From Candidatus Nanohaloarchaea archaeon (GTDB lineage: Archaea; Nanohalarchaeota; Nanosalinia; Nanosalinales; Nanosalinaceae), in assembly GCA_041639695.1 (NCBI GenBank), contig JBEQBQ010000010.1:1-34256 (forward strand): a stretch of DNA of 34,256 nucleotides, in the 5' to 3' direction. The position numbers were made by a program, and so were the translations under genes. A model generated the notes under the pieces. It saw only the letters and a list, made by a program, of their open reading frames with translations. It made no database searches and was not told the DNA's origin. Numbering within the stretch: position 1 is the first letter of the stretch; every line of letters begins with the position of its first letter. Shown here piece by piece: positions 1 through 34,256 of this stretch.

Positions 1-325
1 TGCCATCAATTTGACCTGTGTAGTTAATAGGCATCATTCTGAGATCGAGATCAGTTGTTGATCCTGGCCAGAGAGCTTCTTTGTTGGAGAATGATTCTTC
101 CGTACGGTTCTTGAAACTGTAGTAAGCCGCCACCCTGTAACTACAACCTAGAGAACCTGTATTTGTTACTGTTGTTGAGGCCGATGGAGGAAAAGATTCA
201 TTCAGTTTAATATCGTGTGTTGAAACCCCGGTTTTAGTATCGACGGTTACATCAAAGGTTAGTGCTGTAGCACCACTTAAGAGAAGTAGTATCGTTGCGA
301 TTAGCATGACTAATTTCTTCTTCAT
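1..325 (-). CDS. Secreted/surface protein, N-terminal part (runs off the window edge; not in the ORF track)
   Basis: Read by hand from ATG 325, which forms an ATGA overlap with the stop of 322..639: MKKKLVMLIATILLLLSGATA|LTFDVTVDTKTGV...TVTNTGSLGC...LWPGSTTDL. Signal peptide, Ig-like 'NTG...L.PG' pattern, no stop before base 1. Confidence 0.8.
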   Translation of the reverse strand, partial: MKKKLVMLIATILLLLSGATALTFDVTVDTKTGVSTHDIKLNESFPPSASTTVTNTGSLGCSYRVAAYYSFKNRTEESFSNKEALWPGSTTDLDLRMMPINYTGQIDG

Positions 326-639
326 AGATACCTTGCACCCGCTATACCCAGTATTATCTCGACCGGTATTAATAATATCGGAAGATTCAAAGTGAGAGTG
401 ACTAAAACAGCTGCAGAAGTCAAAACCAGAGAGGAAACTATCATAGGGTCTATATCATAGTTAAGCATTACAACCCCAACAAAAATTATAGAAAGGATTA
501 AAGGGTAGAAAGGAATTGATATCTCCTGCCACCCTGGAACCGACCTAATCTTAACCGCATCACCTAAGATCGGAAGAGCGTAACCCCGGGACATAAAGAA
601 GATAATAGAAAGTATTGAGAGAGTTTTGCGCCTCATCAT
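322..639 (-). CDS. Small membrane protein
   Basis: Mostly hydrophobic 105-aa ORF, overlapping its neighbours on both sides in an operon. Confidence 0.65.
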   Translation of the reverse strand: MMRRKTLSILSIIFFMSRGYALPILGDAVKIRSVPGWQEISIPFYPLILSIIFVGVVMLNYDIDPMIVSSLVLTSAAVLVTLTLNLPILLIPVEIILGIAGARYL

Positions 640-1121
640 TACAGACCGATAGAGGTCTTAACTTTGTGCCAAGCTTCTCCCAGGTCGCCTTCCGGTACTT
701 TTATTGTCAGTCCAAGCTGGCCTGTGTAGTTACCTGTTTCCGTAGATTTGTAGTGAAGCTTTAGCTGTTCTTGGCCCTCAAGTTTCATGTTCTTTTTGTA
801 CTCAAGACCCTCGCTAATGTTGCCGGCAACCTCTACGTTTAGGTAAGCCGTTTTTTCTCCAGTATCGAGATTAACAAATTTCGTTATGTTTGTTCCTAGT
901 TGGGTTCTACCGAAGTCAAGATTGGGGTCAGCATTTACTCCCACCGTTGTGTTTTCTGATCCGGATTCAACTACGTTAATCGACATGTTCATTTTTTTGT
1001 TCTGAGTTTCTATTTGGGATTCTGCTGTGATGGCGACTGCCGCGGAAGCTAAAAAGGTTATAATTAGAAATCCTACGCCGACTTTTTTCCGGTCAATATT
1101 GAAATCCATTATATTATACAC
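639..1121 (-). CDS. Membrane-anchored/secreted Ig-like protein (LDFG motif)
   Basis: N-terminal hydrophobic helix, 'GVNADPNLDFG' and a terminal 'GNYTGQLGLTIK' strand; overlaps the upstream gene. Confidence 0.75.
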   Translation of the reverse strand: MYNIMDFNIDRKKVGVGFLIITFLASAAVAITAESQIETQNKKMNMSINVVESGSENTTVGVNADPNLDFGRTQLGTNITKFVNLDTGEKTAYLNVEVAGNISEGLEYKKNMKLEGQEQLKLHYKSTETGNYTGQLGLTIKVPEGDLGEAWHKVKTSIGL

Positions 1122-2202
1122 CGTAATATATTATTGAGGCTACAGTTGTTATAAGGACTGCGGCTATTGGCAGGGATACAACTGACTGGATAAACAGCAA
1201 AGCAACCCCAAGAATTCCTACAATACCAAATATCCAGACTGCTCTAAGCTCAAAAGCGTATAAAATGGAGGCTAAGGCTGCAAAGACCAGAGCATACATC
1301 CAAACAGGCAGACCAGATTCAGAACCTTCTTCCGTCTCTGCCGGATTTTCCACCTCAACCTTATCCTGTATAATATCAGTAAAACTTATATCGCCCTCAA
1401 TATATGCATCAGAGGTTCTATAATTAGCCATTCCTTCTAATTCATAATTTCCTCCGTCAATATTGCCTCTCCAGATACCCGTAATCTCTCCAAACTCGCC
1501 CGGCTCCAACTTGACTTCATTAAAGTTTACGACCCCAACCCTTCGTCCATTTTCAACAACTGTGGCGTTCCCATCCGTGATCGCTGTTGTAACAGTACCA
1601 GTGTTTCTCATCTGTGCAATTACCTGAACTTCATTCTCTCCTATTCTAATCCCTCTAAGATCAGCAAGCTCCACCTCTCTTTCAGCATTGCCGTCTACCC
1701 TGAAAACAAACCTAGGTACTGTAAGTCCGAGTGTTGAAGTACCGTAACCCGAACCTGTCGCTCTATCCAGTTGCGGATTGAGATTAACCGTTCCAACGTG
1801 GTAGCCCGGCTCAGCATCATTCGGGATATTGAGACTGAACGTCATCTTACCCTGTGCATTAATTTTGCCTTCAGAGTAACTGTACTCTCTGGTAGTATTG
1901 GGGTTTATACTATAATCTTGCTGGAAATCTGCCCATGATTCAAATTCTTCCTCCGATACTTCATCCGGTTCAGTAAACTGTCCCGAAAAAATATCTGAAG
2001 TTATTGGCTTTCCTAGATTTGGTTGAAGATCGAATACGTTATCCACATCGCTGGTAACAACATAGAATGTAATGTCAAGGCTTTGACCGGGTTCAACAGC
2101 ACCTAAGTCTTTGAAACCGGGAGCCACCCCAACTGAAACTGATGCTACCGTTGAGACCATAAAAATCAATAACAGGATTACTGAAAGCTTTCTTCTCATC
2201 AC
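1114..2202 (-). CDS. Membrane-anchored two-Ig-domain surface protein (architecture like DUF916/DUF3324 WxL-interacting or COG1470 proteins)
   Basis: Signal peptide; 'VEPGQ', 'FSLNIPNDAEPGYHVG', 'MRNTG...LEPGE...W...GNYEL'; C-terminal TM helices. Family assigned by motif recall only. ATG 2199 is an alternative start. Confidence 0.6.
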   Translation of the reverse strand: MMRRKLSVILLLIFMVSTVASVSVGVAPGFKDLGAVEPGQSLDITFYVVTSDVDNVFDLQPNLGKPITSDIFSGQFTEPDEVSEEEFESWADFQQDYSINPNTTREYSYSEGKINAQGKMTFSLNIPNDAEPGYHVGTVNLNPQLDRATGSGYGTSTLGLTVPRFVFRVDGNAEREVELADLRGIRIGENEVQVIAQMRNTGTVTTAITDGNATVVENGRRVGVVNFNEVKLEPGEFGEITGIWRGNIDGGNYELEGMANYRTSDAYIEGDISFTDIIQDKVEVENPAETEEGSESGLPVWMYALVFAALASILYAFELRAVWIFGIVGILGVALLFIQSVVSLPIAAVLITTVASIIYYGV

Positions 2203-2284
2203 TGTCCAAAAATAAGAATCACCTAATTAAATAGGTTTGATCTGGTTTCTAACAATTTGACGTCAACCCTTGTCATCCCCACCA

Positions 2285-2297
2285 ACCTTTTTATACA
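2285..2297 (+). promoter_or_regulatory. TATA box (TTTTATA) for the major surface protein gene, implying a ~200-nt leader
   Basis: TTTTATA at 2289-2295; SD GAGGTGA at 2515-2521 before ATG 2526. Confidence 0.5.
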
Positions 2298-2525
2298 AGC
2301 CCCGGGAATTCAGCTCTAGGGGAGTTTTAACATGGGGAGAAAAACTCAAAGTGGTTGAAACATGTCAAGAAGCAAAGTAGATCGAAGAGAACTCTTCCCA
2401 GTATACAGTACCCCTAGATATTTCTCTTTTCATCCAGCTGAAGGGTTAGCTGATCAGTGTGAACCCGATTCTAGACCCTATAGGGCTGGACTCAAAACCC
2501 CCAAAAATAAAATAGAGGTGATTAA

Positions 2526-3593
2526 ATGAACAAGAAAGTGCTTACAGCACTAGCAGTTCTTTCACTAGTCGCTATGTCTGGCTCCGCAGCCGCACAGGGA
2601 AACGAGTCATCAACAGTTGATGTTTCAGTTTCTAGCAAAGTAGCAGTTGACGTCAAGCCAGCAAGCCTAACCTACTCAGACGTAGGTGTAGGAACCCAGT
2701 CAACCGCCTCAGACAGAGATTTCAAAGCTGTTGAAGTAGAGAACATCGGATCTGAGTACGTTGACAGAGTATGGGTAAACGCGACAAGTCCTAGCGATTC
2801 TCCTTTCGGATCCGGATCAGCAGGTCAGTACGACGCAGGTAACTTCCTACAAGTCAAACCTGCAAACTACTCAAGCAAGTTGAGCGGAGACGATCAGGAC
2901 TTCCACTACGTCAACAGAAGGGAATTTATCGCAAACGAAGATAACAACGCACAAGTACCTTCCTACATTCAGACAGACGGAGATTGGAAGCTAGCAGGAT
3001 CCTCAAGTACAACTGATCCAACAAACGTTTGGGTCGGCAGAATGAGGATGGGAGACAGTAACTACTTCTTCGCAATCGGATCTTCATCCAGTAGTTGTGA
3101 TACAGACAACGCAGGAACACCAGTTATGAGGATTGCGAACACCCCTCAGGACGATGACCAGATTGGTACAGTCGACTTCTCCAACGCAGGAGATGACTGG
3201 ACCCAGTACAACATTACGTCATCGACTACTGATTACGGTCTGACAGGCTCAGGTCCTAACTCCATCAACGGAGTAAACCTATCACTTGGCACAGGAGCCA
3301 GTGAAGTTAACAGGACTTACGACGTCTTGACGGACTGTGATGACACCAACCCACACGTTATCAGAACTCGTTACAACGCTCAGGCTGGAGATGCATCAGA
3401 TCTGACAACTGACGGAGTCAGAACTTCTTACCTACTGAGCTCAGTAGGAAACTCTGACGGCATGCTTGAGCCAGGTAACGCAGTCACTCTCAACACTGCT
3501 GTGGAAGTTCCCCAGGGTGTTGCTCAGGGTAACGTTGGACAAGGTAAGTTGACTGTCCTAATTACGGCTGACACATCTCAGGACACAAGTTAA
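2526..3593 (+). CDS. Major secreted surface protein / putative fibre subunit
   Basis: Class I signal peptide (…SGSAAA|Q), D/S/T/G/N-rich, strong SD, C-ending codon bias typical of high expression, no C-terminal anchor. Confidence 0.75.
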   Translation: MNKKVLTALAVLSLVAMSGSAAAQGNESSTVDVSVSSKVAVDVKPASLTYSDVGVGTQSTASDRDFKAVEVENIGSEYVDRVWVNATSPSDSPFGSGSAGQYDAGNFLQVKPANYSSKLSGDDQDFHYVNRREFIANEDNNAQVPSYIQTDGDWKLAGSSSTTDPTNVWVGRMRMGDSNYFFAIGSSSSSCDTDNAGTPVMRIANTPQDDDQIGTVDFSNAGDDWTQYNITSSTTDYGLTGSGPNSINGVNLSLGTGASEVNRTYDVLTDCDDTNPHVIRTRYNAQAGDASDLTTDGVRTSYLLSSVGNSDGMLEPGNAVTLNTAVEVPQGVAQGNVGQGKLTVLITADTSQDTS

Positions 3594-3625
3594 GCTGAGT
3601 AAGTCAGTCTGATCAAAAAAACCAC

Positions 3626-3650
3626 ATTTCCTTTTCTTCTTTATCTTCCG
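3626..3650 (+). terminator. Pyrimidine/T-rich archaeal terminator
   Basis: TTTCCTTTTCTTCTTTATCTT shortly after the stop at 3593. Confidence 0.45.
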
Positions 3651-3713
3651 ACTAAAGTTGAAGAATTAATGTAGAAAATCGGTTTTTTATTCAGTCTTTC
3701 TCAATCTTATTCT

Positions 3714-4724
3714 ATGACGAACAAGTACATGGAGCTCTCGGAGGAAGAGATGGCCGAGAAGGCTGACGAGTTCCAGGAAAAAATCCACACGATGGAGAAA
3801 GAAGTTCAGAAAGGTTATATTGGGCAGGAAGACGTTATCCACAAAATCCTTCTATGCATGGTCGCGAACGGGAACATCCTGCTTGAAGGCGTTCCCGGTT
3901 TAGGAAAGTCGTTCCTTGTTGAAACTTTAGCAAGGGTTGTGGAAAACACTGAGATGCATCGTATCCAGTTCACACCGGACAAGCTTCCTTCCGATATTGT
4001 GGGTACCGAGGCGTACAACGAGGATAAAGGTTTCTACGTTGAGAAAGGCCCTATTTTTGCTAACTTCATTCTTGCTGACGAGATCAACAGAGCGCCTCCA
4101 AAAGTTCAGAGTGCGATGCTTGAAGCTATGCAGGAGCACAAGGTTTCTATCGGCGATGAAACGTTTAACTTGCCGGAGCCTTTCTTTACCATGGCAACGC
4201 AGAACCCTGTCGAGCAGGGCGGAACATATCCTTTACCTGAGGCTCAGATCGACCGCTTCCTCTTCAAGATTTACCTAGACTATCCGAAGAAGCATAATGA
4301 GCAGAAGATTATCGACATGAACGCCAACATCATGGATGACGAGGACTTCGATGTTAATGCTGTAGTCACCAAACAGGATGTTTTGGATATCCAGGACTTT
4401 TCACAGGTAGTTACTGTTTCGGACGAGATCAAGGCTTACATCGTTGACCTTGTCGATGCCTCAAGAAACCCGGGAGATTACGGCATGGAGTACTCAGAGT
4501 ACATCGACTGGGGTTGCACTCCGAGGGCTTCGATCAACCTTGCCTTAGCGGGCAGGGCGAACGCCCTCTACAACGGTCGACATTACGTCACACCAGATGA
4601 TATCAGGGCGGTAATCAAGGACGTCTTCATCCACAGGATCATCCTGAACTACGAGGGAGAAGCCCAGGGACTTGAAGTCGAGGACGTTATCCAGAATATT
4701 GTCGACAGGGTTCCGGTGCGGTGA
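3714..4724 (+). CDS. moxR: MoxR-family AAA+ ATPase
   Basis: LLEGVPGLGKS Walker A, RIQFTPD, ILADEINRAPPKVQSAMLEAM, ATQNPVEQGGTYPLPEAQIDRF. Confidence 0.95.
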   Translation: MTNKYMELSEEEMAEKADEFQEKIHTMEKEVQKGYIGQEDVIHKILLCMVANGNILLEGVPGLGKSFLVETLARVVENTEMHRIQFTPDKLPSDIVGTEAYNEDKGFYVEKGPIFANFILADEINRAPPKVQSAMLEAMQEHKVSIGDETFNLPEPFFTMATQNPVEQGGTYPLPEAQIDRFLFKIYLDYPKKHNEQKIIDMNANIMDDEDFDVNAVVTKQDVLDIQDFSQVVTVSDEIKAYIVDLVDASRNPGDYGMEYSEYIDWGCTPRASINLALAGRANALYNGRHYVTPDDIRAVIKDVFIHRIILNYEGEAQGLEVEDVIQNIVDRVPVR

Positions 4725-4728
4725 TCTC

Positions 4729-5622
4729 ATGCCCGACGTCGAGGACTATATATCAAGGAAAGAAATCAGGGATGAGCTGGACGCCGAAGTCAAACGTGTA
4801 TCCTCACTGTTTAGATTCGTGCTGAAGTACCAGCGCCACTTCCAACCTTCAGGCGTAGAATTCTCAGGTCTTCGACAGTATCTTCCTTCAGATGACGCAT
4901 CGAGAATTGACTGGAAGAACTCAGCAGGGAAAGAGGACATGTACGTCAAGCAGTACGAGGAGGAGCTTGACATGGATATCTTTATTGTCTTCGATGCCTC
5001 CGACACGATGCTTTTCGGTACCGCTGAAAAGCTTAAGTCGGAGTACGCCGCTGTGGTTTCAGCTGCATTAGCCTTTGCCTCGATTGAGGCAGGTATAAGC
5101 GTCGGTTTTGGTATGTGGTCTGACGGCCAACAGATCTTCATGACCCCTCAGGGCGGACACGACAGATACCAGAGAATTCTTGACGAACTTACCAAGCAGG
5201 ATAATTACGGCGGAACATTCAATCTTGAGAACGCGATAAACGATGTTATCGGCCAGATTAAGGAGAACACAGCTATCTTCGTGGTTTCAGATCTTCTTGA
5301 AGTCGAGGGCGAATGGAAGTCGAAGGTAACCTTGGCCTCGATGAAATTCAGGCATACGATGACTATCATGGTCAGGGATTTGAGAGACTACCAGCTACCT
5401 GACTCCGGCAATATCCGTTTCGAGTCAGCTGACGGCATGAAACAGATGGTTGTAGATACCGGAAGTGTGAGAGAGGATTACAACCAAGAGGCGCAGAAAC
5501 AGGAGAAAGAATTAGAAGAGAAAGTTGAAGGCGCCGGCTCAAGCTTCCTGAAAATCGATACCAGAAAGAAGTTCTCCTCGAGGTTCGCGGAGTTCTTCGA
5601 CAACGACGAGGGCGAATGGTAG
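4729..5622 (+). CDS. DUF58 domain (vWA-like) protein
   Basis: GVEFSGLRQY..SDD.SRIDWK and DAS.TM motifs. Start moved to ATG 4729 because SD GGTGA overlaps the moxR stop. Confidence 0.9.
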   Translation: MPDVEDYISRKEIRDELDAEVKRVSSLFRFVLKYQRHFQPSGVEFSGLRQYLPSDDASRIDWKNSAGKEDMYVKQYEEELDMDIFIVFDASDTMLFGTAEKLKSEYAAVVSAALAFASIEAGISVGFGMWSDGQQIFMTPQGGHDRYQRILDELTKQDNYGGTFNLENAINDVIGQIKENTAIFVVSDLLEVEGEWKSKVTLASMKFRHTMTIMVRDLRDYQLPDSGNIRFESADGMKQMVVDTGSVREDYNQEAQKQEKELEEKVEGAGSSFLKIDTRKKFSSRFAEFFDNDEGEW

Positions 5623-5623
5623 C

Positions 5624-6574
5624 ATGCAGTTAATATTCACAGACCAGTACGCTTCCCTATTACTTGTTTTGAATGCATTAGCGCTTTTGTTCTACTTTGG
5701 AGCTAAGAAAAAGAAAAGGCAGAGAGCTATGAAGTTCGGTAACTACAAAACTCTGCAGAAAGTGGCAGGTAAGAACTTCCTGAAATCAAGCAACGTCATT
5801 CTAGTTACAAGGATGCTTGCTTTAAGCGCTTTGATTCTCGGTCTTTCCCAGCCTGTTATTGTCCAGGAGACCATGGCGTCCGACTCGGATTACATTATAG
5901 CTTTAGACTCCTCAAGTTCGATGCTTGAATCAGATTTAGAGCCTACCCGGTTTAGAGCTTCGAAAACAATTTCACAGAACTTTATCTCACAACTTTCAAA
6001 CCAGACACAGGTGGGTGCAGTAAGCTTTGCAGGAGAGGTTAACAAGGAATCAGGTCTAACTCCGGACAAACAGGAGGCTTCTATGGCTATTGAAAATGCC
6101 GAGATAGGTTCTACGGCCGGTACCGCTATAGGAGATGCGCTTTACACTTCTAGCTCGATGCTTCTAGAGACAAACAGGTCTAGAACAGTTATACTGATTA
6201 CAGACGGACGTAATAATGTTGGAAGCCCTGTAAACGAATCGGTTGATTTTGCGAAGAGCCACAACGTAGAGATTAACACGGTAGGTATCGGAGAGTCAAA
6301 CCGTTCTACTGATAACTTTGGAACGGTAGACGGACAGAATGCTTCCAGAGCGGAGTTTCCTAACCTAAACGCTTCCAAGCTTAGAAGAATATCAAATTCG
6401 ACAGGCGGCAAGTTCGTAGCCGCTTCCAACAGTTCGGCTCTAGAAAACGCTTTCCTGAGTTTCGAACAGACGGATGAGAGAACTCCTATCTCCCGTTACT
6501 TGATCCTGATTGCGGCAGCTCTACTCCTAATAGAATGGATACTGGGAACCACCCGGTACAGCATCCTACCGTAA
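5624..6574 (+). CDS. BatA-like membrane vWA domain protein
   Basis: N-terminal TM pair, MIDAS DSSSS, GTAIGDAL, LITDG, C-terminal TM 'LLLIEW'. Confidence 0.9.
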   Translation: MQLIFTDQYASLLLVLNALALLFYFGAKKKKRQRAMKFGNYKTLQKVAGKNFLKSSNVILVTRMLALSALILGLSQPVIVQETMASDSDYIIALDSSSSMLESDLEPTRFRASKTISQNFISQLSNQTQVGAVSFAGEVNKESGLTPDKQEASMAIENAEIGSTAGTAIGDALYTSSSMLLETNRSRTVILITDGRNNVGSPVNESVDFAKSHNVEINTVGIGESNRSTDNFGTVDGQNASRAEFPNLNASKLRRISNSTGGKFVAASNSSALENAFLSFEQTDERTPISRYLILIAAALLLIEWILGTTRYSILP

Positions 6575-6605
6575 ACCCTTATTTAACACCTCCTAAATAT
6601 GATTC

Positions 6606-8126
6606 ATGACCGAGGAAACCAGCGAAGGGCTTGAGCCAGACGAAGTCATTAATATCGTCAAAGGAACAGTACCCGAACTTAAAGATGAATTAAAGGATAG
6701 AGACTTTTCTCATGAAGAGCTTCAAAAAATATTAAGATCCGAACAAGCCCTTAAAAACAGGAAGACCGCTAAAAATTTTATAAATAAACAAATTAACGCT
6801 CTAGAAGTCAAAGAAGAACTAAACGGTGCCGAAGAAGATATAGAAGAACTCGAACAACACTTAAACAATATTGAAGACATAGAAGGATTTCATACAGCGG
6901 CAGAAGCCTCAGACCTTAACTCAGACAAACTTTTAGAGATCGCTAACTCAACAGTGGAAGAACTCGAGGATTTCCTTGACTCGAACAAGATAACAAGAGA
7001 CAACTTGGAAACACTTCTAAGTATTGAAAAAGATGCCAAGAACCGTCAAACTGCAATAAATCTTCTGGAACGACGGATCGAAAAAAGGAAGGGCGAAGAA
7101 AAACTAGAAGAAGCGGAGGACGACCTAGAAAAGTTTGAAAACGATCTAGAAAATCTGGACCCCGAGGAACTATCGGAAGAAGCTCTAGACGATAAGGAGG
7201 ATGAAACAAAATCCGAAGAGAAAGACGAAGAAACAACTGATGTCGAAGAGGAAGAGTCAGAGGACGAAGCAGATGAAGAACCTGAGGAAGAAAGGGAAGA
7301 TGAAGCCGAGCCTGAAACCCAGGAAGAACGGGATTCTGAGGAAAGTAATTCAGAAGAAGATGAAGTTTCGGAGCTGGAAAAGAAAAAAGAAATTGCCGAA
7401 GGTTTGGAACTACCTGAGGGCGTTGAACTTGAGGAAATCAGCCTTGAAGACTTGAAGGAGCTTGAAAACGAAAAGCAGGAGAGAGAAGAGATAATCCAAG
7501 AACTAATGAAGAAAGGGCTTGACGAAGAAGACCTTCGTAATACTTCGACCTCGGACCTCGAAACAATCAAAGAGGAGATGTCAGAACAAGAAAACAGTTC
7601 AGAGGAAGAAAGTTCAGAAGATAGTGAGGAAGAAGAAGAGGAGCAGGACAGTGAGGAATTAAAGGAGGAGGCAGAACACGATCTGGAAATGCTGATGGGA
7701 GCTGTAAAGGACAAGAGTGATGGCGCAGAAGAAGATTCAGGGCCCGATCCGATGGAGCAGCTTAGGGACGTTAAATCCAAAGTTCGGAATGTGTTCAATC
7801 GTGGCGGCGATGACAGCGGCTCCGAAGAACGGATTAAAGCTGAAGACGTAACCGAACTTCTCGAAGATTATAGACAGGAAGATAAAAGAAAGGCGGCTAT
7901 CAAGACCGCCCAAATTATGAAAGGATACCTCGAGTACTCTAAAGGAATTGAAAGGGAGATGACATATATGGAGCTATCGGAAAACCTTGAATCAGATTCT
8001 GAGGCCATGGATAAGCTGAAAAGCTTCTTCGAAAGAATGAACAAAGATCAGTATACAGGAAACATAAGAGAGGACGACATAGACGAGGTTATCGACTGTG
8101 CCGAAGAAGTGGTTAACACAGGTTAG
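6606..8126 (+). CDS. Very acidic protein with an N-terminal duplicated helical domain and a Bat-operon-type C-terminal helical domain
   Basis: 95-aa tandem repeat (TV.EL…E..KNR.TA), E/D-rich linker, C-terminal 'KGYLE..KGI.REMT..EL…KDQY'. Confidence 0.75.
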   Translation: MTEETSEGLEPDEVINIVKGTVPELKDELKDRDFSHEELQKILRSEQALKNRKTAKNFINKQINALEVKEELNGAEEDIEELEQHLNNIEDIEGFHTAAEASDLNSDKLLEIANSTVEELEDFLDSNKITRDNLETLLSIEKDAKNRQTAINLLERRIEKRKGEEKLEEAEDDLEKFENDLENLDPEELSEEALDDKEDETKSEEKDEETTDVEEEESEDEADEEPEEEREDEAEPETQEERDSEESNSEEDEVSELEKKKEIAEGLELPEGVELEEISLEDLKELENEKQEREEIIQELMKKGLDEEDLRNTSTSDLETIKEEMSEQENSSEEESSEDSEEEEEEQDSEELKEEAEHDLEMLMGAVKDKSDGAEEDSGPDPMEQLRDVKSKVRNVFNRGGDDSGSEERIKAEDVTELLEDYRQEDKRKAAIKTAQIMKGYLEYSKGIEREMTYMELSENLESDSEAMDKLKSFFERMNKDQYTGNIREDDIDEVIDCAEEVVNTG

Positions 8127-8129
8127 AAA

Positions 8130-8651
8130 ATGAACCCTCCAAAGTATTTAGAAGATCTTGAAAGTTCCGAAAGAAGAAAAAATTATTTCAGACATCTTAC
8201 GATATCATTTTCTATAGTATTCTCTTTTCTGATAATTGGGCCTCTAGTCCATGAAGCAGCCCACTTAGGAGTACTGATTGCACAAAACTGTAGTTTTTCA
8301 ACCAGTTTTAGTCTATCCTGGTTCAAAGGACTTTACGCATCAGTAACTCCTTTTTGTTCACCTGAGGCATTCGGTGTATCTGTTTTCTATCTTTCCGGCT
8401 ATCTTACAACACTCGGTTTTTCCGCAATAATGCTTCTGCCCGAGAAGTTCAGAGAACATTTGTCAGCTATAGCCGTAGGTTCCTCGCTTTCGATACTCAT
8501 TACGATAGGTTCGAAGGGAGATATACAGAACCTTGTTGAAGCTTCAGGGATCGGCAGTCCGATGGTTTTCACGGCTTTGCTTGTTATTCCTACTCTGATA
8601 GTCAGCCTTCTCGGGGTAAAGAGGATAGTGGAGTTAGAAGGGCAGGAATGA
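8130..8651 (+). CDS. Membrane zinc metallopeptidase (M50/M50B-like)
   Basis: HEAAH at the end of a TM helix, a later 'SKGD' Asp, several TM segments. Confidence 0.6.
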   Translation: MNPPKYLEDLESSERRKNYFRHLTISFSIVFSFLIIGPLVHEAAHLGVLIAQNCSFSTSFSLSWFKGLYASVTPFCSPEAFGVSVFYLSGYLTTLGFSAIMLLPEKFREHLSAIAVGSSLSILITIGSKGDIQNLVEASGIGSPMVFTALLVIPTLIVSLLGVKRIVELEGQE

Positions 8652-10364
8652 TACGCTGAACACACCATAGTAACTCAGTGTCATGTAGAGAAGTATGAAC
8701 ACTTCTCCCATTAGTAGTAGGACGAAAGGCGCTCTCGCTAGAACCGAGTCCGCATTCATCCTTTTCTTCAATACCGCATACCCTGCTAAAAGCATAGTCC
8801 ATATAATCGCGATGATTGGAGGCCTGTCCTCCTGAGGGATCAATCCTTCTTCAGGAGTTATACTGAAGTTAATTGTACTGAAAGAGTAGGCGCCGTCAGC
8901 ACTTGACACGATCATCGTAGCGTTACACACCTCAGCAGAATTACCGGCTTTTATCGAAAGACCTAGTGATCCGGATTCATTGATTTCCAAACGGTCTATA
9001 CTACCTGTTTCGACCACCCCACAGTCCTCTGTGTTCTGGAAACGTGCGGTAATATTTTCCAGAGGTTTTCTACCAGTGTTCTGGATAAGTATTGGAAGCG
9101 GCTGTGACTCGTTTGTCTTTATTGAGACGGAGCTTGGGGCTTCCTGTATCGAAACCTTTGAAGTAAAGTTATCCTGTTTCACATCAACTGTGAAGTAGTC
9201 TAGGTCTAGATCTGCTTGCGGATTGGTTGCCCTTACAGGCACAATATATCTTCCTGGTTCTTGGTCCTCGGGCGGCCTAACAAATACCTCCCGTGTAACG
9301 TTTTCACCTGCCGAAAGGTTTGCTACCTGTGCGTTTCTCACCTGCCAGTCCGGCCTCGTATCCGTTATTTCAGGTGTAATTTCTATATCGCTCGCTGTCG
9401 CATTACCAATATTTTGAACGTAGAGCTGGGCGGGAGCAAAACTTCCCTGAGTTGCATCATAAGTTCTGTTTACGGGTTCTAAATCGATCTTCAGTACTGG
9501 AGCCCTTGACTGCCCAGGATTAGGGTTGTCCCCGGGAGTTGGTTCTGGTACTGGCTCGGGTTCTGGTTCCGGCACCGGTGTTTCTCCCGGGTTAGGGTTG
9601 TCTCCTTCTACAGTGGTATTTGATTCTTCACCTGTCTGATTGGCATCCTGAGGCTGTGTGACATCGCTAGTCGAGTTGCCTGTCTTATTTCCTATGGTTG
9701 CGTTTGTATCTCCAGTATTGTTGATGTCTTCAGGCGTCGGTTCACCGGTGTTATTGGCAGTGTTTGTTCCTCCAGATTCTCCTAAAGTGTCCAGTATGGC
9801 GAAATTGGCGAATCCCTCCTCACTCTTTTCTTTATCAGGTTCATCCTTGTATTGACATGTAAAGTTGAAGTCCAATCTCCCTGTATAGTTTCCTCCTCCA
9901 TACTCCGAGACGGCTGTGAACTGCCTCATGTAGTAAGCTTCTGTATCTTCATCTTCGGAGATATTTTCGTCCTCCGAAGCAACAAAATGAGGTATTTCGT
10001 AGGTTTCAGAGTATTCAACAGTATCGTTCGTATTATTGTTTATGGTCTGTAAACCTAGATCTATCGGCTCTCCTTTTGGTTCTCCAGACTCCCAGACATC
10101 ATCTTCTCTGGTTACCCTCAAGGACACGTTGAGCGAGATGTTCGCATTACCGTTATTGTAGATGCTTGTGGAGAAGAAACCTTTCTCTCCTATTCCCATG
10201 TATGAGGGATCTGTTGAGGTGTTTCCGGGAGATGTTACATCAGTAAAACCAATACTACAACTTGAATTGGTGGAGACTCCCACACTTGACTTTTCAGCAG
10301 AAGCTCCGAAGCTCATCAAGACAATAGAGAGAAAGATTGCATAGATCAGTATCGCTTTCTTCAT
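8634..10364 (-). CDS. Membrane-anchored multi-Ig surface glycoprotein (COG1470/NPCBM-associated-like) with a Pro-rich linker
   Basis: Signal peptide, 'QNIGN…V.PP....PGRY.V.V', 'IQNTG', PEPEPEPVPEP linker, two C-terminal TM helices, many N-x-S/T sequons. Confidence 0.8.
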   Translation of the reverse strand: MKKAILIYAIFLSIVLMSFGASAEKSSVGVSTNSSCSIGFTDVTSPGNTSTDPSYMGIGEKGFFSTSIYNNGNANISLNVSLRVTREDDVWESGEPKGEPIDLGLQTINNNTNDTVEYSETYEIPHFVASEDENISEDEDTEAYYMRQFTAVSEYGGGNYTGRLDFNFTCQYKDEPDKEKSEEGFANFAILDTLGESGGTNTANNTGEPTPEDINNTGDTNATIGNKTGNSTSDVTQPQDANQTGEESNTTVEGDNPNPGETPVPEPEPEPVPEPTPGDNPNPGQSRAPVLKIDLEPVNRTYDATQGSFAPAQLYVQNIGNATASDIEITPEITDTRPDWQVRNAQVANLSAGENVTREVFVRPPEDQEPGRYIVPVRATNPQADLDLDYFTVDVKQDNFTSKVSIQEAPSSVSIKTNESQPLPILIQNTGRKPLENITARFQNTEDCGVVETGSIDRLEINESGSLGLSIKAGNSAEVCNATMIVSSADGAYSFSTINFSITPEEGLIPQEDRPPIIAIIWTMLLAGYAVLKKRMNADSVLARAPFVLLLMGEVFILLYMTLSYYGVFSVSFLPF

Positions 10365-11066
10365 TCAAATCGCCTTGATTATGTAAATACCGGTGCCGAT
10401 TATGCCTAAAATCAATATATAGGTCAGACTTGACCCCGTATCCTCAGGACTTTTTTGATTCTCTTTGTCTTTATAGCTTTCCGAGCTATTTAGGTCCGAA
10501 ATATTGTTTTCCTGATTCGAAACTTGCTGACTGTTTTCCTGGTCATAGGTATACCTTACTCCTTCACCTTTTTCCTTGTTATTCGAGATTTTGGTGTCCA
10601 TGGGAACGATCGATGCAACTTTTACGTCATAGGTCTTGTCCAACACTGTGACAACACGATTAGATATAGAAGTAGAAGAATCGGATTGTTTAAGACCACG
10701 AACTGTTATAGGTAGATGGTAGCTATTGTCAGTCCTGTAACGGTTTGTATTCAGATCTAGACTAAGGGTTCTAATATCGAAATATCTTCCATCTATATAG
10801 TAGAGGCCTTCCTTGGATCCAGGACTTTCTACAATACTTGGACCTAGTGTTATGTTTTTGCCTTCTAGGCTGAACTCGGAAGTGTTTCTTTCCTCTATAA
10901 CTACCTGTAAAGGTTCGTTCCCTGTATTGATAAGTCGAAGGTTTATCTCTGAATCTAAACTTTCAACTGTTAAACTTGAGGAAGAATCTACTATTCCAAG
11001 ACTAGCCCCGGTTAAGGACATCATTCCAAGAATTAGAACCGTTATAATCGTTTTTCGCGGAATCAA
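10365..11066 (-). CDS. Membrane-anchored Ig-like surface protein
   Basis: Signal peptide, 'LINTGN', polar linker, C-terminal TM helix. Confidence 0.75.
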   Translation of the reverse strand: MIPRKTIITVLILGMMSLTGASLGIVDSSSSLTVESLDSEINLRLINTGNEPLQVVIEERNTSEFSLEGKNITLGPSIVESPGSKEGLYYIDGRYFDIRTLSLDLNTNRYRTDNSYHLPITVRGLKQSDSSTSISNRVVTVLDKTYDVKVASIVPMDTKISNNKEKGEGVRYTYDQENSQQVSNQENNISDLNSSESYKDKENQKSPEDTGSSLTYILILGIIGTGIYIIKAI

Positions 11067-11070
11067 TTTT

Positions 11071-12390
11071 TCAACCTGTTAAGTTCCCCTTGAAGTAGAT
11101 TTTACCTGTATAATCATCCTGTATGATCCCTTGAGGTATGTCAAGCCAGAAGTAGGATGTAATAAATGAACCAGGTTTTAGCTGCTGTTCGATCAAAGTA
11201 TAATTCTTTGAAACTTGGTTTGCTGTCGATGCATCGTTAGTGAAGCTATAGCTTAGGTTGTCCGCACCTATAGAGTACTGATCCGGTTTGCTGTTAGATT
11301 TAAGTGGATCTGCCTTCGTCCACAGCCTGTCTACAGTATTGCTGCGTTGAGGTACCGAAATATCGTATCCTTCAGAATTGTTGAGCGCCGAGTTATCCTC
11401 AGTCCCTGGCGACAAGGTTCCGAAATCCAGACTGCTCCAGCCCAAATTAATCAGAGCTAGTCCGGTGATCTCAACCAGAGAATCATCTGAATCTTTTTGA
11501 CCTATTTTTGAATAGGAAGAACTTGAGTTGACATCAAGTAGATGGAAGCTTCCTCTCTCACCTGTAGCATTCACATCCCAGCTTAAACCACATGATTCGC
11601 CGGAAGAAAGGCTACAGCTCTTCTCAGAAGCATCTATCGAGTAAAAAGGTTTCGAAGTCGTATCGGGAATTATTGAATCAGGTTGTTGAGTCTGATTATA
11701 TCTGGGCGTTACTTTTATACTGCCGCATTTGCCGTTTGAACATGAAACTGTTGCGTTGAGGTCGAAAGTCTTGTTCTGAGTTACCGATACATCGTTCTTC
11801 GGATCTTCAAACGTTATGCCGATCTCTCCCAGCTTTGTCACATTAAGTCGGTGTTCATCCGTGCTTCCGGAACTGTTAGAACTATCATTCACCTGAAAGT
11901 TTTGATCGTATAATTTAGAAGATTCAACCGTTACGTTAGCAAGATACTTTGCATACATAACTTCTCCTGCGTTAAGTGTTCCTCCTTTCGAAGTATTCCA
12001 CGAAACTTTCCCGGAATTGAAACTTCCTGAATCGTAGTCCTGCGAGATATTGTACCATATTTTCTTTATGTTCCATGAATTATCTAGGCCTTGGTGTACT
12101 AAGTTGTCACTCCCGTTTATTTCCCAAGCCTGTCCTCCTTCGTTCTTTATACGGAAGTCAAACCTGTAAATAGAGGAATAACTTTGGTTCAGATTAAAGG
12201 TGGTATTGAGTCCTTCTGCCACCTTTTGTCCCCCTACCTCTTTTTGGGTATCCGAAAGATAAGTCACGTTGTAGATGCCGATTTCCGTAACATTCGCCAA
12301 GGTGCCTTCTGTCGATCCGAAGCTGTCAGCCGAGACCGTTCCAGAAATCAGTATTAATAACAACAGCAGAAGGCTTAATCTCTGATCCAT
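11071..12390 (-). CDS. Secreted multi-domain surface protein with a C-terminal domain related to the 2526..3593 protein
   Basis: Signal peptide, Cys pairs, C-terminal 'SLDFGTL.PG…VDRLW…LKPG…LDIPQGIIQ..YTGKI'. Confidence 0.75.
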   Translation of the reverse strand: MDQRLSLLLLLLILISGTVSADSFGSTEGTLANVTEIGIYNVTYLSDTQKEVGGQKVAEGLNTTFNLNQSYSSIYRFDFRIKNEGGQAWEINGSDNLVHQGLDNSWNIKKIWYNISQDYDSGSFNSGKVSWNTSKGGTLNAGEVMYAKYLANVTVESSKLYDQNFQVNDSSNSSGSTDEHRLNVTKLGEIGITFEDPKNDVSVTQNKTFDLNATVSCSNGKCGSIKVTPRYNQTQQPDSIIPDTTSKPFYSIDASEKSCSLSSGESCGLSWDVNATGERGSFHLLDVNSSSSYSKIGQKDSDDSLVEITGLALINLGWSSLDFGTLSPGTEDNSALNNSEGYDISVPQRSNTVDRLWTKADPLKSNSKPDQYSIGADNLSYSFTNDASTANQVSKNYTLIEQQLKPGSFITSYFWLDIPQGIIQDDYTGKIYFKGNLTG

Positions 12391-12427
12391 TTGTTTAGAA
12401 CAGGTTTTTGCCTCGATCTTATTAAAT

Positions 12428-12868
12428 CTAGATGAAGCGGATCGAGATTCCTGCGACCTCCCCCATTATAGCAACTAATGCCAGCCACTGATAGGAGGAA
12501 TAGTAAGCTTCTAAACGAGACTCTGTTTTTTCAAGCGATTCGAATGAAGAACCTGCATTCTGTATCGTTTTCGCCGCAGTTAGAATTCTTTCAGCCACGG
12601 GCGTCCCTGTACGTGATAAAGCCTCTAGATCTGATTGAAACTCATTAGAATTAATTATTGCAGTTGCCTCGGAAATTTTCGAATTTGACGACTTCACATC
12701 GTCTAAAGCCGAGTTAAAGCTTAAAGCACCGTGAATTGAGACTATTAGAAGTGCGGTAGATGCTATTACAAGTATTTTGCTGAGTTCAAAACGGTCGATG
12801 CCATAGGTTTCGTGGACGTCCTCCAGCTTTCTCTCTATGTTTGAAAGCTTTGATTTCTTGGACTCCAT
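12428..12868 (-). CDS. Hypothetical membrane protein (2 TM helices flanking a helical region)
   Basis: ORF with hydrophobic helices; TTTAAA box upstream. Confidence 0.7.
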   Translation of the reverse strand: MESKKSKLSNIERKLEDVHETYGIDRFELSKILVIASTALLIVSIHGALSFNSALDDVKSSNSKISEATAIINSNEFQSDLEALSRTGTPVAERILTAAKTIQNAGSSFESLEKTESRLEAYYSSYQWLALVAIMGEVAGISIRFI

Positions 12869-12949
12869 AATCCGGATTTATTGTGACTGTTTAAATTGTG
12901 CACGGAAGACACCGTGGTCGTTTAAAAATTTCCAGCCGTCTTTAGTATT

Positions 12950-13354
12950 ATGGGAATCAAGCTTTGGATGGTTTTCGAGGCAGTAGCTGCAGAGAAGGCT
13001 GCAGTAGAGGAATCTCTGGATGACCACGTTGAGGCGATGGAGTCAGAAGATGATATCGAAATAGTCGAAATCGATAGAGACGATGCTGAAAAGATGGAAG
13101 ATCCGCATCCGAGCCTTGACGAAGGATACTCTCAAGTTTTAGAGATGAGAGCCGAGTTTGAATCGTTCCCTAAAGCAGTTGAGACGGTAATAAACTACGG
13201 GCCTACCTATGTCCAGGTTGAAGGACCAGATTCCTACAATATGGACTTGGCAGAGTCACAAGAAAGTCTTCAGAGCGTTGCAAAGACTATGCACAAGTAC
13301 GCTCAGATGGGTGCAGGCGGAGTGCTTATCTCTAAAGCCGGAGACGAAAATTAG
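12950..13354 (+). CDS. Hypothetical acidic cytoplasmic protein
   Basis: Acidic ORF with TTTAAAAA about 25 nt upstream (leaderless). Confidence 0.75.
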   Translation: MGIKLWMVFEAVAAEKAAVEESLDDHVEAMESEDDIEIVEIDRDDAEKMEDPHPSLDEGYSQVLEMRAEFESFPKAVETVINYGPTYVQVEGPDSYNMDLAESQESLQSVAKTMHKYAQMGAGGVLISKAGDEN

Positions 13355-13380
13355 ATTTCCATTAGAACGAGGTTCAACGA

Positions 13381-14271
13381 ATGAGGAAAGCATCTCTAAT
13401 CATAGGACTTATTTTGATGGTAGCTTCAGCCTCAGCAACAATCGTTGAATCCGAAGATGTAGAAGTGGATCTTGAATCCGGAGAAGTTGATGTAAACCTT
13501 GATATAAGAGAACTTACTTCTTCTTCCGTAAGCTATACTACTAGCTACGATATAAATAATGTAAACGCCAGAATTAATGGCGAAGAACTCGATTGTTCGA
13601 CAGAAAGCCTTCAGTTTGGATCGGAGATAAGCTGTGAAACCAGCCTAAGAAATAATTTCACTGTTGACATGAATTTTACTTCTGAAAACCTTGTCTCAAC
13701 CAGACAAAACGCTAATGTCTTGAGGTACAGCCATTCAATTTACAGGCCTACCAGAGAGTACAGTTTGCGGGTCCTTCTTCCATCCGGAACCGGACTTCTG
13801 GATGAGGACGAGGTCTCAATACCCGTAGTTTCTCCGGAAAACTACCAAACCGGCAGCAACGGACGCAGGATTTTCGTAGAATGGAGCCAGAAACCTCAGC
13901 TAGGAGACAACCTTAACTTCCAGATAGTTTACGATAAGTACGAGGATTCCAACAGCTTTCCTTTCAACGTGGCTCTATCGATACTCGCCACTTTGATAGT
14001 TGCGGGATTTGGCTACCTAGGTTACAGAAGACTGAACAGAGAGAGTATAGAGTCCGTTTATGAAGAGCTTTCGGACGATGAGATAGATGTAGTTGAGCTT
14101 CTGAGGGAGAATGGAGGAGAAATGCTTCAGAAAGATGTGGTAAACGAATCAACTTACTCCAAGGCCAAAATTTCTGGCGTTGTATCAGAATTGGTTGATA
14201 AAGAAGTGGTTACGAAGGAGAAGGAAGGGCGAAGCAACAAACTCCGAATAGTTTCGAACTACTCACACTAA
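13381..14271 (+). CDS. Membrane-spanning protein with an extracellular domain and C-terminal winged HTH (COG2512-like)
   Basis: Signal peptide, TM helix, 'LSDDE..VVELLRENGGEMLQKD…YSKAKIS..V..L…KEKEGRSNKL'. Confidence 0.85.
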   Translation: MRKASLIIGLILMVASASATIVESEDVEVDLESGEVDVNLDIRELTSSSVSYTTSYDINNVNARINGEELDCSTESLQFGSEISCETSLRNNFTVDMNFTSENLVSTRQNANVLRYSHSIYRPTREYSLRVLLPSGTGLLDEDEVSIPVVSPENYQTGSNGRRIFVEWSQKPQLGDNLNFQIVYDKYEDSNSFPFNVALSILATLIVAGFGYLGYRRLNRESIESVYEELSDDEIDVVELLRENGGEMLQKDVVNESTYSKAKISGVVSELVDKEVVTKEKEGRSNKLRIVSNYSH

Positions 14272-14555
14272 CGACTTTTCGCCACAGGAAGTATCTGGAT
14301 GTTGCCGTCCTGAATCTTTCTGCAAACGCACTGAAGATCCGTGGCATTTTCGACTCTCTCAGATAAGTTGACTTCTATTGATCCTGGCGGATAGCATGCT
14401 ATTGATCCGTTGAAGCTCTGGTTTTGCTTGATACCGTTCTCTATCTTCTGGCATTTAGAGACGTCGGAGTCCGGAGCAAGTAGAACGGAAAGCGATAAAC
14501 CAAGTAAGATTCCGATCATTCCTGCAGCGATCAGAATTTTACTCCGCCGTTCCAT
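14268..14555 (-). CDS. Small membrane-anchored Cys-containing protein
   Basis: TM helix and four Cys; start placed at ATG 14555 after SD GGTGA. Confidence 0.65.
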   Translation of the reverse strand: MERRSKILIAAGMIGILLGLSLSVLLAPDSDVSKCQKIENGIKQNQSFNGSIACYPPGSIEVNLSERVENATDLQCVCRKIQDGNIQILPVAKSR

Positions 14556-15312
14556 TAGCGTCACCTGGGCGATTTGAGGTGTAGTTTTCTCTGGTAGAGT
14601 TCAGAATTTGGCGGATATCATCGGTCGTTCTATTCGTAGACGAAGCTGTGACGTTAATTTGTTGGGAAATTATTCCTTCAAGCTCTTGTTTCGATCGGAA
14701 ACCTTTGTAGACCTTTCCTTCGATTATTAGAGCCGGATAAGAACTTACGTTGTGGAAGTTCTCGACGAAGTTAATGTGTTTCATGTCCAGGTCTGTATCA
14801 AGAGGATAAACTGCAAGCCTCTCATCGTATTCATCTCTCAGGTATGTAAGTACTGTTCCTTGATCCTCACATGCCCCGCAGTCTTTTTTCGTGTAAAGAT
14901 AGATTACATCAACCATCTCTGAATCACAGCTCTTCTCTAAAGTTCTTACTTCGATCATGTTCTGAATCAAGAGATTCATGTACCGCTTCTTCAAGGTCTT
15001 GTACTCAGAGGTTTTGAACTTGCTTGATCTCTCGTGTGCTGCAACTTTCTTCCTGAGATCCTCGATTTCAGGCATGGAAGTGTCAATCCAGTTCTTCATG
15101 GCTCTACATTCACTTGACTCTACCTCTTCAGCAAGCTGAAGGCTTAAAGATTGGGATCTTTGGTCTACCTCGATTTGTTTGATACTTTCCCTTAATTCTG
15201 CTGTCTTGTATTCTTGAAGTGTCAGACCGGCAGCGAATATCACGGTAAATACAAGCGCTGTCGATATTATTGCAAGTATCAAGTATTTCCAGTCGACTTT
15301 TCGATCTACCAT
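14539..15312 (-). CDS. Membrane-anchored coiled-coil plus thioredoxin-fold protein
   Basis: N-terminal TM helix, CGAC motif, 'SYPALII' cis-Pro strand. Confidence 0.75.
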   Translation of the reverse strand: MVDRKVDWKYLILAIISTALVFTVIFAAGLTLQEYKTAELRESIKQIEVDQRSQSLSLQLAEEVESSECRAMKNWIDTSMPEIEDLRKKVAAHERSSKFKTSEYKTLKKRYMNLLIQNMIEVRTLEKSCDSEMVDVIYLYTKKDCGACEDQGTVLTYLRDEYDERLAVYPLDTDLDMKHINFVENFHNVSSYPALIIEGKVYKGFRSKQELEGIISQQINVTASSTNRTTDDIRQILNSTRENYTSNRPGDANGTAE

Positions 15313-16523
15313 AGTTTTTCACCGCCTCTAAGCTCCTCTACAGCTGCTGATATCCAGAATGCTGCATAAAGCAATCCATAAATCGTCAGGAATAGTATGT
15401 AATGTACTTTTCTCTCCCACAGGCTTAAGTCCTCTTCCGATGTCCTGAGACTGTAGTAAAGCATCACAAGTCCTGCACCACCCAGAACCAGATAGAAGAG
15501 GTGGAACATCGAAAGCGACTGGACAGAGAGCGATAAACCCCCTAGAGGTATTGTCCCCACAAGCATGTATGTATGGAACATCTGGATTATACCGGTTATT
15601 ATCTTATAGGTCAAGTGTGAGAGGAGGAAGACCGTCACAGTAATGAACAAGAGATTGAAAGGCAGTATAATCACGCCAAGATTCCCGTATCTAGGGTTGA
15701 ACCAAAGCTCATCGTACTCAATTATGTTGTTTATGTAGCCTCTGTACCAACGAGTTCTTTGTCTAAAGAGCCCTCTCAAAGTCGGAGGAGATGGTGTATC
15801 GACATAGGCATTAGTCGAGTTCTTTATCTTAGCGCCGTTCTTGTACATCCTGAACGCAACTTCCATGTCCTCTGTTAACGTTTCTTCATCCCATCCGCCG
15901 ATCTCTTTCAAGTATTCAGCGTCGTATATGCTGCCGGGTCCTGGCATCACCCACTGGGAGTCGAATATACCGAACAGTTTCCTGAGGAAGACGTTGTAGA
16001 TGAACTCGGCCCACATAACTTTCTCCGGCCAGGTCTTGGGATCTTTAACCTTCATAGCCGGAGTCACTCCTTTCACTCCCTCTTCCTCGAAGTAGCCTAC
16101 CATGGCGTTCACCATTCCCTGTTCTGCCACAGAATCAGCATCCATGCATCCAACCAGCTCTGTTTCTACTTTCTCTAGAACCTGGTTCATCGAGTTAGCT
16201 TTCCCGGAGTTCTCCTTATCTACTATCTCTATCCTGTCCTCGAACTTCTTCATTTTCTCAAGGGTCGAATCGGTAGATCCATCGTTGATCGCCACGATTT
16301 CAAGATCTCCAGGATATTCCTGGTTTAGAAGCGATTCTATGCATTCTTCTACGTATTTTTCCTCGTTATACGCAGGTACGAGAAACGTTACTGAAGGGAA
16401 TCTGGACGGTACAGGATCGACATAGACGTCTTTCCTGTTAAGGAAGTAGACCAGTAGCCATAGAGAGACCGAGAATATCATAACTGCAAAAATTGCTATG
16501 TATAAAATATCGATTAACTGCAT
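15306..16523 (-). CDS. Processive GT2 glycosyltransferase (cellulose synthase/PgaC-IcaA-like)
   Basis: VPAYNEE, NDGSTD, DADS, TED, QRTRW, TM helices; start likely ATG 16523 after GGTGG. Confidence 0.9.
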   Translation of the reverse strand: MQLIDILYIAIFAVMIFSVSLWLLVYFLNRKDVYVDPVPSRFPSVTFLVPAYNEEKYVEECIESLLNQEYPGDLEIVAINDGSTDSTLEKMKKFEDRIEIVDKENSGKANSMNQVLEKVETELVGCMDADSVAEQGMVNAMVGYFEEEGVKGVTPAMKVKDPKTWPEKVMWAEFIYNVFLRKLFGIFDSQWVMPGPGSIYDAEYLKEIGGWDEETLTEDMEVAFRMYKNGAKIKNSTNAYVDTPSPPTLRGLFRQRTRWYRGYINNIIEYDELWFNPRYGNLGVIILPFNLLFITVTVFLLSHLTYKIITGIIQMFHTYMLVGTIPLGGLSLSVQSLSMFHLFYLVLGGAGLVMLYYSLRTSEEDLSLWERKVHYILFLTIYGLLYAAFWISAAVEELRGGEKLW

Positions 16524-16650
16524 CTCTACCACCACTGTTTAAATGAGGTCGAATCATCTTCTTAAAATAAATTATTCCAAACCGGATCTAGAATCGAACT
16601 GAGATGCCGGGGCTTTTTTGAAGAGAGAACAAAAGAGAGTCATACATCGA

Positions 16651-17718
16651 ATGGAAGTTTCAATAGTAATCCCGGCTTATAATGAGGAAAACAAGCTGGA
16701 GAACTCCTGCGATAAAATCCTAAAAGTTGACAGTGTAAAAGAAGTAATTGTAGTTGAAGATGGGTGCACTGATAGCACGCCGGAGATAGCTTCAAGACTT
16801 GAATCCGAGAGAGATAATATAACACATATACATAGAGAATCTAAGTTAGGTAAAGGCAAGGCCATCGAAACAGGTTTTGAGGAAGCCTCAGCAGAATTCG
16901 TGGGTTTCATGGATGCTGATCTTTCGACAAGCATTTCTGCTATAGAAAAAGCATGTGAAGAACTTGAGAACGGGGCGGATCTAGTTATCGGCAGTCGTTA
17001 TATGGAGGAAAGTAGCTGTGAGAGAAAAAGAGTTAGGTCCGTAGCTAGCAAGACTTACAATCGAATTGCTTCAACATTACTGGGCGGTTCGGTTAAAGAT
17101 CGGCAGTGCGGTTTCAAAGCACTCAGAAAAAGCTCTTATAATGAGATAAAAAGCTCAATTAGCTCTGACGAATGGTTCTGGGATACCGAACTTATCTACA
17201 GGATGAGAAAATCCGGCATGGATGTCAGAGAGATACCTGTAGAGTGGAAACCTTCAGGAAGCTCAGAGGTAAGCCTTGGACCAACAAGTATTGAGATGAT
17301 TAAGGGACTAGTAAGATTGAAGGAAGAGGAGTATCCACGCCTAGCGAAATACTTACGTTTTGCATCGGTTGGAGCGATTGCAGGAGTGCTCAACTCAGCT
17401 GTACTTTTCACATTCACCGAATTTTTCAATATTCACTACCTTATAAGTTCTGCTATGGCTATTGAGATCGGCATAGTTTTCATGTTCTTTATTAACAACC
17501 ATTTCACCTTTGATACAACGAAAAAAGGCTTAAGAAATGTCATAGAAGGAATATGCCGCTCCAATATTGTTCGATCAGCGGGGATCGGCCTTTACTTCTT
17601 AAGTCTCTACAGTTTAACCGAGATGGGTGTTTACTACCTTATCTCAAATGTTGCAGCTCTCTTCCTATCTTCCATACTCAACTTCATCGGAGAGAAACGG
17701 TTTAACTGGAAGGAGTAG
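16651..17718 (+). CDS. Dolichol-phosphate glycosyltransferase (GT2) fused to a GtrA-like domain
   Basis: IPAYNEE, DGCTD, GKG, DADL, D.QCGFKA, WFWDTEL; C-terminal 4-TM GtrA pattern; start ATG 16651. Confidence 0.9.
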   Translation: MEVSIVIPAYNEENKLENSCDKILKVDSVKEVIVVEDGCTDSTPEIASRLESERDNITHIHRESKLGKGKAIETGFEEASAEFVGFMDADLSTSISAIEKACEELENGADLVIGSRYMEESSCERKRVRSVASKTYNRIASTLLGGSVKDRQCGFKALRKSSYNEIKSSISSDEWFWDTELIYRMRKSGMDVREIPVEWKPSGSSEVSLGPTSIEMIKGLVRLKEEEYPRLAKYLRFASVGAIAGVLNSAVLFTFTEFFNIHYLISSAMAIEIGIVFMFFINNHFTFDTTKKGLRNVIEGICRSNIVRSAGIGLYFLSLYSLTEMGVYYLISNVAALFLSSILNFIGEKRFNWKE

Positions 17719-18934
17719 AAAGATTATAGATACTATAGGTTATACAGCTGTTTCCGTAACTTTCAACAATCTCATAGTCTCTTTCAGATCTTAAAACAGC
17801 GAATGATGCATTCTCCTCCTCATGCAACTTTTGTAGAGACTTCCATGGGGAATGAACGGTTCTATCAAGTTCAAAGCCTGCTACCGCCCAATTATGGGAA
17901 ACTATATCGCCCTTCAAATCTTTAGTATGATCGAGTGTCTGATGGAGTGGCTGGGCACACTTATTGTGCGTGGTGTAGTTCGAAGTTACCGCCAACCCGG
18001 AGGTCAAAATCATTACGGAGGATGCTACGATAAACATTTTTCTGTCCAGACCTCTGTAAGCCATCAACAGAACAAATGGTAGTGAGGCAAGCCAGTAACG
18101 CTGGAACGAGTTTCCTGAGAAAAGTAGCATGAATAATGTATAAGACACCAGCATGAATTTCTCGACAGAAGGAGATTTTTTCCAGCCATAGGCCGCCGCA
18201 GGCAATAATGTTGAGAGCATCGAGATCATAGAGAGAATACTAGCCCCTGTGGCAGCGAAGAGCCCTGAGCTGGACCATTTTGTAACTCTAGTAACGTACA
18301 TTACAACTTTTGAGAACGGGCTCCCATATTCAAGGAAGCTGTAGGCCATGAAAGGTAGTGCGCCGATTAGACCTCCACCTATATAGTTCAGGATTTTTTT
18401 CTTGTTGTTTAGTAGGAATGCGAAAGCCATTCCGAATGCGAACATGAAGAACAGGTATCGGAATGTCGCTGCCACTGACATCAGTATTCCTGCATATAGG
18501 AAATTCTTTTTCTTGTACATGTAGAGCGATCCGAGTATAAAAAGTAAGGCAGGAACATCAGTGTAGACTCTTGCGGACCAGTGAAGCATTAAAGGTGCAA
18601 GACCGAAGAAAGCTGTCGGCAGTATCGGATCTTCAAACTCTCTTTCAGCTATCCTGTAGAATACTAGTATAGAAGCGATCCCAAACACCATTACTGCCAG
18701 TCTGGCAGCTAGGACTGATTCACCTGTCATGTTCCATATGCCGGATATGATGAGTGATATCGCGGCGGGTCGGCTCTCTTCGAAGTTTCCTTCCTGTCCC
18801 GAGAAATGTTCAGCGTTTAACAAAAACGATCCTTCATCCCATTCCAGAAACCCGTTGAATGCGAAGAAACCTGAGATTAGAGTGAAGACAATTAGAATGA
18901 TTAGGAGACGGGAGTCAAGTTTTTCAAGTTCCAT
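17702..18934 (-). CDS. GT-C membrane glycosyltransferase (ArnT/PMT_2-like)
   Basis: 'WDE' after TM1, 'RP', 'YTDVP', 'RY' motifs, polytopic. Confidence 0.8.
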   Translation of the reverse strand: MELEKLDSRLLIILIVFTLISGFFAFNGFLEWDEGSFLLNAEHFSGQEGNFEESRPAAISLIISGIWNMTGESVLAARLAVMVFGIASILVFYRIAEREFEDPILPTAFFGLAPLMLHWSARVYTDVPALLFILGSLYMYKKKNFLYAGILMSVAATFRYLFFMFAFGMAFAFLLNNKKKILNYIGGGLIGALPFMAYSFLEYGSPFSKVVMYVTRVTKWSSSGLFAATGASILSMISMLSTLLPAAAYGWKKSPSVEKFMLVSYTLFMLLFSGNSFQRYWLASLPFVLLMAYRGLDRKMFIVASSVMILTSGLAVTSNYTTHNKCAQPLHQTLDHTKDLKGDIVSHNWAVAGFELDRTVHSPWKSLQKLHEEENASFAVLRSERDYEIVESYGNSCITYSIYNLSTPSS

Positions 18935-18967
18935 AAGGACTTCTACGGTTCTAACCGCCTTAAACCT

Positions 18968-20122
18968 TTAGTTGTTCTTCATTATTTCCCTGAGGAAGAC
19001 TGTGGCGTAGCTTCCTTTAGGTAGGTCGAACTTGACAGTCATTTTGTTCTTGTTCATGTTGAGGTCATCGTCTTCGATCTCCAGAACCTCGAAGTTCCTG
19101 AAGTCTGCGAATGCTCTCCTGTAAGTACCTTCAGACCTTAGTTCAGGGAAGTCTTGGAGCCTAAAGTCTTCCTGCTTGACCCCCTCTTCTTCCAGAACTT
19201 CTTCAATCATATTTTCAGGTTTGTTGTCCTTCAAGTCGGTTTTGTATCCTACCAGAGGAATTTCGTACTCGGGATCGAACCAGTCTTCTTCTAGAAGCCT
19301 TGAGAGAACCCTGTTGAATACCCAAGATTGATATGCGTGGACAAATAGTTGCTGGAGGCCTTCTGGCAATCTCTTGATTGCGCCTTTGTAGTCTCCTTCG
19401 TTCTTTGTAATATGGTATAGAAGTGCTTTTTCGTATCTGTACTGTTCAGGGAACTTTTCGGCTGCGTCTTCAGGATCTCGTGTCTCCCACAGCTCGTCCC
19501 TGATCTTCCTAATGGACTTGTATTCTTCATCGTAAGGCTTCGCTATATAGGTCCATACTGCCTCTTCAAAGTTGCCTTTGAGGATGTGCCTTCCTACCTG
19601 GTGGGTTATAGGCCTTGCTGAACCGAATCGCTGTCTTCCGAAGTAGTTAGGGAACTTGCCGTCAAGCCCCTCAACTGTCTTGAGAGAACGGTTTCTGAGG
19701 TCTTCAATAGGGAACATGAGCTGTCTGATCGTGATCTCGAACCGGTTGGCTGAAAGATTTCCTAGCCCTATATAGTCCCCTTTACCGACAACCTCCAGAT
19801 CGAACTCGTCAGTGAAGACTTGGTTGACATCCATCTCGTCAACGCCTTGGATAGAAATGTACTGTTCTGTGACTGCTCTCTTGTCTTTGTTACCTGCATA
19901 ACCAATTCTGTCTTTAGAAATATGGAGCATGTTGGAAAGTTTATCTATAGCATCCATAGTCGTCATGTTTTGCTTTCTTAGCTTAACGATTAGATGATCG
20001 CCCTCCCCTGTATCGTGGGACGCCATCTCTGTTACTATAAAGTCGTTTACCTGTTCCTTTATCTCTCCTTTAATTCCTGTTGTTTCTGTGTAATGTTCTA
20101 GATTCATCACGTCGTCCATCAT
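18968..20122 (-). CDS. truD: tRNA pseudouridine(13) synthase
   Basis: YAGNKDKRAVTEQ, NRFEI, PNYFGRQRFG, HAYQS, FDLPKGSYAT. Confidence 0.97.
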   Translation of the reverse strand: MMDDVMNLEHYTETTGIKGEIKEQVNDFIVTEMASHDTGEGDHLIVKLRKQNMTTMDAIDKLSNMLHISKDRIGYAGNKDKRAVTEQYISIQGVDEMDVNQVFTDEFDLEVVGKGDYIGLGNLSANRFEITIRQLMFPIEDLRNRSLKTVEGLDGKFPNYFGRQRFGSARPITHQVGRHILKGNFEEAVWTYIAKPYDEEYKSIRKIRDELWETRDPEDAAEKFPEQYRYEKALLYHITKNEGDYKGAIKRLPEGLQQLFVHAYQSWVFNRVLSRLLEEDWFDPEYEIPLVGYKTDLKDNKPENMIEEVLEEEGVKQEDFRLQDFPELRSEGTYRRAFADFRNFEVLEIEDDDLNMNKNKMTVKFDLPKGSYATVFLREIMKNN

Positions 20123-20466
20123 TCTATCAACCTCAGTTCTCCAGTTAAACTATCAATTTTGTCCGATTCCGCAGGACCGATAGCTAAAGCAGTCTTGCTA
20201 CCTGGCTCAACTTCAGTGTGCCCGGCATCTTTTACTAGGTATGCCGGCAGTTTATTATATTTAGCATCGGATAGCAAATCCTGCAATTTTTGGCTTCCAC
20301 TAGCTAGTATCACTTTTTTAGCGCCCTTGTTTTCCCATTCTTGTCTCTTCTGAGTATCCGCTTTCTTGTAGGCGCCTAGAGAAGCATGTGCGGCCTGTGC
20401 GGCAGTTTTACCTTTAGATAAGCCGAGCTGTTCGTTTACCACTATTACCTGTTTTAGTTCGGACAT
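20119..20466 (-). CDS. pth2: Peptidyl-tRNA hydrolase Pth2
   Basis: KQVIVV…SKGK.AAQAAHA…KKV…DAGHTEV.PGS.TALAIGP. Confidence 0.97.
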   Translation of the reverse strand: MSELKQVIVVNEQLGLSKGKTAAQAAHASLGAYKKADTQKRQEWENKGAKKVILASGSQKLQDLLSDAKYNKLPAYLVKDAGHTEVEPGSKTALAIGPAESDKIDSLTGELRLIE

Positions 20467-20528
20467 CGGTTCTAACTATGTTTATTGACTAACTCTTGGA
20501 TTTTAAGTACTTTTTGGTAACAACTATA

Positions 20529-20561
20529 TTGACCTTTTAGTCAAGTACACTTGACCAAATT
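20529..20561. repeat. Overlapping inverted repeats TTGAC-N6-GTCAA-N6-TTGAC
   Basis: TTGAC 20529, GTCAA 20540, TTGAC 20551; perfect GTCAAGT-ac-ACTTGAC at 20540-20555. Confidence 0.6.
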
Positions 20562-20623
20562 ATACCCAAATACTAAATAAGCAATCCCACTTAACAACTT
20601 GAACTCCGCAGAATAAAGAAACT

Positions 20624-20729
20624 TGGGTCCACCCAGATTCGAACTGGGGATCTTCGCCTTGTAAGGGCGACGTCTTAGTCCAAAGCCAGCAGAGCTGAAA
20701 CCCCGGATAACCAACTAGACCATGGACCC
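20624..20729 (-). tRNA. tRNA-Val(TAC) with a 32-nt intron in the D-arm (20675-20706); CCA not encoded
   Basis: Acceptor stem GGGTCCA/TGGACCC, anticodon arm TCGCC-CTTACAA-GGCGA, T-arm CCCAG-TTCGAAT-CTGGG; removing the insert gives a 74-nt cloverleaf; TTTAAAA box about 30 nt upstream. Confidence 0.92.
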
Positions 20730-20776
20730 TTCTATACTGTGAAACAGGAGATGAACTCTTTTAAACCTCTACTCCA

Positions 20777-22633
20777 TCAGATTTCCTTCCTGAGTATCGG
20801 GTCGTAGACCTCATCGCCCTTCGAGTAGTAAGGATAGTACACAAGTTTTGGATCAGGATAGCCTAACGATTCTTCATCCTTCTGTTTCTCGATAAGTTTT
20901 TCGGCATCCACCCGTTCCTCAACGAGCTCCTGGTCAAAGTAGCTGTCTTCAACCACCAGCTCTTTATCCTTGACTTTCCCTTTAGCTCTCAGTTTGTCGA
21001 TAACTGAAGCAACTTTAGAGATCGAATCTTCTCTTTCCTCTACTATCTCCTGCTTGTCCATACCGTCCCGGATCATCGAAACAATTTCTTCCTCTTCCTC
21101 CGAAATCTTCTTCTCCTCGGCCTTGACCTCACCATTTACCGCATCGATCAACAGTTTTTTCTCGCCGTCTTCAACCATGTAGAGCGGGTAGTACGCGACG
21201 TCGAACTTGTGGCCTTTTTCAGTTTCGACCTCTTCCTTAGACCTTTTGGGCTTGAACATTTTGATCTTCTCTTTCTCCTCGTACGTCTCCGAGGTCTGGG
21301 TGGTTCCGCCGTGCTTCGATTTCCTTGTACGAACATCGGTCATAACCGGGTAGTCGTTTCCAAGTATGAAACAAACTCCTGGCGGAAGAGATTTGATCAT
21401 AGATTCGACTTCTGAAGTAATTCCTTCGAACGATTTGGATATAGCTTTCAGGTCGTTCGGGTTAGTAACTCTTAAGATGAACTGGGTGTTGCACTGGGAT
21501 AGGACGTTCTTGTCGATTCTTGCCGGCCTCTGGGAGATAACACCGAGACCTAAACCGAACTTTCTTCCCTCCGAAGCAATCTTTCTCAGTATGTCGTTTG
21601 ATAATGCCTTTCCAAAACCTTTCTCCGGCGCAAAGTTGTGTGCTTCTTCTATAACCATGATGAAAGGTGGGATCAAATTCTTCTTCCTCAACTCGAACAT
21701 CCTCTTTGCAAGCATGAACATCGTCATCTCCGCGGTCTCAGGCTCCACGGCTTTCAGGTTGATGACCGTGGCCTCTCCAGGAGTTAATAGCTCTTCAAGA
21801 TCGACCGGGTCCTCTGTAAACAGTCCGGACTCGTCGAGCTGTTCCATCGAGTTCAAAAGATTCCACTTAGCTGTAGAGTCTTCCTGAGAGACAGCATCCA
21901 TCAGACCGGTTAGTGTGTAATCGTCTTCCTTATCCCTCAACCGTTTTAATGCGTTGTAAAGCACCCCCATCTGCGAATTGGTTAAATTATCAGGAATAAC
22001 ATTCAGCAATTCTTTTTTCTCCATGTTAACCGATGAAAAGCTTAGGGGTAGCGCCTCCTGGTTGATATCGGTGTTGGGCGAGTACTCTGTAACTTCATAG
22101 CCTCGAGATTCACCTTCCTCTTTCTCCGGGTTAGGAAGTTTAAGTGACGAGAATTCGCCGTGAGGATCGATTACCATGATCGGTAGGTCTTGGTCGAGCA
22201 TCTCCTCACATAATACGCCCGTAAGATAGCTCTTTCCTGCTCCGGTCTGCGCTAGGACGCCGAAGTGTTTGTAGAAGTCGTCTTTGTTGACAAAAATGTC
22301 GATATCCGGGTTCGTTTCAAGGTTACCGACCTGAAGACCTGAATCCTTCAGTCCTAAAGTGTCAGAGATAAGCTCCTGGTCAGCAGAGTAGACGATCGAG
22401 CCCGGCTCTATAACCCTTCTAGGTGCCTTTGTCAGCCCTTTGTCCCTATATCCGATTATGTTGGCGTTTGCCATAGTCTCTCCATCAGGCTTTTTTGTTA
22501 CTTGTTCGACCTGCCCCAGAATCCATTTATCATTATTTTTGACTGAGATAAAGTCGAACTTCTTCACTTCTTCCGTAGCTCTAAATTTGAAGGAAGATGT
22601 ATCGACGTTTCCTTCGATCGTCCCTAGCTTCAT
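20777..22633 (-). CDS. HerA/FtsK-family (DUF87) ATPase with an N-terminal HAS barrel and a C-terminal extension
   Basis: HFGVLAQTGAGKS, IDPHGEF, IEEAHNFAP, IASEGRKFG, SQRPA. Confidence 0.9.
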   Translation of the reverse strand: MKLGTIEGNVDTSSFKFRATEEVKKFDFISVKNNDKWILGQVEQVTKKPDGETMANANIIGYRDKGLTKAPRRVIEPGSIVYSADQELISDTLGLKDSGLQVGNLETNPDIDIFVNKDDFYKHFGVLAQTGAGKSYLTGVLCEEMLDQDLPIMVIDPHGEFSSLKLPNPEKEEGESRGYEVTEYSPNTDINQEALPLSFSSVNMEKKELLNVIPDNLTNSQMGVLYNALKRLRDKEDDYTLTGLMDAVSQEDSTAKWNLLNSMEQLDESGLFTEDPVDLEELLTPGEATVINLKAVEPETAEMTMFMLAKRMFELRKKNLIPPFIMVIEEAHNFAPEKGFGKALSNDILRKIASEGRKFGLGLGVISQRPARIDKNVLSQCNTQFILRVTNPNDLKAISKSFEGITSEVESMIKSLPPGVCFILGNDYPVMTDVRTRKSKHGGTTQTSETYEEKEKIKMFKPKRSKEEVETEKGHKFDVAYYPLYMVEDGEKKLLIDAVNGEVKAEEKKISEEEEEIVSMIRDGMDKQEIVEEREDSISKVASVIDKLRAKGKVKDKELVVEDSYFDQELVEERVDAEKLIEKQKDEESLGYPDPKLVYYPYYSKGDEVYDPILRKEI

Positions 22634-22720
22634 CGATAAGAAACGGTTCTCATACCATATTCAAAAAACTGTCTCGGACCAGGAGTGGAATTTAAGAAGC
22701 TGGTTCTAAACTGTTTGAAT

Positions 22721-23155
22721 ATGGAACTTGGCGAAGACTTGAAGAAGAATCTTATATTTCTCGGAGCAACAATTCTATTGATTTCACTGGTTTTCGCCGG
22801 AAAAAACGTTGTGACGCCGGAAGATCCTGTAAGAGTAGGATACACAGAAGTCACTACAGAGTGCAAAGGTATTGATGTCGGTGTCTGTATCGGCTTCCAG
22901 AAAAGAGATCACACAACCTACAACTACGATAACTATACAGAGGCAGAACCAGGCACGGAAGACTACTACAGAAGGGTTGAGGCCGAACTAATGTACCAGG
23001 CTTACAGCATCTGCGACCAGAATACTGAGGGAATGGCGTGGACGGATGAAGCGTCTTACGACAATAAAACAGCCACAGAATGGATGGAGAACGAGAACGT
23101 CCAGCTGATGCCTTGCGATCAGACCTTTTACAGGCCTCTGAATGCCACGGAATAG
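22721..23155 (+). CDS. Membrane-anchored extracellular hypothetical protein
   Basis: TM helix followed by an acidic domain with 4 Cys; ATG 22721 preferred over GTG 22685. Confidence 0.7.
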   Translation: MELGEDLKKNLIFLGATILLISLVFAGKNVVTPEDPVRVGYTEVTTECKGIDVGVCIGFQKRDHTTYNYDNYTEAEPGTEDYYRRVEAELMYQAYSICDQNTEGMAWTDEASYDNKTATEWMENENVQLMPCDQTFYRPLNATE

Positions 23156-23156
23156 A

Positions 23157-24152
23157 TCAGCTCAAAGATCTCTGCTCTTCATAAGCTGTAGCCAAAGCTT
23201 CAACCGTATCGGCAAACTGAGCTGTTGCCTCACCATACTCGGTCCTTGAATAAGATCCATCCTCATTCACAACCAATCCGGCCAGCTCAAGTTGCCTTAT
23301 GTTATTATTGACGGTTTCTTTCTCAGCACCAATTTCTTCTGCTATATCGGATTTAGTTCTGCCCTCTGAGTTGTAGAGAATCTGTCTTCTATCCTCTGTC
23401 TCCAGCTTGCTTAGGGCTTCTGATACATAGAACAGATTATCTGTCCCTTCTACGCTAAAAAGTGTGTTTACCTCTCCCCGATCAAGCCCCATAACGGTCA
23501 CCGAACGCGGACTACGGCCTTCGCCGTAGGGCGTGGTTGATTCGCCTGATGCCGGGAAAGCGAACCTGCTCACAGGCCCATAATCCATCTCTTCTAGGAT
23601 AGTTCCGTAGACCTGTTTGAGTTGATCATCCATCTCTTTCTGAGCTCTTTCAGCCTTTACACCTAATCCGTTAACCACTGTCTTTGTACTTCTAACGCCA
23701 CTGCTTACTTCTCCACGGAATCTGCCGTACTTCTCTCTAACAGGTTCAACCGCTTTATTGAAAACGTCTCTAACCATCTCAACGTCCTCCCCCATATCTG
23801 AGTCTCTCCAGTCTAGATGAACCTGAGCTATATCCCTTTCATCGATGACTTGTTCGATTGTCGAAATCGCCTCGTCTGTCATTTCCTCTCTCAAATCATC
23901 TATCTCTCGCTCATACCGGTCTACTTCATCCATAACTAACTGACCGAAACCTGTATATTCTTCGTCTTCTACGAGTTCTGAATCTTCAAGCTTACTAATA
24001 TTTGAATTTACAGTTGTTCTAGAAGTGTCTAATTCATCCTTAATTTCATTTACACTCATCTCTTCTAGTCTAGCAAGCACATCAAACCTGTATCCGTGCG
24101 TTCCTAGGTGATGAAACGTTTCTTCGATAAGATCGGACTCCGACATATCCAT
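23157..24152 (-). CDS. Protein with two winged-HTH (ArsR-like) domains
   Basis: N-terminal 'EIKDELDTSRTTV..NISKL…YTGFG' and C-terminal 'DIAEEIG.EKETV..NIRQL…RTEYG'. Confidence 0.75.
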   Translation of the reverse strand: MDMSESDLIEETFHHLGTHGYRFDVLARLEEMSVNEIKDELDTSRTTVNSNISKLEDSELVEDEEYTGFGQLVMDEVDRYEREIDDLREEMTDEAISTIEQVIDERDIAQVHLDWRDSDMGEDVEMVRDVFNKAVEPVREKYGRFRGEVSSGVRSTKTVVNGLGVKAERAQKEMDDQLKQVYGTILEEMDYGPVSRFAFPASGESTTPYGEGRSPRSVTVMGLDRGEVNTLFSVEGTDNLFYVSEALSKLETEDRRQILYNSEGRTKSDIAEEIGAEKETVNNNIRQLELAGLVVNEDGSYSRTEYGEATAQFADTVEALATAYEEQRSLS

Positions 24153-24247
24153 TTATTATTACTAAAAATATTTTAATCCGGAAAGTTCCGTTTGCACAAG
24201 TTAAAAATCTTCCTCCCGGAATTCAGATTATAAGAGGTATTCAAACT

Positions 24248-24739
24248 ATGTCTGACGCAGAGTATGTTGAAAGAACTTTTGTCGCACTAAAACCTGACGC
24301 AGTTAAGAGAGGTCTTGTCGGAGAGATCACATCCCGTTTCGAGGACGCAGGATTCAAGATCATGGGAATGAAGATGGTTCAGGCCACAGACCAGCTTCTC
24401 GAACAGCACTATGCTGAGCACGTTGACAAGCCTTTCTACGACGATCTAGCTAACTTCATGAAGTCAGGTCCTGTCGTTGCATTAGTTCTTGAAGGCGTTC
24501 ACGCAGCAGAGAATCTAAGAAAAATTGTCGGAGACACAGATGCTTCCGAAGCACACCCTGCAACCATCAGAGGTCGTTACGGACACATGTCGATGGATTA
24601 CGCGGACGATGCCGGAAGACACTACAAGAACCTTGTCCACGCTTCCGAGCCGGGAGAGGCAGAGGAAGAAATCAGCATCTGGTTTGAAGAAAGCGAGCTC
24701 CACGAGTACGACCACTCGCAGGACGAACACGCCAGATAA
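24248..24739 (+). CDS. ndk: Nucleoside diphosphate kinase
   Basis: ERTFVALKPDAV.RGLVGEI, HY.EH..KPF, SGPV, TIRG, NLVHAS. Confidence 0.97.
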   Translation: MSDAEYVERTFVALKPDAVKRGLVGEITSRFEDAGFKIMGMKMVQATDQLLEQHYAEHVDKPFYDDLANFMKSGPVVALVLEGVHAAENLRKIVGDTDASEAHPATIRGRYGHMSMDYADDAGRHYKNLVHASEPGEAEEEISIWFEESELHEYDHSQDEHAR

Positions 24740-24771
24740 CTTTTTACATATCTCTTTTCCTTTAATTCTTC

Positions 24772-24981
24772 ATGTCCAACAATAATAGACTCTACAGATC
24801 TGAAAACGATAGAATTCTTGGAGGAGTTTGTGGAGGCATAGCTGAGGTCTACCACTTTGATCCCTCTATAGTGCGTCTCGTAGCTCTAGCAGCTATATTT
24901 TTTGGAATAGGTTCTCCTGTACTGGCTTATCTCGTTGCATGGGTTATTATTCCGACAGAAAGAGAAGTAAAGAAAAGTTAG
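24772..24981 (+). CDS. pspC: PspC domain protein
   Basis: RLYRS..DRILGGVCGGIAE…DP..VRL…YLVAWVIIP. Confidence 0.92.
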   Translation: MSNNNRLYRSENDRILGGVCGGIAEVYHFDPSIVRLVALAAIFFGIGSPVLAYLVAWVIIPTEREVKKS

Positions 24982-25000
24982 GAGTGGGAAGGATTCCCTG

Positions 25001-26644
25001 CTATTTCAGCTCCTTGATTTGTTCGAGGTTAAGCTCAAATGCTGCAACTTCCTTTTCTAGCTCCCAGTTCTCCGCCACTTCTGAGTTGATTTCGCCGATG
25101 AAACCGACTTTCTCCCCGTTCAGGAACAGATCGGCGGAACGATTTGTTTTCATGAATGGTTTCTCGTCCTCTTTAACCTCAAATTCGATTCCCAGATCTC
25201 TTTCAAGGACTTGAAGCTTTTGCTTTACATCCGTATAGTCTACATCGGAGTCCGAAACTATGTATGCAAGCTTTTTGCCATTTGAAGCACCAGTAGCAGA
25301 TTTATCCTGCTTTACCACATCAGCTGTCTCGAAAAATTCTTGTGGGTAAGCTCTGTGCTTGTTTTCTTTCAGCACTTCAAGCATGGATGGAAGAAGCCAA
25401 CTTCTCAAAGTAGAGTATTCTTCGGTAAGAGCGTTCTCCAGTTTGACATTACCCTCAACGTTTCTCTCCATCTTGTGGAACAGCTTCTCCTCGCTGGAAA
25501 GTGCATGGGTGTAAGCTTCAAGTGCGCCGGAATCAGTCATTATATCTCTGATGAGATCGGATAGTTCTGTGATCTGTTTCAGACCGCCTTCTTGATCGAC
25601 TTCGGGAGTCTCCGGCTCGATGTTGTCGTATCCGTGCGCGATCACTACGTCCTCGATCAGATCATACTGATGCATAACATCAGTTCTGTAACATGGAACT
25701 TCGACCATGATCCCGTCATCGTTCTTACGTGCTCCGTACTTCATCATTTCCAGCCGTTCAACTACTTCATCCTTGTCAAGATCGAGGCCTGAAACTGATC
25801 GTAAGTATTCCACGTCAAGCTCTATTTCTTCAGGTTCAAGGTTAGGCATCTCCATCTCATCGACCTGAATTTTCTCGATGGTTCCTCCTCTTTCCTGCAA
25901 AGCTGTAGCTAAAATATTCAACGCTTTCTGGACAGTCTCTCTATGCTTCCCTGTAACATCGATAAAGATGTCTGTTGTACCTGCATCCACCTCTGTCAAC
26001 TGGTTGTTGATGATAGGAGGGAATGAAAGCACCTGATCCTCGGAATCCACGATCACCGGATACTTCTCCTCGTCTTCAAGAATCCATGCAAACTCCTGAC
26101 CTTTCTTATGTTCTTCAAGTATTTCTCCTAGCTGCATCTGTTTCTGTTTCTCAAGAGGTTTGAAGGAAATGGTTTCAGGTTCTACAGCTTTGTAAGTGAA
26201 AGGTGGTTCTAGTTCTGAAAGATCATGTAAACCTATGGCGAGCTTGTCCCTTCTTCTGCCCATGGTTTCGTGCATCTTTTCCTGTAACTGGATCAAGCCG
26301 TTAATCTTCTTTTTCGAAAGTTCAACATCTCTGATTACTGCTCCGCCGATAAATGGCCTTACATCCGATACCGAGGAGTCGACATCAACTTCGATCTGTG
26401 GTTCTTCAGCAGTATAGTTTTTTCTTCCTGTCTCGACTTCGAAGAAACCTCTGTAAGCTCTTGCCAGTCCTTCGACTGATAGGCAGTCCGGTCTGTTAGG
26501 GTATGTTTCAACATCGCAGACGTTTCCGTCGATTGAATGCCAGTGAACCCCCATGAATGAGCCTTCTTCTATCAGCTTTTCGTTGTCAATCTCTTCTCCC
26601 ATTAGTTCGATGAACTCTCTTCTGTCTATCTCAATACTTGCCAT
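25001..26644 (-). CDS. pheT: Phenylalanyl-tRNA synthetase beta subunit (archaeal type)
   Basis: PNRPDCLSVEGLARA, LQEK.H..GRRR, SFPPIIN, RTDVMH..DLIEDV..GY. Confidence 0.96.
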   Translation of the reverse strand: MASIEIDRREFIELMGEEIDNEKLIEEGSFMGVHWHSIDGNVCDVETYPNRPDCLSVEGLARAYRGFFEVETGRKNYTAEEPQIEVDVDSSVSDVRPFIGGAVIRDVELSKKKINGLIQLQEKMHETMGRRRDKLAIGLHDLSELEPPFTYKAVEPETISFKPLEKQKQMQLGEILEEHKKGQEFAWILEDEEKYPVIVDSEDQVLSFPPIINNQLTEVDAGTTDIFIDVTGKHRETVQKALNILATALQERGGTIEKIQVDEMEMPNLEPEEIELDVEYLRSVSGLDLDKDEVVERLEMMKYGARKNDDGIMVEVPCYRTDVMHQYDLIEDVVIAHGYDNIEPETPEVDQEGGLKQITELSDLIRDIMTDSGALEAYTHALSSEEKLFHKMERNVEGNVKLENALTEEYSTLRSWLLPSMLEVLKENKHRAYPQEFFETADVVKQDKSATGASNGKKLAYIVSDSDVDYTDVKQKLQVLERDLGIEFEVKEDEKPFMKTNRSADLFLNGEKVGFIGEINSEVAENWELEKEVAAFELNLEQIKELK

Positions 26645-26646
26645 TT

Positions 26647-28029
26647 TTATCTAGGCCTCCATACAGGTGTTTCTTCGATTAGTTCTGTGTCGTTGCTGTA
26701 AAGATCTCTCAGGTCGTCGAGTTCCGCAGCCATCATGCCGATTCTTCCAATTCCAAGCCCCCATGCCAACACGGTTGCTTCTACACCTATCATCGGTTCG
26801 ACGACTTCAGGACGGAACAGACCTGCTCCTCCCATACCTAGCCATTCCTCCTCAACGTCGTCCCATACCTGTATCTCAACACTCATCTCCGTGTAAGGAT
26901 AGTATGTCGGGATTAAGCGGAACTCGTCGTACCCCATCTTCTCGAAGAAAGTAGAAAGGTAGCCTTTGAGGTGGGCGAAGTTGAGGTCTTTCCCAACGAC
27001 AATTCCTTCGGCCTGGTCAAAGTCTGCCAAGTGTGTTCTGTCTACTGTTTCGTTTCTGAAAGCTCTTCCGATAACGAAGTATTTTGCCGGAAGATCATCT
27101 TCTTCTAGTTCATTAAGTTTTCTGGCAGAGGCTGCCGTAGTATGTGTTCTGAGGACGTTCTGTTCTGAATCTTCTCGGGACCAGTCGTAGCCCCAGCCCT
27201 TTGAACCGGTCTTCCAGCCATTCTCATGAGCTTGTTTAATATAATCAACTTTGTCCCCGTACTCGGATAAATCGGATTTCTCAGGGTTCTCAACGAAGAA
27301 CGTGTCCTGGAGGTCTCTGGCCGGGTGGTCCTGGGCAATATACAGTGCATCGAAGCATGTGAAGCCAGGTACTACATAGCCGCCTTCCATCTCCTTGAAA
27401 CCCATTTCGATCCATTTCTGTTTAGCGTAATCGATTACTTCACGGTAAAAATGTTTTTTGCCGGTTCTAGGTGTTTCTGCCTTAGCTTCTACGTTGAAAT
27501 CTTCCTCAATATCATTTAGATCAACTTCTTTCCCTTCTTCTGTAAGCTTTACGTTCCTGATCTTACTTGTTTTTACTTCTACAAGCCCTCTTTCCTCGTC
27601 GCTCTTGTTGAAGTCTTCTGCTTTCAGTCTTTCTTTCAGACCATCTGTACCTAGGGCATCTCTTCCTTCTTGTGTTAGTTCGGCTTCTCCCTGTTTGATT
27701 TTTATCCAGTTCTTTTCTCTGGCTTTTCCAAGTGCAATATCTATCTCCAGATCCTGAAGTTCTGACATTTCTTTCGGTCCGTCCTCAAGTCTTTCGATCA
27801 AGAGATGTTCAGGCGAACCGTTTTCTACAACGTTCTCTCCTTCCTCAGTCAGACTTCTCTCTAGCTCTTCCTCTTCATCGACTTCAACTATTCCTTCATC
27901 TTCAAGTTCGAGTACTGCACGGTTGACCATGGACTGGTCGAAGCCCTCTTCCTCGAACTGGCTTATTGTCTTCGAATGATCGGATTTCAGTTCTTCTAGG
28001 ACTTTCTTGGCCTGCTTGGAGAGTTTCAC
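26647..28029 (-). CDS. pheS: Phenylalanyl-tRNA synthetase alpha subunit (archaeal type)
   Basis: QDHPARDLQDTF, LRTHTT, FRNETVD.THL, G.FRPE, AWGLG. Confidence 0.96.
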   Translation of the reverse strand: MKLSKQAKKVLEELKSDHSKTISQFEEEGFDQSMVNRAVLELEDEGIVEVDEEEELERSLTEEGENVVENGSPEHLLIERLEDGPKEMSELQDLEIDIALGKAREKNWIKIKQGEAELTQEGRDALGTDGLKERLKAEDFNKSDEERGLVEVKTSKIRNVKLTEEGKEVDLNDIEEDFNVEAKAETPRTGKKHFYREVIDYAKQKWIEMGFKEMEGGYVVPGFTCFDALYIAQDHPARDLQDTFFVENPEKSDLSEYGDKVDYIKQAHENGWKTGSKGWGYDWSREDSEQNVLRTHTTAASARKLNELEEDDLPAKYFVIGRAFRNETVDRTHLADFDQAEGIVVGKDLNFAHLKGYLSTFFEKMGYDEFRLIPTYYPYTEMSVEIQVWDDVEEEWLGMGGAGLFRPEVVEPMIGVEATVLAWGLGIGRIGMMAAELDDLRDLYSNDTELIEETPVWRPR

Positions 28030-28065
28030 ATCCTCGGATTTTCGATGAAAGCTTTAATATTTACT

Positions 28066-28794
28066 TCAGGCTGTCTCAACCACGGCACCTATCAACACGA
28101 GTAAGGCTCCTAGCAGAACAAGTTTGAGGTAGTCCTTCCAAGTTTCTAGATCGAAGTGTTCCCTGTAAAGCGCTCCCGAGATAAGAGATCCTGCTATACC
28201 TGCGACAATAAACCCTGACATTTCAAAGGAGGCATGCGGAATGTAACAGAGCGGTGAGGGAGTAGGTGAACATCCGAGTAGCGCTGTTGTTGACTGTGCC
28301 TGATTTAGGAGGTAGCCGAAGAAGACCCCCAGGACTGAAGCATTCCATGTTAAAATGAATGATCCTGCGCTGCCGATTATTGCTGCAACCGCCAGTATAG
28401 ATGTGTAAACTATCATGTTGTTAGCTAAAACACCCATGAAAGATACGGAGTTGGTTGCGTATCCTGTAACACCGATTATCTCATTCTGAATTGCAAAAGT
28501 TTCAGGCATGTAGAAACCTAGTGCTGTAAATGCCGCGACCTCGCCCGCGAAAATTGCTCCGTACACCATTATTTCATCCATATGCGGCGCACCTTCTTTC
28601 TCATCTTCCAAGAAAAGCCGTGTCAGAGGGTAAACTAAAGGTACTGCGGCGAATATCACCGTTAGAATATCTGATTGTGTCGGAAACAGAAGTTCTGCCG
28701 CGATAAAACCTGCGATCGATGCCGTCGCTCCAAGCGCAAACAGTAGTGGGAAGTTTTCAGTCTGCTCTTCACGGTAGATTAGCTCCGGCAGCAT
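28066..28794 (-). CDS. SpoIIM (DUF95)-family membrane protein
   Basis: 'NN', 'WNAS..G', 'PH..FE', terminal 'A.VE' motifs. Confidence 0.8.
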   Translation of the reverse strand: MLPELIYREEQTENFPLLFALGATASIAGFIAAELLFPTQSDILTVIFAAVPLVYPLTRLFLEDEKEGAPHMDEIMVYGAIFAGEVAAFTALGFYMPETFAIQNEIIGVTGYATNSVSFMGVLANNMIVYTSILAVAAIIGSAGSFILTWNASVLGVFFGYLLNQAQSTTALLGCSPTPSPLCYIPHASFEMSGFIVAGIAGSLISGALYREHFDLETWKDYLKLVLLGALLVLIGAVVETA

Positions 28795-28830
28795 AGAAGT
28801 AGAATGAAAGAGATTGGTTTAAACCGGTTT

Positions 28831-29178
28831 TCAATCAGCCATAGCAAAATCGGACTTTGAAGACTGCTCCCAACCGGATTCATCCGTAACTCGTTCAGCC
28901 CACAGATTGACCGATTCTCCTCTACCTCCTGATAGAATGGTTTCGGCGTAATCTAGAACTAGCTCGTCTTCCTGCGTTAAACCATTATCTTGAACGTAGA
29001 CAATCCCCCTGTTAAATTCTGTCATTACCTGTAGTTCAACGTTCTCTGATTCAAGGGAGTAGTCAGCCTCACCGTAAATGTTCTGAGGGTTAATATGGAT
29101 ATCTACATCCGAACCTACCGGAAGAGAGTGTTCTGTCTCTGGATCAAGATAGTCCTCAAAAGCGTACATCGATTCCAA
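28831..29178 (-). CDS. Hypothetical acidic protein
   Basis: Acidic ORF; TTG start preceded by GGTG. Confidence 0.65.
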   Translation of the reverse strand: MESMYAFEDYLDPETEHSLPVGSDVDIHINPQNIYGEADYSLESENVELQVMTEFNRGIVYVQDNGLTQEDELVLDYAETILSGGRGESVNLWAERVTDESGWEQSSKSDFAMAD

Positions 29179-29232
29179 GATTTATGCACCTTAGAAACGA
29201 TCAACGGCCAATTTTAAATAAGAAGTGAGGGA

Positions 29233-30330
29233 TTAGAAGTCGAAGTTCTCCTCGATGTACTGCTCGACTTCCTCTGATGCCTCCTCCCTCTTTCTCTGGT
29301 GTTCAGTAAGAAATTCTTCGATCTTCCGCTTCGCGATCTGTTTCAACTCTCCGGAAAGCATCTCTCCTGCTGAGTATTCCTTACGGATTCTCTCAAGCTC
29401 TTCATCGTCCTTAATCAGGTGGAATGCTAAAAGTTCGAAGACCATGTCTTCTTCTACGTCTGCACCTTTCTCGCGGTGTTCCTCTAGACTGTCTTTTCCT
29501 CCGGTCTTCGCCTGATCGATTTTTTCCTTGGCTTCCTCTACCGAATCGGTTAAAGCGATGTAGCTCTTGGGCTTGCTGCTTGACATCTTTCCGCCCTGCA
29601 AACCGCGCATGAACTTGTTGTAAGTCGATGCGGGCTTAACCATTTCCTGATCACGGTACTTTCGGGCGACTTCTCGAGTCAATCTTATGTGAGGATCCTG
29701 GTCGATCCCTACAGGAACCACGGTAGGTTTAGAACCTCCGTTTTCCGGGAACTGCGGTCTTAGGATATCTGCGTACTGAACTTGTGCCGAAGACATTTTG
29801 GCCGGGTCCGCGTTGCCATAAGTTGCCTCCATCTCGTTCTGAGTCAGATAACGACCGAACATAGCCGCTCTTGCTAAGTGATCGTTACCCGCCTGTGACT
29901 GGAAGTAAAAATCAACATTCTCTAAGTCTATTCCTAGCGCAACGTAGTTCTTCAGGTATTCCTCGATCACAAGCTCTCTTGCTTCCTCGAGACTCATATC
30001 CCGAGTATTGTATGCTTCTATATCGGCTGCGGCGATAGTAACTTCCGCACCCATCTCCTGATACATCTTGATCTGGTCTACAACACATTTGTGGCCGAAG
30101 TGGAAGACCCCGGAAGGCATTATACCCGTGATCATCGCGAAGTCCTCGTCCTCATCTCTAGCATCCAAAAGTTTATCCAGGTCTCTGTGACCGAAGACAA
30201 TTCCCCTTCTGATGAATCTGTGGTCGGGAAGTCTGTCTTCTATCTCTTCAATTGGTTCTATTCCGAACTTCTCCATCTTCTCGTTGTAGTTTCCGAGCTC
30301 GACGTCGCCCCATGGATCGATATCTGCCAT
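29233..30330 (-). CDS. trpS: Tryptophanyl-tRNA synthetase (archaeal type)
   Basis: DPW, RR.I.FGHRD, G.MPSG.FHFGH, VG.DQDPH.RL, KMSSS; start ATG 30330, one base after the upstream stop. Confidence 0.96.
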   Translation of the reverse strand: MADIDPWGDVELGNYNEKMEKFGIEPIEEIEDRLPDHRFIRRGIVFGHRDLDKLLDARDEDEDFAMITGIMPSGVFHFGHKCVVDQIKMYQEMGAEVTIAAADIEAYNTRDMSLEEARELVIEEYLKNYVALGIDLENVDFYFQSQAGNDHLARAAMFGRYLTQNEMEATYGNADPAKMSSAQVQYADILRPQFPENGGSKPTVVPVGIDQDPHIRLTREVARKYRDQEMVKPASTYNKFMRGLQGGKMSSSKPKSYIALTDSVEEAKEKIDQAKTGGKDSLEEHREKGADVEEDMVFELLAFHLIKDDEELERIRKEYSAGEMLSGELKQIAKRKIEEFLTEHQRKREEASEEVEQYIEENFDF

Positions 30331-30331
30331 T

Positions 30332-30712
30332 TTATGTAGCCTCTTGGACGGTTTTTGTTCGGGCATTTTCATATAACTCATCGAAGCCTTGTGTTTCTTC
30401 ACCGCGAAGCGTCATAAACTCCATTTCTCCGAAAACTGTGGCCCTGTAATCGCTGCTTTCTTGAGGTGTCACGGCAGCTTCATTCTCAAAGTACGAGCTG
30501 AGAGCTCTTTCAATTTCACCGTAACCCGTATTTGATCTCACTCCAACTATATCGTCCTCGAATGTTTGCATGAAACTTCTAAGCGCGTCCTCGGATCGAA
30601 AGCTCGAGTAATAGTGTTCTCCATCTTTCTCTCGACAGACCGCATAGTCTTCATCTCTGAAGTGAATTCCCGGAAGTGACGGTCCTGTTTCGTCAGGAAA
30701 CCTATAGGTCAT
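30332..30712 (-). CDS. Hypothetical protein coupled to trpS
   Basis: Acidic ORF, 11-nt overlap with the upstream ORF, 1-nt gap to trpS. Confidence 0.7.
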   Translation of the reverse strand: MTYRFPDETGPSLPGIHFRDEDYAVCREKDGEHYYSSFRSEDALRSFMQTFEDDIVGVRSNTGYGEIERALSSYFENEAAVTPQESSDYRATVFGEMEFMTLRGEETQGFDELYENARTKTVQEAT

Positions 30713-30995
30713 CGTATCCCTCCACGTACTCTAGTTCTTCATCAAAATCGAACTCCTCTTCTACTGCGGCTTCTGAGGCTTCAAGCACGTTGTAGGTCTC
30801 GCTCTCCGTCAAGTCGTCAAGGAAAGAAGTATTGTATTCGGGTTCTGTCGGATCTTCGAATGAGAGAACTTGCGCTGTTCTACCGTCTGAAACCTCGGGG
30901 AAACCCTCTGTTAGAACGGCGTACGCTCTAGTGTTCGTTGAAGGAAAGCCTTCATCTTCGATTTCGGTTACGTAGGTTTTGCCAAAAACATCCAC
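30702..30995 (-). CDS. Hypothetical very acidic protein; GTG start lies inside the repeated motif (possibly reached by +1 frameshift)
   Basis: Genome-typical acidic composition; no in-frame ATG upstream (in-frame TGA at 31023-31025). Confidence 0.65.
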   Translation of the reverse strand: MDVFGKTYVTEIEDEGFPSTNTRAYAVLTEGFPEVSDGRTAQVLSFEDPTEPEYNTSFLDDLTESETYNVLEASEAAVEEEFDFDEELEYVEGYDDL

Positions 30996-31026
30996 CCTTT
31001 CGAGCTCTAGTCTGTGCTTCCATCAT
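30952..31026 (-). CDS. Putative leader peptide MMEAQTRARKGGCFWQNLRNRNRR
   Basis: ATG after GTGA, TTTAAA box at about 31059-31064; contains motif copy 1. Confidence 0.45.
   Translation of the reverse strand: MMEAQTRARKGGCFWQNLRNRNRR
30982..31001 (-). repeat. Motif copy 1 GAAAGGGTGGATGTTTTTGG
   Basis: Near-identical to 31261-31282 and 33354-33374. Confidence 0.85.
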
Positions 31027-31244
31027 GAATCACGTTAACCAGCAATTTGTAGAAAAAGTTTAAATAGCTTATATCGGCCGATCAACGTTTTTATGATAGA
31101 ATAAACGCTAGTAAAACTAGAAAGATTCAGAAATAGATAGAAATTCGGATAAAACTTTTCAGCCATGATATCTCAAGAACTGAAGCGATATTGAAGTACT
31201 TTGAATCTAAAAAATCGTGGAATCTATAGTTGTCTCTGGGAGAA

Positions 31245-31289
31245 TCATCTAACTTCCGGCTTCCAAAAACATCCACCTTTCAGAGACAT
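31245..31289 (-). CDS. Putative leader peptide MSLKGGCFWKPEVR
   Basis: ATG about 25 nt downstream of TTTAAG (leaderless geometry); contains motif copy 2. Confidence 0.45.
   Translation of the reverse strand: MSLKGGCFWKPEVR
31261..31282 (-). repeat. Motif copy 2 TGAAAGGTGGATGTTTTTGGAA
   Basis: Matches copy 3 apart from one extra T. Confidence 0.85.
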
Positions 31290-31313
31290 AATTATTGATT
31301 CGACGGAAGTTCC

Positions 31314-32072
31314 TTAAATGTTCATCTTCTCCGCCTTGAAACCAAGCATTCCTTCATAGCCGTTAGTCGACATCAGTACCGGGTAGAAATCTTCTTCCGC
31401 TTCAAGCTTTTCTTCTTCCTTCTCAGCGAAGACCTGTCCTTTTTCGATCATCTCAAAATTCTTGGCTTTGAACTCCCAGTCTCCGTCAACAGTCTCATAA
31501 TATTTGAAGTAGTCTGGATTCGAAAGCTCAAATTCTCGGTCTAAAACATCTTCGGCAGCTAAGTAGTTCAAAAGAACGTTGAAAGCGTTTTCCACCGCCT
31601 GATCTGAACCTTGTAAACCGGTCTCTACAACTATGCCTGTTACCTCGCCATTCAAAGTTCCGTTGCTCTCCGAGAAGTAGACAGCGTTCTCAACCCCCGC
31701 TTTCCTACACATCTCTTTAGTCTCTTCATTTAGATGTGATAGTGTTGCGAATGGTTCAGGATGGGATCTCGTTGTGTGAAGATCCAGGACCTTCATGCCC
31801 TCAACTTCATTTAGGATCTTTGCGGCCAATCTTTCCTCATGACTGTCCGTTTCAGGGGTTCCCGGAAAAGAACGGTTAAGATCAGTATCGAGAAAACGTT
31901 TATTCTCTTCTAATGCTTCTTCATTCGCTATTATGAACTTTACAGGTTTCTCTACCTCCATACCGGATTCAAGAAATTTCTCTATAGCTTTCTTACCGCA
32001 CGGTTCATCTCCGTGAATAGATCCAACTACAGCATGTTTGGGTTCGCCTTCTCCTAGTTTCTCTACTATCAT
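31314..32072 (-). CDS. Succinylglutamate desuccinylase/aspartoacylase-family (M14-like) hydrolase
   Basis: HGDE, DLNR.FPG, LDLH, VETG. Confidence 0.88.
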   Translation of the reverse strand: MIVEKLGEGEPKHAVVGSIHGDEPCGKKAIEKFLESGMEVEKPVKFIIANEEALEENKRFLDTDLNRSFPGTPETDSHEERLAAKILNEVEGMKVLDLHTTRSHPEPFATLSHLNEETKEMCRKAGVENAVYFSESNGTLNGEVTGIVVETGLQGSDQAVENAFNVLLNYLAAEDVLDREFELSNPDYFKYYETVDGDWEFKAKNFEMIEKGQVFAEKEEEKLEAEEDFYPVLMSTNGYEGMLGFKAEKMNI

Positions 32073-32095
32073 ACCAAATGATTGAGGGTTAACGG

Positions 32096-33268
32096 TTATG
32101 AATACTTTTCAAGTGCCTCAACCGCCGCCAATTTTTCACCAGACATTAACCGGACGAAAGCACCTCCAGCAATCGAGACATGGGAGAAATCATCGAGCTC
32201 ATGGCCGAAGCGCTGCACAAGCGACGAAGTATGTCCTCCCCCCAGTACTGTAAACCCGTTATTTCCACCGATTGCATCTACAACCTTTTTCGTTCCTTCC
32301 TCATGCTGTTCGAATGCGCCCATAGGTCCTTTCATCAATACCGAATCAGCGTTTCTAATTATAGAAACATATTTTTCCGTGGTTTTCTCCCCGATATCCC
32401 AGGTCATGCTATCTTCAGGGACTTCGCCTGTTTCGAAGTTTCCGTCCTCTGTAGCCAAATCTTCAGGAAGCTCTATCTTCTCCTCGTACTTATTCAGAAG
32501 TTCTTCGAGCTCTCCGCGTTTCGAATCGAAGCCTTTCTGCTCTATCCATTCGCCTTTCTCTCCGAGATCATGTTCTTGAACGATTAAGGCAAGCTCTCCA
32601 GGGATCCCTCCGAGAAGTACTTTGTCGACCTTCTCTATCATTTCTTCGAGCATCCCAATTATATCCGAAGGTTTTTCACCCCCCAGAACCAGGACAGGAT
32701 CGTCAAGTTCATCCCTCACTTTTCTGCCGCTTTCAAGCTCTTTCTCCATCACTGGCCCGGAGTAAGAATCAAGCAGAGGCGTGAAACCTACGATCGAGCC
32801 GTGAGACCGGTGGGCTGCGGAGAACCCATCATCAACAAAGATATCGGCTTCTTCCGCGATCCTCTGAACGAAGATATCATTCGAGTGATCTCCAGGTGTT
32901 GCGTTCCTTAACTCTTCTGAAAGAAACCGGACGTTCTCAAGTAAAGCAACATCGCCCGACTCCATCGAACCCAAAGTTTTCGATAGCTGGTCTCCGAAGA
33001 ATGATTCTAAAAATTCTACTTCTTGACCAAGGTTTTCTTCTAAGTGTTCTGAGTGTTTCTCTAAGGATAGGAAGTCGTTTCTTCCCGGCCTTCCTTGATG
33101 TGCCAGAACCAAAGTTTTTGCTCCTCTCTCGGAAAGCTTCTCTATAGTATTAAGATAGCGTTTGAATCTTACTGTTTCCTGTGGCTCGCCGTTTTCGACG
33201 GGAAGGTTGAGATCTGTTCTGAGAATTACTTTTTTTCCTTCGAGTTCGGCGTCTTCGAGCGTGTTCAT
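32096..33268 (-). CDS. pgk: Phosphoglycerate kinase
   Basis: RTDLNLP, AHQGRPG, LLENVRF, AHRSH, DIG..T, GPMG.FE, GGGHT, HVS.AGGA. Confidence 0.96.
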   Translation of the reverse strand: MNTLEDAELEGKKVILRTDLNLPVENGEPQETVRFKRYLNTIEKLSERGAKTLVLAHQGRPGRNDFLSLEKHSEHLEENLGQEVEFLESFFGDQLSKTLGSMESGDVALLENVRFLSEELRNATPGDHSNDIFVQRIAEEADIFVDDGFSAAHRSHGSIVGFTPLLDSYSGPVMEKELESGRKVRDELDDPVLVLGGEKPSDIIGMLEEMIEKVDKVLLGGIPGELALIVQEHDLGEKGEWIEQKGFDSKRGELEELLNKYEEKIELPEDLATEDGNFETGEVPEDSMTWDIGEKTTEKYVSIIRNADSVLMKGPMGAFEQHEEGTKKVVDAIGGNNGFTVLGGGHTSSLVQRFGHELDDFSHVSIAGGAFVRLMSGEKLAAVEALEKYS

Positions 33269-33352
33269 GCTGAAAGGTTGGTTCAGCTTGTTTTTGAAGC
33301 TTCCCGGGCCGTATAAAAGCCTTCACCCACTATTATTCATTAGGTGCCACGA

Positions 33353-33400
33353 ATGAAAGGTGGATGTTTTGGAATCCCTCAAATCGAGGGAACGGCTTAG
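33353..33400 (+). CDS. Putative Gly-rich leader peptide MKGGCFGIPQIEGTA upstream of glyS
   Basis: TATAAAA at 33312, SD AGGTG at 33342-33346, ATG 33353; contains motif copy 3. Confidence 0.5.
   Translation: MKGGCFGIPQIEGTA
33354..33374 (+). repeat. Motif copy 3 TGAAAGGTGGATGTTTTGGAA
   Basis: Matches copies 1 and 2, on the opposite strand. Confidence 0.85.
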
Positions 33401-33424
33401 AACTCTGGAACCATCTAGAGTTTT
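33399..33424 (+). promoter_or_regulatory. 11-bp hairpin at the leader-ORF stop codon (attenuator/terminator-like)
   Basis: AGAACTCTGGA-acca-TCTAGAGTTTT with two G:U pairs. Confidence 0.45.
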
Positions 33425-33487
33425 CTATACACAACTTAAAAGCTTCAAAAAGATCGGTCTCAACTGTTTCTCCATGAGGTATCTGAA

Positions 33488-34256
33488 ATGAGTACTAGCG
33501 AGAAACTTGTCGAAGTCGCAAAGAGAAGAGGATTCTTCTCACAGACCGCCGAAAGCTATGGCGGTGTCGCAGGCTTCTACACCTTCGGACCAGAAGGCGC
33601 AGAACTGAAGAGAAATATCGAAAACCTTTGGAGAGACCGCTTCAACACTAAAGAAGGACATAGGGAGATAGAGGCTCCTACGATTATGCCGGAACCGGTT
33701 TTCGAGGCTTCAGGACATCTTGAAACCTTTGACGATATGATCATCGAGTGTCCGGAATGTCAAAGCTCGATAAGAGCAGACCACTTGGTTGAAGACAACA
33801 CGAACATAGAGGAGGCTGAATCCTTCCCGACCGAGAAAGTCGAGCAAATCATCGAGGACGAAGACCTTGTCTGTGGATCCTGCGGACACGAACTAGCAGG
33901 TATAGATGTCAACGACTTCAACCTGATGTTTGAGACCAATATCGGGCCAGGCGACTCGAACCCAGGCTACTTGAGACCGGAGACCGCACAGGGTATCTTC
34001 GCGGAGTTCCCAAGGTTCAAAGAGTATGCAAGGAACCAGCTTCCGTTCGGAATAACCCAGATCGGTAAAGCATACAGGAACGAGATCTCACCCAGAAAAT
34101 CAATTATCAGGGTAAGAGAGTTTACACAAGCCGAGCTAGAACACTTCATCCATCCTCACGACGATGAACCAAACCTGGAGAAGGTTGAAGATGTCGAGCT
34201 CACTCTTTACCCAGCAACAGAACAGCAGAAGGATGAAGGCGAGTACAAGCAGATGA
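33488..34256 (+). CDS. glyS: Glycyl-tRNA synthetase (archaeal/eukaryotic type), 5' part (not in the ORF track)
   Basis: Read by hand: MSTSEKLVEVAKRRGFF…YGGVAGFYTFGPEG…ASGH..TFDD…RADHL…FNLMF.TNIGP…YLRPETAQGIF..F…QIGKAYRNEISPR..IIRVREFTQAELEHF; SD GAGGT. Confidence 0.96.
   Translation, partial: MSTSEKLVEVAKRRGFFSQTAESYGGVAGFYTFGPEGAELKRNIENLWRDRFNTKEGHREIEAPTIMPEPVFEASGHLETFDDMIIECPECQSSIRADHLVEDNTNIEEAESFPTEKVEQIIEDEDLVCGSCGHELAGIDVNDFNLMFETNIGPGDSNPGYLRPETAQGIFAEFPRFKEYARNQLPFGITQIGKAYRNEISPRKSIIRVREFTQAELEHFIHPHDDEPNLEKVEDVELTLYPATEQQKDEGEYKQM

Follow-up and report, generated by a model that had tools for sequence, protein, structure and literature searches.

The locus discussed here raises the question of whether a cluster of archaeal surface-protein genes can encode a fibre that is built outside the type IV pathway and, if so, by what means. 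The window, that is the whole stretch of DNA analysed, comprises 34,256 nucleotides from a nanohaloarchaeon (Candidatus Nanohaloarchaea archaeon, GCA_041639695.1 JBEQBQ010000010.1:1-34256), and the original prediction had read its first part as a candidate assembly locus for a novel non-type-IV fibre. The names under which homologues are filed likewise point to a nanohaloarchaeon, a minute, halophilic, symbiotic archaeon. All the ORFs that it named are present where it placed them, in the layout that it claimed (Table 1). The end that it set at 12390 was wrong: the cluster runs to 12868 and takes in a further 146-aa gene, whose orthologue in one closed genome (G019) is the first gene within a 17.5-kb segment absent from another (G060). 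The DUF58 ORF, listed from TTG 4672, more likely starts at ATG 4729, because the orthologue lengths (293-316 aa) fit better.

Table 1. Features of the cluster within the window: feature, coordinates, strand, and basis or remarks.
Contig-end gene, 5' part	2..325	-	orthologues 252-281 aa
105-aa membrane protein	322..639	-	four hydrophobic segments
160-aa protein	639..1121	-	N-terminal TM or signal anchor and beta-rich ectodomain
362-aa candidate membrane-anchored chaperone	1114..2202	-	signal peptide, two beta domains, three C-terminal helices
Divergent intergenic region, 323 bp	2203..2525	.	read from sequence
355-aa secreted unanchored protein, candidate shaft subunit	2526..3593	+	signal peptide, model
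MoxR-type AAA+ ATPase	3714..4724	+	AAA_3, AAA_lid_2
DUF58 protein (vWA-like)	4729..5622	+	DUF58 match; orthologue lengths
BatA-type vWA membrane protein	5624..6574	+	VWA_2, BatA N-terminal domain
506-aa acidic protein	6606..8126	+	composition; no known family
173-aa polytopic membrane protein, candidate metalloprotease	8130..8651	+	HExxH, two invariant Cys
576-aa surface protein, candidate stalk or anchor	8634..10364	-	NPCBM_assoc, two C-terminal TM
233-aa protein	10365..11066	-	signal peptide, beta-rich domain, C-terminal TM
439-aa secreted unanchored protein, candidate adhesin	11071..12390	-	C-terminal Ig-like module
146-aa protein, outermost gene of unit	12428..12868	-	two TM segments around helical region

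The cluster is a conserved unit. Synteny in relatives, which the original prediction had named as a point on which it could fail, holds: the genes stand in the same order in each of the 14 loci fetched from relatives, loci that were picked for carrying the query genes and several of which are near-identical. The 362-aa orthologue is present in 14/14 of them, the contig-end gene, the 160-aa gene and the 576-aa orthologue each in 13, and the 233-aa orthologue in eight (phmmer). A core made of the 355-, 362-, 160- and ~260-aa genes (the last being the contig-end gene) also occurs in Aenigmatarchaeota-like contigs; among the 22 non-halophile loci of more than 6 kb, the 355-aa gene was found in 15, the 160-aa gene in 21 and the ~260-aa gene in 19. 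Within the phylum, the 355-aa gene was found in 34/70 genomes; four closed genomes from the same family yielded no copy, one of them belonging to the same genus as a carrier. Neither this gene nor the 362-aa gene was found in five genomes that are 95-98% complete (G003, G008, G012, G060 and G017). Between the two closed genomes G019 and G060, of one genus, a 17.45-kb segment of the former is absent from the latter, where the flanks abut. The cluster is gained and lost as a unit, all-or-nothing.

The non-type-IV character of this unit was also borne out. The locus contig has no T2SSE match, the four matches of the genome lying on other contigs (C1, C2 and C13), and the locus has no Pfam match to a PilB/ArlI-type ATPase, a PilC/ArlJ platform or an S24/S26 signal peptidase. 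PGF-CTERM and sortase-type models found nothing in 16 proteins at E <= 0.1, in agreement with the claim that neither PilB/PilC nor PGF-CTERM is visible. Judged by eye, the signal peptides look to be of the Sec type and the class III signal is absent.

What could then assemble a fibre? The best candidate is the 362-aa protein, the model of which (pLDDT 89.7) consists of two beta-sandwich domains (~21-170 and 177-274), an acidic linker and three TM helices within 300-361 (at 300-316, 321-339 and 344-361) that coincide with hydrophobic segments in the sequence. Over both domains, the closest match is WxLIP of Enterococcus (E. faecium). Foldseek retrieved 9i1y/9i25 at E 7e-9 to 4e-8 (7.4e-9 for rank 2 and 9.3e-9 for rank 3) and, by structural Z, 9i1y_A was rank 1 among 48,161 chains (Z 11.2, 223 residues aligned). 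The chains 9i1y_B and 9i25_C scored Z 11.4 and 11.2 (218 residues aligned, rmsd 6.6, range 6.6-6.9 Å), values that lie within one Z unit of those reached by matches to a single Ig domain (GH2 domains, Z 10-10.7). Pilus chaperones of the chaperone-usher class follow, again over both domains (YadV Z 8.1, FimC 7.9, CfaA 7.5, DraB 7.4 and SfaE 7.3; 175-187 residues), in line with the suggestion that this protein is chaperone-like. At the sequence level, neither PF06030 (WxLIP_PGBD) nor PF11797 (WxLIP_HBD) is found in the window's 362-aa protein, even at E <= 1. Among 15 family members, sub-threshold matches occur in two for PF11797, on the second domain (22.0 and 17.5 bits; cut-off 28.9), and in two for PF06030 (best E 0.02; 15.3 bits vs 27.3), that of L026 (E 0.02) in the final part of the first domain; the order of these matches is that of WxLIP. 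Neither the 362-aa nor the 355-aa protein reaches the cut-off of any family model, the profiles of both families retrieved no relevant PDB sequence, and PapD_N/PapD_C and the outer-membrane usher have no Pfam match among 16 proteins. Sequence membership of the WxL, WxLIP, PapD or TasA families was considered for the 362-aa protein and the other locus proteins, and none qualifies. As modelled, the fold is a WxLIP-like two-domain structure with a C-terminal membrane anchor and, by analogy, this candidate chaperone may bind and prime the subunit through donor-strand complementation.

The candidate subunit is the 355-aa protein, in which the signal peptide is the sole hydrophobic segment. In its model (pLDDT 89.2, pTM 0.86), residues ~34-113 and 314-353 form one Ig-like sandwich and a beta-rich domain is inserted between them. 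An Ig-like character is supported by models only for the 362- and 355-aa proteins. The 355-aa family counts 310 representatives and has no family name; the protein has no Pfam match and no PDB sequence match, and Foldseek returned 0 matches at E <= 0.001. Its best structural Z is 4.8, which is weak, and none of the solved folds matches it significantly. The scores against filament subunits (FimA Z 4.0, the TasA fibre 8aur 4.2, the bundling pilus AbpA 7ueg 4.0) fall in a range typical of a common arrangement, and those against cannulae (Z 3.5-3.6) are weak as well. PF13731, the WxL domain, had no match in the 355- and 439-aa proteins and, up to E 1, none among 72 members of the family. Against a WxL cluster, the Atlas feature score reaches 0.81, which is a lead only. 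Nor does sequence place the protein among the TasA/camelysin filaments: PF12389 matched one of the 72 family members, at E 0.18, and the locus has no S24/S26 peptidase match.

In the 355-aa family, positions 31, 33, 35, 41 and 43 are invariantly hydrophobic and variable residues are interspersed between them, which points to an amphipathic strand at the start of the mature protein. This strand is among the best-conserved parts of the protein, and it is unpaired in the monomer model, where DSSP assigns no strand to residues 25-40. The gene is tandemly duplicated in three loci (L017, L024 and L026). With a pTM this high, the monomer may nevertheless be a self-complete fold, and the 355-aa protein could then be pictured as a component of an S-layer or sheath, forming a two-dimensional lattice anchored by its neighbours. 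Its being secreted, acidic, unanchored, glycosylatable and well folded as a monomer would all suit such a role. So would the organisation of its gene, which has its own ribosome-binding site (GAGGTGA ahead of the ATG, in an intergenic region that also contains A/T-rich boxes) and a T-rich, terminator-like tract after the stop. We consider a lattice very improbable, however: the protein is accessory, as its distribution in the phylum and its lack in four closed family genomes attest, whereas one would look for an envelope protein in every genome, even if S-layer genes can be replaced. It is, moreover, always accompanied by the chaperone-like protein, and neither a PGF-CTERM nor another anchor was detected.

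A link between the two secreted, unanchored proteins of the locus came from profile comparison. The last ~150 residues of the 439-aa protein, which has 20 sequons and no anchor, correspond to the Ig-like module of the 355-aa protein minus the insert (two colinear reciprocal profile matches), and the same module forms the very C-terminus of proteins of 1088, 1272 and 1565 aa in non-halophile relatives (L051, L060 and L054, respectively). The pairing of a shaft subunit with an adhesin put forward in the original prediction fits this common module. In the Elr pilus, tip adhesins are likewise described as ending in the subunit module (bioRxiv 10.64898/2026.10.17.759780).

The common module could also be read in another way: there would be no fibre, and the 362-aa protein would be a membrane dock that displays the 355-aa, 439-aa and giant proteins one to one at the surface, held by strand complementation or simple binding. 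Such a surface-display or anchoring complex corresponds to the older reading of WxL/Csc clusters, before pili were observed, and it would explain why the 362-aa protein has a chaperone-like fold and is anchored in the membrane, and why its unanchored secreted partners all bear one module. The large insert of the 355-aa protein could then be a functional head; the polymerisation of this protein is, after all, something that we infer. We nonetheless judge display without a fibre unlikely, though it deserves to be kept in mind, because the 355-aa protein is small and its gene occurs in tandem copies at some loci, its conserved amphipathic strand would be superfluous in a simple docked cargo, and the nearest characterised systems turned out to be pili.

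Several partner proteins are membrane-anchored according to their TM segments, as had been proposed. The contig-end gene is truncated in the window; its full orthologues have a signal peptide, a beta-rich ectodomain and a C-terminal TM helix, and their mature N-terminus bears a conserved hydrophobic-x-hydrophobic-x-hydrophobic strand, making the ~260-aa protein a candidate membrane anchor or terminator. The 576-aa protein combines a signal peptide, a Pro/Thr/Glu-rich linker, an NPCBM_assoc-type Ig domain (26.8 bits; cut-off 24.4) and 26 N-glycosylation sequons. In the 160-aa protein, the sole Pfam trace is DUF4493, below threshold (20.3 bits vs a cut-off of 27).

MoxR (AAA_3 192.7 bits, cut-off 27; AAA_lid_2 63.7, cut-off 22.7), DUF58 (131.5 bits, cut-off 23.4) and the vWA protein (VWA_2 66.9 bits, cut-off 27; BatA N-terminal domain 28.7, cut-off 25.9) are assigned with confidence. 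In the vWA protein, a pair of TM segments at the N-terminus precedes the vWA domain, in which a MIDAS-like motif (D-S-S-S-S) can be read, and one more TM segment lies at the C-terminus; the NCBIfam BatA model matches this protein at E 6.3e-25 with 87.9 bits, far under its 380-bit cut-off. The bacterial Bat-type MoxR-DUF58-BatA(vWA) operons (names from Pfam/NCBIfam), which we take to be the known counterpart of this trio, have the same three parts in the same order: an AAA_3 MoxR, a DUF58 protein and a vWA protein that begins with the double-TM domain of BatA. They differ in that the trio of the locus sits within a cluster of surface proteins and is inherited together with it; none of the TPR-type partners BatB-E was seen there. 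The locus MoxR is a cluster-specific paralogue, ~46% identical to a second copy on contig C5, and the cluster type occurs together with the 355-aa gene in 27/28 carriers of family f1. Given this association, it could be argued that the trio is the functional core, a Bat-like system for membrane stress or remodelling with the surface proteins as clients or neighbours. We give this little credence: genomes without the cluster retain a separate MoxR paralogue, and MoxR, DUF58 and vWA have no match in 22/22 non-halophile loci > 6 kb, where the surface core stands without them. Judging from these sequences, the trio is a nanohaloarchaeal addition, because the surface-protein core occurs without it in Aenigmatarchaeota-like contigs, yet it comes and goes with the cluster. 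Co-inheritance alone links the two; that the trio drives maturation is a proposal. Its neighbours, too, are inherited with the unit. The 506-aa protein (35.6% D+E, helix-rich, without TM segment) has a homologue in 14/14 relatives' loci. The 173-aa protein, with orthologues in nine of these loci and in L043 and L044, contains HEAAH, H41 and E42 being invariant in 12/12 aligned members and the second His present in the majority only; it has no Pfam, NCBIfam or PDB match and is a candidate membrane metalloprotease outside any described family.

The gene set resembles pilus kits recently found in Gram-positive and ultra-small bacteria. In the Elr/WxL pilus (ElrA-E) of Enterococcus faecalis and other Bacillota, the chaperone ElrE is a DUF916/DUF3324 WxLIP, and a survey across 4,698 genera reportedly detected the system in Bacillota only (bioRxiv 10.64898/2026.10.17.759780). 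Both the Elr system and the archaeal locus encode a membrane-anchored two-domain chaperone-like protein alongside a small secreted subunit, adhesins with the subunit module at their C-terminus and a small anchored partner, and both lack an usher and type IV parts. The archaeal locus differs in several respects: (i), its proteins stay under the Pfam cut-offs for WxL, WxLIP_PGBD and WxLIP_HBD. (ii), its subunit, which carries a large inserted domain, is of another, unnamed family. (iii), its chaperone anchor has three helices vs one in the account of ElrE. (iv), sortase, LPxTG and cell wall are missing, and TM proteins would act as tethers. (v), it adds the MoxR-DUF58-vWA set, and its bearer is an archaeon.

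The Pam pili of the Candidate Phyla Radiation, described with PamA/B/E pilins, a PamT tip, membrane-anchored PapD-like chaperones PamC/D and a PamR anchor (PMC13278184), are close in another sense. As described, they too belong to ultra-small single-membrane episymbionts, use Sec signal peptides throughout, and have C-terminally TM-tethered chaperones without an usher, two-part pilins with paired cysteines and a TM-anchored terminator with an additional N-terminal strand; host contact is proposed. A C-terminal membrane anchor is reported for both ElrE (bioRxiv 10.64898/2026.10.17.759780) and PamC/D (PMC13278184). No sequence relation between Pam and the locus was seen, the locus subunit is a single Ig-like sandwich split by an insert, and one chaperone-like gene stands against two in the Pam account, where the filaments are solved by cryo-EM whereas the locus is known from genes and models alone.

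Chaperone-usher pili (FimC/PapD, YadV, CfaA, Caf1M) share the two-domain chaperone fold and the proposed donor-strand logic, but the locus has no PapD_N or usher match, no outer membrane and no periplasm, and its chaperone would be membrane-bound. Archaeal filaments (Sulfolobus threads, cannulae, AbpA, tafi) resemble it in being archaeal and non-type-IV, with Ig-like or TasA-like subunits and N-terminal strand donation. Cannulae, to go by the title of the paper, reportedly polymerise without a chaperone. Haloarchaeal tafi are described as assembling without chaperone or usher and as depending on Tat and a SipW-like peptidase (PMC11821415); the locus differs by its PapD/WxLIP-like protein, its Sec-type signals and the lack of an S24/S26 peptidase match.

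We thus propose, mainly by analogy and with about an even chance of being right, that the locus encodes an usher-less donor-strand fibre with a membrane-anchored chaperone, like the Elr/WxL and Pam pili. The structural proteins would all be exported through their signal peptides in a Sec-dependent manner and, with neither usher nor type IV machinery, the tethered two-domain chaperone would build the fibre at the cytoplasmic membrane. Held by its C-terminal helices, the 362-aa protein would lend a beta-strand to the Ig-like module of new subunits; the 355-aa subunits would then link head to tail, the conserved amphipathic N-terminal strand of each inserting into the module of the preceding one. 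The 439-aa protein would be the adhesin, with a variable head ahead of the common module, and the membrane-anchored ~260-, 233-, 160- and 576-aa proteins would end or tether the fibre. The MoxR, DUF58, BatA-type vWA, acidic and HExxH proteins probably regulate or mature the assembly and would be dispensable for the basic mechanism.

It is tempting to go further and to see here the first chaperone-assisted donor-strand-exchange pilus of Archaea, old and widespread in DPANN (Nanohaloarchaeota and Aenigmatarchaeota-like contigs), in which a tethered WxLIP/PapD-like chaperone would polymerise the unnamed Ig-module subunit and attach modular adhesins; in nanohaloarchaea it would be uniquely coupled to a dedicated AAA+ MoxR-DUF58-vWA module, and it would come and go as a 17-kb cassette. 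This broader statement is tentative, and we hold it to be somewhat more doubtful than not. If it is true, the locus may represent a route to a host-attachment fibre so far undescribed in archaea, and the cassette would set how, or on whom, the symbiont attaches.

One gene of the cluster appears to have a more local history. The 105-aa protein is similar to the 362-aa protein in the latter's signal peptide and membrane region, and it weakly matches the 362-aa orthologues of L017 (E 4.8e-4) and L018 (4.4e-7); among the 14 relatives' loci, phmmer found its orthologue only in the closest relative (L013), and by this sequence comparison it is a lineage-specific extra.

ORF listing and translation recovered all the genes named in the original prediction, which had proposed the cluster as a candidate surface fibre locus distinct from type-IV pili, with the 355-aa protein as major subunit, the 362-aa protein as membrane chaperone or platform and the 439-aa protein as tip or adhesin. 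The window makes up contig C10 of a genome of 0.97 Mb with 89% completeness, and the closest protein homologues are labelled Nanohaloarchaea by the sources that name them. Based on hydrophobicity, the signal peptide is the sole hydrophobic feature of the 355- and 439-aa proteins, and the remaining cluster proteins carry one to three membrane segments. Beyond MoxR, DUF58, vWA and BatA domains and an NPCBM_assoc domain above cut-off in the 576-aa protein (Pfam), no Pfam or NCBIfam family reached its cut-off in the cluster proteins. The separation from type-IV pili holds: the four matches to type-IV ATPase genes in this genome lie elsewhere (contigs C1, C2 and C13), with none on the contig of the window.

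Genes and other features of the cluster, the rest of the window and relatives' loci. The last column counts loci with a homologue, in kept order and orientation, among 14 relatives
Feature	Coordinates	Strand and place	Description	Loci
Gene truncated by contig end		minus	orthologues 252-281 aa (~260-aa family)	13/14
105-aa gene	window 322-639	minus, divergent group	resembles a copy of the 362-aa protein's signal peptide and membrane region that lacks the two beta domains; orthologue found in closest relative only
160-aa gene		minus, next to 362-aa gene in divergent group		13/14
362-aa gene		minus, first gene leading away from intergenic region		14/14
Intergenic region		between divergent 362-aa (minus) and 355-aa (plus) genes	323 bp
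355-aa gene		plus	secreted, signal peptide alone	14/14 by construction (loci selected for holding it)
MoxR		plus	AAA_3, 192.7 bits	14/14 (one weak)
DUF58 protein		plus	DUF58, 131.5 bits	13/14
BatA-type vWA protein		plus	VWA_2, 66.9 bits; BatA, 28.7 bits	14/14
506-aa protein		plus	35.6% Asp+Glu	14/14
173-aa protein		plus	polytopic, HEAAH	9/14
576-aa gene		convergent on plus-strand group		13/14
233-aa gene		convergent on plus-strand group		8/14
439-aa gene		convergent on plus-strand group		10/14
146-aa gene		convergent on plus-strand group
DUF7343 protein	window 13381-14271		296 aa; signal peptide, ectodomain, one TM segment, cytoplasmic DUF7343 winged-helix domain; predicted membrane-bound one-component regulator
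Glycosylation genes	window 15306-18934	just past cluster	two family-2 glycosyltransferases, one with GtrA-like membrane domain; PMT_2-type dolichyl-phosphate-mannose protein mannosyltransferase
HerA/DUF87-type ATPase	window 20777-22633
Double winged-helix regulator	window 23157-24152		HVO_A0261_N + TrmB
Segment of carrier genome G019	G019 C1:161,054-178,505		17.45 kb
975-aa surface protein (G019)	L015:13347-16274		C-terminal TM segment, acidic cytoplasmic tail, C2H2-like Cys/His motif at extreme end
Long MoxR ORF (G018)	L022:5399-8179		926-951-aa class

The AlphaFold2 model of the 362-aa protein, built from 50 sequences (pLDDT 89.7), comprises two beta-sandwich domains (residues about 21-170 and 177-274), followed by an acidic linker that is poorly predicted and by three helices (300-361). 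Foldseek placed E. faecium WxLIP (9i1y, 9i25) at ranks 2, 3 and 6 (E 7e-9 to 4e-8), the remaining top rows being tandem PapD-like/ASH domains. When VIA-align was applied to the Foldseek list, WxLIP came first (Z 11.4 and 11.2, 218 residues over both domains, rmsd 6.6), and the next both-domain matches at similar rmsd were classical pilus chaperones (YadV 8.1, FimC 7.9, CfaA 7.5, DraB 7.4, SfaE 7.3). A Foldseek-independent search of 48,161 chains again ranked WxLIP first (Z 11.2, 223 aligned), with single-domain Ig matches of GH2 enzymes within one Z unit of it; judging from the model, what sets the WxLIP match apart is its coverage of both domains and not a clearly leading score. At the sequence level, the family is not WxLIP: the window protein matches neither WxLIP Pfam model, WxLIP_HBD and WxLIP_PGBD each touch 2 of 15 family members, all below cut-offs and in the WxLIP domain order, and searches of PDB sequences with the 362-aa profiles gave nothing relevant.

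For the 355-aa protein, modelled from 72 sequences (pLDDT 89.2, pTM 0.86), Foldseek gave no match at E <= 0.001; its weak rows (E of at least 0.01 and TM about 0.1, clostridial neurotoxin binding domains and glucanases among them) are chance-level and were discarded. The best VIA Z was 4.8 (wide search; 4.6 in a second look), and almost every weak row is a PapD-like/MSP Ig domain or a strand-donating subunit; the values for TasA (4.2), FimA (4.0), AbpA (4.0), cannulae (3.5-3.6), EcpA (3.5) and PapA (3.3) may reflect a common arrangement only. These rows align to residues about 34-113 plus 314-353, and we read the model as a single Ig-like sandwich split by a beta-rich insert of ~200 residues, whose fold has no clear match. 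Neither the sequence nor the family profiles had a relevant match among PDB sequences, the ETV6 rows of such searches stemming from a motif of 35 residues that recurs in fusion constructs. With the homologue P0001 as query, the nearest named Atlas cluster is WxL (0.81), a lead only, and the Atlas TasA/CalY rows rest on Atlas's own poor model (pTM 0.39).

Searching with the 355-aa family profile gives two colinear matches within the C-terminal ~150 residues of the 439-aa orthologues, and a search in the opposite direction bears this out. This relation alone remains (38% and 32% probability) in hhalign comparisons between cluster families after removal of the signal peptides, to which the higher scores were due. 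The 439-type module also forms the end of 1088-, 1272- and 1565-aa proteins in non-halophile loci; a search for longer proteins using just the 439-aa module returned no match, which is weak evidence. We read the shared region as an attachment module that stays constant while the heads in front of it vary. The mature N-terminus of the 355-aa family is an amphipathic strand, invariantly hydrophobic at positions 31, 33, 35, 41 and 43 and variable between; residues 25-40 have no strand assigned in the monomer model, yet are confidently placed, and a comparable strand directly follows the signal peptide in the ~260-aa family. A non-polymeric display complex could be built of the same parts, chaperone-like fold, shared module and anchored partners included, and we hold this to be a rather unlikely reading.

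Gene order, which the original prediction had named as a test, is kept across relatives: ORFs in 20 kb around the 355-aa homologue were compared with the window proteins in 14 relatives from different genera (see table), several of the missing homologues falling at the edges of the fetched stretches. The 355-aa gene is tandemly doubled in three of these loci, and a 16-sequence alignment of its family used as query retrieved seven related loci, most titled Nanohaloarchaea MAGs. One family member at 37% identity, P0013, is labelled as a Natronococcus isolate assembly; co-assembly of a nanohaloarchaeal contig could account for this, as could transfer of the gene into a haloarchaeal host. In three relatives (L022, G056:C25 and G061:C66), cluster-type MoxR is a 926-951-aa ORF in which query residues 1-219 and 170-336 are split by several hundred extra residues, in what looks like an intein within the ATPase domain.

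The distribution of the cluster shows inheritance as a unit. The 355-aa profile has matches in 34 of the 70 genomes of the phylum and 13 of the 28 high-quality ones; it has none in four closed genomes (95-98% complete), and the 362-aa profile has none in these four and a fifth high-quality genome (0/5). These cluster-less genomes retain one strong MoxR, and the carrier G019 has two. Matches to the window MoxR fall into a cluster type, with identity of 64% or more, and a second paralogue, 42-47% identical, found almost everywhere, including contig C5 of the window's own genome (G000). Among the 50 genomes of family f1 (G000 included), which are related and not independent, 27 have both the 355-aa gene and cluster-type MoxR and 18 have neither; one assembly with masked bases has the 355-aa gene alone, and four have cluster-type MoxR alone, as partial matches of which three start at or near a contig start. 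Presence and absence flip inside at least six genera. The clearest instance is the segment of the closed genome G019, which extends from the 146-aa gene as far as the ~260-aa gene, includes the 975-aa surface protein besides and has its right edge inside a MinD-like gene; it has no counterpart in G060, a closed genome of the same genus in which its flanks lie 17 bp apart. The DUF7343 regulator and a 134-aa gene have orthologues in the flank retained by G060 and were therefore excluded from the unit. Because of the contig end, a window equivalent of the 975-aa protein cannot be seen. Current discussion of nanohaloarchaeal host attachment, in the literature consulted, centres on type-IV pili and giant SPEARE proteins. 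A cassette that is accessory and varies among genomes of one genus offers a concrete and testable candidate for host recognition.

The 362-aa profile also matches 304-323-aa proteins, two of them labelled Candidatus Aenigmatarchaeota by NCBI. A metagenome scan seeded with one such protein gave 38 loci, all with a 362-aa homologue by construction, which we scanned with HMMs of each window family. Of these loci, some of them near-duplicates of each other, 22 exceed 6 kb; among the 22, a 355-aa homologue lies beside the 362-aa homologue in 15, usually divergent, the 160-aa gene is present in 21, the ~260-aa gene in 19 and the 173-aa gene in 2, several loci encode 576-type proteins as well as 439-type ones that range from 394 to 1565 aa, and the MoxR, DUF58 and vWA HMMs match in none. 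These counts define a core of the 355-, 362-, 160- and ~260-aa genes, accompanied by variable large proteins, to which nanohaloarchaea have added the ATPase trio. A Bat-centred system, like an S-layer, is a less probable reading than the display complex. The MoxR ATPase family is poorly understood, and a MoxR client could be looked for in the rare natural setting that the embedded MoxR-DUF58-vWA set provides. The 355-aa family counts 310 representatives at 50% identity, and its nearest Atlas cluster has 539 members, mostly Aenigmatarchaeota. Clusters of hypothetical proteins (196-220 aa) from Elusimicrobiota, which are bacteria, stand next to the archaeal family at an Atlas feature score of 0.95; as a lead, the subunit module may also occur in bacteria.

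Chaperone-guided donor-strand pili were long held to be a feature of Gram-negative bacteria. Two preprints of 2026 now extend them to Gram-positive and CPR bacteria. According to one, ElrD, a WxL protein of E. faecalis, forms polymers through donor-strand exchange via its N-terminal 15 residues; the chaperone, anchored in the membrane, is the DUF916/DUF3324 protein ElrE, which has a helix at its C-terminus. ElrA acts as adhesin and carries its WxL module C-terminally, the fibre is terminated by ElrB, and screening of 4,698 genera turned up the system in Bacillota only (bioRxiv 10.64898/2026.10.17.759780). The Pam pili of a CPR bacterium are described from cryo-EM as Ig-like pilins linked by a donated strand, with predicted PapD-like chaperones tethered by a C-terminal helix, a TM-anchored terminator and no usher (PMC13278184). 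The archaeal strand-donating filaments described so far, among which Sulfolobus threads are reportedly counted, are reported to do without a chaperone: tafi assembly is described as chaperone-free (PMC11821415), as is, per title, cannula polymerisation (PMC12518558), and the Elr preprint calls archaeal strand-donating pili chaperone-free. The window cluster has the same cast of parts as Elr/WxL and Pam, likewise in a single-membrane cell, but its families are different or have diverged beyond recognition. In the literature searched, we found no published description of an archaeal locus with a PapD/WxLIP-like chaperone.

We give a chaperone-assisted donor-strand fibre about an even chance. The analysis bears out the original prediction in part: it shows that the 362-aa protein has a chaperone-like fold, that a module is shared, that partners are anchored, and that the genes are syntenic and inherited as a unit. 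Strand donation, polymerisation, the role of the ATPase, the expression level and host attachment are inferred. If true, the mechanism would be the first of its kind in Archaea. With a tethered-chaperone system in DPANN archaea, each of the three kinds of single-membrane cell would have arrived at one and the same solution, raising the question of common descent versus convergence.

The glycosyltransferases and the PMT_2 protein encoded beside the cluster are candidates for glycosylating sequon-rich surface proteins; the 439- and 576-aa proteins hold 20 and 26 sequons. The HerA/DUF87 ATPase and the TrmB-type regulator lie among housekeeping genes (TruD, NDK, PheRS, TyrRS/TrpRS-type and PGK).

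Follow-up and report, generated by a model that had tools for sequence, protein, structure and literature searches.

Cognate-codon leaders before aminoacyl-tRNA synthetase genes of nanohaloarchaea: a candidate +1 frameshift switch

In the +1 frameshift of prfB, as outlined in the portion of the literature used here, a short ORF in the 0 frame brings the ribosome to a point where a slippery codon occupies the P site and the A site presents a slow one (PMC5009743). How readily this second codon is decoded depends on the product under regulation, and the product of the +1 frame closes the feedback loop. The same source, in the excerpt used, describes the ermC leader, where a ketolide-induced frameshift activates the downstream gene (PMC5009743); here the trigger is a drug, and a known hairpin is unfolded. 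UUU likewise occupies the P site, ahead of a slow A-site codon, in the +1 shift described, in the passage drawn upon, for the PA-X site of influenza A virus (UCC_UUU_CGU; PMC3498833). This is a viral and eukaryotic case with a fixed rare codon. We know of no sensing role for PA-X, and we know frameshifting at hungry codons so far as a laboratory effect. The T-box regulon of Gram-positive bacteria relies on one module with a single, swappable specifier that matches the synthetase or amino-acid gene and has tandem copies before Trp genes, whilst leader-peptide attenuators (trpL, pheL, thrL, pheM-pheST) report tRNA charging through a run of cognate codons in a tiny leader and act through a terminator/antiterminator pair. 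For archaea, we know of no described way of matching synthetase levels to tRNA charging. Termination-reinitiation at ATGA or TGATG, with stop/start overlaps or gaps of a few nucleotides, is described for archaea and bacteria in the sections used of two further sources (PMC6728339, PMC10666635), and the part of a 2021 review covered here gives, for archaea, viral cases and a single cellular one, of the -1 type (PMC8211752). A full-text literature search for leader frameshifts of the kind described below found nothing. Because the review holds only one cellular case, the shift proposed here would, if real, considerably enlarge the archaeal recoding record.

The window, i.e. the whole stretch of DNA that was analysed, comprises 34,256 nt from a Candidatus Nanohaloarchaea archaeon (GenBank assembly GCA_041639695.1, contig JBEQBQ010000010.1, positions 1 to 34,256); its features are listed in Table 1, with all elements on the trp side read on the minus strand. 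A sequence-only reading of the trpS region had described a TATA box at about 31060, the string GTGATTC-ATGATG opening a 24-codon ORF with TTT-TGG, an acidic 97-aa ORF in the +1 frame that lacks an ATG and a coupled chain ending in trpS, and all of these elements were recovered: the TATA-like box lies at 31066-31059 (CTATTTAA at this site is kept in the genome from the same genus), the two leader ATGs are found at 31026 and 31023, and the 97-aa frame (30995-30702) is +1 relative to the leader frame, contains no ATG anywhere, is closed in its own frame by the TGA within ATGATGG and has as its only start a GTG inside the conserved module described below. The 126-aa ORF that overlaps its end is well conserved in the same-genus genome and stops with a TAA 1 nt before the trpS ATG at 30330. 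A shift after Phe-14 of the leader gives a computed trans-frame product of 14 + 93 = 107 aa, in agreement with the size calculated earlier. Synonymous changes relative to the same-genus genome start directly 3' of the shift site in the 97-aa body, and a homologue of this protein in another genus aligns from DVFG on (30% identity, E 3e-6). A Pfam search gave no family match for the 97-aa and 126-aa proteins, a protein atlas search with the 126-aa protein gave no usable match, this protein did not match the +1 ORF of another genus and the pair showed no similarity to a 97/104-aa pair that follows a GTG leader on contig 14.

The two frames at trpS had alternatively been ascribed to a single-base error or mutation near 31020: the 97-aa ORF, now misassembled or decaying, would once have had a normal ATG (MKHRLELERVDVF...), and a one-base deletion at this point would fuse the ATG with the 97-aa frame. 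The same-genus genome, however, retains ATGATGGAA and both frames, the same two-frame layout recurs in more than 100 related leaders before other genes, and a Logan contig from one public DNA run covers 30050-32863 without an inserted or missing base, although this last point is weak support because that run may be the source sample; for 29000-33800, contigs of this one DNA run and no RNA run were listed. An error or a decaying gene is hence extremely improbable. The 15-mer GGTGGATGTTTTTGG has 3 occurrences in the window with 2 mismatches allowed (0.07 expected), and the two-frame arrangement at trpS is more than chance.

A second, distal Trp leader, a Gly leader before glyS and a class-wide regulon had been absent from the earlier reading. 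The distal Trp leader is located 281 nt upstream of the proximal one; its TATA-like ATTTAAG overlaps the stop of an AstE/aspartoacylase-like gene, is unchanged in the same-genus genome (sequence comparison) and lies at a distance from the leader ATG that fits the genome-wide peak of TATA-like sequences at -30..-26 from ATGs. The +1 frame of this leader is poorly conserved in the same-genus genome and stops about 100 nt short of the proximal leader, the next recognisable element. In case of the Gly leader (plus strand), TATAAAA is present at 33312-33318 and GGTG about 11 nt 5' of the ATG, and the TGA of the +1 frame (33489-33491) overlaps the glyS ATG (33488-33490) as ATGA.

Table 1. Positions of leader elements, reading frames and genes in the window.
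Feature	Position	Strand	Basis or remark
trpS, tryptophan--tRNA ligase	29233..30330	-	NF008926, 383.5 bits, above its cut-off
126-aa ORF, no Pfam family	30332..30712	-	ATG overlaps end of 97-aa frame, 11 nt
+1-frame body of acidic 97-aa protein (GKTYVTEIEDEGF...)	30702..30983	-	ORF reading
Proximal Trp leader ORF (0 frame), 24 codons, MMEAQTRARKGGCFWQNLRNRNRR and stop	30952..31026	-	
Sensor module AAG-GGT-GGA-TGT-TTT-TGG	30982..30999	-	Motif search and alignment
Proposed +1 shift site	TTT 30987-30985 (P site); TGG 30984-30982 (A site)	-	
GTGAT, Shine-Dalgarno-like	31029..31033	-	Spacers of 2 and 5 nt to leader ATGs
TATA-like TATTTAAA	31059..31066	-	About 40 nt 5' of proximal leader ATG
+1 frame after distal leader, 45 codons	31127..31264	-	+1 stop at +136
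Distal Trp leader ORF, MSLKGGCFWKPEVR and stop	31245..31289	-	Motif search; conserved in same-genus genome
Distal Trp leader module	31278-31266; TTT 31268-31266; specifier TGG 31265-31263	-	
TATA-like ATTTAAG	31313..31319	-	About 29 nt 5' of distal leader ATG; read from sequence
Gly leader ORF, MKGGCFGIPQIEGTA and stop	33353..33400	+	Motif search
Gly leader module	33358-33370; specifier GGA 33371-33373	+	
+1 frame after Gly leader, 39 codons	33372..33491	+	
glyS, glycine--tRNA ligase, truncated by window end	33488..34256	+	TIGR00389, 292 bits, above cut-off

The conserved module reads (C-A-A-Y-N-)AAR-GGT-GGA-YGY-TTT-NNN, where NNN is the specifier codon. RGGTGGAYGYTTT is present in 8 copies in this 0.97-Mb genome, each within a tiny ATG frame; nhmmer also returned 8 matches from this genome (12.9-17.7 bits; next best 6.9), and a relaxed, wider motif search of it gave no additional copies. 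Searching 21 genomes yielded 68 module matches versus 6 for a reversed control, and 57 of the 70 genomes of the nanohaloarchaeal class carry the module (about 214 matches versus 12 for the control). When one genome per species was scanned (185,579 prokaryote species), about one third of the 80 matches listed came from nanohaloarchaeal records, the remaining listed ones being single matches in unrelated bacteria. Among short ATG frames of this genome with GGN-GGN-YGY-TTY only GGT-GGA-...-TTT occurs, and the triplet after GGTGGAYGY is TTT in 8 instances, with no other triplet occurring there more than 2 times. As synonymous sites are fixed and YGY codes for Cys or Arg, the alignment argues that the constraint is on the RNA rather than on the peptide. 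The conserved stretch extends over only about 20 nt 5' of the specifier and has no covarying partner, and none of the positions 3' of the specifier is conserved (65 leaders aligned).

The specifier is the cognate of the adjoining or same-operon synthetase in all 68 such leaders (39 in a first and 29 in a second sample, drawn from related genomes that are not independent samples): GGA for glyS, TCY for serS, ACC/ACA for thrS, GTA for valS, TAY for tyrS, TGT for cysS, TGG for trpS and TTC for pheS. Cognate codons are also found outside of the synthetases: TGG precedes trpB-trpA as well as an operon that includes trpC, and ATC precedes ilvA; targets with no known link to the codon are endonuclease V (AAA), two small ORFs (GTG) and the small ORFs, aminotransferases or helicase that follow ATY specifiers. 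Each module holds one cognate codon rather than a run of several, and repeats arise only via tandem modules. Because the same module with the cognate codon precedes 8 kinds of synthetase, the TGG after TTT in the proximal leader, a candidate Trp sensor, very likely is one, which partly supports the previously suggested Trp-dependent expression of trpS. The specifier logic and the regulon of synthetases and biosynthesis genes mirror T-box regulons, and GGGUGG presumably resembles part of the T-box sequence, which would fit an untranslated leader RNA that binds uncharged tRNA directly via its specifier. We nevertheless regard this as very improbable: Rfam cmscan of 29000-34256 (both strands, E up to 1) gave 0 matches with 4227 families, the short conserved stretch lacks a covarying partner, UGGA stays constant whatever the tRNA type, and 62 of the 65 leaders retained have an ATG in frame, as opposed to about 1/4 expected by chance. 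The match between specifier and downstream gene is thus a likeness in logic to T-box systems, not membership.

Besides the in-frame ATGs, TATA-like hexamers pile up at -45..-26 of the leader ATGs (61 leaders), and a Shine-Dalgarno-like 4-mer is found at -16..-4 of 17 of 62 leader ATGs versus 5 of 62 in a control window, the 16S tail (...GGAUCACCUCCA) being taken from three relatives, with the 16S unassembled in this genome. Based on these three signs, the 0-frame leader appears to be translated. Of 34 synthetase starts, 8 (mainly thrS) have a TATA-like box at leaderless distance, a rate close to that of the genome as a whole (147 hexamer counts among 781 crude ORFs). At least those 8 genes may have a second, leader-independent route of expression.

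Downstream of the specifier, the stops of all three frames were compared. In the +1 frame, the first stop and the start of the next gene are no more than 16 nt apart in 34/34 leaders of the first sample, against 0/34 for the 0 frame, 3/34 for the -1 frame and 3.7 expected from shuffles; the second sample gave 26/27, 0/27 and 4/27, respectively, and the combined values are 60/61, 0/61 and 7/61. The single +1 stop that misses any ATG lies before a valS that probably has a non-ATG start. Stop and start overlap as ATGA in 19 cases (13 + 6) and as GTGA in 2, and the 0-frame stops are found 6-90 nt past the specifier. An oligo-T, terminator-like stretch between the 0-frame and +1-frame stops is visible by eye in some leaders only. 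The +1 frames are likely often annotated with false VDVF... GTG starts, or missed. In a fused type of arrangement, the shift site itself marks the beginning of a +1-frame protein, and no ATG lies close by; this holds for six unrelated proteins, namely the 97-aa family, a HisC-like aminotransferase, an M20 deacylase, a 471-aa and a 401-aa protein and an IMPase-like protein. Finally, in 5/5 nested tandems the second module lies in the +1 frame of the first (spacing 58, 58, 58, 58 and 52 nt), and in 4/5 it has no ATG of its own. The positions of the +1 stops, the +1-fused proteins and the nested tandems make a +1 slip the best fit: shortage at the cognate codon would cause a +1 shift on UUU, by which the downstream gene is made or coupled, and we hold this to be probable on the sequence evidence.

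A ribosome that pauses at the cognate codon could also act without any frameshift, by changing folding, termination or mRNA stability. The cognate codon in a short ATG leader (68/68) would be expected under such stalling, in the MFE fold of this genus's glyS leaders the region around the shift site is paired to the sequence ahead of the glyS AUG, and leader-peptide attenuation or ermC induction provide bacterial precedent (PMC5009743, in the part used). However, stalling does not account for an open +1 frame that stops at the downstream start (60/61), nor for proteins and second modules that begin in the +1 frame; there is no conservation 3' of the specifier, the leader folds are mostly no stabler than shuffles (z from -3.9 to +1.4) and a single cognate codon per leader takes the place of a run, all of which leads us to consider stalling alone unlikely. 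A local hairpin that had been suggested to mask the module GTG was not supported: the 86-nt fold has z = -0.02 relative to shuffles, and the region 3' of the specifier is unconserved in the 65 leaders. A conserved RNA structure masking the synthetase start was rejected, with MFE folds that vary by family and mostly do not exceed shuffles in stability, as was CAAAACC, found between leader stop and synthetase start in one family, as the partner of GUUUU: since it shows no covariation with GCUUU copies and is 3-4 times enriched 5' of genes in general, it is more likely a promoter-region element.

Alternatively, the GTG of the module (G-GTG-GAY-GYT-TT) could be the ordinary start of the +1 ORFs (VDVF...), with the ATG leader modulating access to it. 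GTG is present in every copy, the ORF finder begins the 97-aa frame there and ribosomes starting at this codon would be in the correct frame on arriving at the second module of a nested tandem. Yet no Shine-Dalgarno-like element precedes it: positions -12..-4 are A-rich, whereas true starts have RGGUG at -11..-7 (6-nt spacer), and both the cognate codon in the ATG frame and the invariant UUU would be unexplained. Furthermore, the GTG lies 8 nt upstream of the P site and would be hidden under a ribosome waiting at the specifier, so that starvation would turn synthetase and Trp-biosynthesis genes off, which is the wrong direction. We consider an ordinary GTG start to be quite improbable.

Under the +1 slip that we favour, the 24-codon frame would be a translated sensor leader and one copy of a class-wide modular switch. 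The ribosome would start at the leader ATG and read GGU-GGA-YGY-UUU, placing tRNA-Phe(GAA) on UUU in the P site and the specifier (UGG here) in the A site. With ample cognate charged tRNA it would run to the 0-frame stop a few codons on, leaving the downstream gene poorly served; with cognate tRNA scarce, the A site would stay empty and the ribosome would move +1. The shifted ribosome would then either make the downstream protein directly (the 97-aa protein, followed by the 126-aa ORF and trpS through stop/start coupling) or reach a stop on the synthetase start codon and re-initiate, as in case of glyS. When synthetase activity or the supply of an amino acid is low, the matching synthetase, biosynthetic or salvage gene would consequently be expressed more strongly. 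We infer each of the steps involved, namely leader translation, the shift, its response to tRNA charging and termination-reinitiation as effector, from the arrangement of the leaders. At the slip site, UUU is read by wobble, since tRNA-Phe(GAA) is the sole Phe tRNA. The earlier idea of a UUU-U slip is retained as best fit, but a need for perfect re-pairing is not supported: tRNA-Phe can fully re-pair after a +1 slip only where U is the first base of the specifier, as in 32 of 65 leaders. The GGUG of the module is spaced 5 nt from UUU and 6 from the +1 codon, suggestively similar to the spacer of true starts; RGGUGG can pair weakly with the 16S sequence ...CACCUCCA over 5 bp (-7.3 kcal/mol), and 46% of same-letter shuffles pair as well.

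Comparison with the described systems reveals that these leaders share with prfB a short 0-frame ORF with an onward path or product in the +1 frame, a shift-prone P-site codon (the invariant, wobble-read UUU) and an A-site codon that is decoded with the help of the regulated product, its slowness under shortage being presumed; in the fused type, the +1 product would likewise close the loop. prfB has a purine-rich, Shine-Dalgarno-like stretch just upstream of its site, as does the module, where a stimulating role would be tentative given the shuffles that pair as well. Unlike in prfB, the genes are archaeal, the slow position is taken by a sense codon that changes with the gene, with at least 8 synthetases and biosynthetic genes concerned, and the shifted ribosome mostly would end on the start codon of the product instead of making it. 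In contrast to ermC, a lack of charged tRNA would act as the trigger, and the new frame stops right on a start codon, with no conserved hairpin found. T-box regulons are resembled in the single swappable specifier and in the tandem copies before Trp genes, whilst the element here has no Rfam match, spans about 20 nt inside a predicted translated ATG frame and would have the ribosome as its reader. As in attenuators, a short leader ORF lies directly 5' of the target, judged from sequence alone, but it contains one codon instead of a run, lacks mutually exclusive terminator/antiterminator hairpins (no conserved 3' positions, folds comparable to shuffles), and has an invariant nucleotide module before the codon as well as a +1 frame laid out so as to stop where the next gene starts. 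Termination-reinitiation finds its counterpart in the 11-nt overlap and 1-nt gap of the trpS chain and in 60/61 leaders of the class; coupling would be conditional here, because the upstream frame can be reached only after a change of frame. The slip site is similar to that of PA-X in its UUU and presumably slow A-site codon.

Taken together, we lean somewhat towards viewing the module as a ribosome-based nanohaloarchaeal counterpart of the T-box regulon: a programmable frameshift switch of 20 nt with one swappable codon, in which shortage would cause a +1 shift that builds a protein or delivers the ribosome to the start of the matching gene, and in which nested pairs (58 nt) would demand two successive shifts. 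If true, such a cognate-codon +1 switch would represent a mode of gene activation not described before, hungry-codon frameshifting would be a natural modular sensor, and cellular genes of archaea would gain their first example of a regulatory programmed +1 frameshift. It would also be the first time that tRNA charging is known to control aminoacyl-tRNA synthetase genes in archaea. Its specificity would be reprogrammable by one codon, and it could be useful as an amino-acid-specific switch. The regulon extends to at least 8 synthetase genes plus genes of the Trp and Ile pathways in 57 of the 70 genomes of the class. Since leaders with a Trp specifier come in pairs, either tandem or nested, and precede trpS, trpBA, the trpC-holding operon, aminotransferases and deacylases, these host-dependent cells appear to watch their Trp supply especially closely.

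In the trpS region of the window, every element named in the sequence-only reading (TATA box, ATGATG, 24-codon frame, 97-aa and 126-aa frames, trpS) was recovered on the minus strand where it had been placed. The 24-codon frame is what we term a leader: a tiny ATG frame (0 frame) holding the module AAR-GGT-GGA-YGY-TTT-NNN, in which YGY is a Cys or Arg codon and NNN, the codon directly after TTT, is the specifier; by the +1 frame we mean the one reached when the base following UUU is skipped. A protein from another genus is homologous to the 97-aa protein, their alignment starting at the DVFG of the proposed shift site, and comparison of the 97-aa frame with a same-genus genome reveals synonymous changes that start right after this site. 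The earlier alternative of a single-base sequencing error or mutation is practically negligible: it is countered by the same-genus genome, an independent contig (one DNA run, possibly the source sample) and many parallel leaders. The +1 frame of the distal Trp leader stops ~100 nt short of the proximal leader. Logan contigs of run X1 join window positions 31003/31245, which are the two Trp modules, and 33225/33352, the shorter side having only 22 matching letters; such joins probably reflect leaders of other strains or were induced by repeats.

Features of the trpS chain and of neighbouring or related leader loci
Feature	Position	Strand	Remarks
TATA-like TATTTAAA	31066-31059	minus	then GTGATTC-ATGATG downstream
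Proximal Trp leader, 24-codon frame MMEAQTRARKGGCFWQNLRNRNRR-stop	31026-30952	minus	TTT-TGG at 30987-30982
Acidic 97-aa frame	30995-30702	minus	+1 relative to 24-codon frame; no ATG anywhere inside
126-aa frame	30712-30332	minus	11-nt overlap with 97-aa frame
trpS	ATG at 30330	minus	1 nt after TAA of 126-aa frame; NCBIfam-confirmed
Aspartoacylase-like gene	31314-32072	minus	just upstream of distal Trp leader
Lys (AAA) leader, same genome, contig 18	L006:2653-2665	minus	before endonuclease V; divergent dapA-like gene upstream
Val (GTG) leader, same genome, contig 14	L005:3653-3665	minus	before two small acidic ORFs (97 and 104 aa), convergent with serS

The 15-mer around TTT-TGG has three matches in the window (0.07 expected), the two further copies lying 281 nt upstream of the proximal one and on the opposite strand before glyS. 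In the whole 0.97-Mb genome (G000), RGGTGGAYGYTTT occurs eight times, and an nhmmer profile returned eight copies at 12.9–17.7 bits, the next best match scoring 6.9 bits; 8/8 copies lie inside a tiny ATG frame. Their specifiers are GTA before valS, ACC before thrS, GGA before glyS, TCC before serS and TGG (twice) before the trpS chain, together with GTG and AAA, for which the codon-gene logic is not evident.

In G000 and 20 relatives the pattern gave 68 matches, against 6 with a reversed control; all of these formed a first sample, with downstream ORFs named using NCBIfam. Three were left out as chance matches before counting, two lacking an in-frame ATG (G001 C37, G007 C13) and one within a 187-codon frame (G005 C2), and 0/3 lay before a synthetase gene. 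A second sample of 40 regions from 17 further genomes, picked from ~146 other class matches for genus spread and not content, yielded 44 leaders. Wherever a leader adjoins a synthetase gene or shares its operon, it carries the cognate codon (68/68, 39 from the first and 29 from the second sample). As genomes of one class are kin, such counts overstate independence, and it is safer to count the eight synthetase types: glyS GGA, serS TCC/TCT, thrS ACC/ACA, valS GTA, tyrS TAC/TAT, cysS TGT, trpS TGG and pheS TTC. No leader in either sample preceded a synthetase of other specificity. TGG leaders also stand before trpB-trpA (three in a row), a trpC-containing operon, M20 deacylases, HisC-like aminotransferases and aspartoacylase-like genes, and an ATC leader before threonine ammonia-lyase (ilvA); the genes behind Lys, Val (GTG), Ile and Leu leaders have no known tie to the codon.

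Trp and Phe leaders repeatedly adjoin deacylase-type genes (the window's aspartoacylase-like gene; leader loci L050, L025, L060, L044, L047), which are AstE/aspartoacylase-like, M20 ArgE/DapE-like and once OSBS/N-acylamino-acid-racemase-like; such neighbours hint that aromatic amino acids may be recovered from acylated derivatives. The Lys leader precedes endonuclease V in a second genome of the genus as well (L021 in G002), where the +1 stop lies 5 nt ahead of the endonuclease V ATG; the logic of this link is not apparent. The GTG leader likewise recurs in G002 (L057). The first member of the 97/104-aa pair is overlapped through TAATG by the end of a small T-rich ORF (MTIQQHTTT...), and no similarity was found between this pair and the window's 97/126-aa pair. 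In many Ile and Val leaders the specifier is followed, a few codons on, by another related motif in the same frame, KGG(C/R)VLQ (L079, L083, L093, L101, L105 in genomes G035, G038, G042, G045, G057; for example ...GGCF-I-SIKGGCVLQFFQ-stop), which may be a variant site for branched-chain amino acids with GUU replacing UUU.

The +1 frame leads to the downstream gene. In the first sample the first +1 stop lies ≤16 nt from the synthetase start in 34/34 leaders, compared to 0/34 for the 0 frame and 3/34 for the -1 frame, with shuffled sequences giving an expectation of 3.7; in the second, where the start was the better of first start codon or first ATG under the same rule for all three frames, the values are 26/27, 0/27 and 4/27. 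The sole miss is a valS without a nearby ATG, for which the family alignment suggests a non-ATG start ~10–17 nt before the stop. Stop and start overlap as ATGA in 19 cases, including the window's glyS, and as GTGA in 2. In a fused type the +1 frame itself encodes a protein and a nearby ATG is absent (the window's 97-aa protein, a HisC-like aminotransferase, an M20 deacylase and others). There are five closely spaced tandems (58, 58, 58, 58 and 52 nt); in 5/5 the downstream module is in +1 relative to the upstream one, and in 4/5 this downstream module has no ATG of its own. Widely spaced tandems (256–335 nt) occur in many genomes of the class. Pausing at the specifier without frameshift, which we consider rather unlikely, accounts for the cognate codon but leaves the +1 frame, the fused proteins and the nested tandems unexplained.

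Conservation across 65 leaders covers C-A-A-Y-N-A-A-R-GGUGGA-YGY-UUU and does not extend 3' of the specifier. The constraint acts on nucleotides, since only GGT-GGA-...-TTT is used among the synonymous options; the triplet after GGTGGAYGY is TTT 8 times and any other at most 2 times. A T-box-like RNA is highly improbable, there being zero Rfam matches over positions 29000-34256 and no conserved structure. A 0-frame ATG is present in 62/65 leaders, the remaining three being two nested copies and one broken by a masked N. TATA-like hexamers cluster 26–45 nt upstream of the leader ATG, and an SD-like 4-mer precedes it in 17/62 leaders versus 5/62 in a control window (among them the GTGAT ahead of ATGATG in the window and the GGTG ahead of its Gly leader). 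Genes of G000 likewise show a TATA-like peak at -30..-26 and a GGTG peak at -15..-6 from ATGs, therefore leaderless and SD-led genes coexist. A plain GTG start within the module is a still weaker candidate than pausing: it lacks an SD, it would lie underneath any ribosome pausing at the specifier, so that regulation would run in the wrong direction, and it leaves the codon in the ATG frame unexplained. A TATA-like box at leaderless distance precedes 8/34 synthetase starts, mostly thrS, and these genes may have their own transcript besides the leader transcript. Family f1 conserves a CAAAACC heptamer 30–60 nt before synthetase starts (e.g. thrS in L004, valS in L003), in many cases with a TATA-like box behind it; AAAACC is enriched 3–4 times at 30–65 nt upstream of ORFs genome-wide, so the heptamer may act as a BRE-like promoter element in this clade.

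The pattern is present in 57/70 class genomes (family f1 46/49, f4 8/8, f3 2/10), the same 70 representing the whole phylum sampled. In a scan of 185,579 prokaryote species, one genome each, for which we estimate ~139 chance matches, the non-nanohaloarchaeal hits among the matches listed are single ones in unrelated bacteria. The motif is absent from four f3 genera (8 genomes, 80–91% complete) and from f2 and f5, each with a single genome, and present in f3 genus g17 and all f4, which points to either loss or a diverged motif; the first copy of a nested pair can read GGTGAG or GGTGGC (L038, L095). Full-text searches on frameshifting, synthetases, leader peptides/uORFs and archaea including Nanohaloarchaea turned up no description of leaders of this kind. 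As regulatory or leader-ORF examples, the relevant passages of a 2016 recoding review (PMC5009743) name prfB, antizyme, ketolide-dependent ermC and an incidental shift in pheL; the relevant passages of a 2021 archaeal review (PMC8211752) list only fucA1 (-1) and viral cases.

By analogy, the arrangement is the one known from regulatory +1 frameshifts such as those of prfB and antizyme, as described in PMC5009743: it combines a short 0-frame ORF with an invariant purine-rich stretch, a P-site UUU, a gene-specific A-site sense codon and an onward path in +1. UUU is decoded by wobble by the only tRNA-Phe (GAA); ARAGORN also reports an odd-looking tRNA-Gly with anticodon ACC in G000. At true starts in these genomes a 6-nt spacer separates RGGUG from the start codon, and three relatives have a 16S tail ending in ...GGAUCACCUCCA (the G000 assembly has no 16S rRNA gene). 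In the module the distance from GGUG is 5 nt to UUU and 6 nt to the +1 codon, and therefore 16S-tail pairing could favour the forward position; the case for this is weak, the duplex reaching only -7.3 kcal/mol and 46% of motif shuffles pairing equally well. Judging from sequence, when cognate charged tRNA is short the A site would stay empty and the ribosome would shift +1, either making the protein itself or terminating on the next start codon and re-initiating; coupling at overlapping stop/start codons is reported in haloarchaea (PMC6728339, PMC10666635). For the earlier proposal of Trp-dependent trpS expression via a +1 slip, the TTT-TGG site and the +1 layout are borne out, and the slip and Trp dependence are what we infer from them. 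In the window, a 107-aa trans-frame protein would thus be made Trp-dependently, followed through coupling by the 126-aa protein and TrpRS, and re-initiation at glyS would depend on Gly.

Follow-up and report, generated by a model that had tools for sequence, protein, structure and literature searches.

The bacterial prfB gene carries the +1 frameshift site AGG GGG UAU CUU UGA C. The leaders analysed here resemble it in having a short 0-frame ORF in which an internal SD-like element precedes an NUU P-site codon by a few bases, an A-site codon decoded slowly, at a rate that would report on the regulated factor, output in the +1 frame and an autoregulatory logic. The prfB A-site codon is UGA, read by RF2, whereas that of the leaders is a sense codon differing from gene to gene, and the sensed molecule would be an aminoacyl-tRNA rather than a release factor. 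In addition, prfB yields a fused product, whereas the output here would mostly be termination and reinitiation on a separate gene. The SD-like element pairs with UCACCU instead of CCUCC, with a spacer of 4 nt instead of 3; its contact with the anti-SD is displaced inward by three bases relative to that of the RF2-gene element, a different geometry. Unlike prfB, the system is archaeal and leaderless and serves many genes per genome. The leaders would work like the prfB site yet are not members of its class, since their A-site codon is not UGA.

Leader-peptide attenuation (trpL, hisL, pheL) also relies on a short ORF: how fast its cognate codons are translated determines how strongly biosynthesis or synthetase genes are expressed. 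More than one sensing codon can act together, here in series or within one frame. Unlike attenuation leaders, those described here lack alternative terminator/antiterminator hairpins, have one sensing codon per unit, and would be read out through a change of reading frame and translational coupling. The T-box riboswitches of Gram-positive bacteria are similar in that one modular leader, with a single amino-acid-specifying codon, precedes genes for synthetases and biosynthesis. The T-box itself is a folded RNA to which uncharged tRNA binds with no ribosome involved, whereas the leaders have translation signals, no Rfam match and no general fold; no Stem I, T-box sequence or terminator/antiterminator fold was found by the Rfam search of window positions 30600-33600 or by leader folding.

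In Ty1 (CUU AGG C) and antizyme, the +1 shift takes place at a slowly decoded A-site codon beside an NUU P-site codon, and frameshifting is sensor and effector at once, as it would be in the leaders (2016 review, PMC5009743). Ty1 sets a fixed ratio via a rare tRNA and antizyme senses polyamines, and in this the leaders differ. Of starvation-induced shifting at hungry codons that serves to make specific products, the review says that "no examples are known"; it also describes the frameshifting at E. coli pheL as appearing incidental (PMC5009743). Our literature searches found no description of such a leader system.

Leaders upstream of trpS and glyS

The window, meaning the whole stretch of 34,256 nt that was analysed (Candidatus Nanohaloarchaea archaeon, GCA_041639695.1, contig JBEQBQ010000010.1, positions 1-34,256, forward strand), contains exactly three copies of AARGGTGGATGTTTT, at 30985-30999 (-), 31266-31280 (-) and 33356-33370 (+). 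By chance 0.18 copies are expected, and three were reached in 0 of 100 shuffles. The three copies claimed by a sequence-only reading were all re-derived from the window sequence, together with the elements ascribed to them: an in-frame ATG ahead of each (31026/31023, 31289 and 33353), the codon X (TGG in both copies upstream of trpS, GGA in the copy upstream of glyS), an early 0-frame stop after X (9, 5 and 8 codons) and a +1 frame that stays open for 93, 45 and 39 codons. The glyS leader has the following features.

33312..33319, +: TATA-like box TATAAAAG for the leader transcript, 41 nt upstream of the leader ATG
33353..33400, +: 0-frame mini-ORF, ATG AAA GGT GGA TGT TTT GGA ... TAG, encoding MKGGCFGIPQIEGTA
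33359-33364, +: SD-like GGTGGA
33368-33370, +: putative shift (P-site) codon TTT
33371-33373, +: putative sensing codon X, GGA (Gly)
33372..33491, +: +1-frame putative coupling ORF, 39 codons
33375..33391, +: hairpin TCCCTC-loop-GAGGGA directly 3' of X (RNAfold)
33488..34256, +: glyS (glycyl-tRNA synthetase), an ORF cut by the window end; homologous cluster named glycine--tRNA ligase (NCBIfam TIGR00389, 506 bits)

The TGA stop of the +1 ORF (33489-33491) overlaps the glyS ATG (33488-33490) as ATGA. In a genome of the same genus (G064), TATAAAAG is unchanged between differing flanks, and the leader sequence is identical as far as X. TATA-like pentamers mostly start 36 to 28 nt before the ATG in 130 leaders with an ATG at -6, so the glyS box lies slightly further upstream than usual. 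A fourth copy of AARGGTGGATGTTTT in the same genome, on the minus strand of contig C9 at 27032, has X = ACC; a threonyl-tRNA synthetase gene lies 96 nt downstream, and an ATGA overlap is present here too.

Two units, termed distal and proximal, precede trpS on the minus strand.

31313..31318, -: distal TATA-like TTTAAG, 29 nt upstream of ATG 31289, kept in G064
31245..31289, -: distal 0-frame ORF, MSLKGGCFWKPEVR and stop
31277..31272, -: distal SD-like GGTGGA
31268..31266, -: distal TTT codon
31265..31263, -: distal X, TGG
31127..31264, -: distal +1-frame ORF, 45 codons, with its end some 100 nt upstream of the proximal leader ATG
31059..31064, -: proximal TATA-like TTTAAA, 38 nt upstream of ATG 31026
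30952..31026, -: proximal 0-frame ORF, MMEAQTRARKGGCFWQNLRNRNRR and stop (30954..30952)
30996..30991, -: proximal SD-like GGTGGA
30987..30985, -: proximal putative shift codon TTT
30984..30982, -: proximal X, TGG
30702..30983, -: proximal +1-frame ORF, 93 codons after the putative shift, also listed as a 97-aa GTG ORF (30702..30995)
30332..30712, -: 126-aa ORF, its ATG at 30712 placed 8 nt ahead of where the 97-aa ORF stops
29233..30330, -: trpS (tryptophanyl-tRNA synthetase), an ORF whose cluster NCBIfam names tryptophan--tRNA ligase

The distal TATA-like sequence overlaps the stop codon of a 252-aa gene upstream. In G064, CGC replaces TGT in the distal leader, and the distal +1 ORF is open too, with poorly conserved sequence; within the window, no coupling of the distal unit to any gene is visible. 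For the TATA-like element of the proximal leader, CTATTTAA is conserved in G064. The acidic 97-aa product of the proximal +1 ORF contains neither Trp nor Met. Against G064, synonymous and non-synonymous differences number 24 and 21 in the +1 frame, as opposed to 3 and 45 or 7 and 41 in the other frames; because this coding-type conservation is confined to the +1 frame, that frame is under protein-coding selection. The 126-aa ORF is likewise without Trp and is also present in G064 (cluster c10). Pfam searches matched no family to the 97-aa ORF and no known family to the 126-aa ORF. The start of trpS is likely ATG 30330 (MADIDPWG...), 1 nt past the stop of the 126-aa ORF, judging from homologue N-termini (MPEIDPWG...).

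Conservation of codon X and of the reading frames across the phylum

The window copies belong to a type of leader that occurs across the phylum, ATG-NNN-GGTGGA-YRY-NTT-X, which has 129 matches in 58 of 70 genomes; a reversed control gave one match. Among 192 leader-like instances, GGTGGA is present in 183 and the codon after it varies (TGT, CGT, CGC, TGC, TAT, TAC and others); the conserved signal is the nucleotides GGTGGA, not the peptide KGGCF. The gap from GGTGGA to NTT is always 3 nt (one codon), that is, 4 nt after AGGUGG. The P codon is TTT in 148 instances, GTT in 38, CTT in 4 and ATT in 2, and a third base other than T occurs once in the 70 genomes. UUU and CUU are able to re-pair in the +1 frame, and GUU (38) and AUU (2) would re-pair poorly, with a mismatch at the first position. 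Some variants read AAG GGT GGA TAT CTT X, which is nearly the prfB string. In four relatives the 16S 3' end reads GGAUCACCUCC-A, and AGGUGG pairs with its UCACCU through 5 Watson-Crick pairs and one G-U; this complementarity is observed, and a stimulatory role for GGUGGA is a guess, given the geometry unlike that of the RF2 gene.

X is a sense codon in 191 of the 192 instances. The sequence-only reading had asked whether relatives carry the motif and whether X tracks the downstream gene, and both hold: X and the downstream gene agree on the amino acid in all 144 scorable instances, scored where the target was recognised and with family names from NCBIfam. These comprise 11 synthetase types (GlyRS 21, TrpRS 15, SerRS 25, ValRS 7, ThrRS 34, TyrRS 13, PheRS-alpha 2, LysRS 4, CysRS 4, HisRS 8 and ProRS 2) and the biosynthesis genes TrpB (5), TrpD (2) and IlvA (2), 14 gene families in all. 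Further pairs are Leu with LeuA, Pro with archaeal-type ProRS, Thr with archaeal-type ThrRS and His with HisG. Leaders also precede genes without an obvious amino-acid link: Lys with endonuclease V, Cys with NUDIX and Pro with a Nif3-like gene.

Using 62 instances found without requiring an ATG, we recovered an ATG within 60 nt and without an intervening stop in the 0 frame of 55, compared with 4 and 1 in the other two frames, as predicted from the window. Together with the TATA spacing, this frame-specific ATG indicates that the 0 frame is translated. Where it closes, its stop lies 18 to 102 nt past the motif start. In 108 of 109 direct leaders the +1 frame runs without a stop until it is at most 15 nt from the gene start, so that this comparative check too, like the others suggested by the sequence-only reading, favours its interpretation. 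The corresponding figures are 0/109 for the 0 frame and 14/109 for the +2 frame; when the spacers were shuffled, 500 trials averaged 31.5 such leaders and never exceeded 45. Among +1 stop positions, the ATGA stop/start overlap is the most frequent (32/109). The 109 leaders form 41 spacer clusters of related loci, so that leader counts overstate independence. Openness up to the gene start indicates that the +1 frame is used. Cognate codons are depleted in the +1 ORFs, with 106 observed versus 278 expected, a count as low being reached in 0 of 2000 label permutations; Tyr leaders have no Tyr codon among the 384 codons of their +1 ORFs. The depletion is incomplete, since at least one cognate codon is left in 61 of the 109 +1 ORFs.

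Proposed mechanism and tandem units

Starting from the observed anatomy, X/gene match, frame architecture, codon depletion, rRNA complementarity and in-series tandem units, we propose that the ribosome makes a +1 frameshift at a hungry sense codon, much as in the RF2 gene, and that translational coupling links this shift to the downstream gene; we give this reading a probability of about 0.8. Each leader would be a short transcription unit that gauges the supply of a single charged tRNA and adjusts expression of the following gene accordingly. Transcription would start a few bases before the ATG, about 30 nt past the TATA box, and the ribosome would translate M-(K)-G-G-x-(F/V/L), bringing NUU into the P site and X into the A site, with GGUGGA 4 nt upstream able to pair with the 16S 3' end. 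When the aminoacyl-tRNA for X is plentiful, X would be decoded, translation would stop 2 to 30 (mostly 4 to 13) codons on, and the gene would stay low. When it is scarce, we infer that the waiting ribosome shifts +1 more often, presumably stimulated by GGUGGA, into a spacer ORF poor in the scarce amino acid. It would then terminate where the synthetase or biosynthesis gene begins, on the start codon or beside it and often at ATGA, and deliver the output by reinitiation; at some loci the +1 frame would be the enzyme itself. The outcome would be negative feedback, one amino acid each.

Pairs of units no more than 160 nt apart occur 15 times. In 10 of them the second unit lies within the +1 ORF of the first and in frame with it, and in 7 of these 10 the second unit has no ATG of its own; judged by its frame, the second unit of the in-series pairs is readable in frame only by a +1-shifted ribosome. 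In 4 of the 15 pairs both units lie in a single 0-frame ORF (Ile or Val plus Leu), and in none is the offset 2. Under the frameshift reading, in-series units would require two shifts, and for same-frame units either shift would suffice. It is quite likely, on the comparative sequence evidence, that these leaders constitute a Nanohaloarchaeota-wide regulon, in which a leaderless mini-ORF, combining an SD-like element and an NUU slip codon with a single exchangeable sense codon, converts scarcity of a specific aminoacyl-tRNA into a +1 frameshift and stop/start-coupled synthesis of the matching synthetase or pathway enzyme, with series or same-frame units giving steeper or combined responses. If so, archaea would have a functional analogue of the T-box, and the system would be both their first cellular case of programmed +1 frameshifting and the first regulator in nature built on hungry-codon frameshifting.

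Competing explanations

The alternative that survives best, unlikely as we consider it, is a leader peptide that stalls at the hungry codon without frameshifting, while the +1 ORF is started at the GUG in GGUGGA and modulated by the 0-frame ribosome. GTG is missing from only one motif variant, which makes independent initiation of the +1 ORF at GUG conceivable for single units; where the enzyme is fused (TrpD, aminotransferase, HisG-like), its ORF starts at this GTG. However, a ribosome stalled at X would cover this GUG, 9 nt upstream of the P site, so that scarcity would reduce expression, the opposite of the expected sign. The GUG lacks an upstream SD, and the ATG is at or near the transcript 5' end. 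GUG initiation also leaves unexplained the fixed NTT before X, the sole GGCGGA variant, located before ThrRS, whose +1 ORF has no ATG, GTG or TTG yet is open to the ATGA overlap, and the 10 in-series pairs, where a +1-frame ribosome meets the early 0-frame stop of the second unit unless it shifts again.

Ribosome-mediated transcription attenuation, in which stalling at X selects a terminator or antiterminator hairpin, appears very improbable. It fits the short leader ORF with its cognate codon and the conserved hairpin beside X in GlyRS leaders, which is specific to that class (RNAfold, mean z -2.56; z < -1.5 in 17/20) and whose stem is retained in G064 with a different sequence. The T-run behind a second hairpin of the glyS leader, however, is not retained there. 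Beyond GlyRS and possibly two ProRS leaders (mean z -2.31, n=2, a possible hairpin signal), no class is more structured than shuffles: mean z lies between 0.16 and 0.66 for SerRS, ValRS, TyrRS and LysRS and is -0.08 for ThrRS. Overall, leaders have a mean z of -0.12 against shuffles, with z < -2 in 7 of 109, and contain no general RNA fold able to carry a structure-based switch. Attenuation also has no need of an open +1 frame that ends on a start codon.

Slightly less probable still is a T-box-like leader RNA whose fold switches on contact with uncharged tRNA, X pairing with its anticodon and UGGA with its acceptor end. X does behave like a specifier codon (144/144), and the T-box sequence contains UGGN, as GGUGGA does. 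Against this, no Rfam family matched window positions 30600-33600 at E up to 1, the leaders fold no better than shuffles, X and UGGA are merely 6 nt apart, and UGGA is invariant among amino-acid classes; such an RNA would also give no role to the frame-specific ATG, the open +1 frame or the codon depletion. The arrest peptide, protein-binding site and paralogous GTG N-termini that the sequence-only reading had offered as alternatives fit poorly with the X/gene match, frame statistics and tandem pairs. A site for a regulatory protein on DNA or RNA, a repeat, or paralogous MDVF N-termini, with a coincidental codon match, can be dismissed: the short conserved motif does lie close to promoters, but 144 of 144 matches in 14 gene families and the frame statistics exclude coincidence, and the peptide after the GTG varies (D-V-F, D-A-F, N-V-F, S-M-F).

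Leader copies in the window and across the phylum

Three copies of the 15-mer AARGGTGGATGTTTT lie in the window, at 30985-30999 (-), 31266-31280 (-) and 33356-33370 (+), where 0.18 copies are expected by chance and none of 100 shuffles gave three. The sequence-only reading had described this triplication, and the sequence and ORF list bear it out, with three exact copies and in-frame ATGs at 31026/31023, 31289 and 33353. Its further claims also held: the codon after TTT (the sensing codon, X) is TGG, TGG and GGA, a stop ends the 0 frame 9, 5 and 8 codons past X, and the +1 frame is open for 93, 45 and 39 codons. TATA-like boxes lie 41, 38 and 29 nt 5' of the three ATGs and are conserved in G064, a genome of the same genus. 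A fourth exact copy is present elsewhere in the window's genome (0.97 Mb in 38 contigs), on contig C9; it has X = ACC, lies 96 nt 5' of a threonyl-tRNA synthetase gene and again shows an ATGA overlap, which gave the first hint that X tracks the gene. Further leaders in this genome are listed with the window features.

Leaders and associated features in the window and its genome
Window 30952-31026 (-): proximal Trp leader
Window 31245-31289 (-): distal Trp leader
Window 33353-33400 (+): glyS leader
Window 33375-33391 (+): GlyRS-type hairpin of the glyS leader (folding, comparison with G064)
Window 33488-33491 (+): ATGA, the glyS +1-frame stop TGA overlapping the glyS ATG (sequence and ORF list)
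Contig C7, 17119 (+): leader with variant middle codon, X = GTA, before ValRS
Contig C14, 1467 (+): leader with variant middle codon, X = TCC, before SerRS
Contig C14, 10633 (-): leader with variant middle codon, X = CTG, before a small ORF without assigned family
Contig C14, 3664 (-): leader with variant middle codon, X = GTG, before a small ORF without assigned family
Contig C18, 2664 (-): leader with variant middle codon, X = AAA, before a same-cluster homologue of an ORF named endonuclease V by Pfam

Across the phylum, 40 of 70 genomes contain the 12-mer GGTGGATGTTTT, with 7 matches for the reversed control; all 63 of its contexts were tabulated, and a mismatch-tolerant search showed that variants recur. 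The general form ATG-NNN-GGTGGA-YRY-NTT gave 129 matches in 58 of the 70 genomes and 25 of 32 genera, against one match for the control. The fetched stretches contain 209 distinct motif instances, 192 of them with the leader layout. Several of the other 17 are second units of in-series pairs that lack an ATG, and L034, L044, L048, L057, L089 and L045 are apparent chance matches or lie inside genes.

Among the 192 leader-like instances, the hexamer is GGTGGA in 183, the following codon is TGT (67), CGT (61), CGC (28), TGC (15), TAT (11), TAC (8), CAC (1) or CAT (1), and the P-site codon is TTT (148), GTT (38), CTT (4) or ATT (2). What is conserved is the nucleotide string GGTGGA together with the NTT codon, not the peptide beyond Gly-Gly. 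An arrest peptide KGGCF, which the sequence-only reading had offered as an alternative, was rejected on these grounds, since the residues past GG vary (C, R, Y or H, then F, V, L or I) while GGTGGA is constant. The third base of the hexamer is other than T only once in 70 genomes: a search of these genomes with ATGAARGGVGGAYRYNTT for the stronger SD variant GGAGGA returned a single match, which is GGCGGA. X begins with T (66), A (47), G (32) or only 3 times C after a TTT P-site codon, and with C (20) or T (18) after GTT. TTT is possibly avoided before a C-starting X because UUU-C would allow perfect +1 re-pairing of tRNA-Phe, an explanation to which we give little weight. X is followed by C in 106 of the 192.

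The sensing codon and the downstream gene

Downstream ORFs were clustered and their representatives named by NCBIfam. The targets include the tRNA ligases for threonine, serine, glycine, tryptophan, tyrosine, histidine, valine, lysine, cysteine, phenylalanine (alpha) and proline, and other named downstream ORFs are TrpB, TrpD, IlvA, hisC-like aminotransferases and prephenate dehydratase. Scoring an instance when a recognised target lay within the first three downstream ORFs of at least 120 aa, we found that X encodes the matching amino acid in 144 of 144 instances, a leader count that is inflated by related genomes. The remaining 65 of the 209 had no recognised target in those ORFs or met a contig end. 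Later annotation revealed four further concordant cases among them, namely Leu codons before LeuA (2-isopropylmalate synthase), a Pro leader before an archaeal-type ProRS, a Thr leader before an archaeal-type ThrRS and, as the fourth, His codons ahead of HisG, the HisG frame starting within the motif in the +1 frame. Other unscored targets (Nif3-like, carboxylate-amine-ligase-like and desulfurase-like proteins) are uninformative. No amino-acid link is evident for endonuclease V after Lys, for the Nif3-like protein after Pro or for a NUDIX protein after a Cys leader, where CysRS comes next. Leaders cover thirteen amino acids, in a search that left out Ala, Arg, Asn, Asp, Gln, Glu and Met. The PheRS-alpha gene of the window (26650-28029, -) has no such leader in the 400 nt upstream, unlike its counterparts in two other genera, where a TTC leader precedes the gene.

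The two reading frames

Using 62 exact 12-mer instances collected without requiring an ATG, we found an in-frame ATG within 60 nt and with no stop between in the 0 frame of 55, compared with 4 and 1 in the other frames; in 28 of the 62 the ATG lies two codons before GGT. In 130 leaders with the ATG at this position, most TATA-like pentamers begin 36 to 28 nt 5' of it. Given the usual archaeal spacing between TATA box and start, transcription would begin at the ATG or a few bases before it, so that the 0-frame mini-ORF would be leaderless or nearly so. This arrangement indicates that the 0 frame is translated from the 5' end of the transcript.

We then considered the 109 leaders with a synthetase gene directly behind them. 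The +1 frame is free of stops to within 15 nt of the gene start in 108 of them, whereas the 0 frame reaches this far in none and the +2 frame in 14; with shuffled spacers, the gene start was reached in a mean of 31.5 and a maximum of 45 cases (500 trials). The commonest +1 stop is an ATGA overlap with the start codon (32 of 109), and most others fall within about 13 nt on either side. The spacers form 41 unrelated clusters by blastn, indicating that the architecture is kept while the sequence drifts. The +1 ORFs contain 106 codons for the amino acid of X, where 278 are expected from the other classes, and none of 2,000 label permutations was as low (Tyr, 0 of 384; Thr, 2.1% vs 6.4%; Ser, 6.3% vs 16.8%). 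Such depletion, although only partial, is expected of a frame that is read while that amino acid is short.

Between the window and G064, the 97-aa +1 ORF of the proximal Trp leader shows 24 synonymous and 21 non-synonymous codon differences, whereas the other two frames of the region give 3/45 and 7/41. This ORF contains no Trp and no Met, and its end overlaps the beginning of a 126-aa ORF. The stop of the 126-aa ORF lies 1 nt from the likely trpS start, so that leader, ORFs and trpS form a closely coupled chain.

Proposed mechanism, precedent and range

A +1 frameshift at a hungry sense codon, similar to that in the RF2 gene (prfB) and coupled to the downstream gene, is the reading we prefer, with a probability of roughly 0.8. 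With NUU in the P site and X in the A site, ample aminoacyl-tRNA would allow normal decoding and early termination; scarce aminoacyl-tRNA would leave the A site empty and lead to a +1 shift, possibly aided by SD-like pairing. The shifted ribosome would then read the spacer ORF, terminate on the start codon of the gene and reinitiate there, or, in fused cases, run straight on into the enzyme. Early termination might, more speculatively, also expose the RNA to transcription termination. Both the +1 shift and the response to supply are predicted from sequence, and with GUU or AUU in the P site, re-pairing after a +1 shift is poor.

GGTGGA is complementary to the 16S rRNA 3' end (GGAUCACCUCC-A) in four relatives, AGGUGG pairing with UCACCU; relatives supplied this end, which is not assembled in the window's genome or G064. 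The SD-like element is fixed 4 nt 5' of the NUU codon, and the sensing codon comes next. The leaders would work like prfB, combined with leader-codon sensing: they share the layout of SD-like word, NUU and slow codon, some of them reading AAG GGT GGA TAT CTT X. However, their SD-like pairing uses another part of the anti-SD than the element of the RF2 gene, and they are not prfB members because they lack its defining UGA/RF2 feature.

Less probably, the +1 ORF begins separately, at the GTG within the hexamer; two further observations speak for a frameshift instead. The single GGCGGA variant, which precedes ThrRS with X = ACC, has a +1 ORF without ATG, GTG or TTG, yet this ORF is open as far as its ATGA overlap with thrS. 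In 10 of 15 pairs of units at most 160 nt apart, the first unit's +1 ORF contains the second unit in the same register, and 7 of these 10 second units lack an ATG. The two units of four other pairs lie in a single 0-frame ORF (Ile or Val, then Leu), and no pair has an offset of 2. Since the early 0-frame stop of a second in-series unit blocks the ribosome unless it shifts again, frameshifting is needed whatever started the first ORF. Under the frameshift reading, two shifts in series would sharpen the response, and a pair of units in the same frame would react to shortage of either of its amino acids.

In the branched-chain leaders L012, L028, L035, L043 and that at C14 10633, Ile/Val and Leu units 21-24 nt apart share one 0-frame ORF, followed by small acidic proteins without known family and, in some loci, next by prephenate dehydratase. 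Trp loci usually have two leaders about 239-311 nt apart, each with its own ATG (besides the window, L052, L086, L178, L001, L024, L026, L041, L055, L162 and L181); the +1 ORF of the first ends well short of the second, so the two are not coupled in frame. In the window, the distal unit (31127-31289, -) ends about 100 nt before the leader of the proximal unit (30702-31026, -) and is coupled to nothing visible.

A structure-based switch was rejected as the general mechanism, because leaders fold no better than shuffles (mean z -0.12 for full leaders and -0.24 for the 40 nt that follow X). This speaks against a switch of the T-box or terminator type; no Rfam family was matched. The marked exception is the GlyRS class, whose leaders carry a 6-9 bp hairpin that begins within the GGA sensing codon or directly behind it (mean z -2.56; 17 of 20 below -1.5), whose stem sequence varies between genomes while pairing is kept by compensatory changes. 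Hairpin leaders are L009, L011, L018, L029, L037, L053, L056, L103, L124, L126, L145, L148, L151, L155 and L186. The same folding test found no such hairpin in SerRS, ValRS, TyrRS, LysRS and ThrRS leaders; the two ProRS leaders gave a mean z of -2.31, one of them below -1.5.

To our knowledge, little has been described of how archaea adjust the expression of synthetases and amino-acid pathways to the supply of amino acids; T-boxes and classical attenuators are known from bacteria. Our full-text literature search, which did not extend to supplements or subscription papers, returned no description of such leaders. The passages on starvation-driven hungry-codon frameshifting in a 2016 review know of no example put to use, and there the frameshifting in E. 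coli pheL appears incidental (PMC5009743). The relevant passages of a 2021 review of archaeal recoding name one cellular frameshift (-1) and otherwise viral cases only (PMC8211752). Neither the RF2-gene-like shift site nor the cognate sensing codon is new in itself; their combination as a general sensor programmable by one codon appears to be.

We also scanned the strict form ATGAARGGTGGAYGTTTT across one genome per prokaryotic species, obtaining 107 stretches. Among the 80 matches listed, 32 have Nanohaloarchaeota-type names and 5 are titled 'uncultured archaeon'; the remainder, judged by titles, are single matches in unrelated bacteria and two thaumarchaea. The out-of-phylum count is about that expected by chance, estimated at roughly 70, and analogous systems with another SD-like word may occur outside the phylum.

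If the frameshift reading is true, the leaders are a phylum-wide answer to amino-acid control by a mechanism not seen before in regulation, and would offer synthetic biology in halophiles a compact, portable sensor of charged tRNA. Its predictions are sharp, in that swapping X should swap specificity, which makes the system easy to test. For annotation, gene callers would miss the mini-ORFs and trans-frame products, and enzymes such as TrpD, HisG and an aminotransferase would have their starts misassigned.

The window gene at 31314-32072 (-), which separates the distal Trp leader from pgk, encodes a 252-aa protein with the N-terminus ...GxIHGDEPCG...; in other genomes, similar N-termini occur downstream of the Phe leader L032 and in the second ORF after the His leader L106. 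The sole tRNA found in the window is tRNA-Val (anticodon TAC) at 20624-20696 (-).
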